Positions 1 through 64,000 of a stretch of DNA of 64,000 nucleotides are shown in pieces. This stretch comes from an uncultured delta proteobacterium. Lineage in GTDB: Bacteria; Desulfobacterota; BSN033; UBA1163. Each line of letters starts with the position of its first letter. Position 1 is the first letter of the stretch. The DNA is taken from NCBI GenBank assembly GCA_963827685.1, contig CAWHBU010000003.1, forward strand, positions 1,174,140 through 1,238,139, read 5' to 3'. Made by a program: the position numbers and the translations under genes. Under the pieces are notes generated by a model. That model had not been told where the DNA came from. It saw only the letters and a list, made by a program, of their open reading frames with translations, and ran no database searches.

Positions 1-1
1 T

Positions 2-1600
2 CCGGAACAATATGGTAGCCTTTATATGTTTTTCATTCATATAGAAAACCTCATTGATTTCCACCTCACCCCGCAGGAAAAAGTCCAAGCGGATTCTTTT
101 GTAAAATTGAAAGATCAAGAGAGATGGTATTTTGTCGGAGATCACGAGGAATTGGATGCCACAAAAGTCTCACCAACTGATGGAAAGTATTCTAAATTAA
201 TGGGCAAAAGCATTGGAGAAAAAGTTACTTTTGAGGATAAGTATCGTTCAACCACGACTGAACATATAATAGAAAATATCCTGCCGATCGAAAAGTACAT
301 CCTTTGGCAGTGCATGCATCATGCCCAACAACTATCACTCGAACGTAGATGGAATGTGATGGAAATGATCGAGGTCCCCACAACGGGAGAAGGGATAGAC
401 ACAAAATACATTGTTGCCCGACTAGAGGATGAAAGAAAGAAGAAAGGCGGCCTTTTTGATCTCTATTGTCGAGAGAATGTTCCTTTAGCATTTCTCGCGG
501 TTAATGAAGGAGGTCTGAGAGGAGCAATCGCGCGCATAACCCAGGAAAACAGCGGTTTTATAAAATTCAGTTCAGGAGATCCAACAGAGCTAAATCACCA
601 GAAAGAGGTAGCAAAGAGAATCATTTCGGGTCAGCCTTTCTATATTGACGGCACATCCGCCTTAGTGCTTTCAGAACCGGGCATACTGGAAAAGATTTAC
701 GAGCACTTACCAAATCTCAAGGTTCCCCAGTCCGTAATCGCTTTCTTGCTAGAAACTGAAGGAAAATTCCGATACATGCCTGGACTTGCTGGATATATGG
801 GATACGCCCAGGGAAGATTAACGTTTTCATCTGTTGATGAGGAAACGAGAGCAAGTATTCAAAGAAACTTTAAACATTCAATAAAACTTCTTGAATCCAA
901 GCCCCAAAATATCACCGCCATTTCTACTGCAAATAAAGTAAATTCTTTCTGTGAACAAGAGGTCCAAGCAGAATTGTGTGATTCATGCGTATTAGCCCAA
1001 AAAGAAAGGGTCCCTGTTCTTACCGAAGATTTTCTCTATCTCCAAGCAAACGAACTTGATACTAAAAAGAAGGCCCCCGAATACTGTTCTGCTTTTGCTC
1101 TGGCAAGGGTGCTGTACGAACAAAAGAAACTCACTTTCGAAGATTATTTGAAGTTTTTTGCTTACCTCTCTTCCTATCGTTTCAGATTCCTCCCCATCGC
1201 CACTGAGGATATCGGAAAGGCCGTGTTTGGTGATGGCACAATAATAATAGTACAACCTGAAAGAATTAGATGGTTCAATTTCCCTCTGACGCTGTCAGAA
1301 CAATATGGTGTTCCTTTCGACCGCGCGTTTAGCGTGGTGGCAGGATTCCTGACGAACGTTGTGATTGATGATACCATATTCCCAGAAACCGCGGAACGAA
1401 TCTTTGTTGAAATCCTCTCCACTTTCCCAACAGAAAAAGATAAGAGAATCTTGGGAAAAATGTTCTTAACAATCAGCATTAAAGAAATAAATAGGATTCG
1501 GCAAACAATATTTATTGGAACCACGGCACAAAAGAAAATCGCTCTGCTTTCGCAGATTGCGGAAATTTATAGTCCAAAAACCAATCTATGGAAACCTTAA
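2..1600 (+). CDS. C-terminal part of a large protein with GreA/GreB-C-like and PIN-like domains (5' truncated by the window)
   Basis: Frame is open from base 2. 'LMGKSIGEKVTF' resembles the GreA/B C-terminus. 'YIDGTSAL' and 'VLTEDFLY' resemble PIN acidic motifs. Confidence 0.55.
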   Translation, partial: PEQYGSLYMFFIHIENLIDFHLTPQEKVQADSFVKLKDQERWYFVGDHEELDATKVSPTDGKYSKLMGKSIGEKVTFEDKYRSTTTEHIIENILPIEKYILWQCMHHAQQLSLERRWNVMEMIEVPTTGEGIDTKYIVARLEDERKKKGGLFDLYCRENVPLAFLAVNEGGLRGAIARITQENSGFIKFSSGDPTELNHQKEVAKRIISGQPFYIDGTSALVLSEPGILEKIYEHLPNLKVPQSVIAFLLETEGKFRYMPGLAGYMGYAQGRLTFSSVDEETRASIQRNFKHSIKLLESKPQNITAISTANKVNSFCEQEVQAELCDSCVLAQKERVPVLTEDFLYLQANELDTKKKAPEYCSAFALARVLYEQKKLTFEDYLKFFAYLSSYRFRFLPIATEDIGKAVFGDGTIIIVQPERIRWFNFPLTLSEQYGVPFDRAFSVVAGFLTNVVIDDTIFPETAERIFVEILSTFPTEKDKRILGKMFLTISIKEINRIRQTIFIGTTAQKKIALLSQIAEIYSPKTNLWKP

Positions 1601-1613
1601 GAAAAGTAGGCCT

Positions 1614-1710
1614 GGGGGCAGACTTAAATATTGACATCTAAGGACAAAAAGAAAGATTGTCTTGTCTTTGAAGAGAGTAAGGAAAAATCTCAATTATTGA
1701 GTCTAACCCG
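1614..1710. repeat. 97-bp inverted-repeat element, copy 1, followed by an IS-end-like tail to ~1765
   Basis: GGGGGCAGACTTAAATATTGA...TCAATTATTGAGTCTAACCC; near-identical to the copies at 4174, 6406, 7711 and 9731. Confidence 0.9.
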
Positions 1711-1801
1711 AAAGATCCACGAAAACACCATTCTCACTGGGAAAAAAGGGCTTTTCCTATAGGCTGCTTCGTTGCATGGGAAGGAACAGAATTGAATTAC
1801 C

Positions 1802-2386
1802 ATGAAACAATTCGGACTTACTGAAGATCAGTTCCAAGAGTTAATGCGGCTTTCTCGTCTCTACCGCCGAGAGGCTGACCGATCTATGGACGCAAAGGCT
1901 TATCTTGCGGGTTGTGTGATGATTGGGGCTGCCCTTGAAGCTTGCCTTCTTGCGACGTGTGACTGCTATTCTGACGAGATTCCAGAAGAACTGATTCCTA
2001 AACAGAAGAATGGCAAGCCGAAATACCTCTTGGACTGGACTCTTTTTCAGCTTCTTCGCGTAGCGCGCGAGTGTGGCTGGCTTCCAGCACACCTGAACCT
2101 ACACGAGAATTGGGACGAAAAGCGGGCTGATATCGGGGATTACGCTGTTGTGCTCAAGGAGATGCGAAATTTGGTGCACGCAAGCTGTCACATCGCAGAT
2201 TTCCCGAAATCCCGAGTCACTAAACGGCGAATGGAGATGTGTTTCGAGATTTTGGAGGTAGCCAGCACGCACTTGCAGGCCAAACTCTATCAGTCACTGA
2301 AGGTGGCAATGGAAGAAGAGGAAAAAAAACACCGAGCGAGTCGCCCCACCGCATGGCCGATAAATCCGGCTCACAGTGAGCCGTAG
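1802..2386 (+). CDS. Cassette gene, HEPN/Abi-like protein
   Basis: ORF with 'GAALEACL' helix and RNxxH motif (MRNLVH). Confidence 0.5.
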   Translation: MKQFGLTEDQFQELMRLSRLYRREADRSMDAKAYLAGCVMIGAALEACLLATCDCYSDEIPEELIPKQKNGKPKYLLDWTLFQLLRVARECGWLPAHLNLHENWDEKRADIGDYAVVLKEMRNLVHASCHIADFPKSRVTKRRMEMCFEILEVASTHLQAKLYQSLKVAMEEEEKKHRASRPTAWPINPAHSEP

Positions 2387-2394
2387 CGTTCGCC
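2331..2394 (+). other. Degenerate attC site
   Basis: Internal GCCGATAAATCCGG is shared with the site at 3335; ends in GTTCGCC at 2388. Confidence 0.55.
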
Positions 2395-2433
2395 TTACAT
2401 CAAAATATTTCGACGATCTATCCAGAGTGAGAA

Positions 2434-3297
2434 ATGAATACCAATACAAGCTTGATGGAAAAATTTATTGCAGATAGGAAGAAGCTGAAATCATATTCTA
2501 GCCTGAAATATGAATCGCGTGCTCCAAGACCATACCTTTTCATTGACCAGCCTGAAGTTCTTGCAGGCTTTGCCGGGTATTTAAAATTCCAATGCTTAAA
2601 GAAGGATCCCACGACCAAAGTCTTTTGCAGGGGACAGGTTAACGACTACCCAAGCATTCCAAGTCTTTTCAGAGGTAAAAACTTGTCCGATGACCACCTT
2701 AAACGAAGGCTGGCGGCATATGAAGCACTGGTCTGCAAAGCCAAGTACCTTTACAACGCCAGTCGCTTTCAGCAAGAGAACATTCATGCAATATTGCAGC
2801 ATTATGGCCTAAAAACCCCCTGGCTCGATTTAGTCGACAATGTCTTCGTTGCTCTTTGGTTTGCAACTCACAAATATTTCGGTGAGAATAATGGAAATAA
2901 GGCGCACTACAAAATATCAAGAAAACAGTTTGGCCATATTTACTTTTACGCAACCACCCCAAAAACAAAGTATTTCGATTTAAGAGAAAAGCATTCATCG
3001 TTGAGCCTACGCTTGCATGTGCAGCATGGAATTTCAATTACGAGAAAAGAAATAAAATGGACTCTCGCGAACAGATGTCTTGACGACCATCTTGTTGCAA
3101 CAGTTAAATTCCCAAATGGAAAAGAATGGCGGCCTAGTGGCCAGATATTTTCCACAAGGTTTCTTTTTCCATCTACCGACCTCGATAATACATACAAATA
3201 TCTAAAGATGAAGAAATTCAGCGAATTACTGAACGAGATCAGCCACAGATACCAACTAGGGGAAGATGAACTTGGCAGAGTCGCCGATTTCGGATAG
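2434..3297 (+). CDS. FRG domain protein (cassette)
   Basis: Motifs FCRGQ, PSLFR and QHYGLKTPWLD...VALWFA. Confidence 0.85.
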   Translation: MNTNTSLMEKFIADRKKLKSYSSLKYESRAPRPYLFIDQPEVLAGFAGYLKFQCLKKDPTTKVFCRGQVNDYPSIPSLFRGKNLSDDHLKRRLAAYEALVCKAKYLYNASRFQQENIHAILQHYGLKTPWLDLVDNVFVALWFATHKYFGENNGNKAHYKISRKQFGHIYFYATTPKTKYFDLREKHSSLSLRLHVQHGISITRKEIKWTLANRCLDDHLVATVKFPNGKEWRPSGQIFSTRFLFPSTDLDNTYKYLKMKKFSELLNEISHRYQLGEDELGRVADFG

Positions 3298-3334
3298 TCT
3301 TTTTCAAAAAGAAAAGATAAATGCACCAAAAAAA

Positions 3335-3397
3335 GCCGAACCAATGTATGCAGCGGATCGCCGATAAATCCGGTCCCTGGTGAACTTTGTGCTAGGA
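3335..3397 (+). other. attC site
   Basis: GCCGAAC...GCTAGGA, 63 bp imperfect palindrome just after the stop codon. R'' matches the GTTCGCC at the cassette start at 6/7 positions. Confidence 0.65.
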
Positions 3398-3410
3398 GCA
3401 AAACGAAACA

Positions 3411-4013
3411 ATGAATTCCAACCAGTTCGCTAAGCTCAAGGGGTGGGTAGATTACGACCGCCCATTCCTCTCGCAATTGACCTACAAGCAGAAAATAATT
3501 TGGTTACGGCGGCGATTGAACCTAACGCTGATCAAACCACTGAAATATGTTTATCGAGGAGTGTCGCGTAGCTCGCAACAATCGGCACTCTTAATTCTTG
3601 CCACGATAATTTGTTGTGCAATCGAGGCTATGGGCAAATTTTATATCGGGGGAAGAGGCAACAACCATTCCAGGTTCAATGGGTTTCTAAGAGGATTCAT
3701 GCACAGTGATTTTATGAGTCACAGCATCCAGGGAATGAGGTATGGCGATATCCTCTGGTATTACTTTCGCAATGGCTTGGCTCATGGGTTTGCCATTTGC
3801 CATGGTGGATTTGAATACCAGGACAGTTATTTTTCAGTCAAGATTAATGGTCCCAAAGAAACTCTCTTAATCGACCCTAAGAACTTTCTCGACAACTTTT
3901 TAAACGGAGTTAAGAAATACCTCGACGCTCTCCACAAATCGTCACCAACAAGAGACAAAGTCGCTCGAGATTTCGAAAAGGTTTTCAAGAGTGTGTTCAT
4001 CGATGGGAAATAG
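3411..4013 (+). CDS. Cassette gene, HEPN-like protein
   Basis: RxxxxH motif FRNGLAH; similar in layout to the ORF at 41454-41963. Confidence 0.5.
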   Translation: MNSNQFAKLKGWVDYDRPFLSQLTYKQKIIWLRRRLNLTLIKPLKYVYRGVSRSSQQSALLILATIICCAIEAMGKFYIGGRGNNHSRFNGFLRGFMHSDFMSHSIQGMRYGDILWYYFRNGLAHGFAICHGGFEYQDSYFSVKINGPKETLLIDPKNFLDNFLNGVKKYLDALHKSSPTRDKVARDFEKVFKSVFIDGK

Positions 4014-4016
4014 GGC

Positions 4017-4084
4017 CCCCAACAAATCATTCGACCGGATGTTCAAAACGTCAGTCACTTCAAACGGAGACACGTCCGTAAGGC
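4017..4084 (+). other. Degenerate attC site
   Basis: CCCCAAC just after the stop codon; possible decayed R' GTAAGGC at 4078. Confidence 0.4.
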
Positions 4085-4120
4085 CACCGCCAGAGGACCT
4101 GCCAGGGGAGGACCTGCCAG

Positions 4121-4315
4121 GGGGACGTAGTTGAAAAATAACACTTTACAGATACGGAAATGTATAGAACCCTGGGGTCAGACTTGAATATTGACATCTA
4201 AGGACAAAAAGAAAGAATGTCTTGTCTCTGAAGAGAGTAAGGAAAAATCTCAATGATTGATTCTGACCCCGAATACACCGTTCTCACTCGTCAAAACGAC
4301 TTTTTCTACAGGCTC
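4121..4315. repeat. Full composite element: module A (4121-4173) + 97-bp IR core (4174-4270) + IS-end-like tail (4271-4315)
   Basis: GGGGACGTAGTTGAAAAATAACACTTTACAGAT, then GGGGTCAGA...TCTGACCCC, then ...TTTTTCTACAGGCTC abutting GTTATAC at 4316. Confidence 0.9.
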
Positions 4316-4340
4316 GTTATACCCAAGGAGGCGTAGCCGA

Positions 4341-5777
4341 ATGACCGCTCCCAAGCTTTTCATTTCCTACAGCTGGTCAAGCGCCGAACACGAACAACGG
4401 ATCCTGGATCTCGCAACAGAGTTGCGCGAGTCCGGCGTGGACGTCATCTTGGACAAATGGGATCTCAAGGAAGGGCATGACGCCGTTGTTTTCATGGAGC
4501 AGATGGTTACCAATCCTGAGATCAAGAAGGTCGCAATCATCTGCGATGAGACATATGCAGCGAAGGCCGATGGCCGTGCTGAAGGCGTAGGAGCAGAGAC
4601 ACAGATCATCTCAAAGGAAGTCTACGAGAACCAGGCCCAGGAGAAATTTGTCGCTGTCGTGACCGAAAAGGACGAAAACGGGAAGCCGTTTCTCCCAACG
4701 TACTACAAATCGCGTATTTACATTGATCTTAGCGAAGCCGACCGGTACGCAGAAAATTTCGAGCGACTGTTAAGATGGATATTTGACAAGCCCCTCTACG
4801 TCAAACCCGAGCTTGGAAACAGGCCATCTTTCTTATCTGAAGGCGCACATGTTTCTCTGGGCACGGCTGTCCTCTTCAAGAGGTGCATAGATGCCATAAA
4901 AAACCATAAGGCATACGCTGAGGGCGCGTTCGACGAATACTGCAGTTCATTTACATCAAATCTGGAACGCTTCAGGTTATTAAAACCGGAAGGAGAGTTT
5001 GATGATGCGGTAGTCAAGAACATAGAAGAATTTCTGCCATATCGCAATGAACTTATTCAACTATTGACTACGGTTGCTCGGTACTCTCCAACCCCGGAAT
5101 TCACACAACGAATTCATCGTCTGTTCGAGAGCTTGATCCCGTATATGAACAGGGCTCCGAACATTACACATTGGAACGAGTGGGATTTCGATAACTTCAA
5201 GTTCACAGTACACGAGTTGTTCCTGTATGCGTTGGCTGTGCTCTTGAAGGATGATCGGCTATATCAAGCGAATCTTCTTCTTCAACAGCAATATTATTTG
5301 CCAGGGAATTCAGACTATGGTCGAGATGCAATGGTCAGTTTTGTGGTTTTCCGGCAGCACATGCTATCGCTAGAACATCGCAACACCCGATTGGATCTCC
5401 GCCGGGCATCCATTCGAGCCGATTTATTGAAGGAACGATGTAACGGAACAGGAATCGACTTCCGTTATCTAATGCAAGCGGATTTCGTCGCCTTCATGCG
5501 CGCGGAGGTTGAAGCGAAGAACGACTGGAGCCGTTGGTGGCCTGAAACGTTGCTCTATCTCGGGCACTTCAATAGCCCATTCGAAATTTTTGCCAGATCT
5601 GTTTCGAAGACCTACTTCGATAGGGCCAAGGTATTACTTGCCATTGATACTCCGAAGGATCTAGAGCCTTTACTCAAGAGCTATCAAGACTGCTCACGAA
5701 CATTACCCAGATGGCCGTTCCAAGGCTTCAACCCTGCAGTCCTGCTTGGATACGAACACCTAGCCACTCGGCCGTAA
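4341..5777 (+). CDS. TIR/SEFIR domain protein (cassette)
   Basis: N-terminal KLFISYSW...GVDVILDKWDL...GVGAETQII; RBS AGGAGG before the ATG at 4341; stop lies inside CCGTAAC. Confidence 0.85.
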   Translation: MTAPKLFISYSWSSAEHEQRILDLATELRESGVDVILDKWDLKEGHDAVVFMEQMVTNPEIKKVAIICDETYAAKADGRAEGVGAETQIISKEVYENQAQEKFVAVVTEKDENGKPFLPTYYKSRIYIDLSEADRYAENFERLLRWIFDKPLYVKPELGNRPSFLSEGAHVSLGTAVLFKRCIDAIKNHKAYAEGAFDEYCSSFTSNLERFRLLKPEGEFDDAVVKNIEEFLPYRNELIQLLTTVARYSPTPEFTQRIHRLFESLIPYMNRAPNITHWNEWDFDNFKFTVHELFLYALAVLLKDDRLYQANLLLQQQYYLPGNSDYGRDAMVSFVVFRQHMLSLEHRNTRLDLRRASIRADLLKERCNGTGIDFRYLMQADFVAFMRAEVEAKNDWSRWWPETLLYLGHFNSPFEIFARSVSKTYFDRAKVLLAIDTPKDLEPLLKSYQDCSRTLPRWPFQGFNPAVLLGYEHLATRP

Positions 5778-5916
5778 CCAGGACGGGAAATGGGGGACGT
5801 AGGGAAAAATGCAACTCTTCAGTGTTGATACAAGATTAACCATTTTACGCAGCTAATTTAATGCTAGAAGGAGAAGCTTTGAAGGTTAGACAGAATGTTG
5901 GAGGTCGATTTTTTGA

Positions 5917-6372
5917 ATGAAAGCAACGATTCGATCAAAATCTGATCAGGCGTTTAGACAGTCTGTCCGACCACTTGGTTTGTTTTTCTTGCTAGCCAGC
6001 ATTATGATGATCCAGGTCTTCTTTGTTTTTCCAGATGAAGACTGGAGTCAATTTCCATTCCCTTTTCTCCACTCGGTAGTTGGGAAAAAGTTGTTAATTG
6101 CCTTTTCTGATGTCTTGCTTTTTTATATCGGTTTTGGTCTTCTGAGAAAATGGAAAATTGCATGGTATACGCTATTCGTATATATCATTAGTGGAACAAT
6201 ATGGATAGCTTTAGGGGCTATCTTTGATTATTTCCCAGGTAATGTTCCAAAATACCTTATGGGTATGGCAGCCATCTTGATCAATGGGGGAATAGCTATA
6301 GGCATCTACTTTGCTACGCGTCCTGCTTTCGTTAATTTACAGAGGGACCAGATGGACGTAGTTGAAAAATAA
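5917..6372 (+). CDS. Hypothetical membrane protein; the 3' end runs into repeat module A
   Basis: Four hydrophobic segments; last codons overlap GGACGTAGTTGAAAAATAA. Confidence 0.6.
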   Translation: MKATIRSKSDQAFRQSVRPLGLFFLLASIMMIQVFFVFPDEDWSQFPFPFLHSVVGKKLLIAFSDVLLFYIGFGLLRKWKIAWYTLFVYIISGTIWIALGAIFDYFPGNVPKYLMGMAAILINGGIAIGIYFATRPAFVNLQRDQMDVVEK

Positions 6373-6501
6373 CACTTTACAGATATAGAAATGTGAAGAA
6401 GCCCTGGGGCCAGACTTAAATATTGAAATCTAAGGACAAAAAGAAAGATTGTCTGTCTTTGACGAGAGTAAGGAAAAATCTCAATAATTGTTTCTGACCC
6501 C
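6353..6501. repeat. Module A + IR core, copy 3 (core 6406-6501)
   Basis: Direct sequence similarity to 4121-4270. Confidence 0.9.
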
Positions 6502-6598
6502 GAAGATTTTTATTCCTGACGCGGATTAGCCGCGTCAGCTTTTGGGTATTGCTGATTGCCCCCGCAGGTTATGCAAATCGTTAGGGCATATACAGACA

Positions 6599-7204
6599 AT
6601 GATGTCGAACCTCCACCATAGCGATGATTCAGTGGATTTCTGGGTGTGGATTAATCCGCAGAATTGGCTCGTAAAGCACCAGATTACTTTCACCGGAGGT
6701 TTCACGTCAGGCGGTTTGCTCAAGAAGGGAGCGTCAAATCTGATGTTCATTCCTAATCCTGAGTTCAAGTCAGATATCACCCCTTTTCAATTCGGCATCA
6801 TGCGGGAGTACATGGCGGAATATAACCTCGAACTTGGGAGAGAACGTTATTTTGCTGACTACCCCAGCCGTTTGAACGCAATCTACCTCTTTACCTCTGA
6901 GGCCGAAGCGCATAAATACAAAGAGAGACATATGCAACACGTAGGCGACAGAATCCTCAAGAAAGTTCACTCGGTGACCCCTTGCGTGTATTCCGTCCAT
7001 GATTCCAGTTGGGTGGACTTTCTTCGTCTGGCGCACTCTGTGGATTCGGTGTCCCTTGATAATGTTAGTAAGGCATACTGGGGTGGCGTGCGCGTCGAGG
7101 ACAACAAGTTGTTGTCAATGGGAGCGCCTTGGTCACAAGAGGCAATCTTCGAAGCTTTGTTCCTTGGCCGTATTGAGTTCTATGACAGAAACCTTGATCG
7201 CTAA
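6599..7204 (+). CDS. Cassette gene, DUF2441-like hypothetical protein
   Basis: 'RERYFADYPSRLNAIYLF' motif; follows GTTAGGG at 6580; TAA stop lies within CGCTAAC. Confidence 0.45.
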   Translation: MMSNLHHSDDSVDFWVWINPQNWLVKHQITFTGGFTSGGLLKKGASNLMFIPNPEFKSDITPFQFGIMREYMAEYNLELGRERYFADYPSRLNAIYLFTSEAEAHKYKERHMQHVGDRILKKVHSVTPCVYSVHDSSWVDFLRLAHSVDSVSLDNVSKAYWGGVRVEDNKLLSMGAPWSQEAIFEALFLGRIEFYDRNLDR

Positions 7205-7265
7205 CAACTCGTGCACCGGACGTAGAGCATAACTGCGTGCCACGCCAGTGAGCACCGCGTTGGGC
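7199..7265 (+). other. attC site
   Basis: CGCTAAC...GTTGGGC, 67 bp, inner boxes TGCACCGG/CCAGTGAGCA, canonical GTTRRRY. Confidence 0.8.
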
Positions 7266-7348
7266 TGATATTGAATCAGCAAAGTCTTAAGATGGACTCA
7301 AGTCTTTTATGCACGATATTGGCAGCTGAAAAGGAGGTGGATGTTCTG

Positions 7349-7663
7349 ATGATTAACAGCATCATAGCTATCATTTCGTTGTTAACATCCATAATAGCGA
7401 TAGTTATTTCTATAATGGCATTCTCGTGGAATAGAAAAATTTCAATGCTTCAGGCAGACGATAACATAATTAATTATGTGTCTGCTATTTTCAATTTTCT
7501 TGAAAAATCAAAATCGCTAGGACCAGATGAACGTGAACTATTTAAAGCTCTTCTCCGTGATAGCACCTTTCTGGGGCCAACTACTAAGGAGTTGATAACA
7601 GAGAAATACTTCTCCCGTTGGCAAGTTGATGAAGAGCTGGAGAAATATTTTAAATCTATTTAG
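7349..7663 (+). CDS. Small membrane-anchored hypothetical protein (cassette)
   Basis: RBS AGGAGGTG; N-terminal TM helix; cassette bounded by GTTGGGC (7259) and GCCCAAC (7677). Confidence 0.6.
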   Translation: MINSIIAIISLLTSIIAIVISIMAFSWNRKISMLQADDNIINYVSAIFNFLEKSKSLGPDERELFKALLRDSTFLGPTTKELITEKYFSRWQVDEELEKYFKSI

Positions 7664-7710
7664 TGAAAATTTCGAAGCCCAACCAGTAGGTTTAGTAGGA
7701 CTGCAGGCAT

Positions 7711-7861
7711 GGGGTCAGATTTAAATATTGCCCTTAAAGGACAAAAAGAAAGAATACCTTGTCTTTGAAGAGGGTAAGGAAAAATCTAAATAATTATGTC
7801 TGACCCGAAAGACTCCGAAAACACCCTTCTCACTGGTCAAAAGGACTTTTTCTACAGGCTC
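7711..7861. repeat. IR core copy 4 (7711-7807) + IS-end-like tail, interrupting an attC
   Basis: Follows the attC left end GCCCAAC (7677); tail TTTTTCTACAGGCTC abuts GTTGGTC (7862). Confidence 0.88.
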
Positions 7862-7877
7862 GTTGGTCGGAGAAGAT

Positions 7878-8216
7878 ATGAAATGTCCGCAGTGCGATAA
7901 TGACTTCTTGTTGACGTGGAAGCGATATATCAAAGCCCCATTGGGCAGGGTGTCCTGTCCTTCTTGCCATGCAAAGCTCGTATGCACGCATCGTTGGTTC
8001 TATTGGCCACTCATGATTCTAGGTTGTTGTATTCTGGGTATTCCTCTGGCCATATTGGGTGCGAACTATGGTGTTGCCGGCGCCCTGACGGGTTGGTTTA
8101 TCGGTGCGTTCGGCGTCGGAATCCCATTTGATAGGTTTCTTGAGATCAGGCTCTCAGTGCTGAGGATGAGACAGAATGAGACGTCCAACAAGCCGACTGG
8201 AGGCGATGTCCAATAG
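7878..8216 (+). CDS. Zn-ribbon membrane protein (cassette)
   Basis: CPQC...CPSC followed by two TM helices. Confidence 0.65.
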   Translation: MKCPQCDNDFLLTWKRYIKAPLGRVSCPSCHAKLVCTHRWFYWPLMILGCCILGIPLAILGANYGVAGALTGWFIGAFGVGIPFDRFLEIRLSVLRMRQNETSNKPTGGDVQ

Positions 8217-8242
8217 GGCGCGCCTCATTCGCGATGTTATGA
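8183..8242 (+). other. attC site
   Basis: GTCCAAC...GTTATGA, 60 bp, inner GAGGCG/CGCCTC. Confidence 0.75.
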
Positions 8243-8255
8243 GCAGACGAGGCAA

Positions 8256-8768
8256 ATGGAATACCTGACAGACATCATGAAACCAGAAGACTGGCAGCAA
8301 GTCCGGTCGATCTACCTCGAAGGCATCGCCACGGGCAATTCTACCTTTGAGGCAGATGTTCCTGATTGGGAGAAGTGGGAGTCTGCTCACCTACCGGAAC
8401 ACCGGTTAGTGGTCAGAGAAGGCGATAGTATTCTGGCATGGGCCGCACTGAGCCCCGTTTCCAGCCGCTGCGTTTACTTGGGTGTAGCGGAACTCAGTCT
8501 GTACGTGGCGGCCGGGCATAGAGGTAGAGGCATAGGGTCAGCCCTGCTTAAGGCAATCATAAACTCAACCGAAAAGGCCGGGCTGTGGACACTGCAAGGA
8601 GGCATCTTCCCTGAGAATACACCGAGCCTCCGCCTCGTGAAAAAGCATGGATTCAAGGAGATCGGAAGACGTGAGAGGATAGGCAAGATGACCTACGGTG
8701 ATCTTGCCGGAACTTGGCGAGACGTTATTTTGGTAGAACGCCGAAGCATTGTGACAGGCATAGATTGA
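8256..8768 (+). CDS. GNAT N-acetyltransferase, phosphinothricin-acetyltransferase/YncA-like (cassette)
   Basis: IYLEGIATGNSTFE, GVAELSLYV, RGRGIG acetyl-CoA motif, FPENTPS. Confidence 0.85.
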   Translation: MEYLTDIMKPEDWQQVRSIYLEGIATGNSTFEADVPDWEKWESAHLPEHRLVVREGDSILAWAALSPVSSRCVYLGVAELSLYVAAGHRGRGIGSALLKAIINSTEKAGLWTLQGGIFPENTPSLRLVKKHGFKEIGRRERIGKMTYGDLAGTWRDVILVERRSIVTGID

Positions 8769-8775
8769 AAAGACC

Positions 8776-8967
8776 TCATAACAAGGCGCTGAACCGGATC
8801 GCCCATAAGACGAGGAACGGCTCGGGGGGAAGTAATTGAAGAATAGCACTTTACAGATATGGAAATGTGTAGAGGCTTGGGATCAGACTTAAATATTGAG
8901 TTAGTGATATGATACCACAGTGACTATCGCCCAATAAGCGGGCTTCCCGGTGAGTTTCAGGTGAGTG
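8776..8967 (+). other. attC split by module A and the left end of the IR core (8826-8899)
   Basis: TCATAAC left end; ATCGCCCA(A)TAAG on both sides of the insert; right arm CCCGGTGAG and degenerate core GTGAGTG. Confidence 0.6.
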
Positions 8968-9074
8968 ATAAATAATTGGGATTTTGGAGATCCCATGTTT
9001 TGTCCGAAATGTAGAACTGAATATCGTGAAGGATTTTATGAAAATGGCAATCATATATAACTGTCAGGGCCCAT

Positions 9075-9686
9075 ATGTTGGAGGAAAACATGGAGCAGGG
9101 AAACGCCAAAGCCATCGTTATCTGTCCTTTCTGTAAGTCGGAAAACCCTGAAATAAGTATTTGCCTTACATGTGGGGCACAACTAAAGAGAGAAAAGTTG
9201 AATGCCAAAGACCTGATCCCAAGACCGGTATGGTTAACCGTCCTCGCCGGTCTTTACGCACTCCTTTTTATCAAAAATATGTTTCTTATTTTATTTCAAA
9301 AAAATGCAGCAGCCATCGTTATATTAATCATAATTGCCATTATCGAGATTTCAATGGCTTACGGTTTGTGGCAGCTTAAGAAATGGGCATGGACAGTAGT
9401 AGTCATAAGTTGCTTTGCAGGTCTCATATTCGTGTGGCTCATCCCGATATTACTGTGGTTAAATCCTTCCGAAGGCTTAAGATTATTCTACAAGGCTTTC
9501 TTTCATGTGACCGTTCGCCATCAGAATTCAATTGACTTCTTCAGGGCAGCAGCAATAAAAGGATCTTTGATAGGTGCCATCCTTACATCGATAATAAATG
9601 TTTTAATCTTGGTATATTTCTATAGTCCGCGCATACGTGAAATTTTCTCAGATAATCCTGTATTTTGGAAAGCGGCAAGCTTGTAA
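9075..9686 (+). CDS. Zn-ribbon membrane protein
   Basis: CPFC...CLTC plus about four TM helices. Confidence 0.65.
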   Translation: MLEENMEQGNAKAIVICPFCKSENPEISICLTCGAQLKREKLNAKDLIPRPVWLTVLAGLYALLFIKNMFLILFQKNAAAIVILIIIAIIEISMAYGLWQLKKWAWTVVVISCFAGLIFVWLIPILLWLNPSEGLRLFYKAFFHVTVRHQNSIDFFRAAAIKGSLIGAILTSIINVLILVYFYSPRIREIFSDNPVFWKAASL

Positions 9687-9730
9687 TGCTATAATCATGA
9701 ACATTAAACAATAGTGGTAAGAGGAACCCC

Positions 9731-9827
9731 GGGGTCAGACTTAAATATTGACATCTAAGGACAAAAAGAAAGATTGTCTTGTGTCTGAAGAGAGTAAGGA
9801 AAAATCTCAATAATTGAGTTTGACCCC
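9731..9827. repeat. 97-bp IR core, copy 6
   Basis: GGGGTCAGACTTAAATATTGA...TCAATAATTGAGTTTGACCCC; 21-bp terminal IR matching at 18/21. Confidence 0.92.
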
Positions 9828-9862
9828 CGAAGATGGCGCCTTAACATAAGTGAGAAGAAATT

Positions 9863-10291
9863 ATGCGACACCTGAAGATTCACACACTTGAGAAAGGTTG
9901 GTACGACAAGGACGAGGTATTGCTCCATGCCGCCTTCCAGCTTCTTATAGATTTTATTGAGCAAGAGAAACCAGACGAGATTGTTGACTGGAATGTAGGT
10001 GAATTACATAGAAAAGCTTGGAAAGAAATCAAATCGTTCTATAACTGGTGGAAAAAAGAGCGTCCAGCACGGAAAAGCCCACTCGATGATAATAGGCTAA
10101 AGCATCCTCCTTTGAGATTAGAAAAGATTCCAGGTTCTGCTTTATGTAAGATGGTCGAACCCGACAAAAAGAAATACGCAAGTTATTATCGTGCTTTGCG
10201 GGAACATTGGAGGCTTGAGCAAAAGTGGGGAGAAGAAGATCAATGCAATCTTCATAGGTTAATCGACATCAGGAAATTTCTATGGACATAG
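9863..10291 (+). CDS. Hypothetical protein (last cassette)
   Basis: Clean ORF followed by TGCCAAC (10296), a truncated attC left end. Confidence 0.65.
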   Translation: MRHLKIHTLEKGWYDKDEVLLHAAFQLLIDFIEQEKPDEIVDWNVGELHRKAWKEIKSFYNWWKKERPARKSPLDDNRLKHPPLRLEKIPGSALCKMVEPDKKKYASYYRALREHWRLEQKWGEEDQCNLHRLIDIRKFLWT

Positions 10292-10499
10292 AAGATGCCA
10301 ACAATCCACTCCATCGGACGGCTGATATGTGAAAGGAAAGGGTTCGAGTCTGGTTTTGACTCTTACTCATTTCAACGGGGGATGACATTCATTGGACGCT
10401 GGGCAGGGTTTAGAACAATAAGAAAAATCTCATAGAGAATCCTCAGACCTTTTCAACACGGCTCTTTACCAACCCGCAGATTACTCAATAGACTATGTT

Positions 10500-10907
10500 T
10501 CAGTGAATTTTGCAGTCCTTCAAGAATTGCTGAGGGGTCAATATCTTGATTCCCACGTATTCATTCATTGCTTTTAATCCCTTATCACCCGTAATAATGG
10601 CTTCTGCTTTTAAGGCCACTGCACACTCTATAAATTTGTCATCATCAGGGTCACCTTTAACTGCCTTTATCTTCGGTGTTTTTGTCGTAAAGAGGATATT
10701 GAAACCTTTGGCAAAAAGAGAAAGAAGCTCTTCGAATTCCCTTTCATCCCCTAATCCAATCCTCTGCAACACTTCGATATATTCATCAAGAATATTCTTC
10801 GATACGCAAAGACTTATCTTCCCTTCTTTCCAGAGGTCGATGATCTTCTTCGGATTGCCTCCAAAAAAAGACGAGACAAAGATATTGGTATCGACAACGA
10901 CTTTCAT
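10500..10907 (-). CDS. PIN-family toxin
   Basis: VVVDTNIFVS, DPDDDKFIECA and IITGD motifs. Confidence 0.9.
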   Translation of the reverse strand: MKVVVDTNIFVSSFFGGNPKKIIDLWKEGKISLCVSKNILDEYIEVLQRIGLGDEREFEELLSLFAKGFNILFTTKTPKIKAVKGDPDDDKFIECAVALKAEAIITGDKGLKAMNEYVGIKILTPQQFLKDCKIH

Positions 10908-11152
10908 CCCCGGCTTTTTCTTACCTCTTTGATCGTCTTATCGATATCTCTTTGTCCTACCCCTTTAGATTTCAACTTCCCGCCGATTCTGCCCCACAGG
11001 TCGTCAATATAGGTGCCGATGTCCCTCTCTTTGATATAGTCTTCTATCAGTTCCCTCACCATCTGGCTTGTCGTCTTCCCTTCCACCCTGGCAAGCTTAT
11101 TAAATTTGTCCTTAACCTCGGGATCCATCCTAATAATCATCTGGGTTGTCAT
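10904..11152 (-). CDS. Ribbon-helix-helix (CopG-like) antitoxin
   Basis: MTTQMIIRMD...SQMVRELIEDYI; RBS GGAGG; overlaps the toxin start (ATGA). Confidence 0.85.
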   Translation of the reverse strand: MTTQMIIRMDPEVKDKFNKLARVEGKTTSQMVRELIEDYIKERDIGTYIDDLWGRIGGKLKSKGVGQRDIDKTIKEVRKSRG

Positions 11153-11312
11153 GCGGCTAACCTCCAACAATATATATTTTGTATATATTGTATAGCAATT
11201 TAAAACAACTGTCAATGGCTAAGAAATCCGGGGTGGACAACGTTCCTTGGGCACTGGGCAGGTTATTTTGTCCCTTGCATCTGTAACTATATTCAGTTAT
11301 ATTATTTTCGGA

Positions 11313-11546
11313 ATGGGAATCGAAGAAGACCTCTCCAGGATAAAGCAGAATTCAAAGGGGGTAAGGTTTAAAGAGATAGAGAGAATCATTTTAGGGGCAG
11401 GATTTAAAAGGGTAAATATCAGAGGAAGCCACTATGTTTACAAGAAAGGAAACAGGATTTTAACAGTTGTCAAACCTCATGGAGGGCGTAAGCATTGCCA
11501 TTGGTTGGATGTTAAAGATGTGATCAGAATCCTGGAGGAGGATTGA
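11313..11546 (+). CDS. hicA: HicA-family toxin
   Basis: GF...RGSHYVY...VVKPH; upstream TTGCAT-N17-TATATT with palindrome TAACT-N6-AGTTA, possibly leaderless. Confidence 0.85.
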   Translation: MGIEEDLSRIKQNSKGVRFKEIERIILGAGFKRVNIRGSHYVYKKGNRILTVVKPHGGRKHCHWLDVKDVIRILEED

Positions 11547-11549
11547 CCT

Positions 11550-11909
11550 ATGAGAAAGAATAAAAAAGAGGAACTTTTGGGTTATGAGATAAAAATCATT
11601 CCAGACAAAGAATCTGGATACCTGGCCGTGCGGTTTCCTGATTTCCCGAGTATCATCACCGGAGGATATAGCATTGAAGAAACCATTAAGAATGCTCAAG
11701 AAGCTCTAGAATTAACGATAGACACAATGAAAAAACATAGAATACCTCTTCCCAAACCAAAGACCCGTTTCAGCGGTCAGTTTAATGTCAGGGTTCCAAA
11801 AGACCTCCATAGAGAATTGGTGAGAAAAGCGGAGGAGGAGGGTGTGAGTTTAAACGCACTTATAACCTATCTCTTATCCCGGTCTATCAAAATGGAAAAG
11901 GCTGCCTGA
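11550..11909 (+). CDS. hicB: HicB-family antitoxin
   Basis: FPDFPSIITGGYSIEE and SGQFNVRVPKDLH...EGVSLN. Confidence 0.9.
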   Translation: MRKNKKEELLGYEIKIIPDKESGYLAVRFPDFPSIITGGYSIEETIKNAQEALELTIDTMKKHRIPLPKPKTRFSGQFNVRVPKDLHRELVRKAEEEGVSLNALITYLLSRSIKMEKAA

Positions 11910-12034
11910 TCTTACCCACCCTATTTCCCCGTTGACACGTCCAGGGTGAAACGCCTCGGGGTCAGGTAACATTTTTTGTGAGGCAACTCGTCCTATAACC
12001 CAAAGGGTTTCCCCTTCCCACTTTTTTTATACCG

Positions 12035-13063
12035 TCACATTTTTCCGGAAGATAAATATGAATTCATCGACTTTTGCGCGTATTCGACCTGTTTTAACCT
12101 TTTCACCTGTTTCATCTTCACACCCAGCCTTGAAACAAGAACTTCAAAAAGCTGGAAAACCTCTTCTCTTTTCACCCAGATCTCCTGCGGCAAATAAGCG
12201 TTCTTCTCAATCACCTTGAGCATATGGTTTTGGAATTCGCGCCCATAGCGATCCCAACTCTCCAAATGTGTTTCGAAAACGAATCCCGAAGCCTGGTCCA
12301 CGATTAAGAGACAAAGCGGGAAAAAAGGACGCCCCCCCTCCTGTATGGGCATGGAGAACTGGAAGAAATCAACCTCCCAGATGCCCGCCGGTCTGAGACC
12401 CCTTTTCTTGATGCGCTGCAAACGAATTTCGTCGATGGCCGGAGCCTCATATTTTCCTCTCTCCAGAGGGACCGGCGACAACCATTCATCTCTCCAGCGG
12501 AGCTCCGACCCGCTTTGCTCCGGAATCCGAACCAGATATTGCGCTTTTTCCGAATTCGTGAGGAGATTATCATTATTCTTCATCCGGAGGCTGACATCTG
12601 CGGCTTGCTGTAAAGCATGCGTGAGGAAGCAGACCTGCGGTTGATTGAGATACCACGGATAGTATCCCGGCTCGTAACTCCTAAACAAAGGCCATGCTTT
12701 TGGCCCCCTGAATTTCAGCCCGAGTCTTTTGATCACTTCATGATCCGGTTTTTGCAGAAACTTCCGATCCTCGAATGATGCAACCAGGCATTTTGCCGTA
12801 CTGAGGATGTCCTCCTCAGGGGATTCACTCTTTTGAATTTTTAGGTAGGATTCCAAACCTTCTGTCCCCAAATAAACCAACAACCCTAAGAACTCTCCCA
12901 AGGCTCCAACAACACAGCAGTAACCGATTTCGCCATCCTCAGAATTTTTCACCCCGAAGAGATCCGTGTCGTCCACCCAGTCCCAGGGTTGAATCTGCCA
13001 AAAGTCAATAGCTGCACGATAGAGCGCACGCCACTCTTGTAATGAGGGTTGAGGGGTTTGCAT
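12035..13063 (-). CDS. Conserved hypothetical protein
   Basis: 342-aa ORF with a strong AGGAGGAG RBS; function not recognised. Confidence 0.7.
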   Translation of the reverse strand: MQTPQPSLQEWRALYRAAIDFWQIQPWDWVDDTDLFGVKNSEDGEIGYCCVVGALGEFLGLLVYLGTEGLESYLKIQKSESPEEDILSTAKCLVASFEDRKFLQKPDHEVIKRLGLKFRGPKAWPLFRSYEPGYYPWYLNQPQVCFLTHALQQAADVSLRMKNNDNLLTNSEKAQYLVRIPEQSGSELRWRDEWLSPVPLERGKYEAPAIDEIRLQRIKKRGLRPAGIWEVDFFQFSMPIQEGGRPFFPLCLLIVDQASGFVFETHLESWDRYGREFQNHMLKVIEKNAYLPQEIWVKREEVFQLFEVLVSRLGVKMKQVKRLKQVEYAQKSMNSYLSSGKM

Positions 13064-13120
13064 GATGTTCTCCTCCTTTCAGCCTTTGCTTCGCATAAAT
13101 TTTAGGAAAATTCAACTCGC

Positions 13121-13193
13121 GCATCGGAATTTCCACATCGATGCCTTTGAGATTGTCAACCCCGGCTTCCCGAATAGTAATCTTTTCCGTCGC
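13121..13193 (-). pseudogene. UvrA N-terminal fragment
   Basis: EKITIREAGVDNLKGIDVEIP resembles the UvrA start (xIxIRGARxHNLKNIDxxIP). Confidence 0.55.
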
Positions 13194-13274
13194 TCTCCAA
13201 AGCCTTAACAAAAAATCCGCGGGGTATGGTAGAGAGAGCCCCCGAAAAAAAATTCCCAAAAATTAAAAAAATGC

Positions 13275-13326
13275 TTGACAAACCCAAAAAGGGCGCTATA
13301 ATTTTGTCAGTTCAGTTTATTAAACT
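13275..13326 (+). promoter_or_regulatory. Sigma-70 promoter and candidate operator
   Basis: TTGACA-N16-TATAAT, then palindrome AGTTT-ATT-AAACT (13314-13326). Confidence 0.7.
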
Positions 13327-13393
13327 AATTTCTTCTTATAATGTCTGACAGATTACTAAACAAATTTCTTTTTTTACTGTTCCCACAGGATTT

Positions 13394-13930
13394 ATGAAGA
13401 TTGGAGAACGGATTCGGAATTTAAGACAGTTGAGCAACCTGACCCAGGAGGAGCTGGCAGAGCGCGCCGGGCTGACCAAAGGGTTCATTTCCCAGATCGA
13501 AAGGGATCAAACCTCCATCTCTTTGGACAGCCTGGTTAAAATGCTGGAGGCATTGGACGAGAATATTTCTGATTTCTTTCAGGAAGCCTCTCAAGAAAAG
13601 ATTGCCTATCGTGAGAAGGACCGGGTGGCGATTGAAAAGGAGAAGATTGAGAAGTTCGAGCTTCTGGTCCCGGGTTCAACGAATCGGCGGTTGGAACCCA
13701 TCCTCTTGACTCTCCGGAAAGGGGAGGCGACGCCGAAAGAGAAGCCCCACGAAGGGGAGGAGTTTGGTTTTGTCCTCCGGGGAAGGGTCAACCTTCGTTT
13801 TGGGAGAGAGATTCTGAAGCTGAAGAAAGGGGAATGCTTTTACCTTTCGGCAGAGAAGGAGCATTGGATCCATAACAGCGGCTCGAGGGAGGCAGTGATA
13901 CTATGGATCAGCTCGCCTCCTTCCTTCTAA
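13394..13930 (+). CDS. XRE HTH-cupin regulator (PuuR-like)
   Basis: LTQEELAERAGLTKGFISQIER HTH and PHEGEEFGFVLRG cupin; heads the polyamine operon. Confidence 0.9.
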   Translation: MKIGERIRNLRQLSNLTQEELAERAGLTKGFISQIERDQTSISLDSLVKMLEALDENISDFFQEASQEKIAYREKDRVAIEKEKIEKFELLVPGSTNRRLEPILLTLRKGEATPKEKPHEGEEFGFVLRGRVNLRFGREILKLKKGECFYLSAEKEHWIHNSGSREAVILWISSPPSF

Positions 13931-14026
13931 CAGGCTGCTGATTTGCGGAGTTTGATGTTTTAGGGAAGTAGGTGCATCACAGATTCCATATGCCTTCAAT
14001 CAAACGAGAGATGATGGAGGAACACT

Positions 14027-14497
14027 GTGATCTTTAAGACCCCGACACAATACTTTCTGGTTTCTGGAGCCTCAGACGGCTTTACACCTCTGAATGCCTT
14101 TGACGGAGCCCTCCTCCAGGCGGGGATCGGGAACACGAACATCATCAAGATGTCGAGCATCCTTCCCCCCCATTGTCAAGAGGTTTCCCCGATCGCTCTT
14201 CCTCCAGGGGCCCTGGTCCCGGCAGCCTACGCAGCCCTGACCAGCGACGTACCCGGAGAGATCATCTCGGCCGGCGTGGCCGTAGCTCTTCCAGAGGATG
14301 AAAATCAGAACGGGTTGATCATGGAATATTCGGCTAAAGGAGAGCGGCGCAAGATCGAGGAAATGGTCCGGAATATGGCCGTGGAGGGAATGAAGCTTCG
14401 CGGATGGAAGATCAAAGATCTGAAGTCAATCGCTATTGAATATAGAACAAAGAGAATTGGGGCGGCCCTGGCCGCTGTGGTCCTATGGGGACAATAA
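14027..14497 (+). CDS. pdaD: Pyruvoyl-dependent arginine decarboxylase
   Basis: [27 protein letters not shown] (Ser-Ser cleavage site) and GLIMEY. Confidence 0.9.
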
Positions 14498-14500
14498 AAC

Positions 14501-14590
14501 AGTTATGAGTTGAGAATTAAGAGGTATGAATTATGAATTATAATTTGAAACTCTGAACTCTCAATTCTAAACTCTGCACTCTGAGTTCTC
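14501..14590. repeat. Degenerate heptamer inverted-repeat tract
   Basis: AGTTATG/AATTATG-type units followed by complementary ACTCTGA-type units. Confidence 0.6.
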
Positions 14591-14593
14591 ATC

Positions 14594-14710
14594 ATGCAAT
14601 CATGGCTTACCGAGAAAATTGATGAAAAGGTTGGCCTTACTTTAAGTTCTCTCCAATCCGAAGCCACCGCATTCTCTCTGCCCGATTCTGCTACGGAACG
14701 AACCAGATGA
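14594..14710 (+). pseudogene. speE: Internally deleted spermidine synthase remnant (38 aa)
   Basis: MQSWLTEKIDEKVGLTL (SpeE-like N-terminus) fused to AFSLP (SpeE-like C-terminus); lies between pdaD and speB with an ATGA overlap. Confidence 0.6.
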
Positions 14711-15567
14711 AACTCCCCTTCATAGAAACTACCTATATCTCAGCAAGTGCTCCGTTTGAAAAAAGCAAAGGGGTTATCCTCGGGTGTCCCTATGATGGAT
14801 CTGCCTCCTTCCGTCCGGGCGCCCGGTTTGGACCCTCTGCGATCCGGAGAGCATCGTGGGGAATTGAAACCTTCAGTCCATATTTTCAAAGGGACCTGAG
14901 CCAGTGTTCCATTCACGATATGGGAGACCTGGAATTGCCTTTGGGGGAGAAGAAAATCTCTTTGGGCTTGATTCGGAATGGACTGGGCAAGATCCTCTCC
15001 GAAAAAAAATTCCCCATCCTTCTGGGAGGAGACCATCTGATCACTCTTCCGACGATAGAAGAGATCCTTGCAATCTATCCTCGCCTCCATCTCCTTCAAA
15101 TTGATGCTCACACAGATTTAAGAGAAGATTATTTGGGCGAACCCCTTTCCCACAGTACGGTGATGAGGAAGGTGGTCGACCATTTGGGTGAGGGCAGATT
15201 GTTTCAAATTGGGATTCGATCCGGGACAGAAGAGGAATTTAAATTAGCCAAAAAAATGAAATCCGTCGTCTCCCTTAACCCAGATTCTCTGAGTTCAATG
15301 ATGAAACGTCTCAGGAACCAGCCCGTCTATATCACCCTCGATCTCGATGTGATCGATCCAAGCCTTCTCCCGGGTGTTGGAACACCCGAGCCCGGAGGTC
15401 TTACCTTCCAGGAATTCGTTTTCCTTCTTAAAAAACTTCAAGCGCTTCATGTTATTGGATTCGATATCGTGGAGCTGACACCAGATTATGACCCCACGCA
15501 AGTCTCTTCTGTTACGGCTTCGGTTATCTTGAGAGAAATGATCCTTGCCTTCTGTTTCAAAAAATGA
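14707..15567 (+). CDS. speB: Agmatinase
   Basis: GGDHLIT, DAHTD and DLDVIDP...GTPEPGG ureohydrolase motifs. Confidence 0.93.
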   Translation: MKLPFIETTYISASAPFEKSKGVILGCPYDGSASFRPGARFGPSAIRRASWGIETFSPYFQRDLSQCSIHDMGDLELPLGEKKISLGLIRNGLGKILSEKKFPILLGGDHLITLPTIEEILAIYPRLHLLQIDAHTDLREDYLGEPLSHSTVMRKVVDHLGEGRLFQIGIRSGTEEEFKLAKKMKSVVSLNPDSLSSMMKRLRNQPVYITLDLDVIDPSLLPGVGTPEPGGLTFQEFVFLLKKLQALHVIGFDIVELTPDYDPTQVSSVTASVILREMILAFCFKK

Positions 15568-16149
15568 TGCGGGATGCACCTTCTTGCCACTCCCTTCCTG
15601 TCAAGTTTTCTCCACCGATTTTTAAAAATGGTATATATTACAATCGAAAATTGGTAACGGGAATGTACTGCAAACCGATCTGAATAATTCATTTTCTAAT
15701 TATCTTGATTCTACATAATATCGTTTAAAACGATCTTGGGAAGAAAATATAGCATGAAATTCCGCCCTTTCTCTTTCAACCCATAATCATCAAATCGTAC
15801 ACGTACTATTATTCATGACTTGCAGCTTAAAGAGACAAGAAATTCTTCCTACAATCGCCCTATCGAAAAGTGAAAATTCTCACTAAAAAAACAAATCAAA
15901 TTTTTTAAAAATAGAATTTTCTTGTGCTGAAATCAAGCATTCAATCAGATTAAAATACTCGGCCTTCTGCTGACTGAGTAAAGAGTTTATTTTAATTTCT
16001 TCATACCTCGAAGGCAGTGTTTCAACCATGGAGAGTTTATTATTTTTTTCACATAAAAACGCGGAATTAATCCTATATGAATATAGTGATATTGACCTTT
16101 CAATTTATAACTAATTGAAAGTAATAAACAATTTATAAGAAAATAATGC

Positions 16150-16178
16150 TTGACAAAGCTCTCTCACTTGAATATATT
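16150..16178 (+). promoter_or_regulatory. Sigma-70 promoter
   Basis: TTGACA-N17-TATATT. Confidence 0.65.
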
Positions 16179-16281
16179 AGTATAAAGGGATGAATAGATC
16201 ATCTTAATATGGATGTTGGATGTAGAAAGGACCATTCAACCGGTAAGGGTTTTTGGGTAAAGACGAAATTGAATAAAGCCG

Positions 16282-16316
16282 CCCTTTCCATGGACTAAGA
16301 ATGGAGAGGGTTTTTT
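16282..16316 (+). terminator. Intrinsic-terminator-like hairpin in the sigma-factor leader
   Basis: CCCTTTCCAT-9 nt-ATGGAGAGGG followed by T6, about 10 nt before the RBS. Confidence 0.55.
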
Positions 16317-16344
16317 GTTCCCATAAGGAAGGAGTAAAATAGCA

Positions 16345-17649
16345 GTGAAAAATAACAAGACATTAAGTAAAAAGGGAGAGGATTTAACCCTTGAGCCCGT
16401 TCAGTCCTCATCCCTTTTTGCTGAACCTCCGACCTCCATTCCACCTATCCAATCCGCACCCTACACAGAGGGTGAATTAGAAGAGACGATAGAGGATTTT
16501 GATCTTCAGCCGGATGAAGCAGAGTTGGTGGTTGAGGAAGGGGAAGAAATTTCAACTGAGCCGGTTCCCCACGAAGAGATTATTTTTCAACCTCAGGATA
16601 TCACATGGGAATATTTAAAGGGCCTTGAAAAGATATCTCTCCTTACACCAGAGAAAGAGGTTCAATTGGCAAAAAGGATTAAGGAGGGTGAGCGTCAAGT
16701 CAAGATCCTCGAGACAAAGACCAATCGCCTAAGAACCCGATTATATCCTCCTTCAGGCCCTAAGAATGGAGGTAAACGTTCCCATCCCCGCACACAGCAA
16801 GGTTATAAATCAAAGGGCAAAAACGGGAAAAATGGGAAGAAATCAAAACCCACTCCATCAGAAATGAGGGAGAGAAATCTTCTTTATAAGGCGACATTGA
16901 ACCAATATCAACGGGCGCTTCTCGATCTTCAGCGGGCAAAGAATGAATTGATCCAGGCCAATCTACGGTTGGTGGTCAGTATTGCAAAACGATATGCCAA
17001 TCGGGGGCTTTCTTTTCTGGATTTGATCCAGGAGGGAAATCTTGGCCTGATCCAGGCTATGGTTAAGTTCGATTATACCAAAGGCTTTAAATTCAGTACT
17101 TACGCTTCCTGGTGGATCAGAGCAGCCATTTTGAGAGCTTTTGCAGAGAAATCGAGGACGATTCGGATTCCCAACTATCTTTTTGAGATCAAAGGGAAAT
17201 TGATGAAATCCTTTAAGGATCTGGTGAAAAAGTTGGGGCGGGAACCCACATCCCAGGAGTTATCAAAGGAAAGTGGAATTCCTTTACATGATGTGGAGAA
17301 AATTCTCAATCTCATTGAAGAACCGATCTCTCTCGACATGACTATTGGAGAAGAGGATAGTACTCTCGAAGACCTAATCCCTGATGAAAAAGGTCTCTCT
17401 CCCAGTGATTGCTTGCTGGAAAAAGATCTAACCCATCAAATCCAGAAACTCTTATCTGGCCTTTCCCCGAGAGAAGAAAGGATTCTCCGGCTCCGTTTCG
17501 GCATTGGAGGAGATGGGGAATGTACTCTCGAAGAAATCGGCAGGCAGTTCGGTCTGAGTCGGGAGAGAATTCGGCAGATTGAGGCGAAAGCTCTTGATCG
17601 ATTGAGAGATCCGAAACGCTATAAAGAAATCAAAGAATATTTTGAGTGA
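16345..17649 (+). CDS. RNA polymerase sigma-70 factor, RpoD/RpoS-like paralog
   Basis: [30 protein letters not shown] and TLEEIG...RERIRQIE. Confidence 0.93.
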
Positions 17650-17666
17650 TTTTCTAAGAAGAAAAT

Positions 17667-17708
17667 AAAAAGGGGCCTCTTTGATTTGATATGGAGTGCC
17701 CCTTTTTT
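17667..17708. terminator. Bidirectional terminator
   Basis: AAAAAGGGGC...GCCCCTTTTTT between convergent genes. Confidence 0.75.
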
Positions 17709-17725
17709 ATTCTGGTTGGAGACAC

Positions 17726-17914
17726 TTATCCTTCCATCTGGATGGCCTCTACCGGACAATTTTCAGCAGCCTCTTTACAGGACTCCAGTACCTCTTCGGG
17801 AACCTCATCCACTTTGATACGAGCCTTATCATCATTCATTTCGAAAACTTCTGGGCAAGTCTCTGCACAAAGCCCACACCCAATACAGGTTTCCTCGTCC
17901 ACGATCGCTCTCAT
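17726..17914 (-). CDS. Monocluster ferredoxin
   Basis: CIGCGLC...CP and CPVEAI. Confidence 0.92.
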   Translation of the reverse strand: MRAIVDEETCIGCGLCAETCPEVFEMNDDKARIKVDEVPEEVLESCKEAAENCPVEAIQMEG

Positions 17915-18479
17915 TGACTATTCTCCTTTCCATTTCCCTCTTTTGATTTATTATTCATAATCACTTTTCTTAAATCAAGTCGCCTCTTCTAAATTTCTAA
18001 AATCTTATATTCGGCTCTGTCACGATAACCCTTCCGTCGTTCACTTCAGGAACGAGTCTGAGCGCTGATGGTGGGTACTCTATAACCCCGGTTAAAAATT
18101 CAGTCAAATGTATCTGAACGAGTTCATGGATTCTTCATTCGAAAAATGCAATCCCCCGCCACCTGTTCATGTTGGGCATGCTGGTGTCCGAAGCCATCTC
18201 CTCTTTTCTCTCTTTGAAAATGGTAAAGAAAGAGCTCTGGGATAATAGGAAATCAGGTCAGAAACAATAATCATGTCTGGCCCAAAGTTCCTGACCCCAA
18301 ATTCTCACAAAAGCCTCTTTGAGGATTCTCAAAGTCCTGGTTGTGGATGAGGAAAGATTACACTTTAAGATTACATCTGGAGATGAGGGTAGAAATCATG
18401 TATCCGAATTGATTAAGCTCGTCGAAGCATGGGCTCCCCTCACTCACCAAAACTCTTCGAGAGCGATCTCCCTCATTTC

Positions 18480-19943
18480 CTACTTCAGGTCAAGGAGCAG
18501 CCGCTGGAATTCTCCAGATTCCGAAAGGATGCGGTGGGCGGCATCCCGTGTTTTGTCCACCTCCTCAAGAGACAGATTAAGGGCGGTCGGTAACCTCTTA
18601 AAGTGCCTTCGCTCCGTTTCATCCTTCAACGCATCAAACTTCACTTCAACGATGTAAAACTGAATATCACCACAGGAACCCGGTGAGGTAGAAACCGCTC
18701 CTCCTTTGCATCTCTCAGTCCTTATCTCATCCGCCCACGAACCGACGCTTTCTTTCAAGAGGGCTATGGTTTCTTTGTTGTACCGGTCGATCGCGATCGA
18801 GGAGTAAGAAGCAAGCATGACGCCGAAAGTGGGAATCTTTTCTGTCTTGTCCCACTTGGGATCGGGTTCTGTTTCAGCGTTCACCACGATGAAGACCACT
18901 TTGCGGACCTTTTCCATCGGCGTCCCTTTCATCGTTCCCCAGACGCTCCCTCTGACGATGACCCTGTCAAGAACGGCCTTCAGACCTAGATTATCCCCCA
19001 CCCCGCCATCGACAAGATGAATATATGGCTTCTTTTCAGGATCTAAAAATGGGGCGATGTCATTGAGCAGATAAAACTGCCGCTCTAAGATGTCACGGCC
19101 TTCTAAGACTTTCTCGAATCCCTCCGGTGTCTTAAAACCGCAGGTCCCAGCGTAGTTCCGCAAGGTGATGGGGGTGAGCGCCATAGGAATTGCTGATGAG
19201 GCGGCGGCAGCCCTTGCCACGGAGAAAGGAGAGAGGTCTGAACAGATCAGATCAAAAGCCTCTTGAGTAAACCCTACCCTGGTCCCATGCGTCATGTCCG
19301 TGGCGTTCATGATGATGAAGGGGCCTTTTCGGGCTGCGATATCACCAAAGGTACCCCCTTCGAAAATATGATTGTCATAATATTCAGCAGCCAGATCACT
19401 CCGAGCGAAGGTCGGCGACAAAAACCGCACCCAATTGGCAACATTGAACAGAGCTCTTAAGATAAGACCTCTTTGAATGTTCTTCTTCAAGAACTTGCTT
19501 TCAAAATCCTCAAAGATACGGTCTCCAAAGAGGCCGTAGTACCCTGCCGTGAAACTTCCTCCGGAGACACTCGATATTACATCCACCTCATCCAGAAGCC
19601 GCCGCCTTCTTCCGTCAAGAACGATTTCAGTCTTTCGCAATTCCTCGAGAACGCCATAGGAAAGTGCAGCCGCCCGCATCCCTCCACCTGAAAAAGTGAG
19701 GTACAGAAGCAGACTGTCTGAATTGTCAGGAGTTTTCATGGTGGCTGCTCTGTAACCTGCATCAAGGCGAACCTCTTTAATCGGCTGATTGACCGGATAG
19801 TGAGCACAACCAACAGTAAAAGAGACAGCCAGCAGGAGCACATCCATGAGGATTCTCTTCTTGTTTAACCTAAATACTTTCCTGTTCTTGTTTTTCAATT
19901 CTTGCCTCCATTTTTTTAATCGCCTCATGATTATCCACTCCAT
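18480..19943 (-). CDS. Patatin-like phospholipase lipoprotein (start uncertain)
   Basis: SGGGMRAA, SVSGG nucleophile, DGG; lipobox-like VGC. Confidence 0.88.
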   Translation of the reverse strand: MEWIIMRRLKKWRQELKNKNRKVFRLNKKRILMDVLLLAVSFTVGCAHYPVNQPIKEVRLDAGYRAATMKTPDNSDSLLLYLTFSGGGMRAAALSYGVLEELRKTEIVLDGRRRRLLDEVDVISSVSGGSFTAGYYGLFGDRIFEDFESKFLKKNIQRGLILRALFNVANWVRFLSPTFARSDLAAEYYDNHIFEGGTFGDIAARKGPFIIMNATDMTHGTRVGFTQEAFDLICSDLSPFSVARAAAASSAIPMALTPITLRNYAGTCGFKTPEGFEKVLEGRDILERQFYLLNDIAPFLDPEKKPYIHLVDGGVGDNLGLKAVLDRVIVRGSVWGTMKGTPMEKVRKVVFIVVNAETEPDPKWDKTEKIPTFGVMLASYSSIAIDRYNKETIALLKESVGSWADEIRTERCKGGAVSTSPGSCGDIQFYIVEVKFDALKDETERRHFKRLPTALNLSLEEVDKTRDAAHRILSESGEFQRLLLDLK

Positions 19944-20374
19944 CTTCTTCCAGGTTTTGTCTGGGGTTTTGTAACGGATTTCTATATTCTTACCATTTAT
20001 TTGATGGTGGGGTAAAGTGGGTTATGAACAGTTAACGGATTCACTGAATCGTCGGAGACGCCGAAAGCAACACAGCTTGCCAAAACCTGCTTCTCCCCAA
20101 AACTTGCTATATGGAAGACATATCGAATCGGAACTTGGGATCGACGTGATGACCATCTTGGAGTGTGTCTGCGGGGAAGGGAGACACGTGCAATTTGTGG
20201 ACTAACGATTGTAAGAGTGTATGTTTCTTGAAACTGTTCGTTTCTCGATTACAGGAAGTAGTCTTCAGAAAAGCGGTTACGTATAGCATCTACAAGTCTT
20301 CACTCCAGACCAAACGGAAGAATTAAGGATTATTGCTAGAAATGTGCATAAGAAAAGGCAGAGTCATTGTGTTT

Positions 20375-20828
20375 TTATTCGGTCACTAAATGAAAATGTA
20401 AATATGTAACATCCTGAGAACCTGGGCCGTTTGTGTAGAAGCGATACTTCGATAACTTCTCTTGCTCAATAATTCACCTCACAACAAAAAAAGCATCAGT
20501 CAAATATTGTGTCGGCTTCAGAAATCTCTCCAATATTCTTGATGTCTCTCCTTGGAATGATAACGTAATGAATTCGTTCCAGGGAAAATGGACGTTTAAT
20601 AACGACCGTTTTGTCGGTTTCAAAAACCACGAAAGGCATTAGATTAGGAAATTTTCGAATTCCAACGGAGGCAATCAGGCCCAGTAGATCTTCATGAGTC
20701 AAACAATTCTGGCAACGATTTATTGCCAAAAAAGACCTGGGTTGTGACTGAGAAAACAAATAGCCACCAATCAAAATCCCCACGCATATAGAAATTAGAA
20801 CTAAAAGGATAATTTTGAATTTTTTCAT
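20375..20828 (-). pseudogene. HIT-family protein, frameshifted
   Basis: ORF stops at 20496; another frame continues TNGPGSQDVTYLHFHL (HIT motif) to a TAA at 20375. Confidence 0.7.
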
Positions 20829-21094
20829 CGTTCGTCTTCACCTGAAAAGCTGCGTGATACAAACATCATACTCCTTATATTAACATCATTTCCAATATGC
20901 CAAGAATTTGGAAATTAATTAAAGTGTTTGAGACTTTAACAAAAATTCCTTGCTAATCCCAAAGAAATAAAAAGACAGGGCCATTTCTGACCTTGCCATC
21001 GCTTTTTGAAAATCGAATAGAAAATGATTTATTTTGTTGGGCTGCTGAATAGGAAGGGTTGAATTAAGAAATATTTTCGTTCATACAACCCACA

Positions 21095-21790
21095 CTATTT
21101 TTTCTTCCTTATATCCATACCTTTCCATCTCCCTGCCGTTTTCATGAATCGGTCCCGATAGAAGTAGGCGAGCAATAGAATGATACCTATGATTCCCAGA
21201 ATGACGAGAACCACCGCGCCCTGATAGTTCCTCACACAACTTCCGCTTACTGAAAGTAAAATGGTTCCAAGTAACCTGCCGACAGTAGAAACGACAATAA
21301 AGGTCCAAATATTCATCTGGCTAAGACCTACGATGTAACAAAGCGCAGCTTTGGGAAAACCGGGAATTAGAAAAAGGATAAAGGAAACGAGAGGACCCCG
21401 TAGTGCCATAAAGTGATCGTATTTTTGCATAACCGAAGCCTTCGCAACTCTCCTTACAAGCGGCAGGCCGTATACTCTGGCGAGAATAAAGGCTAACCAT
21501 GAGCCAATGCTGAGGCCGATGGTAGAATAAATGGTACCTAAGACAGGACCGTAGAGATAACCGCCGATGACTCCGGTTAATTCGGCGGGTATTGCCCCTG
21601 CGATTAGCACCTGGAAAATCTGCAAGGCGATGAAAACAAAATCGTCGTAAGGATGGAAGGAGTTAATGAACTCGATCACCTTGTTCTGGTAATTCAAGAA
21701 GAAATAGACGTTGTAGTGAATAAAAAGGTAGGTTCCAAGGATAATAAAAAAGACTAAAAAAATGCCCTTGAGGAAGTAACTGATCTTCAT
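21095..21790 (-). CDS. TVP38/TMEM64 (DedA/VTT) membrane protein
   Basis: GGYLYGPVLG and FLIPGFP...YIVGLS. Confidence 0.85.
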   Translation of the reverse strand: MKISYFLKGIFLVFFIILGTYLFIHYNVYFFLNYQNKVIEFINSFHPYDDFVFIALQIFQVLIAGAIPAELTGVIGGYLYGPVLGTIYSTIGLSIGSWLAFILARVYGLPLVRRVAKASVMQKYDHFMALRGPLVSFILFLIPGFPKAALCYIVGLSQMNIWTFIVVSTVGRLLGTILLSVSGSCVRNYQGAVVLVILGIIGIILLLAYFYRDRFMKTAGRWKGMDIRKKK

Positions 21791-22095
21791 ATCAATTTGG
21801 GATTTTCATCTGAAGCTCATTCCTAAAGTTCGATTATACTGCAAAAATCAAATGATCTTCGCTGACCCAAAAGAATACAGAAAGAGCTTTAGTTTTTTGC
21901 TGTCTATTTTATTAACGCCCCAATGCGTTTGGCTACAAAATGGTAGGACGAAAATTGAAAGAAGTAATCCAGGATTATTTCATCAAAGATAAAGGCAACT
22001 ACTCCTCCCAAAAGGCAGATAATTCCCTTTTCAATTCTAATTGATGTGATGCTTTCAACAAAGTAAGATTCATTCAGGCATTTGCACCATATTAA

Positions 22096-22503
22096 TTAAG
22101 ACACCTGTTCTTGGGTGGAACCTCTTTTCCCTGCTATCCCTACTGCTTTTGGCTCCCCTATTTCATTTGTACCTCCCTTTCCTTCACCTTGAAAGGGTGT
22201 TAATCCCTCTACGGAAGCAAGCGAGGTATTTGAATCCCCCATCTGCGACTGTTCCGTCCCTTCTTTGGGTTTCATGGAAGCAGATACCTTTTCAGCTAAA
22301 TCGGTAAAAAGGTCCATCCCGGTTAAGTTGCTTCTCATCTCTTCTAAATCTTTAATTCCAATACTTTCCTTTATCTCTTCAGTCGTTTTCTTAAACTCTC
22401 CCAGTGCCCTTCCAATAGTCTTGGCTAATTCTGGGAGTTTTTTAGGCCCAAAAACAATCAAGGCAATCACCAGGATCACCAACAAGTCCGGCCCTGCAAG
22501 CAT
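22096..22503 (-). CDS. tatB: TatA/TatB-family subunit
   Basis: [17 protein letters not shown] with a long tail; RBS GGAGG. Confidence 0.75.
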
Positions 22504-22566
22504 AAAACCTCCTTTCTGAAATTTCCAAGAGTAACAATTCAAATCACGAAGGATATAAAAAACCTT

Positions 22567-22761
22567 CTACTGTTTACCCTCTCCTGAAATCTCCTCAGGT
22601 TTTTTGGGGGGCACATCGATCTTTTCTCTCTCGGTCGCACCTTTGAAGTTTCGGATCGCTTTCCCCAGGTTTTCACCAATCTGAGGGAGCTTGCCTGCAC
22701 CGAAAACGATCAAGGCAATAACCAAGATGACCATCAACTCCGGCATTCCAACACTTCCCAT
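22567..22761 (-). CDS. tatA: TatA subunit
   Basis: GMPEL...[19 protein letters not shown]. Confidence 0.9.
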
Positions 22762-22864
22762 TTTTCTCCTCCTTTAAAGAGACTATGTAATGCTTTCATA
22801 CGATAACCTGTGAAATTATTTTACAGATGAGTGTGACGGGTTCTTGGAAACCCTTAAGGCACGG

Positions 22865-23278
22865 TTATCTTGCTCCACTAAAAACAGTGATTTGAGAGCT
22901 TATCACATTGGTCCGTTGCGTCTCCCCGTCACGTAAATATTCAGCATAACATTCCATTGTATATTGCCCAGGGTCAGCAGGAGGAAGCTGTATGATGAAG
23001 TTTCCTGGGGATCCATACTTTAAATACCTTGCCTTAAAACAGTACGGACCACCACCTGACCAGGAGCAACAAGCCTTACTAATCTCCGGTTTACCGTCTG
23101 CTCTAAAAATAATAATAAGATCATACGGAAACCCTCCTGTGATTTGGCTTGGAACCTGCATACTTAATAACCTCAGTTCCCCTGGAGCAAGAGGTTCGGT
23201 TGGCACTGTGGCACAGGAAAAAACTAACAACATAATGACTACACCCATCAGAACAGCTATTAAGGATTTCACAACCAC
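22865..23278 (-). CDS. Lipoprotein, paralog of 28307-28735
   Basis: Lipobox VFSC; shared CATVPTEPLA and ECYAEY. Confidence 0.75.
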   Translation of the reverse strand: MVVKSLIAVLMGVVIMLLVFSCATVPTEPLAPGELRLLSMQVPSQITGGFPYDLIIIFRADGKPEISKACCSWSGGGPYCFKARYLKYGSPGNFIIQLPPADPGQYTMECYAEYLRDGETQRTNVISSQITVFSGAR

Positions 23279-23450
23279 AAACCTCCTTCCTATTATATCC
23301 CTTTCTTTTCAATTCCTCCACTTTTTTTATATCGTGTTATACAGCAAATGTGACCAATTTCTTTGCCTTGTAAATCTAAGAGAAGTTTTACTAACCAAAG
23401 ATTAAACGGCCATTACCGATTTAAATCCTTATTCTAAAACGTATGACTTG

Positions 23451-23861
23451 TCAGTTAAAGTCCGACCGTGGGAGTTCGGCAGTTCGCGCACGGTCTAAGA
23501 TGCCCAGTGCAAGAACGAAATCGTCTAACTGATTAAAGGCCTGTGTGTAGAGAGCAAAATACCCAGTGAATTGTTTCTCCATCCCCTTTTTCAAATAGAC
23601 AAAAGTCGGCTTGTAATAACTTTCTCCCGGTTGTTCAATGCAACAGACGACCCGATACATATTGCCTTCCGGATCAATGACAGAGAGATAAATCTTCCAG
23701 GTGTCTCCTTGTCGTATTTTTTCCGGTGCATAGGCCAAGTTGACGATAAATTCTCCTTTTGTTTGGGCATGGCTATTCGTCATTAAGCCAATCAAAATGA
23801 GAAAGAGGCTTAGAACAAGAAAGAATTTCATAAACAATTTCATCACTAAACCCTCCTTCAC
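23451..23861 (-). CDS. Secreted hypothetical protein, probably truncated; paralog of 28849-29280
   Basis: Signal peptide; near-identical DNA to ~28750-29195. Confidence 0.65.
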   Translation of the reverse strand: MKEGLVMKLFMKFFLVLSLFLILIGLMTNSHAQTKGEFIVNLAYAPEKIRQGDTWKIYLSVIDPEGNMYRVVCCIEQPGESYYKPTFVYLKKGMEKQFTGYFALYTQAFNQLDDFVLALGILDRARTAELPRSDFN

Positions 23862-24074
23862 TCATTTCGTTTTTGATGCTAACCTCCTGCTGTCAAAAAT
23901 GGATCAGCAGGTACACTCCATCCAAGGACCTAACAACCTAATTTTTTCTCAAGTCTAGCGGAAATGAAGAGCCTCCTCAAACTGACAATCCCCATAACTA
24001 TACAAAAAATCTTGTTTAGTTTTCTCCAATTGTCAAGAGAAAAAGTCTTTGTAAAAACCTCTTCCACCACATTT

Positions 24075-24364
24075 TCAGATCAGCATGGCTCGTAGGGGAA
24101 CCCCTATGATAATGCCTTTGCTGAAAGTTTTATTAAGACCCTCAAGAGTGAAGAAATCAATCTTTCGGAATATCGGACTCTTGAGGACGTTTACCAACGA
24201 CTTCCCTTTTTCATTGAAGAAGTGTATAACAAGAAGCGATTGCACTCTTCGCTGGGATATTTACCCCCAGATGAATTTGAAGCCATGGCCCTACAAACTA
24301 ATAACCCTTTGCACCCCTGTCTATCACTCTAACTCAAACTGTCCAATCCCAGGGGTTCAGTCCA
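24075..24364 (+). mobile_element. IS3-family remnant (integrase C-terminus + right end)
   Basis: Frameshifted [15 protein letters not shown]...[12 protein letters not shown]; terminal ...GGGGTTCAGTCCA. Confidence 0.85.
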
Positions 24365-24476
24365 CTGCATATGAGCCAATAGGTTGGCGGCTTCTAAAGA
24401 GATATCAAATATTAAGAAATATATTAAAATACTTTAGAACTAACGTTCCCTTCAATCTACATTTCTTAGATTGGAA

Positions 24477-25115
24477 CTAGGCCGGTCTCATAAAGAACAA
24501 GGCAATGTTTCCCCCACTGACGATTTCCTTTTTTTCTAACACCAACTTCGAAGCATCTATCAATCCGGGTAATCCTTTCCTTTTAAGAAAATCACGATAA
24601 TTTTTGAAATGCTCGCACCCCGCTACCATCTCGAAAAAAAGAATAATGGCCTTAAACATCCACCCCATTGGAAAGCGAATTGGCCCAGGGTGATAATCCG
24701 TTAACAAAATCCTTCCCTCTCGACTCATGACTCGAATCATTTCTTTCATAACTTGTGGTCTTATCATGTATGGCATCTCATGCAAAGTAAGCATTGAGGT
24801 AACGAGATCAAAGGAATTATCTCGATAGGGCATCTCTGATGCGTCTCCGACACGAAGATCAGCGTGTTTCCCCAATTTGTTGCGTGCGACTTCCAACATG
24901 GAGGGGGATAAATCAATCCCATGGACAAGGCATCCAGCCTGATGGTAAAGCACTAAATTCGTACCGGTTCCACACCCAACGTCCAGCACCTTCATTCCCG
25001 CCTTGACAGGAAAACTCTTTATTCCTGTCTGCCTTATGACAGAAGTGAGGGGCTCCACAAAGGTGTCATATTTTGATGCATATCTTCGACAGGGATCATT
25101 GACCATCTTTAGCAC
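24477..25115 (-). CDS. Class I SAM-dependent methyltransferase
   Basis: VLDVGCGTG, GIDLSPSML and FDLV. Confidence 0.9.
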   Translation of the reverse strand: MLKMVNDPCRRYASKYDTFVEPLTSVIRQTGIKSFPVKAGMKVLDVGCGTGTNLVLYHQAGCLVHGIDLSPSMLEVARNKLGKHADLRVGDASEMPYRDNSFDLVTSMLTLHEMPYMIRPQVMKEMIRVMSREGRILLTDYHPGPIRFPMGWMFKAIILFFEMVAGCEHFKNYRDFLKRKGLPGLIDASKLVLEKKEIVSGGNIALFFMRPA

Positions 25116-25411
25116 CCATGTTCATTGCCACTTTTCAACAAGCAAAGGGAAGTTTTTTCTTTTTTTAAGATAATGCTGCCCGAATGATTCCCGCCGAAAA
25201 AGGCTTCCGGTGTGCTGGATAGATCATTTTGGCCCCCTGGTCTGTCAGTTTCATCAAGAAAAATGCCTGTGGGCTTTCACTGTAATAATATCAATAATGA
25301 CTCTGGCTCTGCTAGCGGCAAGCTTAAGCCTTCGCTGAAGGCAGAGCTAAACCATTCGGCTCCTCTATCGGAAGAATTGCCTCCCGTCGATCCGCCCATT
25401 TCCGCCATCAC

Positions 25412-26092
25412 CTAATCGATTTGGAAGAAACTATCTGACACACCGGTATTAATTCTTGGGTTTTGACAGCTTATGGTTCTTTCCAATTGCCCGTCGGGCG
25501 TTGACTCTTCCACCTTTACTGGAAGCCAAAGGTTCTTATCAATGAAGAACTGGTACAGCGTTACGATACCCTCGCGAAAATGGTTAACCGCTAACACCCG
25601 GATTCGAATATACCCGTCCTGCTCAATCTGTACCAGCCCTCGGCGCTGATCTGTAAGACTGTGAGAGATATTCTTGATCAGGAGCCCCACGTCAGTCTGG
25701 TCTATCCGCCGTCCCGAAGCTCCCATTATTAGAGAATTTCCAGACGACAGATGAAAGTGAAAAATATGAGCCCATCCTCCCGGACGTATACTTACCTTTC
25801 CGCTCTTGTCAGGGTAGACCAAGATCATGTCAGAATGTGGTGATTCAAGATCGAGGCGGATCCATTTAGGTTTCTTAAAGGTGTATAGGAACTTCTGCGT
25901 TTCGAATGAACCCCCCGTTTTGTAGGTTCTGACCTCTACATTTGTTTGGTAGTCTTTTACCAGGGCATAGGCTGATACCATCTTCTTCAAGATGGTATCG
26001 GCATCCGATGGAATCTCAGCGGACGCATTGGAAAGTATAAGGCATGAAAAAAGAACAATCGTTAGTGCATGGTGAGATAATGAGAAAGACAT
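25412..26092 (-). CDS. LolA-like periplasmic protein
   Basis: Signal peptide; FKKPKWIR; FIDKNLWLPVK beta-rich pattern. Confidence 0.6.
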   Translation of the reverse strand: MSFSLSHHALTIVLFSCLILSNASAEIPSDADTILKKMVSAYALVKDYQTNVEVRTYKTGGSFETQKFLYTFKKPKWIRLDLESPHSDMILVYPDKSGKVSIRPGGWAHIFHFHLSSGNSLIMGASGRRIDQTDVGLLIKNISHSLTDQRRGLVQIEQDGYIRIRVLAVNHFREGIVTLYQFFIDKNLWLPVKVEESTPDGQLERTISCQNPRINTGVSDSFFQID

Positions 26093-26588
26093 ATGGTCAA
26101 TTCCCCTAGAACCAGTATAACCATTTTCCATTAGAATTTGATGCCCAGGCAGTGAAGTCTCCTGCCTCCGAAATGCAAAAAGAGTTAAAGCACCGTTGTT
26201 TGGCTATCTCTTTCATCAACCTCTTCAAAAGACGAGCTTTCTTCTATAGCTTTCTTTATGATCTGCTCTCGTATAACATTTTTACAGCCGAAAAGAACTA
26301 ATGTCGTCAATAAACCAGCAAGGCAATTTCTCTTTTTCAGATGCATCTTTAACCTCTCACTTCTTAGTTTTTGTGCCTTCGGAGGAGCAGACCCGCTTAC
26401 CGTGTTAGCGCCAGAAAAAAGGCCATCATATGGCAATCACCCTTTCGATCTCAGGCAATTGCGGTGCAAATTCGCTCACTTGTTCAAATTCTCCACCCTG
26501 CAAATCACTCCCCTTTTCAAGTCGGATATGGTTTTGACCTTCTAAGGTTTCTCAGCGAAAACTAAATCCCCGTTCTCTGCGGCAATAA

Positions 26589-27929
26589 TCAGAAAGAGAG
26601 GAGAGACTTAACCCAGTCCCGCTGCTGCCATAGGGCGCAGCCCCCCTTTGTTTCGGAAAGTCTATCATGATTCTCGCGGATGGTTTTTAAAAAACGCGAT
26701 TGGAGTGCCTCTTTAAGCGGAATCTTTTCGAGGCTGGTATCCGAATAGGGGGCCACAGGGCATGGCTCCAAATTCCCTTGCGCCGAAACATGAATAAACC
26801 CGCGCCCCGCGGAAAGACATCCTCCAAACTTTTCTTCGTCGCCCGGAAAAGCCACAAATAGGGCAGGTAGATTCTGTTCCCATCGGCAAATATGGGCCCA
26901 AAGGATTTTGCGCTGTATGTCTGTAAGTTCCATTAATGGGACGTTTTCTTCCAAAGGGACGTATTCCACGAAAAAGAAAAGTTTGCAGCCTGCTCGAATC
27001 CACGAACGAACAAACGATTCATCCACAACAGTTTCAAAATTCTGCCTTGTTGTCATAACCGAAATTCCAAAGAATATTTTGCGGTCAAAAAGTGTCTTGA
27101 CCACTTTATCTAAACGGTCGAACACGCCTTGTCCGCGCCTGCTGTCGGTTTCTTCTTTTTGCCCTTCTATGCTTAACACAGGGATTACATTTCTTTGCCT
27201 GGAAATTCTATTGATTTGAGTATCATCCATCAGGGTACCGTTGGTAAAAAGCGGAAAAAGAATTTCGGGAAAGTTTTCCGTAATCTGTAAGAGATTTTTG
27301 CGGAGCAGTGGTTCTCCTCCCGCAAGCAGAGCAATGGAAATGCCAACTTTATGCGCCTGCGTAAATAGATTATGAAGCATATCATCGCTCATCTCGGGAC
27401 CTTTGGATTCTGGAAGGGTATGAGAATAACATCCCAGGCACCGGAGATTACATCCGCGGGTAACGCTTACAATCATAAAAGGAGGAATATGATACCCCTG
27501 CTTCGCAAGCTTTTTGCGTACCAGGTCCGCCTTTTTTTGCCTGCGCACAGTTTGCAAGGCAAATACGGCCATTTGGGGGTCCTCGAGCGCAATACGAACC
27601 GCGCTTTTAAAGAGAAGCGAAAGTGACCGGCTTAACTCGAAAGTGGTATTCTTATCCGAGGAGACAGCAGCTGCGGCAGTGATGGCAAAAAATGTTACCA
27701 GCAGAACCAATCCCAGCATCTCACCATTTTGATTATCTGCCTCGATATAGATTTTTAAGCCATCTCCATATCTGCCCTTCTCCACAGTGTAAGCACGGGT
27801 AATCGCAGGGTTAGACATCCCCGGCTTAGGCTGTCTCGCGGTTGGCGTTTGTGTCCGCCCCGGGTCGACATTAAACAGGGTAAGCGCCAGGATCAGACTG
27901 AACAACCAAAATATCCTTCCCTTTTTCAT
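26589..27929 (-). CDS. Radical SAM/SPASM-twitch protein with a chimeric N-terminus
   Basis: CNLRCLGC, GGEPL and GCLSAGRGF..EPCP; preceded by two unrelated signal-peptide segments. Confidence 0.8.
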   Translation of the reverse strand: MKKGRIFWLFSLILALTLFNVDPGRTQTPTARQPKPGMSNPAITRAYTVEKGRYGDGLKIYIEADNQNGEMLGLVLLVTFFAITAAAAVSSDKNTTFELSRSLSLLFKSAVRIALEDPQMAVFALQTVRRQKKADLVRKKLAKQGYHIPPFMIVSVTRGCNLRCLGCYSHTLPESKGPEMSDDMLHNLFTQAHKVGISIALLAGGEPLLRKNLLQITENFPEILFPLFTNGTLMDDTQINRISRQRNVIPVLSIEGQKEETDSRRGQGVFDRLDKVVKTLFDRKIFFGISVMTTRQNFETVVDESFVRSWIRAGCKLFFFVEYVPLEENVPLMELTDIQRKILWAHICRWEQNLPALFVAFPGDEEKFGGCLSAGRGFIHVSAQGNLEPCPVAPYSDTSLEKIPLKEALQSRFLKTIRENHDRLSETKGGCALWQQRDWVKSLLSF

Positions 27930-27955
27930 CTGTCACACCTCCCCTTGATTCCCAT

Positions 27956-28258
27956 TCATCCTCTTGGACATCTTGCTTGGCATTTGCCATTCCCATAGGC
28001 TGTTCTCCTATCTAAAGTAAGCTTTCGGTTTCGCCAGCCTATTTTAAGGATAACAGCCCTTTTTATGCACGTGACAAAAGTCGGCTTGTAATAACTTTCT
28101 CCCGGTTGCTCAATGCGACAGGCGACCTGATGCATATTGCCTTCCGGATCAATGACAGGGAGATAAATCTTCCAGGTGTCTCCTTGTCGGATTTTTTCCG
28201 GTGCATTGGCGAAGTTGACGATAAGTTCTCCTTTTGTTTGAGCATAGCTATTCGTCAA
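27956..28258 (-). pseudogene. Third, truncated copy of the secreted-protein gene
   Basis: 28073-28257 matches ~23598-23781; lacks the signal peptide and abuts an IS3 end. Confidence 0.75.
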
Positions 28259-28264
28259 CTCAAA

Positions 28265-28300
28265 CTAACTCAAACTGTCCAATCCCAGGGGTTCAGTCCA
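28265..28300 (+). mobile_element. Isolated IS3 right end
   Basis: 36 bp identical to 24329-24364. Confidence 0.8.
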
Positions 28301-28306
28301 ACCCGA

Positions 28307-28735
28307 TTAATGCCCTGACTGGGTGCCAGCTACGATTTGGGTAAATACTACATTAGTCTTTCTTGTCTCTCCGTTTCGAATATACTCAGCATAACATTCC
28401 ACCCTATGTGAGCCAATGCTAACACCGGGAAGGTACACCTGGAAAGCTCTCTTCGTTCCTAAGGTTAAATACGAATAATCCGATACATCAAAACAGTATG
28501 GCTCCTGCCCTGATTCATAGAAACAGGCTCTTTTAATCTCTGGCTTACCAGCTGCCTCAAAAAAAATATTAACCGCAAAGGATGCATTCGCTTGGATACC
28601 ATTTCCCAGAGCATCTATGCTTAATAATTTTACCTCACCTGAAGCGAGAGGCTCGGTTGGCACTGTGGCACAGGAAAAAACTAATAACATAATGACTACA
28701 CCCATCAGAACAGCTATTAAGGATTTCATAATCAC
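28307..28735 (-). CDS. Lipoprotein paralog
   Basis: Nearly identical signal peptide and lipobox to 22865-23278, with a divergent centre. Confidence 0.75.
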   Translation of the reverse strand: MIMKSLIAVLMGVVIMLLVFSCATVPTEPLASGEVKLLSIDALGNGIQANASFAVNIFFEAAGKPEIKRACFYESGQEPYCFDVSDYSYLTLGTKRAFQVYLPGVSIGSHRVECYAEYIRNGETRKTNVVFTQIVAGTQSGH

Positions 28736-28848
28736 AAACCTCCTTCCTATTTTTTTATATCGTGTTATACAGCAGATGTGACCAATTTCTTTGCCTTGTA
28801 AATCTAAGAGAAGTTTTACTAACCAAAGATTAAACGGCCATTACCGAT

Positions 28849-29280
28849 TTAAATCCTTATTCTAAAACGTATGACTTGTCGGTTAAAGTCCGACCGTGGG
28901 GGTTCGGCAGTTCGCGCACGGTCTAAGATGCCCAGTGCAAGAACGAAATCATCTAACCCATGAAAGGTCTGTGTGTAGAGAGCAAAATAACCAGTGAATT
29001 GTTTCTCCATCCCCCCTTTCAGGTAGATTAAACTCGGCTTATAATAACTTTCCCCCGGTTGTTCAATGCGAGAGACGACCCGATGCATGTTGTCTTCCGG
29101 ATCAGTGACGGAGAGATAAATCTTCCAGGTGTCTTCTTGTCGTATTTTTTCCGGTGCATAGGTGAAGTTAACTATAAATGGGTCTTCTTTTGTTTGGGCT
29201 TGACTGGGCGTCTTCAAGCCGATGATTATGGTAACGATGCTTAAAATGGAAAAGAATCTTGTAAAGAGTTTCATCACCAT
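28849..29280 (-). CDS. Secreted hypothetical protein paralog
   Basis: APEKIRQEDTWKIYLSV shared with 23451-23861. Confidence 0.65.
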   Translation of the reverse strand: MVMKLFTRFFSILSIVTIIIGLKTPSQAQTKEDPFIVNFTYAPEKIRQEDTWKIYLSVTDPEDNMHRVVSRIEQPGESYYKPSLIYLKGGMEKQFTGYFALYTQTFHGLDDFVLALGILDRARTAEPPRSDFNRQVIRFRIRI

Positions 29281-29424
29281 AACCTCCTTCGGTGCTCTTT
29301 AATGAGGGTCTGATTCTCTATTCACTTTATTAGGGTTATCCACCTCCATGTGGCATTAACAAAGGCTCATAGAGATCAATGAAGGCATTCCCCAATAAGC
29401 TCATCCCCCGTCTCATGGGAGTTC

Positions 29425-32400
29425 CTATGTGCCCTCCCGAATGCCGTCCGTGGCATCCACGGCCTTCGAGTTCTCGGCCTTGGGTAGGTGGTCAGTGGGT
29501 CGGGCCCACCAGACGTAAAAGGTTGGCAGCAGAAAGATGCTCAGCACAAGGTCAGTGATCAATCCGCCTACGATGACGATGGCAAAGGGCCGCTGCGAAT
29601 CGGATCCGATGGCGTGGGACATGGCCGCAGGCAGCAGACCCAGCGTGGCCACCAGCATGGTCATCATGATCGGTCTGAGCCGGCGCGTTGCCCCTTCAAT
29701 GGCGGCATCAACGATCGAATAGCCTCTCACACGCAGCTGATTGATGTATACCACCATAATGACGCCAATCTGCACAGACACCCCAAACAAAGCGAGGAAA
29801 CCTACCCCTGAGGAGACGCTGAAAAGCGTGCCCGTCACGAGCAATGCCAGAAAACCTCCGATAGGAGCCATGGCCACGTTGACCAAATTGAGACAGGCCC
29901 ACTTGGCGGAGCCGAAGGCGCCGTAAATAATCATGAATATGAGGAAGATCGTCAAGGGCACGATGATGAGCAGCCGCGCCTCGGCCCGCTTCTGGCTTTC
30001 GTACTCACCCAGCCAACTGATGGAGTATCCCGGCGGCAACTTCACCTGTTTGTCTACCTTCGCGATTGCCTCCTCGACGGTGCTGCCCAGGTCACGGCCC
30101 CTGACGCTGTACTTGACTGCCACATAGCGTTGGTTCCCTTCACGATAGATTTGTGCCGCGCCGTCCCGCGTTTCCACCCTGCAGAGCTGCGCCAGCGATA
30201 CGCGTTCGCCCGAGGGCGACAGTAAGCGAACCTTCTCAAGCGCTTCCTTTGTGTCGCGGTACGGGGGAAGATAGCGCATAACGAGGTCATACCGCCGCTC
30301 GCCCTGAAGGACCTGGGTGAGGGCATTGCCGCCGACGGCGGTCAGAACTGCATCCTGTACATCAGCAACGTTGATCTGATACCGGGCGGCCTGTTTGCGG
30401 TCGACGATGAAGTTCAGGTTGGGCTGCCCGACGACGCGAAAGAGCCCGAGGTCCTCGATACCCCGGATTTGCTGCATAATCTTGACGATCTTATCGCCTT
30501 TTTCCTCGAGCACCTTCAGGTCATCTCCATAGATCTTCGTGGCGAGCTGCCCTTTGACCCCGCTCACCGCCTCCTCCATGTTGTCCTGAATGGGCTGAGA
30601 GAAGTTCCAGATCGCGCCGGGGATCTTTTTGAGCTCCCGATTCATGGCGGCGATGAGTTTCTCTTTGTCCTGGTGAAAGACAGGCCGCCACTGTTCCTTC
30701 TGCTTCAGGTTGACGCAGTATTCGGTGTTGAAGAATCCCGTAAAGTCCTGTCCATCATCGGGTCGTCCCACCTGACTGGTCGTCACGGTGACCTCGGGAA
30801 AGGAGGCGAGCACCACCCGGGCCTGGTTCGCCACCCGGATGCCCTCGCTCGGTCCGGTGCTGGGCGCAAGGGTGCCGCGCACCCAGATCGCACCCTCATC
30901 CAGGTGGGGCAGGAATTCCGATCCGATCACGCCGCTCGTCGCCAGATGAAGACTGGAACAGACGGTGAGTACCGCAACGCCGGCCATCACCCAATGGTGA
31001 TGGACGGACCAGGTCAGACACTGGCGATACCATTTCGTGAGCCAGACAATCACCGGGTTGTGCCACTCGGGGGTTTCCTTGCGGAATAAAAAGCTTACGA
31101 GGACTGGCGCGATCGTCATGGAGAAGACCAGTGCGCCCAGGAGCGCAAACGCCACGGTCCAGGCCATGGGCCTGAACAAGCGGCCTTCCACCCGCTGCAG
31201 GGTGAAAATGGGTATGTAGCCGCTGATGATAATGATCATGGCGTAGAAGACAGGTCTCTGCACTTCGTGCGCGGCAGCCCGAATTCTATCCTTCACTGAC
31301 GAAGTCGCATCCTTATCGCCCAAGTGGCGGAAGATGTTTTCGACCATCACTACCGCCCCGTCCACCACCATGCCGAAGTCGAGCGCTCCCAGGGAGAGCA
31401 GATTTGCCGGGATCTTTCTCAGGTCGAGACAAATGGACGCGAATAATAACGAGAACGGAATGGTCATCGCGACAACAAGCGCAGCCCGAATATTTCCGAG
31501 AAAGAGGAGCAGCACAACCGTGACGAGGATGAGGCCTTCAGTGAGATTGTGCAGGACGGTGTGGGTCGTGTAGTGTACGAGGTCGCCTCGATCGTTGAAG
31601 GGAACGACCTTTACGCCCGGGGGCAGAATCTTTTCGTTCAGCTCCTGCACCTTCTTGTGGACGCCCTCGATGGCCGAGTCGAATTTGGCGCCCTTTCGCA
31701 TGAGCACGATGCCCGAGACGACGTCATCGTTGTCCATGATCTTCCCGTCCGAGCGATGAATCGCCCTGCCGAATTGACCGAGCCGGATCTTGGGACCCTG
31801 TGAGACGACGGCGATGTCCTTGACCCGCACCGGCGTGCCGTTCTTTGTCGTGATGACCGTATCCTCAATGTCGGTGGTAGTGCGGATCAACCCAACCGCG
31901 CGCACATTGATCTGCTGCATGCCCGCCTCGATGAAGCTTCCGCCCGCATTCACATTGTTGTTGGCGAGCTGCTGTTCCACCTGGCCGATGCTGAGCCCGT
32001 AAGAGACGAGCTTGGCAGGATCGACGCGAACCTGGTACTCACGGGTGGGACCGCCGAAGACCGAGACGTCCACCACATTCGGCACTGTCTTGAACTGTTT
32101 CACCAGTAGCCAGTCCTGGAGGGATTTCAATTCCATCGCGTCATATTGCGGATTCGTGCTTCTCAGGGTATAGAAGTAGATCTGGCCGACCGGACTGAAG
32201 TCGGGGCCAATGTTGGGCTGCAAATTAGGCGGAAGGTTAACCATGGAGATCCGCTCCAGGACCTTCTGCCGGTTCCAGGCATTGTCCGAATCGTCGTCGA
32301 ACCAGAGGATCACGACGGACAACCCGGCAATCGTTACAGAGCGCAGGTGGGTGAGCTGCGGGATGCCGTTCATCACGTTTTCAAGGGGAATGGTAACCTG

Positions 32401-32589
32401 CTGCTCCACTTCCTCCGCGGCCCGGTCGGGCCACTGCGTGATGACCCAGGCATAATTGTTCGCTACGTCAGGGTACGCTTCGACAGGAAGACGGTGGAAG
32501 GCGATAATGCCTCCGGCAAACAGCAGAAGAGCAAAAGCCACTACGAAAGGGCGTTTGTTCAGGGCAAAATCGACAATAGCGCGAATCAT
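29425..32589 (-). CDS. CusA/CzcA heavy-metal RND permease
   Basis: EAYPDV, LGALDFGMVVDGAVVMVEN and RLRPIMMT. Confidence 0.95.
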   Translation of the reverse strand: MIRAIVDFALNKRPFVVAFALLLFAGGIIAFHRLPVEAYPDVANNYAWVITQWPDRAAEEVEQQVTIPLENVMNGIPQLTHLRSVTIAGLSVVILWFDDDSDNAWNRQKVLERISMVNLPPNLQPNIGPDFSPVGQIYFYTLRSTNPQYDAMELKSLQDWLLVKQFKTVPNVVDVSVFGGPTREYQVRVDPAKLVSYGLSIGQVEQQLANNNVNAGGSFIEAGMQQINVRAVGLIRTTTDIEDTVITTKNGTPVRVKDIAVVSQGPKIRLGQFGRAIHRSDGKIMDNDDVVSGIVLMRKGAKFDSAIEGVHKKVQELNEKILPPGVKVVPFNDRGDLVHYTTHTVLHNLTEGLILVTVVLLLFLGNIRAALVVAMTIPFSLLFASICLDLRKIPANLLSLGALDFGMVVDGAVVMVENIFRHLGDKDATSSVKDRIRAAAHEVQRPVFYAMIIIISGYIPIFTLQRVEGRLFRPMAWTVAFALLGALVFSMTIAPVLVSFLFRKETPEWHNPVIVWLTKWYRQCLTWSVHHHWVMAGVAVLTVCSSLHLATSGVIGSEFLPHLDEGAIWVRGTLAPSTGPSEGIRVANQARVVLASFPEVTVTTSQVGRPDDGQDFTGFFNTEYCVNLKQKEQWRPVFHQDKEKLIAAMNRELKKIPGAIWNFSQPIQDNMEEAVSGVKGQLATKIYGDDLKVLEEKGDKIVKIMQQIRGIEDLGLFRVVGQPNLNFIVDRKQAARYQINVADVQDAVLTAVGGNALTQVLQGERRYDLVMRYLPPYRDTKEALEKVRLLSPSGERVSLAQLCRVETRDGAAQIYREGNQRYVAVKYSVRGRDLGSTVEEAIAKVDKQVKLPPGYSISWLGEYESQKRAEARLLIIVPLTIFLIFMIIYGAFGSAKWACLNLVNVAMAPIGGFLALLVTGTLFSVSSGVGFLALFGVSVQIGVIMVVYINQLRVRGYSIVDAAIEGATRRLRPIMMTMLVATLGLLPAAMSHAIGSDSQRPFAIVIVGGLITDLVLSIFLLPTFYVWWARPTDHLPKAENSKAVDATDGIREGT

Positions 32590-33734
32590 TTTAACTCCTC
32601 TTCCTTTGTGGCTTGGAGCTCCAGGGCGTTTGTACACACCTGTTGACCCGGCTGTATCCCCTTTACCTCCTGCTTACCGCTGGAAAGCATCTTCCCGCCG
32701 ACCACCTCGACGCGCCGGAATTCACCCCCTCCTGCCGGCACGAAGACCCAGTCACGATCCTGAAGATGCAGGATGGCGGTCGCTGGAACCACGGCGTGCG
32801 TCTCCTGCTGCTGGCCATGGAAGGTGGCAGTGACAAACATACCGATACGCATCAACCGCGGATTCTGCATTTCCAACCGGACCTTTGCGGTGCGGATGTT
32901 GGGGTCGAGGATCGGCGCGATATTACTGATCCGGCCTTTAAACACCTTGTCGGGATAGGCGTTCAGGCGGACATCTGCGTAATCACCCAGGCGAACGAAG
33001 GGAAAATCGTTTTCGTACACGTCGCAGATGATCCACACATGGTCGAGGTTGGCGATCGTGAAGAGGTTCGGCGAATTGTCCAGCGTCTTCACTCCGGCTC
33101 CCTCCGTCACGTTCTGCTCGATGATGACACCTGAGATGGGAGCGTAAACGTCGACGATCCCGCTCGGATGATGATCGAGGTCTGTCACACCAAGGACCCG
33201 GAGCTTCTCGACAGCGGTCTCGCGGGTGACCCTCGCTTTGGCTTCCACATCCACCGCAACCTCCAGGTCCTTCTTGGCGATCGCCCCCTTCTCGAAGAGA
33301 ACTTCGGCGCGGCCGAGCTGCGTCTTCGCCAGTGTCTCGTCGGCAACGGCCTGCCGGTAATCGGAGAAGGCCCCTGAGATGTCGGCGCTCCTCACCCTCA
33401 TGAGAAGCTGCCCCTTCTCCACGGTATCCCCCAGCCGCACCTTGATTTCTACCACGCGGCCAGAGGAAAGCGAGATAGCAGGCACGGTGCGCGAAACATC
33501 GGGATTCACTACGCCAGTCACGCTCAGCTCCGGCGTGGCTTTGTGCTCACCCGCCGTTGTCAGCGGAAACTGTTCCGGGTGAGCTACCTTGAACTCGATC
33601 GAATCCTGCTCGTGCTCGACCTGAGCTGGAGGCGGCGCTCCGGATGCGCCATCTGCCTCCATTTTCCGGCCGCAGCCTGCCAGAAGAAGGATCACCCCAA
33701 AACAGAGAGTTGCCGCACAAATCAAACGTTTCAT
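32586..33734 (-). CDS. RND periplasmic adaptor (CzcB-like)
   Basis: Lipobox LAGC; GDTVEKGQLL; APISGVI; DPNIRTAKVR. Confidence 0.92.
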   Translation of the reverse strand: MKRLICAATLCFGVILLLAGCGRKMEADGASGAPPPAQVEHEQDSIEFKVAHPEQFPLTTAGEHKATPELSVTGVVNPDVSRTVPAISLSSGRVVEIKVRLGDTVEKGQLLMRVRSADISGAFSDYRQAVADETLAKTQLGRAEVLFEKGAIAKKDLEVAVDVEAKARVTRETAVEKLRVLGVTDLDHHPSGIVDVYAPISGVIIEQNVTEGAGVKTLDNSPNLFTIANLDHVWIICDVYENDFPFVRLGDYADVRLNAYPDKVFKGRISNIAPILDPNIRTAKVRLEMQNPRLMRIGMFVTATFHGQQQETHAVVPATAILHLQDRDWVFVPAGGGEFRRVEVVGGKMLSSGKQEVKGIQPGQQVCTNALELQATKEEELK

Positions 33735-35011
33735 TCCATAACCTCCCGACCCACCGCGAGATTCAATTGAGCCGAGGCAGACAAGTAAGACCCAATCAGG
33801 CTCAAATAGCTTCGTTGAACATTCCGGTAGTCATTCTGTGCTTGCAGAAAATCAAGCAAAGATGCCCCGCCGCGCTCATAGGAGAAGGTCACGATATCGC
33901 GAACCGTGACGGCTTGTTGCAGGTATTTCGCCTTGTACGGTTGCAGCAAGACCAGTGTGCTCTTCAGCGTCGCATACGCGGAATCAACATCGCTGTAAAT
34001 CAGCGCTTCAGCGGCATCCCGTACCCTTTTGTTGCGCGCGATGTCCAGTTGGGTGCGCAGCCTCTCCCCCTGGTTCCTATCGAAGATGCGCAATGGAATG
34101 CTGACGCTCAAACCCACGTAAGCCCGCTTCCATGTAATAAGCCCGGGAACCTGTTCAAACGAAGGATTTAGTCCGAAATCTACGCCGATGGTTGGATCGG
34201 TCGAAGCATTTGCTTCGGCAAGCCGGTGGTTGGTCTTAGCCTGATCGATGGACTGCACTGCAGCCCTCAGGTCCGGCCTTGTCTCGAGCGCGACCCTGTG
34301 AAACTCTTCAAGTGGCAGAATTTGCTCCGAGAAGTCAAAAGGCCCCGTCACATCAAACTGTTCGACGGGCGTCCGGTCATTCAGCAACATTAGAAGCTGG
34401 ATCTTCGCCGTTCGCAGGCTTACTTCGGCGGTTTGAACGTCGGACTCGAAGGTAACGCGCTGCAATTGCAGGCGGTCCAGGTCGATTTGCGCGATATCCC
34501 CTGCTTTGAATCGTTCGGCACTCACCTGAAGCACGTGATCGTAATAAGAAAGATTTTCCTTCGCCACATCCAAAACTGCCCTTTGCTGAAGGACCTGAAT
34601 GAATGCGCTCCGCAAGGTGAAGAGGAGGCTTCTTTCCTCGTCCGCCAGTTGCGAGGTTGCGATTGCTGTTCCCTTCTCCGCGCTCTCCCGCCGCAATTGC
34701 CGCTTGTGCCGCCGCTCGAACAAATAGCTTACCGAGACTACCGGTAGCGTGTCTACCCAAGCGCGGGACGACTGCCATGGGTGGAGTTGGTCGACCGACG
34801 CCGTGAAGTTCGGGTTCGGACGCAGATAAGCGGTGATTTCCTGTGCACGGGCCTCCTCGATGCCAATCCGTGCTGCCTGCAGACTCGGATTGGCCGCCAA
34901 AAATCTCGCCCGAACCTGCTGCCATGTTAAAGCCTGCTGCGCGAACGACTCTGTGCTGAGGCAGCCCACAACTACAAACCCTATAAACAGACGCCACGCC
35001 AGACGCTTCAT
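33731..35011 (-). CDS. TolC/CzcC outer membrane factor
   Basis: ANPSLQAAR, PLRIFDRNQG and YERGGASLLDFLQAQ. Confidence 0.92.
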   Translation of the reverse strand: MKRLAWRLFIGFVVVGCLSTESFAQQALTWQQVRARFLAANPSLQAARIGIEEARAQEITAYLRPNPNFTASVDQLHPWQSSRAWVDTLPVVSVSYLFERRHKRQLRRESAEKGTAIATSQLADEERSLLFTLRSAFIQVLQQRAVLDVAKENLSYYDHVLQVSAERFKAGDIAQIDLDRLQLQRVTFESDVQTAEVSLRTAKIQLLMLLNDRTPVEQFDVTGPFDFSEQILPLEEFHRVALETRPDLRAAVQSIDQAKTNHRLAEANASTDPTIGVDFGLNPSFEQVPGLITWKRAYVGLSVSIPLRIFDRNQGERLRTQLDIARNKRVRDAAEALIYSDVDSAYATLKSTLVLLQPYKAKYLQQAVTVRDIVTFSYERGGASLLDFLQAQNDYRNVQRSYLSLIGSYLSASAQLNLAVGREVME

Positions 35012-35406
35012 GTCACCTCCCTGAGTACGTTGGTTCTCTCTTCCCACAAGGCTTCCAAGGCCATCGGGACCCGTGAACATGCGGAGTCGCACCCTCAGGT
35101 AGCACCAAGATCCATAATAACCCGATCACTACAATCGAATAAACCTATCTTTTGGCCATACGGACCCTATCTTTTGGCTATCTCTTCTTCTTAACCTTGG
35201 TAAGTTGTTCGAAAATGGATTGTTACGCCGGAGATCGTTCGATGCGACTCATTGCACTTCCACTTGGATACTTGTATAATAAAATTAAGAATCACTACGT
35301 TACAGGTGCGGCTCGGACTGTGCTTGTTCGTTGACCGGGATCGATCTATTACGACGTATCAGGCCTTCTTTCCTATTGCTCGCCCTATCATTATCCCAGG
35401 GGGGTT

Positions 35407-36816
35407 ATGAAACCGCTTCTGCGCTATTTGCAGGAAAATCCTCGCGCAGTACTCACATGCGCTGGCGTTCTCACTGCGATTATTGGTCTTGTGGACTGGT
35501 TGGTCGTTGGCAACATTTACTTCGGCACTCTCTACGCCTTCCCCATGCTGCTGGCCGGGACCGTTCTTTCGCGATGGCAAATCATCCTGGGCGCAATCTT
35601 TTGTACGGTTCTTGGTGAGCTATTCGACCCGTTCCCGTTTGCGCTCATCACCACCTTGTCGCAGAACATTTTGCTTTTCATCGCGCTTGCCGGAATGGGA
35701 TTGTATTCCCGTGAAATGACGGTAACCCGCCAGCGGGAACTGGAGAATCGCCAAAGAGTCGAAAAGGAGGTGGCCGCCCGCCGTGAGGCGGAAGAGCAAC
35801 TGGAATTTGTTATCCAGAGCAGCCCTGTCGCGATTCTTGTTATGAGCGCACGTGGAGAGATTCTTATCGGGAATCCCACGGCACACCACCTCTTTCGAGT
35901 AGGAGCGGGAGAGTTGGCCGGAAGGAATATCTCACGCTATGTTCCGGCGCTTGGCCGCGTGCCTTCTGTGGAGGACACGAGCCAAACCTTCCGAACCGAA
36001 ATGCAGTGCCGTGGGCAACGAGACAACGGGGACATCTTCCTGGCCAATGTTTTCTTTTCCACTTACAGAACGGCGATGGGGCCCCGCCTGGCTGCCCTGG
36101 TGGTAGACGCCTCCGAGGATTTACGCGATCGCGCGGAATACAGCCTCGAACAGCTTTTGGCGGGATCGCGGGTCCTTGTGGGAGCCGTTTCTCATGAGGT
36201 GAGAAATGTGTGCAGCGCTATTGCTGTCATTTATCAGAATCTCGCGCGAAACGGGGGTCTCGGGGAGAGTCCGGATTTCCAAGCTCTCGGCTCCCTAGTC
36301 GAAACGCTGAACAGGATCGCGTCTCTGGAGTTGCGACAGAGCACCGGTGGTTTCGAGGCCAAGATTGTCGACCTTACCGAGCTTCTCGACGAGGCGCGCA
36401 TTGTACTAGAACCTTATTGCGCGGAATCGGATATCACGGTGAATTGGAACATCCCTGGAAAGCTCCCTTACATCTGGGCTGATCGTCATGGCCTGTTGCA
36501 GGTGCTTCTTAACCTTACAAAAAATAGCAAGCGAGCATTGGAAGGGGCAACCCTGAAGAGAATCGATGTCTCGGTTGCCGTTGAGCATGGGATCGTTTCT
36601 ATCACGGTTGCCGACACTGGGCCGGGTATCACCTCGACCGAAAAGCTGTTTCAGCCATTACAGAAAGGCGCCGAGGCCACGGGATTGGGGTTGTTTCTTT
36701 CTCGCGCTTTCATGCGGTCTTTAAGAGGCGACCTTCGATACGATCCCGAAGCGCCAGGGTGTTGTTTCGTAATTGAACTGGCCATAGCTGGTACTGCTGA
36801 AGTAGATCACGGGTGA
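35407..36816 (+). CDS. Membrane PAS sensor histidine kinase
   Basis: TM helices, PAS domain, SHEVRN H-box, N box, DTGPGI and GLGL. Confidence 0.9.
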   Translation: MKPLLRYLQENPRAVLTCAGVLTAIIGLVDWLVVGNIYFGTLYAFPMLLAGTVLSRWQIILGAIFCTVLGELFDPFPFALITTLSQNILLFIALAGMGLYSREMTVTRQRELENRQRVEKEVAARREAEEQLEFVIQSSPVAILVMSARGEILIGNPTAHHLFRVGAGELAGRNISRYVPALGRVPSVEDTSQTFRTEMQCRGQRDNGDIFLANVFFSTYRTAMGPRLAALVVDASEDLRDRAEYSLEQLLAGSRVLVGAVSHEVRNVCSAIAVIYQNLARNGGLGESPDFQALGSLVETLNRIASLELRQSTGGFEAKIVDLTELLDEARIVLEPYCAESDITVNWNIPGKLPYIWADRHGLLQVLLNLTKNSKRALEGATLKRIDVSVAVEHGIVSITVADTGPGITSTEKLFQPLQKGAEATGLGLFLSRAFMRSLRGDLRYDPEAPGCCFVIELAIAGTAEVDHG

Positions 36817-36826
36817 GCGGGCAAGG

Positions 36827-37480
36827 ATGCAACGAATACGACTCTTATTGGTGGACGATCACCCCCTCTTCCGAGAAGGCTTGGCCCGCCTGCTGGCATC
36901 AGAGCCTGACTTCGAGATGGTTGGCCAGTGCAGCACTTCAGCCGAGGCTCTCCAATTACTCAGTCGTTCTGACGTCGATGTGGTGCTTCTGGATTTTGAC
37001 CTGGGGGACGAGCAGGGGAATCACTTCATATCGTCGGCGCGTCAAGCCGGATATGCGGGCAAGATACTCATGGTCACTGCCGGCATGAACGCGACGGAAT
37101 CTTCCATTGCATTGAAGCTCGGCGCATCAGGTATTGTCCTCAAGCATAATTCTCCGAGCACTCTGGCAAACGCTATTCGGCTAGTCGCAAATGGAGAGAT
37201 GTGGGTCGACCAGAAAGTCATTCAGCAAATGGCTGTCCGGTTCCTGCAAGGCGACCAACAGAGCCTCCCCCAAACTCTTACACAGCGGGAGGATCAAGTG
37301 CTCCAAGGCGCGTTCGAAGGGCTTACAAACAAAGAAATCGCGGCAAAAATAGGTGTATCGGAAAGTTCAGTGAAGGCAACGCTCCAGCAATTATTTCAGA
37401 AAACTGGCGTGCGAACGCGCAGCCAGCTTGTCCGAATTGCCCTCGAAGGGTCCTTCCGTATGAATAAAAGGATAGTTTAA
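36827..37480 (+). CDS. NarL/LuxR-family response regulator
   Basis: LVDDH, LLD; LTQRE...GLTNKEIA. Confidence 0.93.
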   Translation: MQRIRLLLVDDHPLFREGLARLLASEPDFEMVGQCSTSAEALQLLSRSDVDVVLLDFDLGDEQGNHFISSARQAGYAGKILMVTAGMNATESSIALKLGASGIVLKHNSPSTLANAIRLVANGEMWVDQKVIQQMAVRFLQGDQQSLPQTLTQREDQVLQGAFEGLTNKEIAAKIGVSESSVKATLQQLFQKTGVRTRSQLVRIALEGSFRMNKRIV

Positions 37481-37960
37481 CCTATGCCCTCAAGCTATCG
37501 TCCGGGAGAGGTTTAAGAACTTCAAATGCAGTTTGCTGCCACCTTCTCCAGAATGGTCTTTGTTAAATCTTCTTCGGATCCTTAATCTGTCAGATCCATT
37601 CCTGAGGCCTGAAGCGCCACGACTGTTCGGCTAAACTTTTTGGAAATCAAGAAGCTTATGCGGTCTCAATAGGATGACCCTTTTCGATTTCAATTCGCTT
37701 TGGGTCTTAACAAGGAAGAAGGAGAGGTTGAAAAGCATTCGTGAAAATAACCATTTGAAATGTTGCATTACGTGGCGAGATTTAAAAACGAAGATTACAG
37801 GAAGTACTCTTGTGCGGGGACCTTGGTAGGATTACCGTTATCCCACCCATAGTAAGGAGGATTGAGGCAGAAGAACGTACCCGGCCTGTCAAAGCAAGCG
37901 ATCAAATCCTCGTAGTGGTTGTTTTCGATAATCTCCCGAAACCAAACGTTGCGGCGAAGC

Positions 37961-38557
37961 CTATTTGCGAACCTTTTCCCGGAGCATTTTCAGAAGATGC
38001 TCCGGGGGCTTGTTCGTCAGAATCTCCCTGAACTGGGTGCGATAGTTCTGGACCAGGCTGACCCCCTCAATCACCACATCATAGACCTTCCACTGTCCGT
38101 TCTCTAAGATCATTCTATAATGGATCGGAATCGACTTCGACAACCTAAAGACCTCACTTTGAACCTCAGCGGTTTTATCTGACAGGTTAGTGACTTTGCC
38201 GAAAGCTACCTTCTCGTCTTTATACGCGATGATCCTGTCCATGTAGATGCTGCCCAGGAGTTTCCCGAAAAGACGTGTAAACTCTTCCTGTTGGTCGGGG
38301 GTGAACTGTTTCCAATGTTGGCCCAATGTCCGTTTCGAAAGCTCGGTGTAGTCGAAGACACCATCGACAATTGCCCAAATCTTCTTTTCTTTACTCTCCT
38401 TGGCGGATTCGGCCTTCAGCGCCGGATCCCGCAACACCTCCAGCGCTCGATTGACCTGTGTTTGAATGGTTTCCAGAGGGGAAGCGGCAAAGACAGAAAC
38501 CAGCGAGAGCATGAGAGCGGCAAGAGAAATGATCAACACGACGAGCGATCTCCTCAT
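37961..38557 (-). CDS. mlaC: MlaC/Ttg2D substrate-binding protein
   Basis: WKVYDVVIEGVSLVQNYRTQF. Confidence 0.9.
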   Translation of the reverse strand: MRRSLVVLIISLAALMLSLVSVFAASPLETIQTQVNRALEVLRDPALKAESAKESKEKKIWAIVDGVFDYTELSKRTLGQHWKQFTPDQQEEFTRLFGKLLGSIYMDRIIAYKDEKVAFGKVTNLSDKTAEVQSEVFRLSKSIPIHYRMILENGQWKVYDVVIEGVSLVQNYRTQFREILTNKPPEHLLKMLREKVRK

Positions 38558-38559
38558 GG

Positions 38560-39030
38560 TTATTTCTTCTCCTTTCCTTCTTTTCCGATGTCGCCGAAAG
38601 CATATTTCCCGATCAGGTCCGTGAGATCGGGGGGCGATTCGGTTTGTGTAATCACTCCTCCTGGCTTCAGGATCGAGCCCGATCCTCCTGCATCGAGACT
38701 GATATACCGATCACCAATCAGGCCCAATGTTTTGATGGACGCAATGGCATCCTCATACACCTTGATACCTTCTCTTATTTTGAATTCGGCCATGACCACC
38801 TGCTTTTCTTGATCGAGTTTGAAACCCGTGACCTCTCCGATTTCGATCCCCAACATCTCCACGGGGTTGCCGGCTCTCAATCCAGAGACCGAACTGAAGC
38901 GGGCGTAGAGAGGATACGAATCGTGGCTCAGGAGTTTAACCCTTCCGAGTTTCACGGTCATATATCCCACGCATACCAGCCCGATGAGCACAAATATTCC
39001 GGCCACTGTCTCATGACGATAGTTCTTCAT
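38560..39030 (-). CDS. mlaD: MlaD MCE protein
   Basis: FSSVSGLRAG..V...GIEIGEV and GLIGDRYISL. Confidence 0.9.
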   Translation of the reverse strand: MKNYRHETVAGIFVLIGLVCVGYMTVKLGRVKLLSHDSYPLYARFSSVSGLRAGNPVEMLGIEIGEVTGFKLDQEKQVVMAEFKIREGIKVYEDAIASIKTLGLIGDRYISLDAGGSGSILKPGGVITQTESPPDLTDLIGKYAFGDIGKEGKEKK

Positions 39031-39035
39031 CCCTT

Positions 39036-40277
39036 TTACCTCCGTATTTCACAGTAAACCCTTGCAATTTCCTTCTGGCTCGCTTCGGCCTTCTTAAAAA
39101 CGACATCAATCTCTTCACCCCCTGCTTTGCTTTCGGCGAAACCCGCGAGAATAGCGAACGGGAAACAGATGTCCTGAGGAACCTGAGCCTCTGCTTGAAT
39201 CGTGCGCAATCCCTCTTCCTGAAGATCCACGGCAAATTTTTTCAGAATTCGTTCCACCTCGTTAAGATTCGAAAAGGGAAGAAAGGTGGTAAACTGGTTC
39301 TTGCTCTGACGGGCAGAAAATCCTCCCGCACCGCCGAAATGCTTGTTGATGTATGTCCCCATCGCATTGATAACTTCCTGCCCTCGGGTGTGCCCCAGAT
39401 GTTCACAGAGTTGATCAAAGTCCTGCAGCGTGAAGAGGGCCACGGAATAGCCTTCTTGAGGGCGTTTCCGTCTGAGACCCATCTGATTCCGAGCCCTGAA
39501 TTGACGCTTGGTTTGGATTCCAGTAAGATGTTCCTGAAAATCCTCAAGGCTCTGGACGAATTCGTCGATTAAAGGATGCTCGAACTCCTCGAACTGCTCC
39601 GGCGTTCCCTGAAAAATGATCTTTCCCTGGTTGATGGCGAGGATGCGGTTCGAGATGAAGAAGACGTCCGGGACGTCATGGCTGATGAGAACCGCTGTGA
39701 AGCCGAACTGCCGCTGGTATTGAGCGATCATGCTCAAGATGGCATTCCTGCGAATGATATCCTGGCCCGTGGTGGGTTCATCAAAGAGCACCATCTTTGG
39801 ATCTATCACCAGAGCTCGGCTCAACGCCACTCGCTTCTGCATGCCTCCCGAGAGCTCTGACGGATATTTCTGGGCCACGTCCGTAAGTTCCATCTGCTCC
39901 ATTCTGGTCCTCACCCGCTCCTCAATGGCCTTCTGGCTGAGATGGGTGGTCTGCCGAAGTGGCAGGGCAATATTTTCGAAGACCGTCATCGAGTCAAAGA
40001 GGGCGTTATTCTGGAACATGTAACTGATTTGACTGAAGGTCCGATCCCGCTCGCTCTTGCTCATTTTCTCAACAGCCTGACCTCGGAACAGGATGCTGCC
40101 TTCATCGGGTGTCAGCAACCCGATAATGTGTTTGAGCAGCACGCTCTTGCCGCTGCCACTCTTCCCAATGATGGTGGTCACCTCTCCCTCATAGATCGTC
40201 AGGTCAACCTGATCGAGGACCACATGGTTGTTAAACCGCTTGCTTACTTTTTGGAATTCAATCAATGGATTTTTCAT
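39036..40277 (-). CDS. mlaF: MlaF-like ABC ATPase with a C-terminal degenerate GGDEF-like domain
   Basis: GKSGSGKS, LSGGMQKR and DEPT; about 160 aa extension. Confidence 0.85.
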   Translation of the reverse strand: MKNPLIEFQKVSKRFNNHVVLDQVDLTIYEGEVTTIIGKSGSGKSVLLKHIIGLLTPDEGSILFRGQAVEKMSKSERDRTFSQISYMFQNNALFDSMTVFENIALPLRQTTHLSQKAIEERVRTRMEQMELTDVAQKYPSELSGGMQKRVALSRALVIDPKMVLFDEPTTGQDIIRRNAILSMIAQYQRQFGFTAVLISHDVPDVFFISNRILAINQGKIIFQGTPEQFEEFEHPLIDEFVQSLEDFQEHLTGIQTKRQFRARNQMGLRRKRPQEGYSVALFTLQDFDQLCEHLGHTRGQEVINAMGTYINKHFGGAGGFSARQSKNQFTTFLPFSNLNEVERILKKFAVDLQEEGLRTIQAEAQVPQDICFPFAILAGFAESKAGGEEIDVVFKKAEASQKEIARVYCEIRR

Positions 40278-40283
40278 CGATCT

Positions 40284-41108
40284 TCACAGAAGAAGAGACG
40301 TGACCACATAATCTGCAACGAGGATGAGCACGCACGATACCACCACTGCCGACGTGGTGGATAGCCCCACGGCCTTCGCACCGTAGCTATCCCTTCGCAG
40401 ATGTGTATAGTAACCTTGAAAGCAGCAGATCATTGAGACCAGGACAGCGAACACCACTGCCTTGACAAAGCCTCCCGTGATATCCTCCATCTCCACCCCG
40501 GCCCGCACATGGTGAAAGTAGGTGCCTGCGTTGAGACCCATCAGCATCACCCCGGTGATGAACCCACCAACGATACCAATGAGATCAAAGATGGCCGTCA
40601 GCAGCGGGAAGCTGATGATGGAAGCGGCGATCCTCGGACTGACCAGATACCGGAGCGGATCAATCCGCATGGTGTCAAGAGCGTCGATCTGCTCGGAGAT
40701 GCGTTGGATGCCAATTTCTGCGGCCATGGAGGAGCCTGCTCGAGCCGTGATCATGATGGCTGTGAGCACGGGGCCCAGCTCCCTGATCAACGACAGCGCC
40801 ACCGCTGTGCCCAGAACACCCGCTGACCCGAACTTCACGAGTGTATGAAAAAGCTGGAGTCCCAGAACCATGCCAGTGAACAGGCCGACGAGCATCACGA
40901 TCGTGGCGGACCTGGCTCCGATGAAATAGACCTGTTGAATGATGATAGGGAACTGCTTGGGATGAAAGATCAACAGAAATGCCCTGAAAAGAAAGAGGAC
41001 CATTGCGCCGAGTTCATTGACCCAGCGTATCACCGTCCTGCCCAGGGAGGTAACCGTTGATGCAAAAAACGTAAAACTTAGTGAACCTTTATGTCTAAAA
41101 GGTTTCAT
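40284..41108 (-). CDS. mlaE: MlaE permease
   Basis: RELGPVLTA...AEIG...EQIDAL. Confidence 0.92.
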   Translation of the reverse strand: MKPFRHKGSLSFTFFASTVTSLGRTVIRWVNELGAMVLFLFRAFLLIFHPKQFPIIIQQVYFIGARSATIVMLVGLFTGMVLGLQLFHTLVKFGSAGVLGTAVALSLIRELGPVLTAIMITARAGSSMAAEIGIQRISEQIDALDTMRIDPLRYLVSPRIAASIISFPLLTAIFDLIGIVGGFITGVMLMGLNAGTYFHHVRAGVEMEDITGGFVKAVVFAVLVSMICCFQGYYTHLRRDSYGAKAVGLSTTSAVVVSCVLILVADYVVTSLLL

Positions 41109-41453
41109 AGCCGATAAGGAAGATGGTGGCGTCGCCCTACTCCTTCATTTCCACATTACAGACATACTCCCAATGATGGGGGATAGACAAAGTGCGGTTA
41201 TGCGTACATCGAGATGAAATCCCATCATTTTCCTCCCTATTTCACACTCTACCACTTCTCATACCCTTCCTTCAAATCTAAAGTCTCCGATGGAGTTCTT
41301 CTCATACTTAAGGAATAAATATAGAATATCATAAACAGCGAGTGTGTCAATTGGTTCTCCATCTGAAGAAAAAATACTTTCCCCATTAACCTTCTCCATG
41401 CCTACCGGCAGGCACGCCCATGGGGGAGGATAGGATCTGTTCATAATCGGTCC

Positions 41454-41963
41454 CTATGGCTGGGTTAACAATAAATCTCCCACGAACTTCCAACCCCTTA
41501 AGCGACCATCACCAATTCTTGCAATGATTTCTTTGCAGGCTTTTTCGTAATCATCAAACAGATCTTCCGAAACCAAGACAAGTCTATTCGCGCCCCGAAT
41601 CTCCTTTACTTCGAGATGATTGGCATCAAATTTTGCTTTTTCAGATTTTCGAACCAGTTCTAATGGTGACTCCGGTAAAATAACATGCAATAGACCGCAA
41701 CGTAGATTCTCATACAAATCAAAGGGCCTTCCGCTTCCCTGATTGAATTTACGATAGGATGTTGGAAAAAGATCATAAATGGCTCTTCTGAAGCGTGGAG
41801 CGCTTAAACCCTTAGCTGAAAAAGGCTCTGAATCAAGGCAGGCTCCCAAAAATTCTATCCCCTGGCAGAGGAGGCTAAACGAAATATAATGATGACCCTC
41901 GTCTTGTTGAACTTTCTTGAATTCATCTATCAAAATCTTCTGGATAAAATCCAAGATCTTCAT
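41454..41963 (-). CDS. Hypothetical HEPN-like protein
   Basis: GIEFLGACL and YENLRCGLLH (RxxxxH). Confidence 0.5.
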   Translation of the reverse strand: MKILDFIQKILIDEFKKVQQDEGHHYISFSLLCQGIEFLGACLDSEPFSAKGLSAPRFRRAIYDLFPTSYRKFNQGSGRPFDLYENLRCGLLHVILPESPLELVRKSEKAKFDANHLEVKEIRGANRLVLVSEDLFDDYEKACKEIIARIGDGRLRGWKFVGDLLLTQP

Positions 41964-42245
41964 CAAATGCGCCCCTGTAATCCTAAACCTAAATTGTATT
42001 TTACTCGAACGCAGAACGATACTCAACTCCCGCATTCTGAAAGAGAACAAACCAGCAGTGCGCTCACCAAATCTCCTCAGGACTTACTTCTCTTATCTGA
42101 AGGTCGCTGCTTAAAAAAGCACGCCGCCATGCCGGCCATCATGATGTCAAGTCACAGCAGGCTCTGCATCAGTTTCCACAATCCTATTGCTATAAACTGG
42201 AGAAAAGGTTACCTTTAACCCTAACCACTGCGAAGGAGGCTTTTC

Positions 42246-43244
42246 ATGCACCACGTTGGAATTATTGGAACGGGCTCTTATGTTCCGGAAAGGGTGCTTA
42301 CTAACTCTGATCTGGAAAAGATGGTGGAGACCAGTGACAAATGGATCTTGGAAAGAACAGGCATCCGTGAGCGAAGGATCGCAGCGAAGGAAGAAACCAA
42401 CGTTACCATGGGCAGACTTGCCCTCGAAAGGGCCATAGAAAACGCACACGTCGACTCCACAGAGATTGAGATGCTCTTGGTTGGCACCAATACCACTGAC
42501 CCGATGTGGCCCTCTGCCGCGGGCCACATCGCACAGCTTCTCAATCTTCGTAAAAACATGCCTTTCTTTGATCTGCAGGCGGGATGTACCGGTTTCAATT
42601 ATTCTCTGGCCGTCGCAGAGCAATTTGTAAAATCAGGGCAATATAAAACGGTCGCTGTGGTCGGATCGGACAAGCTTTCGGCCATCACCAATTATAGGGA
42701 TAGAAATACGTGCGTCCTCTTTGGAGATGGGGCAGGAGCCGTGGTATTACGGCGGAGGACGAAAGAAGGCATCATCCGATCGTATCTCGGCGGTGAATAT
42801 AGATTGCGTCATACCCTTGTGCTTCGCGATCATGAAGACAACGGCCATCGATTCATGTGGATGGAGGGTAAAAAGGTCTATGCCTTTGCCAAAGGGGCTA
42901 TGGCCGAAAGCTGCCTGCGGGTCCTTGACCCGGATGGGAGGGCGAGCAAAAAAGAGCTCCGGGCATTGCTCAATCAGGTTGACAGAATCATTCCCCATCA
43001 GGCCAATGCAAGGATCATCAGAAGCGCTGCAGACGAACTCGAATCCAGACTCGAACTTCCCGATGGGGCAGTTAGAAATAAGATGGTTGTTACAATTGAC
43101 AAGTATGGGAACAACTCCACGGCCTCCATTCCTCTCGCTCTTGACGAGGCCATTCGAGAAGGGAAGCTTCGGACGGGGAATCTTGTGATTCTTGTCGGTT
43201 TCGGAGCTGGCCTCACTTACGGTGCCAATCTGGTGAGGTTGTAG
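42246..43244 (+). CDS. fabH: 3-oxoacyl-ACP synthase III
   Basis: AGCTGF, LFGDGAGA, PHQAN and YGNNS. Confidence 0.93.
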   Translation: MHHVGIIGTGSYVPERVLTNSDLEKMVETSDKWILERTGIRERRIAAKEETNVTMGRLALERAIENAHVDSTEIEMLLVGTNTTDPMWPSAAGHIAQLLNLRKNMPFFDLQAGCTGFNYSLAVAEQFVKSGQYKTVAVVGSDKLSAITNYRDRNTCVLFGDGAGAVVLRRRTKEGIIRSYLGGEYRLRHTLVLRDHEDNGHRFMWMEGKKVYAFAKGAMAESCLRVLDPDGRASKKELRALLNQVDRIIPHQANARIIRSAADELESRLELPDGAVRNKMVVTIDKYGNNSTASIPLALDEAIREGKLRTGNLVILVGFGAGLTYGANLVRL

Positions 43245-43391
43245 TGTCGCGATCCCGTCCATGATGGGGATAGATTGGGCGTATTGACAAAATCAACCTC
43301 GATGACAAGGACTAATGTGGGGATTCTAAACTAAGCACCAGCACTGAAGAGATAATGATTTTCTGGGAAGAGATTGATTCTCGCACTTAAT

Positions 43392-44024
43392 TCAATTCTT
43401 TTTTAATCTCTCAATTTCCTTTCTGATTTGTTCAATAACTTCAGGATTGTAAATGATTTTCTTTTTCCCTTCTTTCACGGAAATAATGTAGAACACCTTG
43501 CCACCATATTTTTCTGTGAACTTCTCATGTGTCTTTTTTTGAAACTCTAATTCATTGATAATTTGAGTAATGTAAGCATAACCTGCCGGTTTTATTTGAA
43601 GCCCAATGTATTTGTCTATTACCTTGATGAAAAAATCTACATTGTATCCTCTATCCCATTCATCTGGCGCCGGTTCTATTTTAACCCCTAATGCCTGTTC
43701 TAATTGCCCGTAAATGGTCTGTATTTCAGACTGAAACCCGTCAAAGGTTCGATTGATGACCAAGTTAACGACAAAATCGATACAATCATCTTCAGTTATA
43801 TTTTCAATTTCAGCTCTACATACTTCCGTTACCTTAACGTAAAGTCTCCTTCCAAGGTCCTCCAAATGTTTTTTAGAGTAGGCATTCTTGTAATAATAAC
43901 GTTCCCAATGCTCCAAAGATTTTGGTGCACACTTCCGTATTTCTTCCGAGACCTTCCCAACATTCTTAGGTCGGTTGAACTGCTACCGCATATTCGCTTG
44001 GTTGAGTATCCACTCTTTTGCCAC
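43392..44024 (-). pseudogene. MjaI-family restriction endonuclease with a premature TAG
   Basis: GTG start MAKEWILNQANMR, TAG at 43983-43985, then in-frame continuation to VDFFI...GLQIKP. Confidence 0.7.
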
Positions 44025-44028
44025 AGAT

Positions 44029-45117
44029 TTAGATTATTCTCCTTATTTTCAGTCGATTATAGGAGGGGGGATTATAATCAAATTTAATCAAGCGAATTTT
44101 CCGCCCTGTTGTATTAAAATTTCTGATGAAGTTAATGCAATCTCTATTAAAACCCCTCGAAAAAATTATTCCTTCGACAGTCTTATAATCCCCATATGCA
44201 ATGCTCTCCGTAATCCAGTCGGTATATCCTATGAGTTGGTTAATATCATCGGGGAAAATACTGTTTTCCTTTTTTACTTCAATTACCTTATATTTTCTAA
44301 GACCCGCTACCAATTCCTGGTAACCAAAAATATCCATAAATCTCAAATACCCTCCTGGCAAATTATTACCAAAACAGGTAAAGGGGCCCAATGCGCGGTC
44401 TAATATATTGTTTCTCCCTATATTTTCAAGTACCCAGCCCTCAATTATTTTCTCATCAATCACGATATTGGGGTTCAAAATAAATTTAATAGGAACATAA
44501 CTTCCTAAATTCAATGGCTTCACAACTTGTCTTTTAGGCCTATCTGAATTTTCCCTTTCAAGAACCTTTATCAACTCAAAAGCCTCATCAATCATCAACG
44601 GTCTTACTGTCCTTGCAGCATCGGTATACTTCCATCTCTCCGGAATTGACCAAATTTTCCTCTTGAATTTCAGCTCAAATACTTCATTAGAGTCAATTCC
44701 ATTTTTAAAACACAAGTTCCTATTTTTGTCATCAATGAACTGTTTTATTGCCATGCGACGGTAATACCCTAATTCGGGTACTGACCCTATAATATTCTTC
44801 CATCCGCTTCGGGGGCGTTTCGGGTTAGGTTTGTAGTGAATGTTTTTGCTCAAAAATGATTTAGGCACTTTTGGATTTTCACAAAATTCAGTTACCGCCT
44901 GGAATACGCCATAAATTTTCTTCCCTGCATGGACAAATATTATGTCACCCTTACGTATCGTTTTCATATCAGCATACATACTGTAGCTTATACGGCAGGC
45001 GCTGGAAAGTTGACCTGGCTTGGTGCCTGACATTACAATTCCGACACCAAGGTATCCCCCAAGAAGAAATGTATTGAGAAATTTATTTTCATCACAATTT
45101 ATGATATGTGCATTCAT
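44029..45117 (-). CDS. PUA/EVE-like + PD-(D/E)xK nuclease
   Basis: IRKGDIIFVH...IYGVF at the N-terminus; E...MDIFG...VIEVK...QLxxY at the C-terminus. Confidence 0.6.
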   Translation of the reverse strand: MNAHIINCDENKFLNTFLLGGYLGVGIVMSGTKPGQLSSACRISYSMYADMKTIRKGDIIFVHAGKKIYGVFQAVTEFCENPKVPKSFLSKNIHYKPNPKRPRSGWKNIIGSVPELGYYRRMAIKQFIDDKNRNLCFKNGIDSNEVFELKFKRKIWSIPERWKYTDAARTVRPLMIDEAFELIKVLERENSDRPKRQVVKPLNLGSYVPIKFILNPNIVIDEKIIEGWVLENIGRNNILDRALGPFTCFGNNLPGGYLRFMDIFGYQELVAGLRKYKVIEVKKENSIFPDDINQLIGYTDWITESIAYGDYKTVEGIIFSRGFNRDCINFIRNFNTTGRKIRLIKFDYNPPSYNRLKIRRII

Positions 45118-45141
45118 GGTTTCTTGCCTTTTATATGATTA

Positions 45142-45680
45142 GTAAAGAACCCCGCAGCAGAGCTGCGGGGCATTAAAATTCAAAACTTAATTGCTCCTGT
45201 TGCTGATACTTTATATAGCGACGTATGACTTCAGAGGTAACTTTGTCTCCAACAGACCGAACAAAATACCCATCACTCCAAAACTCTCCACCCCAAAGCT
45301 CTTTCTTCACCTCTGGAAACTGCTTGAACACCATTTTCGCCGAGATACTCTTTATGATCTGCACAATCTCTGCCGGACAATACCGAGGAGGGGCAGACAA
45401 AAATAAATGAACATGATCATCCTTTACCTCCATCGTATCTATCTCAAACTCGTACCTCTCCGATATTTGCTCAAAACTCATCTTAAGCCTTTTTGCCAAC
45501 TCACCTCCCAATATCATCTTCCGATATTTGGGAACCCATACCATATGATATTTCAAATCGTAGACCGCATGGCTTGTTCTTTTTATCGAGCTCATGCAGT
45601 ACTTATACCATGTCTTATCGCTTCGCGAACCTGTTTTCATCCGCCCAGCAGAGCTGGGCGGTATTCAACAGGTATTTTTT
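45142..45680 (-). mobile_element. IS200-family element, copy 1
   Basis: Appears identical to 63017-63555; subterminal hairpins CCCCGCAGC-AGA-GCTGCGGGG and CCGCCCAGC-AGA-GCTGGGCGG; inserted after TTTAT. Confidence 0.93.
45173..45640 (-). CDS. tnpA: Y1 HUH transposase
   Basis: YHMVWVPKYR, DHVH, FWSDGYF and YIKYQ. Confidence 0.95.
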   Translation of the reverse strand: MKTGSRSDKTWYKYCMSSIKRTSHAVYDLKYHMVWVPKYRKMILGGELAKRLKMSFEQISERYEFEIDTMEVKDDHVHLFLSAPPRYCPAEIVQIIKSISAKMVFKQFPEVKKELWGGEFWSDGYFVRSVGDKVTSEVIRRYIKYQQQEQLSFEF

Positions 45681-46951
45681 ATAAATTTCAACTTATATTT
45701 ATAATCTAACGTTGTATCTACATCAACCAGTTCGTTCTTAATCAAATGAGCATTTAAAAAAGTCTTGTTCCAAAGATAGAGGTAGCAAAGTAGGTTATTT
45801 TCTTCGTCGTATTTAACTGTGTCAAACCTCAAAAATACCTTTTGGCCGCGTGTCTTTTCTTTTAAAAACTGAATGGCTGCGCCGTTTTTGTCCGGTTTCG
45901 CTTTCACTCCCAATAGTCTGGCTTTTAGCTCATTATCTAGAATCACGATCTCTGGTGATATGACTTCTTTTACCAAATGATATTTTTCTCTTTGAGAATC
46001 CATATCAGCGGATATTTTTGAGCCGAATTTCAATTTTTTGGGGTCAATCTTCTTGTCAAACTTTATAGGATCTTTGAAGATGTAGGGAAGTCTACCAATC
46101 CTTTCCTGAAAGTCTATCGGTGCTCCTTCTTGTTTGATTATTTCAACAACTGCTTCCTTAAAGATATCTTTCTGTCGTATTCCGAGCTTCTCTCTAATTG
46201 TAGGCAAGAAATCTTCATTTATTTCATACCCAATCGAGTTTCTATCCAGATTTTTGGCTGCCAGGGATGTAGTCCCGCTACCTAAGAACGGATCAAGGAC
46301 AGTATCATCAGCAAAACTAAACATCTTTATAAGCTGCCTCGGTAATTCCTCGGGAAACATTGCCAAGTGTTTATCCTGTTTTTCACCAGGGAAGTTCCAG
46401 TGACCAGTAAAGTATTGACTCCATTCTTCGTGTGTTAATTTTGATTGTTCTTTAATTTTTCTACTGACTTTCGGCGATTCACCATATTTTTTAAAAATCA
46501 AGATAAATTCGTAATCCAGTTTTATAATTCCGCTCCGAGGGTACGGGTAGGAACCCATCACAGTTGCCCCACCTGTTGTATGACAGGAGGTCACCTTCTG
46601 CCAGATGATAGCACCCATGTAATCGAAGCCTGAATTTTCACAGAACTTGATTATCTCTGTCCGTATTGGAATAATTTTATATCTTCCGTAATAAACAGAA
46701 CGAGCAAATTGGTCACCTATGTTAATGCACAAACGACAACCTTTATGTAGAACCCGCTGACATTCACTCCAGACCAAATTAAGATTGTTAATATACTCCT
46801 CATAGGTGTCATTGAAACCTATCTGTTTCCCATTGCCATAGTCTTTTAATTGCCAATAAGGGGGAGAAGTAATAACGAGATGGGTTGATTCATCTTGAAC
46901 CTCTTTCATCAACCTCGAATCCCCAATGATTATTTTGTGCCAAGTTTTCAT
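45665..46951 (-). CDS. Beta-class N4C/N6A DNA methyltransferase fused to an SNase-like domain; 3' end replaced by IS200
   Basis: TSPPY and DPFLGSGTT; C-terminal ARLLGV...LCYLYL...FLNAHLIK. Confidence 0.88.
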   Translation of the reverse strand: MKTWHKIIIGDSRLMKEVQDESTHLVITSPPYWQLKDYGNGKQIGFNDTYEEYINNLNLVWSECQRVLHKGCRLCINIGDQFARSVYYGRYKIIPIRTEIIKFCENSGFDYMGAIIWQKVTSCHTTGGATVMGSYPYPRSGIIKLDYEFILIFKKYGESPKVSRKIKEQSKLTHEEWSQYFTGHWNFPGEKQDKHLAMFPEELPRQLIKMFSFADDTVLDPFLGSGTTSLAAKNLDRNSIGYEINEDFLPTIREKLGIRQKDIFKEAVVEIIKQEGAPIDFQERIGRLPYIFKDPIKFDKKIDPKKLKFGSKISADMDSQREKYHLVKEVISPEIVILDNELKARLLGVKAKPDKNGAAIQFLKEKTRGQKVFLRFDTVKYDEENNLLCYLYLWNKTFLNAHLIKNELVDVDTTLDYKYKLKFIKNTC

Positions 46952-47016
46952 ATCATCGTTATCTTAAAATTTTAACCTATCTAGAGAATTTAGATTGGCC
47001 GTTTCCCTTCTCCCTC

Positions 47017-47757
47017 TCAACAATTGCATACAGTCCTTACCATATCGACAGCCGCTGGGATTTCATCCCATGTTCTGCCTTCAAGCTTCCGCCCAGTCTT
47101 CTTCCTGTTTGGACCACCCCATTGTTTAAAGAAAAATGACACTTTCGTCCTCTGACATCGGTTACGGATATCAACAGCCCACAAGGCATCCATAGGTCTC
47201 GCCTGATGCCCGGATTCTCCCCCTACAATGACCCAGTCTATCCCTTTGAGATTGAGAGCATGTATAGGTCCAAGAAGTGGTTCAAAAGATATAAATTTAA
47301 TTTTTGCCCCAGTTTTGCGTAGATGGTCGATTCTGAAAGTACACTCTTGATTTTCAACACTGACTCCCATCCAAATGTTGGGATTCCAGGAAAGTTTGGG
47401 ATTGAGTTCAAGAAGTCGGTCCGATCTTTTTGTTAGAATCTGGAAACGATGCCAATGGGCCTGTTCCATGATATGAAAGACCCTCTGAATAAATTTAGCT
47501 GGGACATTCTCATGGAAAAGATCGCTCATCGAGTTTACAAAGATAGTTTGCGGTTTCCTCCACGCCAGCGGCAGTTCTAGGACTTTCTCGTGTAGAGCAA
47601 CCCTAAATCCATTGCTATAGTTGGGTTGACCCATCGCCTGAAGCCGCTTGGCCATACGCTCGGCATAGCAATGCCTACATCCGGAGCTGACCTTGGTGCA
47701 ACCGGTGACGGGATTCCATGTGGCTTCAGTCCATTCAATTTTCGAAACTGAACTCAT
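47017..47757 (-). CDS. DUF5131 (phage Gp37/Gp68-like) protein
   Basis: IEWTEATWNPVTGCTKVSSGCRHCYA, FVNSMSDLFH and WVIVGGESG. Confidence 0.92.
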   Translation of the reverse strand: MSSVSKIEWTEATWNPVTGCTKVSSGCRHCYAERMAKRLQAMGQPNYSNGFRVALHEKVLELPLAWRKPQTIFVNSMSDLFHENVPAKFIQRVFHIMEQAHWHRFQILTKRSDRLLELNPKLSWNPNIWMGVSVENQECTFRIDHLRKTGAKIKFISFEPLLGPIHALNLKGIDWVIVGGESGHQARPMDALWAVDIRNRCQRTKVSFFFKQWGGPNRKKTGRKLEGRTWDEIPAAVDMVRTVCNC

Positions 47758-47768
47758 TAGGCGTAATC

Positions 47769-48896
47769 CTATTTGTGGGCGCGAATTCGTGCACCGCTTA
47801 CAACAGTGTTCTTCCTTTGCCCAGGCTGCCGTTTGATTGACACTTTACCGTCATCCTCTAATTCGACCAATGCTTCCTTTATGGTCTTGGCCACACCAGT
47901 GGTGTTAGCATATGCCCAATCCTCTATCTCATCGTAATCTACCCAACCCTTCGCGTTCCGCCATAGCTCTTCGATTCGGTCACGTAGCGCAACCTTGTCT
48001 GGATTCTCAAAGAGACTCATCTGCTCGGAAACCAACCCAATGGCTTCGAACCGATAGGGTGCGTCACTGACTTTTGCCATATTGTTCTTCATGGTCTTGA
48101 GTGCCCGAATGTCTTTCGAAGCGTGAATGAGATAGTACCGGGGGCGTGTTCCCTGACTAGGTGTGTTAACCCTGAAAGGCATTACATACTGAGCACCGGC
48201 TTTCAAAAGGCAAGTGGAGTAAAGGTTGACAAAGAATGCGTACTTCTGTTCTGGCGTAGTGCATTCAGAAACTTTTTTAAAGTCATCGGTGCCGAACAGG
48301 GCTATCATATCCTCTTCGAATCGCTCCTGCTCCCAAAACCTTACAATATCGTAGACCATAAAATTGACGAAGAGCTCAGCGCGTGGATAGGTTAATAAAC
48401 GTCCCAAACTCTTCATAGGGTACCCGCTGTACCCGCGTGGGTCAATGAAAAAGAACAGCGGTTGGTATCGCAAATTGGTCTGGTCGAATAGGTCAAGCAC
48501 TTCATTGACTTTGTCATCGAACTCAGCATTGTGTACCTGCCAATCCTGGTTGTGTCTATTGAGTTTGTCTATCTTCTTTTTCAACATCTCCGTGCACTGG
48601 GCATTTCTGTCGACGCAGTGCATTATGACCGACCGCTTCGGGTCTTCGTCGAGATACTTGTTCGCAACTTCTGCAACCAACAATGGAGACCCACAGCATT
48701 CATCCGTCTTAGACTCGTCGTTGTAGTATGTCCCCGGACCGCAAAAACCGTCAAAGTAAACCACCTTTTGCTCCTTGCCCAGCCTGGATTGGACTGCAAA
48801 GAATATTGCCATCCAAGGGTCAATGTACTTTGTAAGTAACGCGTGTTTGATGCGAGTATGTTCATCAATTACCCAAGGTATCTCAACGACAGTCAT
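47769..48896 (-). CDS. tcmP: Three-Cys-motif partner protein
   Basis: HTRIKH..L..Y, YFDGFCGPG, GSP and FFIDPRG; adjacent to DUF5131. Confidence 0.85.
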   Translation of the reverse strand: MTVVEIPWVIDEHTRIKHALLTKYIDPWMAIFFAVQSRLGKEQKVVYFDGFCGPGTYYNDESKTDECCGSPLLVAEVANKYLDEDPKRSVIMHCVDRNAQCTEMLKKKIDKLNRHNQDWQVHNAEFDDKVNEVLDLFDQTNLRYQPLFFFIDPRGYSGYPMKSLGRLLTYPRAELFVNFMVYDIVRFWEQERFEEDMIALFGTDDFKKVSECTTPEQKYAFFVNLYSTCLLKAGAQYVMPFRVNTPSQGTRPRYYLIHASKDIRALKTMKNNMAKVSDAPYRFEAIGLVSEQMSLFENPDKVALRDRIEELWRNAKGWVDYDEIEDWAYANTTGVAKTIKEALVELEDDGKVSIKRQPGQRKNTVVSGARIRAHK

Positions 48897-49059
48897 GATA
48901 TGGACCTACCTATGGGTGAATACTTGTTCGAGAGACGTTTCAAATGTACATCTTGATCCACAAAATATCATAAAGGAAGAATATGTCAATTGGTTTTATG
49001 GATAATGAGATTGCCACGTCGCTTGTGCTCCTCGCAATGACAATGCAATAATTCGCTCT

Positions 49060-51432
49060 TTAGCAAAAGAAGGGAAATCTTTTCACTCGACCCCTTAAAT
49101 CCCTGCCCGCGGCAGGCGGGCTGGGCCCCTCGAACCCTTTTAATTCTTTTCTTAGGCGCTTCGCATCATAACCAACATGAATCAATATCTCTTCGGTTGC
49201 TTTCACGAGCATCTCCAGATATTTTTTGGCATCGTAGGTGTCGTCTGGCCCCACTAACGGAAAAGGCCTTACTCGCTCCGCCTTATCCTTGGACTCGGCA
49301 TCTTTGATCACATACCTCACCTTCTCTCCGGGATGGATCGGAATTCCAACATCCTCAAGCTCTTGAGCGGCAAGAGCAGTAAGGCTATCCACCTTGTAGG
49401 CACTGGGTTCCTGAGAGATCCTCTTCCCGATGGCCAGATCCTCGTTCTTCGCCTGTCCGTCCTTCAACATCAGACTATATTCGAGGAGAAGATCTAAAAT
49501 TTTGGGAATCTTCACCCGATAATCATCCATATCCTTTGCCTCTGCCAGAATCTCAAGCATTCGAAGCTGAGCCTCCTGAATCAGAGGAGGCATATCGCCT
49601 CGTCGAAAGGCTAATCCCCTCGCTTTGATCTTTCCGTTTTGAAAGAGTCCGAAATAACGGTTGGCCACCGGACTTTCTGGATTTCCCCTCGAAGGAAGAA
49701 AAGCCATCCATCGATAAATCCCCTCCAGACTCATCGTGATCCCGGTGGCCTCGCTAATCTTCTGACAGAGCTCAAGAACCTCCTCCTCTCTGAACCCTTT
49801 CTTACGAATCCAGAGGGAATCGGTAATGGCATGGAGAAGCTCGAACCCCTCCTCCTCGCAGATCTCCTTGGCTTGAAGAAGGCTTTCCCTCCCAAAAGCA
49901 GTGACCGCTTCATGGGCTTCAATTCTTCCAAAGCGAGCATTTCGATAACCTAAATATCCAAAGCATGTCACGAGCATCCACTTGAGCGCTGTCTGCTTTC
50001 GATTGTAGATTTCTCTTCTCTTTTCTTTATTTCTCATTTCCCCTTCCCAATCCTTTGTACTTTCTTTATTTATTCCGCATTCCGCAATTCGCAATTCGCA
50101 ATCTTCTTTGCCTACTGCCTTCTGCCTACTGCCTTCTGCTTCTTTTGCCATCCTCTTAAGCCATGCCCTTCTTGTTAAGATGGGCCTGAGCGTCTTGGGT
50201 ACGATTCCTTCCCTCTTCTCACAGATCGTATAACCCACCTCCGGCACGCTATGATTTTTACAACATCCGCAGAGTACGGTCTCCGGAGAGATATTGTGAA
50301 TCGCCATCATGGTGGGATACATCGAGGCGAAGTCAATCTCTGCCACATCTTCGAAGATCCCCAACTTTGGTTGGAAGACAAGGCCCCCTTTATCGGCAAC
50401 GAGCAGATCCCATGCCGTCTTGAATCGTTCCGGCTCCCCCTTTCTCCAGGGAATGAGGATGTCATCCTGAAAGGCTCGGTCGAGTTGCATCGAGGTGATC
50501 GCTGTTCCCGGAGAGGTACGGGCCATCCGTTGAACTGGGATTTTAGCCAATCGCGCCAGCTCGATCACTCCTTCCATCCCTGACTCTTCGTAGATGAAGG
50601 AGTTTCTACGATCGATGTGCCACCTTCCAAGAAAGAGATGGGCAGGGGCCCGGTAATAGGTCCGACCATAGGAGAAATAAGAAAAACCTCTTGGATGAAT
50701 CTGTCTTTTCACTGGATAAGGCTCCCGATCCCAGGGAATGGAGATTTTCCATCTCTTCTCTCCAGCAAAGAGAAGGGGCAAAAGAGAGGCATCCCCATCA
50801 TCACTCAGGATCACATCAGGGTCGAAATGTTTGAGAAACTTCTCGATCTCTCCGACATCGATCGTCTCCATCTCCACACGATACCCTTCACACTCCAGTA
50901 GGAGAGACTTCTTTCGAAGGGAGTCTCCATCCATTCGAAGCTCCATCACCCGAAGATCAGGAATGCCTTCATCGTCTATCCACACAGACTCGGATGGATC
51001 AGGACGAATTTCAAAGACTCGATTTCCTTCGACCTCGACAATGCATCGGCCTGTTGGAAAAATTTTTTTCTCGTAAAGATAAGTCTGGGGTAAAGGGATG
51101 TCACAATTGTAGAAGGTAATTTTCTCTTCCCATGGAAGGAGAATTCTGGGAAGTTGGGCATAATGGTCCGAATCGACAACCTCGACCTCGATCACTTCCA
51201 CTTCATCCCCACTCCAGAACTCCTTCTTTCTGGTCCACTGGTAGCCTGCTGCCTGCTGGCCTCTCTGGAGAGAGTGGAAGAGATCGAGAAGATCGCTCTT
51301 CTTTCCCTGGGCATAGAATCGAGGCCGGAAAGGACCTTCGAATCGGCGAAGCCTCCCATCCTCGCCCTTGATCCACAGGATCATCGAGGACTCCAGAGGA
51401 TAAAGATCGAAGAGCCGTCCTTTGATTTGCAT
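49060..51432 (-). CDS. Family B DNA polymerase, PolB2-like
   Basis: DFASMYP, KWMLVTCFGY, variant motif C HAITDS; exonuclease motifs not recognisable. Confidence 0.88.
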   Translation of the reverse strand: MQIKGRLFDLYPLESSMILWIKGEDGRLRRFEGPFRPRFYAQGKKSDLLDLFHSLQRGQQAAGYQWTRKKEFWSGDEVEVIEVEVVDSDHYAQLPRILLPWEEKITFYNCDIPLPQTYLYEKKIFPTGRCIVEVEGNRVFEIRPDPSESVWIDDEGIPDLRVMELRMDGDSLRKKSLLLECEGYRVEMETIDVGEIEKFLKHFDPDVILSDDGDASLLPLLFAGEKRWKISIPWDREPYPVKRQIHPRGFSYFSYGRTYYRAPAHLFLGRWHIDRRNSFIYEESGMEGVIELARLAKIPVQRMARTSPGTAITSMQLDRAFQDDILIPWRKGEPERFKTAWDLLVADKGGLVFQPKLGIFEDVAEIDFASMYPTMMAIHNISPETVLCGCCKNHSVPEVGYTICEKREGIVPKTLRPILTRRAWLKRMAKEAEGSRQKAVGKEDCELRIAECGINKESTKDWEGEMRNKEKRREIYNRKQTALKWMLVTCFGYLGYRNARFGRIEAHEAVTAFGRESLLQAKEICEEEGFELLHAITDSLWIRKKGFREEEVLELCQKISEATGITMSLEGIYRWMAFLPSRGNPESPVANRYFGLFQNGKIKARGLAFRRGDMPPLIQEAQLRMLEILAEAKDMDDYRVKIPKILDLLLEYSLMLKDGQAKNEDLAIGKRISQEPSAYKVDSLTALAAQELEDVGIPIHPGEKVRYVIKDAESKDKAERVRPFPLVGPDDTYDAKKYLEMLVKATEEILIHVGYDAKRLRKELKGFEGPSPPAAGRDLRGRVKRFPFFC

Positions 51433-51469
51433 GGGGATAAACGTGTCCGTGATCCGTGTCCGAAACCTA

Positions 51470-51760
51470 TTAAATTTTTTCTTGATGAACCAGTTGGTCT
51501 GTTTTTCCCTCCAAGGCCTTCAGCTTGGCCCTCAAGTCGACCAAGGCCTTTTCATGTTCGAGGAGAATGGAGATCAGAATCGTCTCAAAGGGCCAGGGTC
51601 TCGAAGCATAGACCCCAGCTTGCACATGAAGCCTTGCCTCTTCAAAGAGCCGATCGAGAAACTGCTGATCTTCTTTTCTCAGTCCTCTCCGAAATTTTCT
51701 CCACTCCTGGACTTCCTGTTCCAGAACCCTACTAAAAGGAAGAACTGTTCTTCCCATCAC
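51470..51760 (-). CDS. Small helical PolB2-associated protein
   Basis: MGRTVLPF...WRKFRRGLRKEDQ..D.LF; position between the recA-like gene and polB. Confidence 0.7.
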   Translation of the reverse strand: MMGRTVLPFSRVLEQEVQEWRKFRRGLRKEDQQFLDRLFEEARLHVQAGVYASRPWPFETILISILLEHEKALVDLRAKLKALEGKTDQLVHQEKI

Positions 51761-51807
51761 TCGTGCTCCGTGTCCGTGACTCGTGACAATTAAATTTCAC
51801 CCTTCTT

Positions 51808-51980
51808 TGTCATTCCTGCCCCGATTTTCATCGGGATAAACTCCAGCAGAGCCTGCCCCGCACTTGATGCGGGGAATCCATGTCTTTCTACTGGTTCCCT
51901 GTTTTCACAGGGACAAGTCTGGATTCCCGTTTACACGCCTGTGCGCTGAAGCGCTTCTGCACGCAAGCACGGGAATGACA
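51808..51980. repeat. REP/MITE-like palindromic element
   Basis: TGTCATTCC...GGGAATCC...GGATTCCC...GGAATGACA with nested hairpins. Confidence 0.75.
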
Positions 51981-51986
51981 GAATCG

Positions 51987-52619
51987 TTAGGACGAGGGGT
52001 TTTCTATCTGCAATCTGCCATTTGCAATCTCTTTTTCTAAGATGACTTTTAGCTCTTGATCCTCCAGAGATATTTTCCAGACCAGATTAGAAAATTGAAA
52101 GAGTCTTCTCATAAGATAAGCTCTCTTTAAATCAGAGAATTCAGAAGACTGGAATAGAAGAAAAGGAATTCCTCTCGAAGCCATCTCTTCTATCTTTCTC
52201 AGAGATCTTTCAAAGAGAGGACGAACCTCTCTCTCAGGCACATCTTCATCCAAAAAGGTGGTGAGCGGTCCCAGAAGGATCACCCATGGCTTTTGCGGTA
52301 GCTCAGTTGTCCCCTTTCGTCTCAGCAATAAGGTCAATTGCTCTCCCATCAGAGTGGCCATCTGATAGCAGGTAAAGGCCCTTGCGATCCGAATGCTCTT
52401 GAGAAGCTTCTCCGGAGGAATCAATGCCCTCCTTGCGAAGGATGAAACCGTATAGGAGTTGAACCGATTGGCTCCGTCTAATACGATCACCTCTATTCCT
52501 TTTCCCGCCAGCCATCCCGCCACATAGGATGAAATTTCTTCTGCCCTCTCCCCACAAAAAAGAACTTTTCTTGGAGAGACGGGTTGAGCGGGTAGACCGA
52601 CCCGTGTCAGTTGCAACAA
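51987..52619 (-). CDS. Inactive RecA/RadA-fold protein (ImuA-like role)
   Basis: VIVLDGANRFN...IRIARAFTCYQ; no intact Walker A. Confidence 0.72.
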   Translation of the reverse strand: MLQLTRVGLPAQPVSPRKVLFCGERAEEISSYVAGWLAGKGIEVIVLDGANRFNSYTVSSFARRALIPPEKLLKSIRIARAFTCYQMATLMGEQLTLLLRRKGTTELPQKPWVILLGPLTTFLDEDVPEREVRPLFERSLRKIEEMASRGIPFLLFQSSEFSDLKRAYLMRRLFQFSNLVWKISLEDQELKVILEKEIANGRLQIENPSS

Positions 52620-52696
52620 AATTTCATCGAAAGAATCCTTCCTTCGGAAGATAGTTCGGAGTTAGGAGTTCGGAGTTCAAAATCCATAATTCGGAG

Positions 52697-53083
52697 TTAG
52701 GAATCCGGAGTTTTCTTCGAAACTTTTTTCAGAGAGTTAATTAATCCGTTTATCATTTTCGATAGTTCTAAACAAAAACTTCGCGATCGTTGCCTAATCT
52801 TTTCATCAATAAATTTCTGTCTGTACGAAATTTCAGTAACCGCAACGCATTCTCTTGCAGATCTCCTTGCTATCTTGAGGAATCGATTGAACTCCTCTTT
52901 ACTCCCTCCGCTCCCTTCTACAATGTTCAAGCAGATTGATATGGAAGCCCTTTTAAATTGATCTACTAAGGAAAAAACTTCTGTTTTTGGGAAATTTTTC
53001 GTAATCTCATAAACAAAATCAACATATTCAAGAGCCTTTTGATAGACTTTCAAATTTTCAAAATCAAATCTCTCTTCACCCAT
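52697..53083 (-). CDS. Four-helix-bundle protein (23S rRNA IVP/bAvd-like)
   Basis: FENLKVYQKA, FPKTE.F.L.DQ.KRA..SI..NIVEG; flanked by GAGTTCG heptamer tracts. Confidence 0.9.
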   Translation of the reverse strand: MGEERFDFENLKVYQKALEYVDFVYEITKNFPKTEVFSLVDQFKRASISICLNIVEGSGGSKEEFNRFLKIARRSARECVAVTEISYRQKFIDEKIRQRSRSFCLELSKMINGLINSLKKVSKKTPDS

Positions 53084-53213
53084 AATCCCTTCCCCTTTCA
53101 GATAGAAGTAATGAGTTCGGAGTTCAGAGTTCGGAGCAAAAACTTAAAACTAAAAACTCTGAACTATATATTCCTGACTAATCACTCCCAATCCATTATC
53201 TCCGAACTATTAT

Positions 53214-53882
53214 TTAGACTTTTCTGAACACCCCGATGACTTTTCCAAGAATCCGAACTTCTCCTGATCCTTCTTCAATCTGAATCGTCTCCCAGCGCTC
53301 GTTGTCCGGCTTCAATTCGATTTTCCACCCCTTTTTGAAAAACCGCTTCACCGTTGCCTCCTCCCCCATCAGGGTCACCACCACATCCCCATTCTCTGCC
53401 GAAGGTTGGGACCGAACGACAACATAGTCATCAGGGAGGATATAGGGGAACATACTGTCGCCCTTTACTTTCAGAAGGAAGACCTCTTTTCCTTTCACCC
53501 ATTCCGTAGGAAGCGGAATCGTTCCTTCCACATGTTCTACGGCCAAGGTGGGTTTCCCTGCGGCCACCCTGCCTAAGATTGGAATCTCCCGACTCAATGG
53601 CTTTCCTTCTTTCTTTAGGTGTTCCCCATACGGTCCAGCCCGCTGGTATGAACCATGCGATTCATATCCTTGAAAAACGAGTATTTCAAGGCCTCTGGAC
53701 ATCGAACCCCTCCGTTTCAGATAGCCCTTTCTCTCCAACGCCTTGAGATGATCAAAGGCTGCTCGGGGATAAATATCGAAGTGCTCGCCAATCTCCCTTA
53801 CCGAAGGGGGATAACCTCTCTCTTTGATAAATCCCTTAATAAAATTGAATATCTCTCTCTGCCGGGATGTCAGTTCCATCAT
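53214..53882 (-). CDS. lexA: SOS repressor LexA
   Basis: GYPPSVREI, VAAG cleavage site, GDSM and ATVK. Confidence 0.95.
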   Translation of the reverse strand: MMELTSRQREIFNFIKGFIKERGYPPSVREIGEHFDIYPRAAFDHLKALERKGYLKRRGSMSRGLEILVFQGYESHGSYQRAGPYGEHLKKEGKPLSREIPILGRVAAGKPTLAVEHVEGTIPLPTEWVKGKEVFLLKVKGDSMFPYILPDDYVVVRSQPSAENGDVVVTLMGEEATVKRFFKKGWKIELKPDNERWETIQIEEGSGEVRILGKVIGVFRKV

Positions 53883-53974
53883 TCCCCTTTTTAATTCACG
53901 GCCTTCATTGTTAAATCTTTGCTCCGAACTCCCTGGTCGTAACGACCGAACTCATCACTCCGAACTGTAATTTA

Positions 53975-54003
53975 CTAATACTATACATTTGTTTAGTTGT
54001 CAA
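53975..54003 (-). promoter_or_regulatory. lexA promoter with a candidate SOS box in the spacer
   Basis: Minus-strand TTGACA (54003-53998); near-palindrome CTATACATTTGTTTAG at 53981-53996. Confidence 0.7.
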
Positions 54004-54152
54004 GAGGGTTTTTGGGGACAATTACAAAATTCTTATTACTTTGTGATTCTATTAAAGGAGTCTAAGATATGAAAAAATTTGTTGATTTCGCCATTGTATT
54101 TCGTTCGATGTATAAGTTAAAATTACATATTTAATGGAAAAAGAATTCAGCG

Positions 54153-54806
54153 ATGTGGGAGGGCCTTAAGGAAGACATCCGAACCATTAAAGACAGAGAT
54201 CCTGCGGCGAAAAACGTTGTGGAGATTTTCCTCTGTTATCCGGGCCTCCATGCGATCTGGCTCCACCGCATTGCCCATGCTCTTTATCAAAGGAAATGGT
54301 TTACGACTGCTCGTTTGGTTTCTCATTTTAGCCGCGGGTTCACAGGGATTGAGATTCACCCCGGTGCGAAAATCGGCAGGCGGCTCTTTATCGACCACGG
54401 AATGGGGGTGGTCATTGGAGAGACAAGCGAGATCGGCGATGACTGCCTGATTTATAAAGGCGTTGTGCTGGGCGGCACCACGCTTGAAAGAAAGAAACGT
54501 CATCCCACCCTGGGAAACCGTGTAATTATAGGCTCCAATTCCACTGTCTTAGGAGCGATCACCATTGGCGATGGGGCAAGAATTGGCTCTGGATCTGTGG
54601 TGGTTAAACCCGTTCCAGCGGGTGCCACCGTCGTGGGTGTGCCCGGCCGCATTGTGGAATCCCTGACTCCAGAAAAGGAAGAACTCGATTTCGAACATGG
54701 AAATCTTCCGGACCCATTGTCTGATATCATGAAGATGCTTCTCCAGCTTCACAGTAAGTTAGAGGAAAGAGTGAAGCGATTGGAGAACCAAGAGAAAAAA
54801 GATTAA
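54153..54806 (+). CDS. cysE: Serine O-acetyltransferase
   Basis: DPAA, YPGLHA, GIEIHPGA, FIDHGMGVVIGET and KRHPT. Confidence 0.95.
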   Translation: MWEGLKEDIRTIKDRDPAAKNVVEIFLCYPGLHAIWLHRIAHALYQRKWFTTARLVSHFSRGFTGIEIHPGAKIGRRLFIDHGMGVVIGETSEIGDDCLIYKGVVLGGTTLERKKRHPTLGNRVIIGSNSTVLGAITIGDGARIGSGSVVVKPVPAGATVVGVPGRIVESLTPEKEELDFEHGNLPDPLSDIMKMLLQLHSKLEERVKRLENQEKKD

Positions 54807-54839
54807 GCGAAATAACATTCAGGTTAAGATTTGAAGTGA

Positions 54840-54930
54840 ACCCCGTTAGAAATTCCAACGAGGCATTGAACCCCGCCGGAATTATTCAGAATGTAACCCC
54901 GCTATAGCGGACCATTATTTCTAACGGGGT
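54840..54930. mobile_element. MITE-like element
   Basis: Perfect 14-bp terminal IR ACCCCGTTAGAAAT/ATTTCTAACGGGGT. Confidence 0.75.
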
Positions 54931-54961
54931 AAACCGCAATTAAATTCAGGCGGTGCGAAAC

Positions 54962-55381
54962 ATGGCCAAATATCCAAAATTTTTGATGGAACATTTCCAA
55001 AATCCACAAAATGTGGGGGAAATTTCTGATCCGGATGGTGTCGGTACAGTCGGGAACGCCACTTGTGGGGACATTATGCAGATGTTCATCAAAGTCAATG
55101 GCGATAGGATTATCGAGGCTAAGTTTAAGACCTTTGGCTGCGGCGCTGCGATCGCCACCAGCTCTATTCTGACAGAGCGGATCAAAGGAGCCACGCTGGA
55201 TGAAGCCTTGAAAATATCGGAGGAGACTTCCAGGGAGGTCCTTGCCCAATTGCCCAAAGAAAAAGTTCCCTGCTTCACTCTGGCTACCGACGCTTTAAAA
55301 TTGGCGATCGAGGAGTACCGTTGCAAACAGACAGGAGTTCACAAGGGGGGGTTCGATATGAGAGAGATGGAGTTGGAATAA
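54962..55381 (+). CDS. iscU: Fe-S scaffold, IscU/NifU-N family
   Basis: HFQNPQNVG, CGD, FGCGAAIA and third Cys in KVPC. Confidence 0.88.
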   Translation: MAKYPKFLMEHFQNPQNVGEISDPDGVGTVGNATCGDIMQMFIKVNGDRIIEAKFKTFGCGAAIATSSILTERIKGATLDEALKISEETSREVLAQLPKEKVPCFTLATDALKLAIEEYRCKQTGVHKGGFDMREMELE

Positions 55382-55394
55382 GAAGGACGATCTC

Positions 55395-56303
55395 ATGACC
55401 AAAGAAGAAAAGGTCGTTTTCCTCAAGAATCCGAATAATGTTCTGGAACAACTCATTAAAAACTTTCTCAACGAGGCTGGACCAAATCGAAGAACCCAAC
55501 TGGATCACGGAATTTATTGGGAAGAACCTTTAGTAGGATTTGCCTCGGGGATGGACCCTCTCTTTTCTGAATATAAAACTATCATCGGCCCCTTCCACCT
55601 CACTCCAAGAGAGATCATTTCAGCAGCTCTGAAAGAGAGACGGAGAGGTCTTCTCTTTACCGAAATTGAACAGATTAGCGTCATTTCATGGGTCCTCCCC
55701 GCCTCTGAAGATACCCGCAAAAGCAATCGTCAGGAAAAACAATTCCCATCCAAACTCTGGGCATATACCAGAGATTTTGGGGAAGCTTGTAATGGCGCCC
55801 TCAAAAAACATGTCGTAACCTTTCTGGAGGATTTAGGGCATGTTGCCGTGGCACCTACTCTCTCCCCAACGTTTCAGTATTTAAGGGATGAGAAGACGGG
55901 TTGGGCTTCTCCGTGGTCTGAACGCCACATTGCCTATGCCTGCGGTCTTGGGACCTTTAGCCTTAATGACGGTCTCATCACGCCAAAGGGAATGGCCGTC
56001 CGATTCGGAAGCGTGGTCACCCTACTGAAGCTGGCACCGAGTGAGAAGAAATATCGACACCACCGAGAAAACTGTCTCCAGTTTCGAAACGAAAAGTGTG
56101 GGAGGTGCATCCCGAGATGTCCAGCCGGCGCGATTACGGAAAAAGGGCATGACAAGGACAAATGTTATGAATATATCCGTTCCGAGTCTCTCCGGGCAAA
56201 GCGGTTGGAATATGGGCTGCAAAACCCTCACCCTTCCTGTGGCCTCTGTCAAACCGACGTTCCCTGTGAATTTGAAATCCCAAGGCCAAACCTGATCGCT
56301 TGA
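55395..56303 (+). CDS. QueG/epoxyqueuosine-reductase-like Fe-S protein
   Basis: WSERHIAYACGLGTF, C..CGRCIPRCP and CGLCQTDVPC. Confidence 0.75.
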   Translation: MTKEEKVVFLKNPNNVLEQLIKNFLNEAGPNRRTQLDHGIYWEEPLVGFASGMDPLFSEYKTIIGPFHLTPREIISAALKERRRGLLFTEIEQISVISWVLPASEDTRKSNRQEKQFPSKLWAYTRDFGEACNGALKKHVVTFLEDLGHVAVAPTLSPTFQYLRDEKTGWASPWSERHIAYACGLGTFSLNDGLITPKGMAVRFGSVVTLLKLAPSEKKYRHHRENCLQFRNEKCGRCIPRCPAGAITEKGHDKDKCYEYIRSESLRAKRLEYGLQNPHPSCGLCQTDVPCEFEIPRPNLIA

Positions 56304-56394
56304 GATCCGAATGAAGTTGCGAGAGGGTTAAGGGTGGAGGTTGAAGGCTAAATTTTTCTGAAGAACGCACTTCAATATACCCAAAAGGTGAGCG

Positions 56395-57945
56395 ATGAGA
56401 AGACTGGTAGCTTTTCTTTTCTGTATGATTCTCCTTTCCTGGCCTATCCATGGGATGGCCCAACAACCCCCTTCTTCTATTCAAATCTATTTCTTCTATT
56501 CCGAGGATTGTCAACCCTGTCAGGTCATTCTCCGGAGTTATCTTCCAACACTGAAGACGATGGTCCCCGCCCTCGAAGTCAAAACGTTCGACGTAGGCAA
56601 CCCAGCCTATTATCAGGTGCTAACCAAACTTGAAGAAAAGTTTGGCCATGTAGGAGGTGAACTCCCTATCGTCTTCGTTGGGGATCGAATGCTTTCCGGA
56701 GAGATGGAGATTATGGACAAACTAAATCCCCTTCTCCTGGAGGTTCAGGCGAAAGGGGGTGCCTCCCCTCCTCCTATTGAAATCCCATCCATGGCCAAAC
56801 CCTCCCAAAAAGGTTTCACAGTCGATCTTGACTATTTTTATCAGAGGGGATGTCCAAAATGTGACCGCGCAAACGTCCTTCTCAAATATGTGGCCAAGAA
56901 GTATCCCCAATTGAATATCAAAGAGATTGACCTCAACACACCGGATGGGAAGCGTTTGAACGAAACCCTGTCCAACCGACTCAATCTCCCCATGGAGAAA
57001 CGTTTGATCGCACCAAGTATTTTTATTGGAAGCGATTATCTCTCTCCAGATGACATCACAGAATCCAAGGTGGAGATATCGATCCAGAAATACGAGTCAG
57101 CAATACCCTCACCTGTCCGCGGAACAAGCTCTCCGGCAGACGGGCCACCACCCACACCAGACGAGATTAAAAGAGCGGAAGAATCAATCATAGCACGCTT
57201 TAAATCCTTTGGAGTCCTGGCCATCCTCTTGGCAGGCTTGATTGAAGGAATGAATCCATGTGCCTTAGCCACTCTGGTTTTTTTCATTTCCTATCTCACC
57301 ATGGTTGGCCGAAAACGAAAAGAGATCTTCTGGGTGGGGCTGGGTTTTTCAGGAATAGGCTTTGTTACCCATTTATTCCTCGGCCTTGGAATTCTAAGTT
57401 TCATCAGGCATCTCTCATTTTTACCTCTGTTCTCACAAATCGTTTACTTTATCACTTTCGTATTCGCCCTTCTCCTTGGAATCTTTAGCCTTTACGATTA
57501 CATCCAACTGAAGAAGGGACGACCTGCCAAGATGAAGCTTCAGGTTCCAGATTTTTTGAAAAAGAAGATCCATCAGATCATCCGGATAAGAAGTGATGAC
57601 CTGGAGGCGAATAAGGGAAGCACGTCAATCCGTTTCTTGCTTGCTGCCGTCGTGATTGGTTTCATTGTCACCCTTTTACAATCGACTTGTACAAGCCAGG
57701 TCTACCTCCCCACGATCCTTTTTGTTACGAATATCCCATCACTCAGGGGGAGTGCTGTTTTGTATGTCATTTTGTATAACCTTGTCTATATCCTTCCATT
57801 ATTGGCGATCTTTGGGATAGTCTACTGGGGAGTCACTTCGGAACAGCTTTCCTTTTTCCTCCAGAAGAGGGCATCCACCATCAAGCTCCTCACCTCTGCT
57901 TTCTTTTTCGCCCTGGCAGGAATATTGATTTTGAGCTTGATATAA
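56395..57945 (+). CDS. Double glutaredoxin-like domain + CcdA/DsbD-type membrane domain
   Basis: Signal peptide, CQPC and CPKC, then TM region with NPC and CTSQVY. Confidence 0.8.
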   Translation: MRRLVAFLFCMILLSWPIHGMAQQPPSSIQIYFFYSEDCQPCQVILRSYLPTLKTMVPALEVKTFDVGNPAYYQVLTKLEEKFGHVGGELPIVFVGDRMLSGEMEIMDKLNPLLLEVQAKGGASPPPIEIPSMAKPSQKGFTVDLDYFYQRGCPKCDRANVLLKYVAKKYPQLNIKEIDLNTPDGKRLNETLSNRLNLPMEKRLIAPSIFIGSDYLSPDDITESKVEISIQKYESAIPSPVRGTSSPADGPPPTPDEIKRAEESIIARFKSFGVLAILLAGLIEGMNPCALATLVFFISYLTMVGRKRKEIFWVGLGFSGIGFVTHLFLGLGILSFIRHLSFLPLFSQIVYFITFVFALLLGIFSLYDYIQLKKGRPAKMKLQVPDFLKKKIHQIIRIRSDDLEANKGSTSIRFLLAAVVIGFIVTLLQSTCTSQVYLPTILFVTNIPSLRGSAVLYVILYNLVYILPLLAIFGIVYWGVTSEQLSFFLQKRASTIKLLTSAFFFALAGILILSLI

Positions 57946-57954
57946 GTCATAAAG

Positions 57955-58509
57955 ATGCTACTCGAATCCTATCAAATTACCCGTATCCTTCCTTGTCTGG
58001 CCGATCCGGAGAAGATCCGAGTGATCGCTGAGGTATCGGGTGAGATTTACGAAGCCTTCCCTTATCTGAACGCCATCTTAAGAGGATGTATCTATAATCA
58101 TCCAGCGTTGACATTAACCATTAAAAAGGACGGAAAATTGTTTACCCTGCATGCCCGCCATATTACCTTAGCCAAAATCGAAGACGAGAAAGAGGCTGAA
58201 GAAGTTCTGAGATGGTTGAAGAATCTGATCAACGAAACATATGAGAGCAGAGATCGAATCGAACCCAACTTCTCAAAAGGGGCAGAGCTGAAGGCATTGG
58301 ATATTTATAAGCTCCTCCCCGGCACAAGTTGTAAAAAGTGTGGAGAATTGACCTGCCTTGCTTTTGCCGTCAAATTGGTAGGCCAGGAGATTGAGCTTGG
58401 AAAATGTGTTCCTCTCTTTTCAGATGAATATCAGGGGAAGCGCAACGTCCTGCTTGAACTTCTCCATGCGGCCGGATATGATGTTTCTCTATTTTCTCCA
58501 GGGAGTTGA
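57955..58509 (+). CDS. (Fe-S)-binding protein
   Basis: LLPGTSCKKCGELTCLAFA...C putative Fe-S domain. Confidence 0.8.
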   Translation: MLLESYQITRILPCLADPEKIRVIAEVSGEIYEAFPYLNAILRGCIYNHPALTLTIKKDGKLFTLHARHITLAKIEDEKEAEEVLRWLKNLINETYESRDRIEPNFSKGAELKALDIYKLLPGTSCKKCGELTCLAFAVKLVGQEIELGKCVPLFSDEYQGKRNVLLELLHAAGYDVSLFSPGS

Positions 58510-58523
58510 GAAAGATAGAAAAC

Positions 58524-59051
58524 ATGCTCATTGAAAACTACCAATTGAGGATCGTCCTCTCGGATTGTAATCCCTCATCCCAGAAGGTGAATGCGATCGC
58601 TGATCTTTCTGTGGATATCAGTGAGATACTTCCCTATCTCAATACGACCCTTAAAGGACTGCAGTACTTTGAAGAAGAAAAAATCCTAACCGTAAAGAGA
58701 GGAGGGCGACTCATTACCTTTCGGCCCCGACAAATTGCATTGACGAAGCTGGAGGATGAGAGGGAAGCCAGGGTGGTCATGGAAGAACTGAAACAGATTC
58801 TCAATGAAACCTATGCCAATAAAGACCGTATCAAACCAACCGATGCCACCAGACCGGTTTTAAGGCCCCTTGAGGTCTTCAAACTTTTGCCGGGCAAAAA
58901 CTGCAAAGAATGCGGGGAGATGACCTGTATGGCTTTTGCCCTGAAGCTGATTAATGACGAGTTGGAGTTGCAAAAATGTCCATTATTGTTTACAAAAGAG
59001 TTTGAAACAAATCGTCTCAAAATAATGAAAGGAGTTGGCTTAAATGAATAA
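58524..59051 (+). CDS. (Fe-S)-binding protein, tandem paralog
   Basis: LLPGKNCKECGEMTCMAFA...CP; same architecture as the preceding gene. Confidence 0.8.
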   Translation: MLIENYQLRIVLSDCNPSSQKVNAIADLSVDISEILPYLNTTLKGLQYFEEEKILTVKRGGRLITFRPRQIALTKLEDEREARVVMEELKQILNETYANKDRIKPTDATRPVLRPLEVFKLLPGKNCKECGEMTCMAFALKLINDELELQKCPLLFTKEFETNRLKIMKGVGLNE

Positions 59052-59997
59052 CACAGTTGAAGAACAATCCACTGAATCGAAGGGGAAACTGGTGAACCGA
59101 AAAAACATTATTATTGCAGCGATCGCAATGGTGATATTGGCGGGGGCCTTCCTTTTTTACTTTTTCTATCTCCAAAATCCAAGCCGTAAGATTCTGGCTC
59201 GCGTGAATGATGAAAAAATCACATTAGAACAATTCAACAAAGAAATAGCCAAATTGGAACCTCCTTTAATAAGAGATATGTTTCGGGAGGAACCCAATAA
59301 TCTTCTCGAAAGATTGATCGTAAAGACACTCCTTGTACAAGAGGCAAAGAAACAGGGTCTTTCTGCTCCGGTTAAAACCTATAAGGATGCCACAAAGAAT
59401 TCTCTTTCACCTGAGGAATCCATGATCATCGAGTTTATTGGTAAAAAGTTTTCTTCCGCGCCGGAGGTAAAACGCGAGGAGGTTGAGAGATTCTACAAGA
59501 CGTATAAGGATCGCATGGAAGGGAAACCATTAAAAGAGGTGGCTCCGGCGATTGAGCAGTATATCAGGGATGCGAAGCGACAAGAATTACTGGCGCAGTT
59601 TTTAGAGGAGCTTCGGAAGAATGCCAAGGTGAATATCGATCAAGACCAGTTAAAAAAAATTGCAGCCAAACCACCTGAAATGAACACCGAGGATGATCTG
59701 AAGAAGGCTCTCACAAGTGGGAAGCCCGTTTTGGTGGATTTTGGAGCGAATTCTTGCATCCCCTGCCGCCAGATGAGACCTGTTCTTAAGGAAGTCGGCA
59801 CTGCATACTCGGAAAAGGCAAAGGTTCTGGTCATCGATGTTTACAAAAATCAGAATCTTGCTCAAGAGTATAAAGTTCTCATGCTTCCTACTCTGGTCTT
59901 CTTCGACTCAAAGGGGAAAGAAGCCTTCAGAAATGTCGGAATAATGGAAAAAGAAAAGATCGTTGCAAAGTTAAAAGAGATCGGAATGGGCACGTAA
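59044..59997 (+). CDS. Membrane-anchored SurA-N-like + thioredoxin fusion
   Basis: TM helix; LARVNDEKIT; VDFGANSCIPC...PT. Confidence 0.8.
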   Translation: MNNTVEEQSTESKGKLVNRKNIIIAAIAMVILAGAFLFYFFYLQNPSRKILARVNDEKITLEQFNKEIAKLEPPLIRDMFREEPNNLLERLIVKTLLVQEAKKQGLSAPVKTYKDATKNSLSPEESMIIEFIGKKFSSAPEVKREEVERFYKTYKDRMEGKPLKEVAPAIEQYIRDAKRQELLAQFLEELRKNAKVNIDQDQLKKIAAKPPEMNTEDDLKKALTSGKPVLVDFGANSCIPCRQMRPVLKEVGTAYSEKAKVLVIDVYKNQNLAQEYKVLMLPTLVFFDSKGKEAFRNVGIMEKEKIVAKLKEIGMGT

Positions 59998-60000
59998 TAA

Positions 60001-60087
60001 GTTCGGAGTGATGAGTTCGGTGCTCGGAGTAATAATACATAGATAAAAAAATCTTTTAAGAAACTTTGAACTCCAAACTCCGAACTA
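60001..60087. repeat. Heptamer inverted-repeat tract
   Basis: GTTCGGAG...GAGTTCGG...CTCGGAGT versus GAACTCCAAACTCCGAACT. Confidence 0.65.
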
Positions 60088-60103
60088 TATTTATGGCTAA
60101 GGG

Positions 60104-61198
60104 ATGCCTGAAGAACAGATTCCTAAAAGACTTTCTTTCTTGGACCGCTTTCTCACCTTGTGGATTTTCCTTGCGATGTTCATCGGGGTGGGCTGGGGAT
60201 ATATCTTTCCAGGTGTGGTCCACTTCTGGAACCAATTCCAGGTCGATACAACCAATATCCCTATTGCCCTTGGCCTCATTGTGATGATGTATCCGCCCTT
60301 GGCCAAGGTGAAATATGAGGTCCTCGGAGAGGTTTTCCGCAATTACAAAGTGCTTGCCCTTTCTTTAGTCCAGAATTGGATCATCGGACCCATCCTCATG
60401 TTTCTTTTGGCTATCATCTTTCTCTCCGGTCATTTTGAGTACATGGTCGGATTGATCTTAATTGGATTGGCCCGTTGCATTGCCATGGTCATTGTATGGA
60501 ATGATCTGGCCTCAGGAGACCGAGAATACTGTGCCGGCTTGGTGGCCTTTAATTCCATCTTCCAGGTGATTTTCTTCTCCATCTATGCCTACCTCTTCAT
60601 CACGGTCATTCCGCCCTGGCTGGGGCTAAAGGGGATGGCGGTCAAGATCACGATTGGCCAGATTGCAGAGAGTGTTTTTATTTATCTTGGAATCCCTTTT
60701 ATTGCCGGTGTCCTCTCGCGTCTGATTGGTCTAAAAACAAAAGGTCGGAAGTGGTATGAGGAGAAATTCATTCCCAAAATAAGCCCCTTCACTTTAATTG
60801 CTCTTCTCTTCACCATCCTGGTCATGTTCTCCCTCAAGGGTGAGTATATTGTTCAGCTCCCTCTGGATGTGGTACGGATAGCGATTCCTCTGTGCATCTA
60901 TTTCGTCGTCATGTTTTTTGTCTCCTTCTATCTGTCGATGAAGGCAGGCGCCACTTACGAGCAATCCACCACGTTGAGCTTCACCGCCGCATCGAATAAC
61001 TTCGAGCTTGCCATCGCTGTGGCCGTAGCGGTCTTCGGCATCAACTCTGGCCAGGCTTTCGCAGCGGTGATAGGCCCTCTCATGGAAGTCCCTGTTTTAA
61101 TCAGCCTGGTCAACGTGGCTCTCTGGTTTAAAAAGAAATATTTCCCTTATGCTGTGGAAACTCCCACCGGAGTCTGCCACGTGACCTGCGCACCCTGA
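60104..61198 (+). CDS. acr3: ACR3-family arsenite efflux transporter
   Basis: [39 protein letters not shown] and GPLMEVP. Confidence 0.95.
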
Positions 61199-61302
61199 GG
61201 AAAACAACAAAAAGGACCTACCGTGATAGCCAAAGAGCATTAGAGAGTGAGGCAAAAAGAATGAGGACGAATTGGTAACGCTTTTTCACACGGAGAAGCA
61301 TT

Positions 61303-62010
61303 ATGACTAATCCAAGCAATTTAGATCGGACTTTCCATTTTATTATGGAAAGAATGGTGGAATTTGGGCAGGCGCCGCATTATACGGAGATCGCTTTCGG
61401 TTTGGGAATTCCCGTGGAAGAAGGGCGAAAAGCTCTTCACGACCTTTTTACAGCAGGGATTCCGGGATGGCTTTTTCCAAATACTGACTATATCACCTCT
61501 TTTGCCCCGTTTAACAACCTTCCCACTCAGTACCGAATAACCGTCGAAGGGGAACAGAAATGGTTTGGCCAGTGAGGGTTTGAATCGCTGGCGGTCTGCT
61601 GGCTCTTTCCAGGAAAGACAGTCCAGATCGATGTTCCCTGTCTCGATTGCGGGCTCCCGATTCGGGTGGAAATCCGCGACGGGCAGATCCTTCGAACCGA
61701 GCCCAAAGGTCTGATGGGCTATGTGGCTGTGCCCTTTTGGAAGTGGTTTGAAAACGCTCCCTATGCCTGAAGTACGATGAACCTTTTCCGGTCGGAAGAG
61801 CACATTCGGAATTGGGCCCGTTTTGATCCCGCTACAGCCGATGGAATCATTTCACTTTTGGACTTGGTCAAACTCTTTTCAGGCAACTATTTTCGAAAAC
61901 GCCTGGACCTTGATTGGGTCTCACGTAGTCGAGACTATGCCCGGGAAATGATCACAACGCTTGCGGAGCTTGGAAGGACCGGCCCTTTCTGGAAGCGACC
62001 GAAGCCATAA
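61303..62010 (+). CDS. MerB-like organometal lyase with two in-frame UGA codons (putative Sec91 and Sec156), 235 aa
   Basis: One frame: ...APFNNLPT...KWFGQ-TGA(61573)-GFESLAVCWLFPGKTVQIDVPCLDCG...APYA-TGA(61768)-STMNLFRSEEH; GGTC-loop hairpins after each UGA. Confidence 0.85.
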
Positions 62011-62199
62011 CCTTGAAGGGCTTTCCCTGGTGAAGGCATGGTTCGAGGTTTTCCAGAATGAGGATCACGGCCAGAGTTTTTTAAGGAGATCGGGCGTTAC
62101 TACTTCACCGGTCATTAGTTTAAGTATTTAAGTCTCATCCACAAAAAGTTGACCCTCGTCAAATAAAAAATCATTTTCGGTCAAAAGGAGGAATACCTC

Positions 62200-62988
62200 A
62201 TGAAGGAATGGCAGGAGCTTGGTGAGGAATTAAGGCGCTACATCAACCCTGAGACTTTTCCGGTCGCGATAAAAATATTAAAAGACAAAGGGAAGATTCC
62301 AAGTGGAACTCGAACTCCCCTGAAAGATCTGAAGGCAAAGATGGCGCACTGTCAGGCGCAAGCCATATGCCGAAAGTATGGTTGGACTATTGCCATGACC
62401 AAAGAGGACTTAGGCTGCGCCATTTCTGGGCATAACTACGGATGGGAACTGGCCAACCAAGAAGGGGCAATCGGTTTTCTCACACGAATGAATTACGCCG
62501 CAGACCGCAAAGTGGCTCTCGACATCCTTCAATCCTCCAGAACCTTGCAGCCGGGCCAATGTGACGCAATAGTATATTCTCCTCTGGAGTGGACCAAGAT
62601 CGTACCAGATATAATCCTGATCTACTTGAATCCGGCTCAACTCATGCGCTGTATCCACGGAAGCACCCGGCGAACGGGACAACCCATTACCTCCACTTTT
62701 TCCGGTCGAGCTGCTTCATGTACCGAAGGAGTCCTGGGAGCTTTTCTCGATCAGTCCCCTAAAGTGGTCGTGCCGGGCAACGGGGATCGAGTTTGGGGAA
62801 CGACTCAAGACCATGAAATGGGGTATGCACTTCCTTCATCTCACCTGAAAGATCTTGTAGAAGGACTTGCCAAGACTCACGAAAAGGGGATACGATACCC
62901 CATACCCAGTTTTCTCCGTTATCAACCTGAGGTGGGGCTCTCAATTCCGTTGACGGATATCTTTAAACCTAACCCCTTACCACATTGA
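62200..62988 (+). CDS. DUF169 family protein
   Basis: PVAIK, HCQ, LGC, PDIILIY.NPAQ, ASC and PGNGDR. Confidence 0.82.
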   Translation: MKEWQELGEELRRYINPETFPVAIKILKDKGKIPSGTRTPLKDLKAKMAHCQAQAICRKYGWTIAMTKEDLGCAISGHNYGWELANQEGAIGFLTRMNYAADRKVALDILQSSRTLQPGQCDAIVYSPLEWTKIVPDIILIYLNPAQLMRCIHGSTRRTGQPITSTFSGRAASCTEGVLGAFLDQSPKVVVPGNGDRVWGTTQDHEMGYALPSSHLKDLVEGLAKTHEKGIRYPIPSFLRYQPEVGLSIPLTDIFKPNPLPH

Positions 62989-63016
62989 CAATTCACCTAT
63001 CTAACGATATGTTCTA

Positions 63017-63555
63017 GTAAAGAACCCCGCAGCAGAGCTGCGGGGCATTAAAATTCAAAACTTAATTGCTCCTGTTGCTGATACTTTATATAGCGACGTA
63101 TGACTTCAGAGGTAACTTTGTCTCCAACAGACCGAACAAAATACCCATCACTCCAAAACTCTCCACCCCAAAGCTCTTTCTTCACCTCTGGAAACTGCTT
63201 GAACACCATTTTCGCCGAGATACTCTTTATGATCTGCACAATCTCTGCCGGACAATACCGAGGAGGGGCAGACAAAAATAAATGAACATGATCATCCTTT
63301 ACCTCCATCGTATCTATCTCAAACTCGTACCTCTCCGATATTTGCTCAAAACTCATCTTAAGCCTTTTTGCCAACTCACCTCCCAATATCATCTTCCGAT
63401 ATTTGGGAACCCATACCATATGATATTTCAAATCGTAGACCGCATGGCTTGTTCTTTTTATCGAGCTCATGCAGTACTTATACCATGTCTTATCGCTTCG
63501 CGAACCTGTTTTCATCCGCCCAGCAGAGCTGGGCGGTATTCAACAGGTATTTTTT
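63017..63555 (-). mobile_element. IS200-family element, copy 2
   Basis: Appears identical to 45142-45680 and has the same TTTAT target. Confidence 0.93.
63048..63515 (-). CDS. tnpA: Y1 HUH transposase
   Basis: Translation identical to 45173-45640. Confidence 0.95.
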   Translation of the reverse strand: MKTGSRSDKTWYKYCMSSIKRTSHAVYDLKYHMVWVPKYRKMILGGELAKRLKMSFEQISERYEFEIDTMEVKDDHVHLFLSAPPRYCPAEIVQIIKSISAKMVFKQFPEVKKELWGGEFWSDGYFVRSVGDKVTSEVIRRYIKYQQQEQLSFEF

Positions 63556-63684
63556 ATAAAAAAGGACCCGAGTGGCCAAGGATTCGAGTGGTCGAGTTAA
63601 ATACACTTGAACCCATGAACCCTCGAATCCTTGAACCCCTTTAAAAGACTTTTGGATTGTATATTTAGATCAAGGAGGTGAATT

Positions 63685-64000
63685 ATGGAACTGAAGACGG
63701 AGCGCTTGGAGATTCCGGAAGGATGTAACATCATCTTTGGTCAGACCCATTTCATCAAGACAGTCGAAGACCTTTACGAGATCATGGTGGGATCCGTTCC
63801 AGGTGCCAAATTTGGAATCGGATTCTGTGAGGCCTCTGGCGCCTGCCTCGTTCGGCTTGAGGGAAACGATGCGACATTGAAAGAGGTTGCCAAGAAAAAT
63901 GCCCTGAAGATCGGGGCAGGCCACACCTTCGTCGTGGTCTTAAAAGATGCCTTCCCGATCAATGTGCTCAATGCAGTGAAGATGTGTCAGGAGGTCTGTA
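63685..64000 (+). CDS. Adenosine-specific kinase family (DUF355), 3' truncated by the window
   Basis: MELKTERLEIPEGCNIIFGQTHFIKTVEDLYE...FCEASG...GAGH...PINVLN; RBS AGGAGGTG. Confidence 0.85.
   Translation, partial: MELKTERLEIPEGCNIIFGQTHFIKTVEDLYEIMVGSVPGAKFGIGFCEASGACLVRLEGNDATLKEVAKKNALKIGAGHTFVVVLKDAFPINVLNAVKMCQEVC

Follow-up and report, generated by a model that had tools for sequence, protein, structure and literature searches.

A 97-nt repeat at cassette junctions of an integron-like array is probably a stranded miniature derivative of a TIRtron

The available portions of the published descriptions define the TIRtron/TIRYT class by the terminal-repeat motif GGGGWSAS and by a transposase with a Bac_DnaA_C-like C-terminus (PMC3733652; PMC6006769). 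TIRYT proteins are placed there as Subclass 2.1 of the TnpA-REP-like Y1 proteins (Quentin et al. 2018, PMC6006769), and TIRtron ends are reported as solo, dimeric and grouped repeats in some genomes (PMC3733652; PMC6006769); the word 'integron' has 0 occurrences in these two papers. Related by their behaviour are the REPIN-RAYT systems (Bertels and Rainey 2011, in the part available) and, in the excerpts consulted, the IS1111-attC group and group IIC-attC introns, which enter a defined attC position and carry a DEDD transposase or an intron RNA with reverse transcriptase.

We analysed a 64-kb stretch of bacterial DNA (the window, whose positions are used throughout) carrying a cassette array, in which a sequence-only reading had described a short core with 21-bp terminal inverted repeats, variably joined to an upstream module A and a downstream tail. 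The 97-nt repeat is real, with five full copies and one left end between 1614 and 9827 and a chance expectation of 0 (Table 1). With up to 3 mismatches allowed, the terminal 21-mer matched 7 times in the 64-kb window compared to a mean of 0.00 in 100 shuffles; six matches lie on the + strand, at 1614, 4174, 6406 and 8879 (1 mismatch each), 7711 (2) and 9731 (0), and the single - strand match (9807-9827, 3 mismatches) belongs to the 9731 copy, whose right arm it forms. Right arms of the copies at 1614, 4174, 6406 and 7711 differ from the left arm at more than 3 positions, so the inverted repeats are near-perfect in the 9731 copy only. The five full copies share 84-100% identity over about 97-108 aligned nt, no others were found in the window, and all window copies lie at cassette junctions in cassette orientation. 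The element matched no Rfam family, introns included. Module A was confirmed upstream of three cores, with one further partial copy; the genome has 12 occurrences of this module, in varied contexts, and the reading that we favour leaves it unexplained.

Table 1. Repeat-derived features and attC sites along the array (window coordinates)
Feature	Position	Strand	Basis or remark
Core copy 1 (putative type-i TIRtron-derived miniature)	1614..1710	+	begins 14 nt past stop of ORF 26-1600
Tail variant, right-end remnant of IS1182-like miniature	1711..1773	+	ends at GTT 1771-1773
attC type A, apparently intact	2331..2390	+	covariance model R1, 39 bits, E 4e-8
attC type A	3335..3397	+	R1, 41.8 bits
Module A	4121..4173	+	upstream of core copy 2
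Core copy 2	4174..4270	+	21-mer match and alignment
Tail, right part of miniature 'b' and IS1182-like right terminal repeat (4306-4315)	4271..4318	+	ends GTT 4316-4318
Partial module A, no core	5792..5830	+	sequence comparison
Module A	6353..6405	+	overlaps stop codon of ORF 5917-6372
Core copy 3	6406..6501	+	21-mer match and alignment
Right two-thirds of type-B attC	6515..6586	+	compared with three full-length members in genome
attC type A, intact	7199..7265	+	R1, 42.5 bits; seed of model
R''-like box GCCCAAC of preceding cassette	7677..7683	+	near-complementary GTTGGTC at 7862-7868
Core copy 4	7711..7807	+	21-mer match and alignment
Tail	7808..7864	+	ends GTT 7862-7864, the boundary of cassette 7878-8216
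Left half of GNAT cassette attC	8777..8809	+	intact allele in G006
Module A inside interrupted attC	8826..8878	+	upstream of core left arm
Core left arm only	8879..8899	+	21-mer match
Right half of interrupted GNAT cassette attC	8926..8975	+	sequence comparison
Core copy 5, hairpin best preserved in window	9731..9827	+	21-mer, alignment, folding

The search for a longer copy whose inverted repeats are the same but enclose a transposase gene, suggested as a check on the core's origin, succeeded: relatives carry forms of about 1005-1012 bp. Across a genome scan of all species, 5 of 26 loci carry a right end 1005-1012 nt from the left end with a gene between them, and alignment of long forms and core showed that the ends are common to both. 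The long form of G023, from another genus of the same family, encloses a 314-aa ORF with matches to Y1_Tnp in Pfam (5e-14) and to REP_Tyr_transpos in NCBIfam (76.1 bits, just below the cut-off of 80); in the long form of the congener G003 the gene is 86% identical and ends early, at 267 aa. All 14 homologues in the alignment retain Y119 and the two histidines of the HUH motif, H60 and H62, and their profile matches DnaA domain IV at 1.4e-10 and TnpA-REP (4er8) at 1.4e-4. These features predict a RAYT-like HUH/Y1 tyrosine transposase with a DnaA-domain-IV-like C-terminus; the family is multi-copy, with up to 11 matches per genome. Since long forms with the same ends match the TIRtron/TIRYT class, the core would be a TIRtron-derived miniature. 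The core is thus no new type of site: the class itself proved to be in print, whereas this miniature and its association with an array were not found in the literature searched; the miniature would belong to a known class of element, in a setting that we did not find described there. The long copies support non-autonomous status of the core, and the expectation that the mobilising enzyme lies outside the window was confirmed. The assembly holds no cognate transposase, its best paralogues being 42% and 36% identical and flanked by terminal repeats that differ from the core arms; as the assembly of this 5.23-Mb genome is 94.5% complete, a cognate gene could be missing from it.

We consider it likely that the core is a miniature, gene-less TIRtron derivative, and that the array copies are old, stranded and in several cases nested with IS1182-like right ends. 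The parent would be an element of about 1 kb with a TIRYT gene between terminal inverted repeats beginning GGGGTCAG; from its left and right ends the core would retain about 30 and 27 nt, respectively, with some 40 nt of other sequence in between. Because both ends are kept, a single strand could fold into one long hairpin. Movement would be supplied in trans by the cognate TIRYT, and in a genome devoid of this enzyme the copies would be stranded. Transposition of the 97-nt unit is itself deduced from its distribution, given that we found no clean filled-versus-empty pair for a complete core insertion and saw neither a fixed target nor duplication of one. With its ends sharply defined, the element recurs in unrelated contexts, and records whose titles name different phyla contain it as well. 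Even unrelated loci keep short flanks (..GCCT preceding and GAAGAC following the element), which leaves the true ends of the moved unit uncertain.

The copies in the array belong to an older subfamily, shared between species, whose hairpins have decayed. Comparison of copies revealed two subfamilies, with the window copies belonging to the array-associated type i. Folded as single strands, dispersed copies reached z values of -6.0 and -6.6 versus -0.9 to -3.2 for the window copies, and compensatory change was seen at 0 of 33 predicted pairs. The congener G011 shares the junction of ORF 26-1600 with the core (96% identity over window 1400-1715), and type-i window copies would generally occupy orthologous junctions common to species, within the non-coding 3' part of cassettes that is the proper place of attC. 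These observations weaken the idea that attC sites were invaded repeatedly and afresh.

The tail is present after the copies at 1614, 4174 and 7711, but it belongs to a second mobile family, whose right end it represents, and not to the core. Its sequence is identical both to the right part of a miniature element 'b' (~165 nt) and to the terminal repeat at the right end of an insertion sequence of 1.77 kb. The insertion sequence, which we take to belong to the IS1182 family, encodes a 517-aa protein matching DDE_Tnp_1_6, DUF772 and DDE_Tnp_1 (Pfam). The GTT of the attC R' box appears to be the insertion point of both elements and to be duplicated on insertion, as three attC-model matches stop exactly where the insertion sequence or miniature starts (C4:261330-261440, C4:102248-102311 and C6:417645-417729); our literature search found no report of such a preference. 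Several core copies would thus be nested beside a right end of this family, whose insertion at GTT accounts for the tail and for the exact coincidence of the composite's end with a cassette boundary. An IS1182-like right end also lies in G010 at the same point as the window tail end before cassette 7878-8216.

At least 4 of the 6 window copies (4174, 6406, 7711 and 8879) lie in, or replace part of, an attC. The type-B attC ending at 6586 has its R'' box and left ~18 nt replaced by module A and core, and the other three genomic copies are full length with R'' present, which bears out the earlier suggestion that the core stands in for its left arm. Copy 7711 does follow an R''-like box, 27 nt ahead of the core, and the proposed insert within the attC at 8776 was recovered, with ATCGCCCA at 8798 and 8926 flanking module A and the core left arm; the same GNAT cassette has an uninterrupted attC in the congener G006. 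At 1614 and 9731 the core occupies the attC slot and no attC is recognisable. The genome carries 8 full copies, so the element is not limited to the window: three further copies lie at C8:29066, C8:35164 and C3:137277. Confinement to cassette arrays holds as a strong association, with 5 of 8 copies here within 8.2 kb of the 5.23-Mb genome (binomial P 5e-13 if insertions are independent, an assumption that may not hold for these copies) and 8 of 8 core matches of the relative G010 in the orthologous array, but the other 3 copies here are away from any attC detected by the attC model. Four of the 8 are within 2 kb of an attC-model match, versus 1.9% of random positions. Array clustering in the two genomes and the copies at attC remnants fit targeting and passive accumulation equally.

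Among the alternatives, one that we hold possible if rather unlikely is that a few old insertions in the middle of attC sites were spread with their cassettes by IntI and homologous recombination, without further transposition. Type-i copies form one lineage, found solely beside attC matches in six genomes of the genus (including G004, G009, G010, G011 and G012), and cassette 7878-8216 carries core and tail upstream in G000, G006 and G009 with a different preceding cassette in each. In metagenome contigs, too, modules are connected at the edges of the core (4270 to 6349, 4253 to 1608 and 8871 to 9724, the last yielding module A plus a full core). However, homology of the cassettes at 7878 and 9863 with their counterparts in G012, G001 and G008 starts at a GTT/TT boundary, and the core is not carried with them: for the former, 7861 is the first position homologous to G012, where a plain attC precedes it, and the cassette following core copy 5 starts at 9841, where G001/G008 homology begins after their plain attC. 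The attC arms that IntI recombination needs are absent at several core-bearing junctions, and intI is truncated in G000 and G010, with a C-terminal fragment being all that remains in the genome under study.

Active homing, in which TIRYT prefers folded attC hairpins or a replication-fork context that folds them and so invades attC repeatedly and specifically, was the main earlier reading but appears improbable. The clustering in arrays, the at least four copies at attC sites and the uniform cassette orientation are what such homing predicts, and according to an analogy drawn in the literature IntI and Y1 transposases both use folded single strands. Yet no two junctions have the insertion at the same position relative to attC (it may lie in the central loop, in the left arm or in the stretch from R'' to R'), and site-specific targeting as previously proposed therefore has no support. 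The sole filled-versus-intact attC pair involves a truncated module A with the left arm and not a clean element; the array copies are one old subfamily common to species, for which a small number of insertions, with recombination or inheritance afterwards, is enough; and no attC matches lie beside long forms or intact type-ii copies.

We give still less weight to the core and/or module A having been exapted as a mobile promoter or 5'-UTR structure for the downstream cassette, while keeping a promoter role of the copies as a possibility. The array has no integrase-linked Pc promoter, all five copies face the next ORF, whose start lies 36-97 nt past their ends, the left repeat of the long form has a TTGACA box followed about 15-16 nt later by TATAAT, immediately ahead of the transposase start, and promoter-like hexamer pairs lie inside the copies at 4191, 6459 and 7765. 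These hexamers are weak and differ among copies, however, and a promoter scan returned fewer sites (16) than shuffles did (mean 20.2); the lack of an Rfam match or of covariation and the decaying hairpins also speak against such a role. Finally, the proposal that the core hairpin replaces attC as a substrate of IntI or another recombinase is disfavoured as very improbable, for despite its place in the attC slot at 1614 and 9731 no core matches the attC model or has R''/R' boxes of its own, mappable cassette boundaries fall at GTT/TT beyond the tail or beyond 13 nt after the core, and the same element occurs outside arrays and around a transposase gene.

Under the TIRtron-derivative reading, old core copies fill about half of the cassette junctions of an integron-like array that lacks a functional-length integrase gene, often in place of recombination sites. 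By destroying or truncating attC next to a truncated integrase gene they would fix cassettes in place, and as repeats of 85-95% identity they could allow homologous recombination to reshuffle cassette neighbours.

The long form resembles a TIRtron in its ~315-aa Y1/HUH transposase with a DnaA-C-like helix-turn-helix at the C-terminus, and in carrying at its ends, instead of REP palindromes, terminal inverted repeats whose opening sequence fits the GGGGWSAS given in the available portions of the published work. It differs from published TIRtron repeats in its defined two-arm miniature with a conserved ~40-nt filler, and from published TIRtrons in its presence in records titled as several phyla and in having one subfamily tied to integron cassette arrays. 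As in REPIN-RAYT systems (PMC5581495, in the part available), two inverted transposase-flanking sequences form a hairpin of about 100 nt that is non-autonomous and presumably moved by a Y1 transposase encoded elsewhere. Unlike REPINs, the core does not have GTAG-tagged REP palindromes for arms, and the multi-copy transposase family with near-identical ends in records of different phyla fits an IS-like horizontal mover and not a single-copy, vertically inherited RAYT. The 1.77-kb element shares with IS1182-family elements its DDE_Tnp_1_6/DUF772 transposase, terminal inverted repeats and 3-bp duplication, and differs from known members in that it and miniature 'b' lie, in this genome, at the GTT of attC R' boxes. 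Like the IS1111-attC group and group IIC-attC introns, as the consulted excerpts describe them, the core sits inside attC sites of arrays in one orientation, whereas its position varies, its length is 97 nt and its parent enzyme would be of the HUH/Y1 type.

The repeated core described by the sequence-only reading proved real: its 21-mer gave seven matches at no more than three mismatches in the window and none in shuffled sequences. Six of these lie on the plus strand (1614, 4174, 6406, 7711, 8879 and 9731), and the single minus-strand match, at 9807-9827, is the right arm of the 9731 copy. The five full copies share 84-100% identity across ~97-108 nt, the remaining 54 kb contains nothing comparable, as had been claimed, and each core sits between two ORFs, in the same direction as the ORFs and ending 36-97 nt upstream of the next start codon. 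The modular joins held as well, with an upstream repeat, module A, attached at 4121, 6353 and 8826 and present in part, without a core, at 5792, and with a downstream tail common to the copies at 1614, 4174 and 7711. Scanning the window with Rfam 15 at gathering scores gave no match to a catalogued RNA family; at E-values up to 1 across 1500-10000 the sole match (3332-3516) was unrelated and none fell on the core. No match to the core, module A, the tail or a ~165-nt miniature, element b, appeared in the 20 kb that precede the window.

Searching 40 relatives, we found the core in nine of the 14 other genomes of the genus, and in a relative (G003) and a member of another genus of the family (G023) the core arms stand ~1 kb apart, in G023 in the order left arm, 314-aa ORF, right arm. 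The sequence-only reading had proposed looking for a long copy with a transposase between the same inverted repeats, and these ~1-kb Y1 transposase forms are such copies. A left-end scan with one genome per species returned 26 loci, comprising five long forms, with ends starting GGGGTCAG and finishing CTGACCCC 1005-1012 nt apart, seven 97-nt forms, one 52-nt form and 13 at which the right end was not found downstream of the left end, in records titled Syntrophaceae/Thermodesulfobacteriota, Nitrospirota and others. Alignment with the long form (A4) revealed that the miniature retains ~30 nt of its left end and ~27 nt of its right end. Together, these findings demonstrate that the long form is the parent element and the core its miniature.

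The enzyme of the parent element is of the HUH/Y1 kind. Its protein matches Pfam Y1_Tnp (5.3e-14) and scores 76.1 bits against NCBIfam REP_Tyr_transpos, slightly below the cut-off of 80, and the HUH residues H60 and H62 and the catalytic tyrosine Y119 are invariant across 14 aligned homologues. In a profile of these 14 homologues, the N-terminal part matched E. coli TnpA-REP (4er8, 1.4e-4) and the C-terminal third matched DnaA domain IV in solved structures (1.4e-10), a helix-turn-helix of the Bac_DnaA_C type; Pfam did not report a DnaA-type C-terminal domain on the single 314-aa protein, and querying solved structures with the transposase sequence alone gave no match, unlike the profile search. 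Terminal inverted repeats with the motif GGGGWSAS, rather than REP palindromes, border the long-form gene. The available text of Di Nocera et al. 2013 (PMC3733652) calls genes of this type TIRYT and their units TIRtrons, and describes terminal repeats with a GGGGWSAS motif and, in some genomes, repeat families of the ends; in that of Quentin et al. 2018 (PMC6006769), most TIRYTs fall in subclass 2.1, with a Bac_DnaA_C-like C-terminus. The core arms start GGGGTCAG, compatible with the published GGGGWSAS.

The mobilising enzyme had been placed outside the window, and we found no cognate transposase gene even in the whole assembly of the source genome (G000, 94.5% complete), whose best paralogues reach 42% and 36% identity; such terminal repeats as were read next to these paralogues are unlike the core arms. 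Core copies occur in unrelated contexts, and the core may be mobilised in trans by a TIRYT acting on single-stranded DNA. For the three dispersed copies in G000, which are flanked by other repeat families, we recovered no clean or orthologous empty site. The regions holding these three cores (C8:27000-37500 and C3:134000-138000) are dense in other short repeat families of 100-460 nt, which recur in many genomes of the genus, where many uncharacterised interspersed repeats are present. Beyond HicAB, where the array ends distally, 11958-11967 holds a solo GGGGTCAGGT; this is the tip of another TIRtron repeat family, whose repeats flank the TIRYT gene at C4:98198-99037.

Module A is a repeat in its own right: a 25-mer from it has 12 matches in G000 at five mismatches or fewer, in varied contexts and always preceded by a G-rich stretch, and some copies read TTGAAA-N18-TATAxx. 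The tail is identical to the right end of an IS1182-like element. Its last 19 nt, which occur 27 times in G000 at up to three mismatches, make up the right terminal repeat of an insertion sequence of 1.77 kb that encodes a 517-aa protein (DDE_Tnp_1_6, DUF772, DDE_Tnp_1) and is bordered by 3-bp duplications, GTT or ATT; the same 19 nt form the right terminal repeat of element b. We rejected the idea that module A arose by divergence from the left repeat of the IS1182-like element: by eye the two share only GTAG and an A-run, and alignment A6 leaves them unaligned.

The GTT of attC is the point at which integron cassettes are joined. In the copies read, element b starts directly after the GTT ending an attC-like site and stops before another GTT, and the insertion sequence is likewise placed behind such a GTT, with a GTT on either side; three attC-model matches end exactly at such a junction with the insertion sequence or element b, and of the 27 terminal-repeat sites, 13 have an attC-model match no more than 2 kb away, compared with 1.9% of random positions. 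Alignment A6 identified the window tails as the right part of element b, which carries a 16-nt mini-hairpin built from the 7 outermost nucleotides of either core arm, at precisely the position that the 97-nt core has in the window copies. The tail also follows a TIRtron remnant at C6:355k, and an attC and a left terminal repeat lie upstream of the TIRYT gene at C4:98-99k. Because the tail is the right part of element b, a mini-hairpin occupies the core position and TIRtron pieces occur with the same ends, the composite reads as a nest: at the window junctions an attC boundary is followed by an IS1182-like miniature and then by a TIRtron hairpin, the left part having been lost or replaced. One element would have nested in the other, with a later collapse to the mini-hairpin. 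A single record holds two copies (L138 and L152) of another chimera, in which ~100 nt separate a TIRtron left end from an IS1182-like right end that finishes at GTTAGG; the two families thus recur fused in other genomes too.

Coordinates of module A, attC sites, element b and IS1182-like copies (G000 contigs where a C-number is given, otherwise the window)
Feature	Position	Strand	Context
Module A	4121-4173, 6353-6405, 8826-8878, 5792-5830		
Module A elsewhere, among others	C3:1077658, C10:28501, C4:510242		
attC (R1 match)	2331-2390	+	inside ORF run
attC (R1 match)	3335-3397	+	inside ORF run
attC (R1 match)	7199-7265	+	inside ORF run
Element b / attC-like sites	C4:261415-261600, C3:1074860-1075045, C5:314400-314600, C10:30190-30375, C10:31080-31265		
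IS1182-like copies, examples	C3:133012-134784, C6:417730-418315		

The stretch 1600-11900 is a one-directional series of short ORFs, with Pfam matches to FRG, TIR/SEFIR, GNAT and HicA/HicB and with many ORFs lacking any. Two inverted-repeat scans and two regex scans for attC were dropped as too strict or too unspecific in favour of a covariance model, R1, that has 11 local attC sites as its basis; R1 covers "type A" attC only, so a missing R1 match is weak evidence. Type B attC, ~90 nt long and very uniform, was seen at 6515-6586, at C3:243851, C3:957378 and C2:593773 in G000 and in many congeners, and 6515-6583 has about 25 matches across the 14 other genomes of the genus searched. Cassette boundaries act integron-like: cassette 9863-10291 also stands behind a plain attC in two relatives (G001 and G008), homology beginning exactly at the boundary TT, 9841, and cassette 7878-8216 does so in G012, homology beginning at 7861. 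Conserved genes flank the array, with 13085-15563 syntenic with G010, which has another cassette set at the same locus. The integron integrase of G000 is a C-terminal fragment only (L010, C3:782919-783275; 191 bits, model positions 197-315), ~390 kb from the array on the same contig. The same fragment occurs in G010 (C1:720662-721045), apparently at the same kind of locus in these two species, and a full integrase gene (426.7 bits) is present in G023.

Could the core be an element that targets attC? The sequence-only reading had envisaged repeated attC invasion. Several observations favour it: five of the eight G000 core copies fall within this 8.2-kb stretch and all eight G010 matches within the orthologous array. 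At 6406 the left arm of a type-B attC is replaced by module A and the core; the attC of the GNAT cassette, intact in G006, is interrupted mid-site by module A and a left arm; the 7711 copy has an R''-like box on one side and the boundary GTT on the other; and the 4174 copy is preceded by what looks like a type-A attC cut down to its left half. At least three attC sites have been disrupted. However, the insertion position differs each time, we found no attC that was intact apart from a clean whole-core insertion, and three of the eight copies lie outside arrays, in repeat-rich regions near kinase/response-regulator gene fragments, with no match nearby to R1, a type-A model. The array copies also appear old. 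The junction of ORF0 (26-1600) with the core at 1614 recurs in G011 at 96% identity, the window copies fold as single-stranded DNA with z of -0.9 to -3.2 against shuffles, compared with -6.0 and -6.6 for dispersed copies, and the predicted pairs contain no compensatory change.

The 17 distinct full cores that we collected form two subfamilies, type i in the arrays of G000, G004, G006, G010 and G011, and type ii, dispersed and with ends identical to those of the long form. Matches to the type-A model R1 stand beside type-i loci only and beside no type-ii or long-form locus; partial cores beside attC matches occur in G009 and G012. Cassette 7878 has a core and tail upstream in G000, G006 and G009, each time behind a different cassette, an insertion-sequence end upstream in G010 and a plain attC in G012, and in metagenome assembled contigs the modules are joined at core edges. 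Collectively, the array copies have the look of insertions that are old, inherited and in decay, and recombination seems to have shaped much of their present arrangement. Loss of attC sites would fix cassettes, which homologous recombination between core copies could reshuffle. A role as a promoter is possible too. Type-i cores also appear in records titled Actinomycetota and Candidatus Methanoperedens (L145/L146 and L143/L144). L145/L146 shares cassettes of the genus, namely a HigA-like one, the zinc-ribbon membrane protein of 7878-8216 and a methyltransferase, which could reflect cassette transfer between hosts or mis-binned contigs.

We consider it improbable that the integrase-less arrays of the genus were colonised by two unrelated attC-homing transposon families, one comprising an IS1182-like DDE element and a miniature of it that insert precisely at the G|TT crossover, the other a HUH/Y1 (TIRYT) hairpin nesting in them or in folded attC, with chimeric repeats replacing attC and permitting fixing and reshuffling independent of the integrase. 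HUH/Y1 transposases and integron integrases both use folded single strands, and a Y1-derived element concentrated in attC slots would be a natural test case for substrate competition between the two systems. About half of the array junctions carry transposon debris in place of an intact attC, so in arrays of this kind cassette finders based on attC models will overlook cassettes or set their limits wrongly. The case illustrates how, once the integrase is lost, an array can be frozen and later reshuffled by ordinary repeat recombination. For integron specialists, the insertion of the IS1182-like element and of its miniature at the GTT of the attC R' box may be of greater interest than the core. 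In the available text of the literature on REPIN/RAYT, integrons and attC with mobile elements, TIRYT and IS1182, we found no mention of this miniature, its two subfamilies, the IS1182-like chimeras or the concentration in cassette arrays, and the word "integron" is absent from the available text of both TIRYT papers (PMC3733652, PMC6006769).

The core does not score as an attC recombination site (R''/L''...L'/R'), and the earlier suggestion of an alternative site replacing attC is very improbable: R1, which represents one attC type, matches at 2331, 3335 and 7199 and on no core. An oversized attC, formed by the core or by 7677-7868, was likewise rejected, the arms beside R'' and R' not being complementary by eye and the attC model giving no match. 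IS1111-attC elements and group IIC-attC introns hold a fixed position in attC, whereas core positions vary, and they carry a DEDD transposase or group II intron RNA, whereas the core has no Rfam match. REPIN-RAYT arms consist of GTAG-tagged REP palindromes, and the core arms contain no palindrome with such a tag; RAYT is single-copy and vertically inherited, whereas TIRYT-type homologues number 1-11 per genome here and the same core ends turn up under record titles of different phyla. The TIRtron/TIRYT class, for its part, is already known.

Follow-up and report, generated by a model that had tools for sequence, protein, structure and literature searches.

A MerB-like gene with two in-frame UGA codons from Thermodesulfobacteriota probably encodes a double selenoprotein

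The locus and its genomic context

Under translation table 11, two separate open reading frames are found in the region considered here, at 61303-61575 (90 amino acids) and 61777-62010 (77 amino acids) of the 64 000-nucleotide stretch of DNA that was analysed (the window). The first-pass annotation of this DNA had proposed that the two belong to one concealed coding sequence, and translation of 61303..62010 on the plus strand confirms a single frame of 235 codons followed by a TAA stop codon at 62008-62010. The sole interruptions of this frame are TGA triplets at 61573-61575 (codon 91) and 61768-61770 (codon 156), and the gene is described below as a MerB-like coding sequence with selenocysteine (Sec, U) at both positions. 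A GGAG sequence at 61292..61295 (+), 7 nt 5′ of the ATG, is a putative Shine-Dalgarno-like element. The read-through sequence is WFGQ-U-GFESLAVCWLFPGK around codon 91 and APYA-U-STMNLFR around codon 156. In the translation, WFGQ-U-GFESL and PYA-U-STMNLF, the two sequences singled out earlier, are where they were said to be, as is the CLDCG sequence that lies between them at codons 113-117.

The gene is flanked by two others on the same strand. Its upstream neighbour encodes an ACR3 arsenite efflux transporter (60104..61198, +; TIGR00832, 466 bits versus a cut-off of 283) and its downstream neighbour a DUF169 protein (62200..62988, +; PF02596, 153.6 bits). An IS200 transposase gene is located past the DUF169 gene, and genes for a thioredoxin/SurA_N protein and for two PF04060 Fe-S proteins are also present upstream. 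In a scan of 59900-63100 for promoters and terminators, none was found on the plus strand between the ACR3 gene, the MerB-like gene and the DUF169 gene, and the counts were no higher than those obtained with shuffled sequences. The same genome carries a second copy of the gene on another contig, which is 66% identical, also has two TGAs, and adjoins a phage-type integrase gene.

We compared these surroundings with those of related genes by clustering uninterrupted ORFs of at least 90 amino acids within approximately 4 kb on each side of the gene at 81 loci (57001-64000 in the case of the window). No conserved neighbourhood was found across the 81 loci. The biggest clusters are artefacts that derive from the gene itself, either as antisense ORFs or as fragments, and the largest family of real neighbours occurs at eight loci. 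The ACR3 gene is adjacent at one locus of the 81, that of the present genome, and a DUF169 gene is a neighbour at five, in each case beside one of the closest orthologues.

Conservation of the UGA codons and of the hairpins that follow them

The proposal that the two TGA triplets are Sec codons came with the advice to look for Sec machinery in the host, and all of the components sought were found. The genome carries selA (630 bits, cut-off 268), selB (357 bits, cut-off 242) and selD (384 bits, cut-off 125), the last of which has an in-frame TGA of its own, together with a tRNA-Sec gene with anticodon tca. TGA also serves as a normal stop codon in this organism, where it ends 750 of the 1990 ORFs of at least 300 amino acids and is the stop codon of the upstream ACR3 gene, and all eight Trp codons of the MerB-like gene are TGG.

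Relatives of the gene were collected from several sets of genomes. Among close relatives of the host, 16 of 41 genomes yielded a match, and both TGAs are present in all 20 near-full-length rows (45-90% identity). A second sample consisted of 401 genomes drawn evenly from the phylum, 47 of which gave a match at E ≤ 1e-10, with the clade itself present in 39. The 45 rows from this sample with at least 45% identity comprise 43 with two TGAs, one with three, and a decayed copy with one TGA and one TAA. The remaining 11 rows are free of stops, and are either N-terminal fragments too short to reach codon 91 (two rows) or other MerB-like proteins with 26-35% identity (nine rows). Of the 39 carrier genomes, 36 have a selA match at E ≤ 1e-60 and the other three have no selA match and a selB match over the cut-off. 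The presence of selA in carriers discriminates only weakly, however, because 371 of the 401 sampled genomes have this gene.

The clade extends well beyond this sample. In GTDB species representatives, relatives are encoded at 470 loci. The 80 highest-ranking loci were taken further and derive from metagenome-assembled genomes of Deltaproteobacteria/Thermodesulfobacteriota (for example Syntrophales, Desulfobacterales, Desulfomonile and Desulfarculus), with one labelled Leptospirales. Codons at the two sites were counted for 126 genome loci (L001, L002 and L016-L139), some of which are the same place represented twice. TGA occupies both sites at 123 of these loci, including one (L020) that has lost an internal segment downstream of the second TGA; the other three are a locus with TGC at the first site and TGA at the second (L103) and two decayed copies, of which L030 is frameshifted and L132 has an early TAA and Val at site 2. 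Taken separately, site 1 is TGA at 124 of the 126 loci (the exceptions being L103 and the pseudogene L030) and site 2 likewise at 124 (the exceptions being the pseudogenes L030 and L132). Metagenome contigs add further support: a relative is encoded in at least 546 of 600 candidate stretches, and TGA stands at both sites in every one of the 80 that rank highest. Contigs from four independent metagenome runs carry variant letters across the gene and none at either TGA. Where full-length homologues lack stops (14 proteins, 23-56% identity), the residue at site 1 is Cys in 13 and that at site 2 is Cys in all 14. This is the pattern, conserved TGA or else Cys, that the first-pass annotation had suggested looking for among homologues. 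The Cys codon at site 1 of L103 looks derived, because two TGAs are present in 9 of the 12 matching rows from relatives of its host genome.

A competing reading is that the TGAs are not Sec codons at all, and that the region is a pseudogene, a set of three small genes, or a gene in which TGA specifies Trp (genetic code 4). The splitting of the region under table 11 agrees with this reading, as do public gene calls for pieces of 90, 63 and 77 residues and the composition of the database homologues. Among the 120 relatives listed by a protein search, 50 have Trp at both sites, 61 have Cys at site 1 and stop just short of site 2, one (P0041, from a 210-kb contig) has Cys at both, and eight are partial or ambiguous. 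Trp in homologues had been named beforehand as an observation that would speak against Sec, yet the DNA that could be matched to such a protein tells otherwise. The proteins with two Trp residues come from contigs of approximately 1-2.7 kb, and one of the 50, P0004, could be matched to a locus among the 80 from metagenomes (none matched a genome locus). This protein corresponds letter for letter to L208, which has TGA at exactly the two Trp positions, and TGG is absent from both sites in all 206 loci (126 from genomes and 80 from metagenomes). Because of these two observations, we read the Trp residues as probable artefacts in which TGA was mistranslated, as demonstrated for P0004, one of the 50; the gene callers presumably settled on the code with TGA as Trp when faced with short contigs made up largely of this gene.

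The database forms of 155 residues are proteins cut short where the second TGA lies. L103 has the residues of P0063 over the aligned stretch when the two are compared by eye, and runs on after its TGA as STMNLFRSEEH. An all-against-all HMMER search of 1.84 billion representative sequences returned mostly pieces bounded by the TGAs (residues 1-90, 94-155 and 159-235), and the members of the corresponding clusters are named ‘hypothetical protein’. The expectation that annotators would miss this gene is thus borne out, as the public gene calls amount to fragments of 90, 63, 77 and 155 residues. Further observations count against the absence of Sec. More than 200 loci with 45-90% protein identity preserve the frame together with both TGAs, true pseudogenes look different (L030 and L132), the genome uses TGA as a stop and TGG for Trp, and homology to MerB spans both interruptions. 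As far as sequence data allow, the reading as a pseudogene, as small genes or as a code 4 gene is refuted, and we regard it as extremely improbable.

An RNA hairpin had been noted 17-19 nt after each UGA. The apical loops indeed start 17 and 19 nt past the respective UGA, and the stems start 11 and 12 nt past it. The first candidate hairpin, SECIS-1 (61587..61603, +), was obtained as a minimum-free-energy fold and has a 6-bp stem, GCUGGC/GCUGGC, formed by 61587-61592 with 61598-61603, and a 5-nt loop, GGUCU. The second, SECIS-2 (61783..61800, +), has a 7-bp stem, CUUUUCC/GGAAGAG, formed by 61783-61789 with 61794-61800, and the loop GGUC. Compared with shuffled sequences, neither hairpin is unusually stable when folded as a single sequence (z = +0.45 for the first and −0.59 for the second), and hairpin stability alone proves nothing because both values fall within the shuffled range.

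Comparison among homologues gives stronger indications. For SECIS-2, 93 distinct 48-nt sequences retain the 7-bp helix and the GGUC loop, with 97.7% of 651 cells paired, and compensatory double changes are seen in three pairs (C-G to U-A, U-A to G-C and C-G to U-A). In none of 500 shuffles was the covariation score or the proportion of paired cells as high as in the real alignment, pairing fell to 43-60% when the partner columns were shifted, and RNAalifold predicts the helix unprompted. For SECIS-1, 99.3% of 588 cells are paired in 98 distinct homologous sequences and the G-U in the loop is invariant. No covariation was detected at this hairpin in the 98 distinct sequences, because its pairs hardly vary.

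The strongest evidence for SECIS elements comes from silent sites. In 103 distinct genes, the normalised third-position synonymous entropy is 0.25 for codons 95-99 and 0.07 for codons 161-165, compared with a mean of 0.86 (sd 0.14) elsewhere, as calculated from 107 scored conserved degenerate codons. These two stretches are the five-codon windows of lowest entropy in the gene, and outside them no scored codon falls below 0.25. Judged from these alignments, protein constraint cannot account for an invariance of silent sites that extends over just 15 nt at each hairpin. The SECIS-like hairpins described by the first-pass annotation just 3′ of the UGAs are therefore upheld by conservation at the RNA level, as seen from the compensatory changes at SECIS-2 and the depletion of silent-site variation at both.

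In the fdhF-type SECIS element of E. coli, the hairpin is located within the coding sequence approximately 11 nt after the UGA and carries G and U in its apical loop. The hairpins described here resemble this type in their location within the coding sequence, in their distance of about 11 nt past the UGA and in the G and U of their loops. They differ from it in that two elements are found in one short gene and in that the stems, with 6-7 bp, are very short, and their binding by SelB is a prediction. A scan of 61250-62060 against Rfam with E values up to 10 returned three chance-level matches and no SECIS family. The selD gene of the same genome has a predicted SECIS hairpin with another loop, and no clear motif is shared with it. 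Judging from this anatomy, the short hairpin with a G-U apical loop located 11-12 nt downstream of each UGA would recruit SelB carrying Sec-tRNA(Sec), and codons 91 and 156 would therefore be read as Sec, not as stops. Taking the codons, the hairpins and the host machinery together, we have little doubt that the gene specifies a real double selenoprotein.

MerB homology and the relationship to SaoL

MerB has two metal-binding cysteines, Cys96 and Cys159, and uses Asp99 as proton donor. The read-through protein matches the Pfam family of this enzyme (PF03243) over residues 72-190 with 68.9 bits, against a gathering cut-off of 27. On the raw genome the profile scores 52.3 bits over a span that includes both TGAs, and a profile search finds only two PF03243 genes in the genome, which are the two copies with two TGAs. 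When phmmer was run against PDB sequences, the matches were to MerB2 (5c17, E = 3.4e-6) and MerB chains only. In these alignments, UGA-1 (Sec91; 61573..61575, +) is paired with Cys96 of MerB, Glu94 (GAA; 61582..61584, +) with the proton donor Asp99, and UGA-2 (Sec156; 61768..61770, +) with Cys159. The two Sec positions are 65 residues apart versus 63 for the cysteines of MerB. The earlier suggestion that Sec replaces both nucleophiles and Glu replaces Asp99, with this very spacing, is thus in agreement with the alignment to PDB chains. Glu94 is kept in at least 90% of alignment A1.

The resemblance extends to the predicted structure. An AlphaFold2 model built from an alignment of 27 sequences has a mean pLDDT of 93.8 and a pTM of 0.88. 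A Foldseek search of the PDB with this model, the kind of comparison that had been recommended, gave MerB or MerB2 as all of the top 11 matches (E = 4e-11 to 6e-7), with the next match at E = 0.08. According to the profile and the model, the read-through product is a MerB-family protein with the MerB fold, and the claim of MerB homology made in the first-pass annotation is well supported. Considering both the predicted fold and the codon conservation, we think it very likely that the gene encodes a genuine MerB-fold selenoprotein with two Sec residues.

The similarity to MerB (PF03243; PDB 3F0O and 3F0P; MerB2, 5C17) includes the fold, with a Foldseek E value of 4e-11 and target-normalised TM-scores of 0.64-0.70, membership of the same Pfam family, and the alignment of two nucleophile positions and an acidic proton-donor position. 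There are also clear differences. Sec91, Glu94 and Sec156 stand in place of Cys96, Asp99 and Cys159, and are chemically analogous but not identical to them, and identity with the solved chains amounts to only 15-21%. The protein has a C-terminal helical extension and an additional invariant Cys in the C113-L-D-C116 motif (61639..61650, +). In the alignment of 27 sequences C113, D115 and C116 are invariant; C113 aligns with Cys117 of MerB, and nothing in the aligned MerB chains corresponds to C116. Scores against the MerB equivalogs NF009710 and NF033555 are far below their cut-offs (25.5 versus 193 bits and 19.4 versus 200 bits), and unlike mer-linked MerB genes the present one belongs to no mer operon, its neighbours being the ACR3 and DUF169 genes.

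A second family to be considered is SaoL (selenocysteine-assisted organometallic lyase). In the accessible text of its description (Haft & Gwadz, bioRxiv 10.1101/2022.07.06.499078), SaoL has a single Sec, which follows Cys in a C-U dipeptide and aligns with Cys159 of MerB, and keeps Cys99 and Asp102. It marks a nine-gene SAO locus, comes from anaerobes, and is usually truncated at its UGA in databases. Membership of this family has some initial appeal, as SaoL, too, is a selenoprotein resembling MerB in which Sec takes the place of Cys159, and its model NF040728 is the best NCBIfam match of our protein (E = 2.3e-9). The score of 37.4 bits is far from the curated cut-off of 140, however, and no SaoL match exceeds this cut-off in the genome, where the search gave 31.3 and 29.5 bits. 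The second Sec follows Ala (PYA-U) and not Cys (C-U), the first nucleophile is Sec and not Cys99, and the acidic position is occupied by Glu. No SAO-type transporter, efflux or other genes were recognized by Pfam and NCBIfam among the window neighbours, and no conserved locus surrounds the clade at the 81 loci compared. In the sample of 401 genomes from the phylum, SaoL exceeds its cut-off in three, compared with 39 that carry the present clade. On the grounds of score, motif and locus, identity with SaoL was rejected, and we give almost no credence to it.

The sequences thus indicate a clade that is neither SaoL nor mer-operon MerB, from which it is set apart by scores, motif and locus. By the same comparisons it is a distinct clade, mostly stand-alone, and widespread in Thermodesulfobacteriota (the former Deltaproteobacteria).

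In the accessible parts of the literature, SaoL is the only MerB-like selenoprotein that we found in print. Two reviews (PMC9312934 and PMC13188914), in the portions available, list under MerB or alkylmercury lyase only a SaoL-type entry with one Sec, and in the same portions of the latter, a 2026 catalogue of 119 families, the clade is absent under MerB, SaoL, lyase and alkylmercury. The terms MerB, alkylmercury and mercury have no match in PMC2398784 (Zhang & Gladyshev 2008) or PMC12013277 (deep-Sep), nor do MerB, SaoL and lyase in BSepDB (PMC13326102), and there is no dedicated NCBIfam model for the clade. Full-text searches listed no paper on a MerB-like form with two Sec residues, and supplementary tables may already list the clade. 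Relative to SaoL with its one Sec, the two-Sec protein predicted here appears to be new, with an earlier listing possible.

Possible functions of a two-selenocysteine MerB-like protein

The alignment places both Sec residues and Glu94 where MerB has its metal-binding cysteines and its proton-donating Asp, and this arrangement suggests a route of catalysis. The two selenolates would most likely hold between them the soft metal or metalloid of an organometallic substrate, and protonolysis, with Glu94 as the proton donor, would cleave the metal(loid)-carbon bond. Overall, the protein would be a diselenol version of an organometal lyase. A bis-selenolate would hold Hg(II) very tightly, so product release would need a partner, which might be the C113xxC116 pair or cellular thiols.

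The assignment as a lyase rests on the fold and on the nucleophile/acid/nucleophile arrangement, because there is no conserved neighbourhood and the genome has no MerA or SaoL match over the cut-off. Provided that the double selenoprotein is real, we consider a lyase somewhat more probable than other functions, given its fold and the residues that align with the MerB active site. The chief alternative is a role in metal binding or redox chemistry without turnover for what would still be a real MerB-fold protein with two Sec residues. In the first case its selenols would serve to chaperone or sense a metal or metalloid; in the second it would alternate between a selenol state and an oxidized one, either diselenide or selenenyl-sulfide, with possible involvement of the invariant C113xxC116. 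Such a role would fit the absence of a mer operon, of a conserved neighbourhood and of any MerA match over the cut-off in the genome (the best score is 323.5 versus 454), and also the invariance of the CxDC motif, whose second Cys is without counterpart in aligned MerB chains. It would be in line, too, with the PDB entry titles under which MerB2 and MerB D99S were deposited as metal-bound forms, and with the accessible text on SaoL, whose authors likewise question whether Sec serves catalysis or binding there (bioRxiv 10.1101/2022.07.06.499078). Against it stand the carboxylate kept at the proton-donor position and the retention of the whole MerB fold with both nucleophile positions. A role other than that of a lyase is therefore a possibility of some weight, but not the one we prefer.

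Whichever function applies, the family bears on several questions. The predicted protein would provide a natural diselenol metal site, encoded with two SECIS elements in one gene of 708 nt, compared with the one Sec of SaoL. The clade is common, with its 470 loci in GTDB species representatives and its presence in 39 of 401 genomes of the phylum, yet it has been overlooked, and databases keep it only as fragments or as code 4 mistranslations (the latter as demonstrated for one of 50). Surveys of merB in anoxic sediments have probably missed or miscounted the family, and selenoproteome counts for Thermodesulfobacteriota would be too low. The family also offers a test of what selenium contributes to the cleavage of metal-carbon bonds.

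More tentatively, and with a chance that we would place well below even, the lyase reading can be extended to an ecological role. ArsI, a known C-As lyase, requires O2. The present protein might be a hitherto missing organometal(loid) lyase of anaerobic sediment bacteria that depends neither on a mer operon nor on O2, its diselenolate site permitting it to demethylate methylmercury, or to break C-As or C-Sn bonds, at the trace levels that occur in the environment. Anaerobic demethylation pathways remain to be investigated, according to the accessible part of a review (PMC10114901), and if the protein is indeed an organometal(loid) lyase, the gene would be a marker for anaerobic demethylation. 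As a separate observation, the gene that stands beside it in this genome encodes the ACR3 arsenite exporter, which can be linked with the C-As reading.

Conservation, alteration and misannotation of the MerB-like gene

Contigs from four metagenome runs were placed on the window at a likeness of at least 90%, and their depth was summed for each bin. Summed depth peaks in the two hairpin-containing bins, at window positions 61586-61613 and 61782-61809, where the X4 depth is 1717 and 4181 compared with about 60 to 2240 in the remaining bins. These peaks are consistent with a picture in which, over many organisms, the gene's DNA is best conserved in these two 28-nt stretches.

Three copies of the gene are decayed or altered. 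The L020 copy is missing about 15 codons directly 3′ of the second TGA, and therefore is left without half of SECIS-2, the hairpin that follows this codon. The L030 copy carries a frameshift and a truncation, and the L132 copy is interrupted by a TAA near codon 23 and encodes Val at the position of the second TGA.

Database proteins P0002-P0051, which derive from public metagenome gene calls on short contigs, carry Trp in place of both TGAs of the family. When P0004 was checked against its DNA (metagenome locus L208), both Trp residues were confirmed to be TGA-encoded. These proteins look like the result of a gene caller picking code 4 on short contigs, a choice that yields false full-length products with Trp at both sites.

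Further selenoproteins and candidates

The model for the one-Sec selenoprotein SaoL gives 43-56 bits, below its cut-off of 140, for six further MerB-like loci of the phylum, and each of these carries one in-frame TGA (genome:contig:positions G307:C6:3716-4108, G221:C5:364277-364666, G279:C7:1570497-1570886, G090:C35:18342-18710, G202:C158:736-1050 and G204:C35:10823-11149). They may represent additional, so far unrecognised clades of MerB-like selenoproteins. The selD gene of the window's own genome (G000:C6:489003-489929, L012) also encodes a selenoprotein, with its in-frame TGA in the context KKAG-U-ASKVGP.

In one MerB-like subclade, the MerB-like gene is preceded, at a distance of about 2 kb, by a Pyr_redox_2 or CoA-disulfide-reductase-like gene on the + strand of L080 (~680-2036), L088 (1-1338), L098 (~130-1455), L100 (~590-1921) and L109 (~1380-2709). 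Its active-site position is an in-frame TGA (SYAA-U-PMPYY), and because of this the ORF is called 60 residues short. The gene probably encodes an NADH-oxidase/CoADR-type selenoprotein.

Genomic neighbourhood and possible mobility

An IS200-type transposase gene (window 63048-63515, - strand) is located two genes downstream of the window's MerB-like gene, and a phage-type integrase gene (L002:2424-3587, + strand) adjoins the paralogue in the same genome. Together with the variable neighbourhood, these genes hint that the MerB-like gene is mobile as a small cassette.

Upstream of ACR3, window 55395-59051 holds a series of ORFs on the + strand, the strand of ACR3. The first two, of 302 and 516 aa, have no assignable family in Pfam or NCBIfam. 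Next comes a tandem pair of paralogous 181-184-aa proteins, in which the 33-residue Fe-S motif PF04060 is the sole motif, and behind this pair lies a protein with SurA_N and thioredoxin domains.
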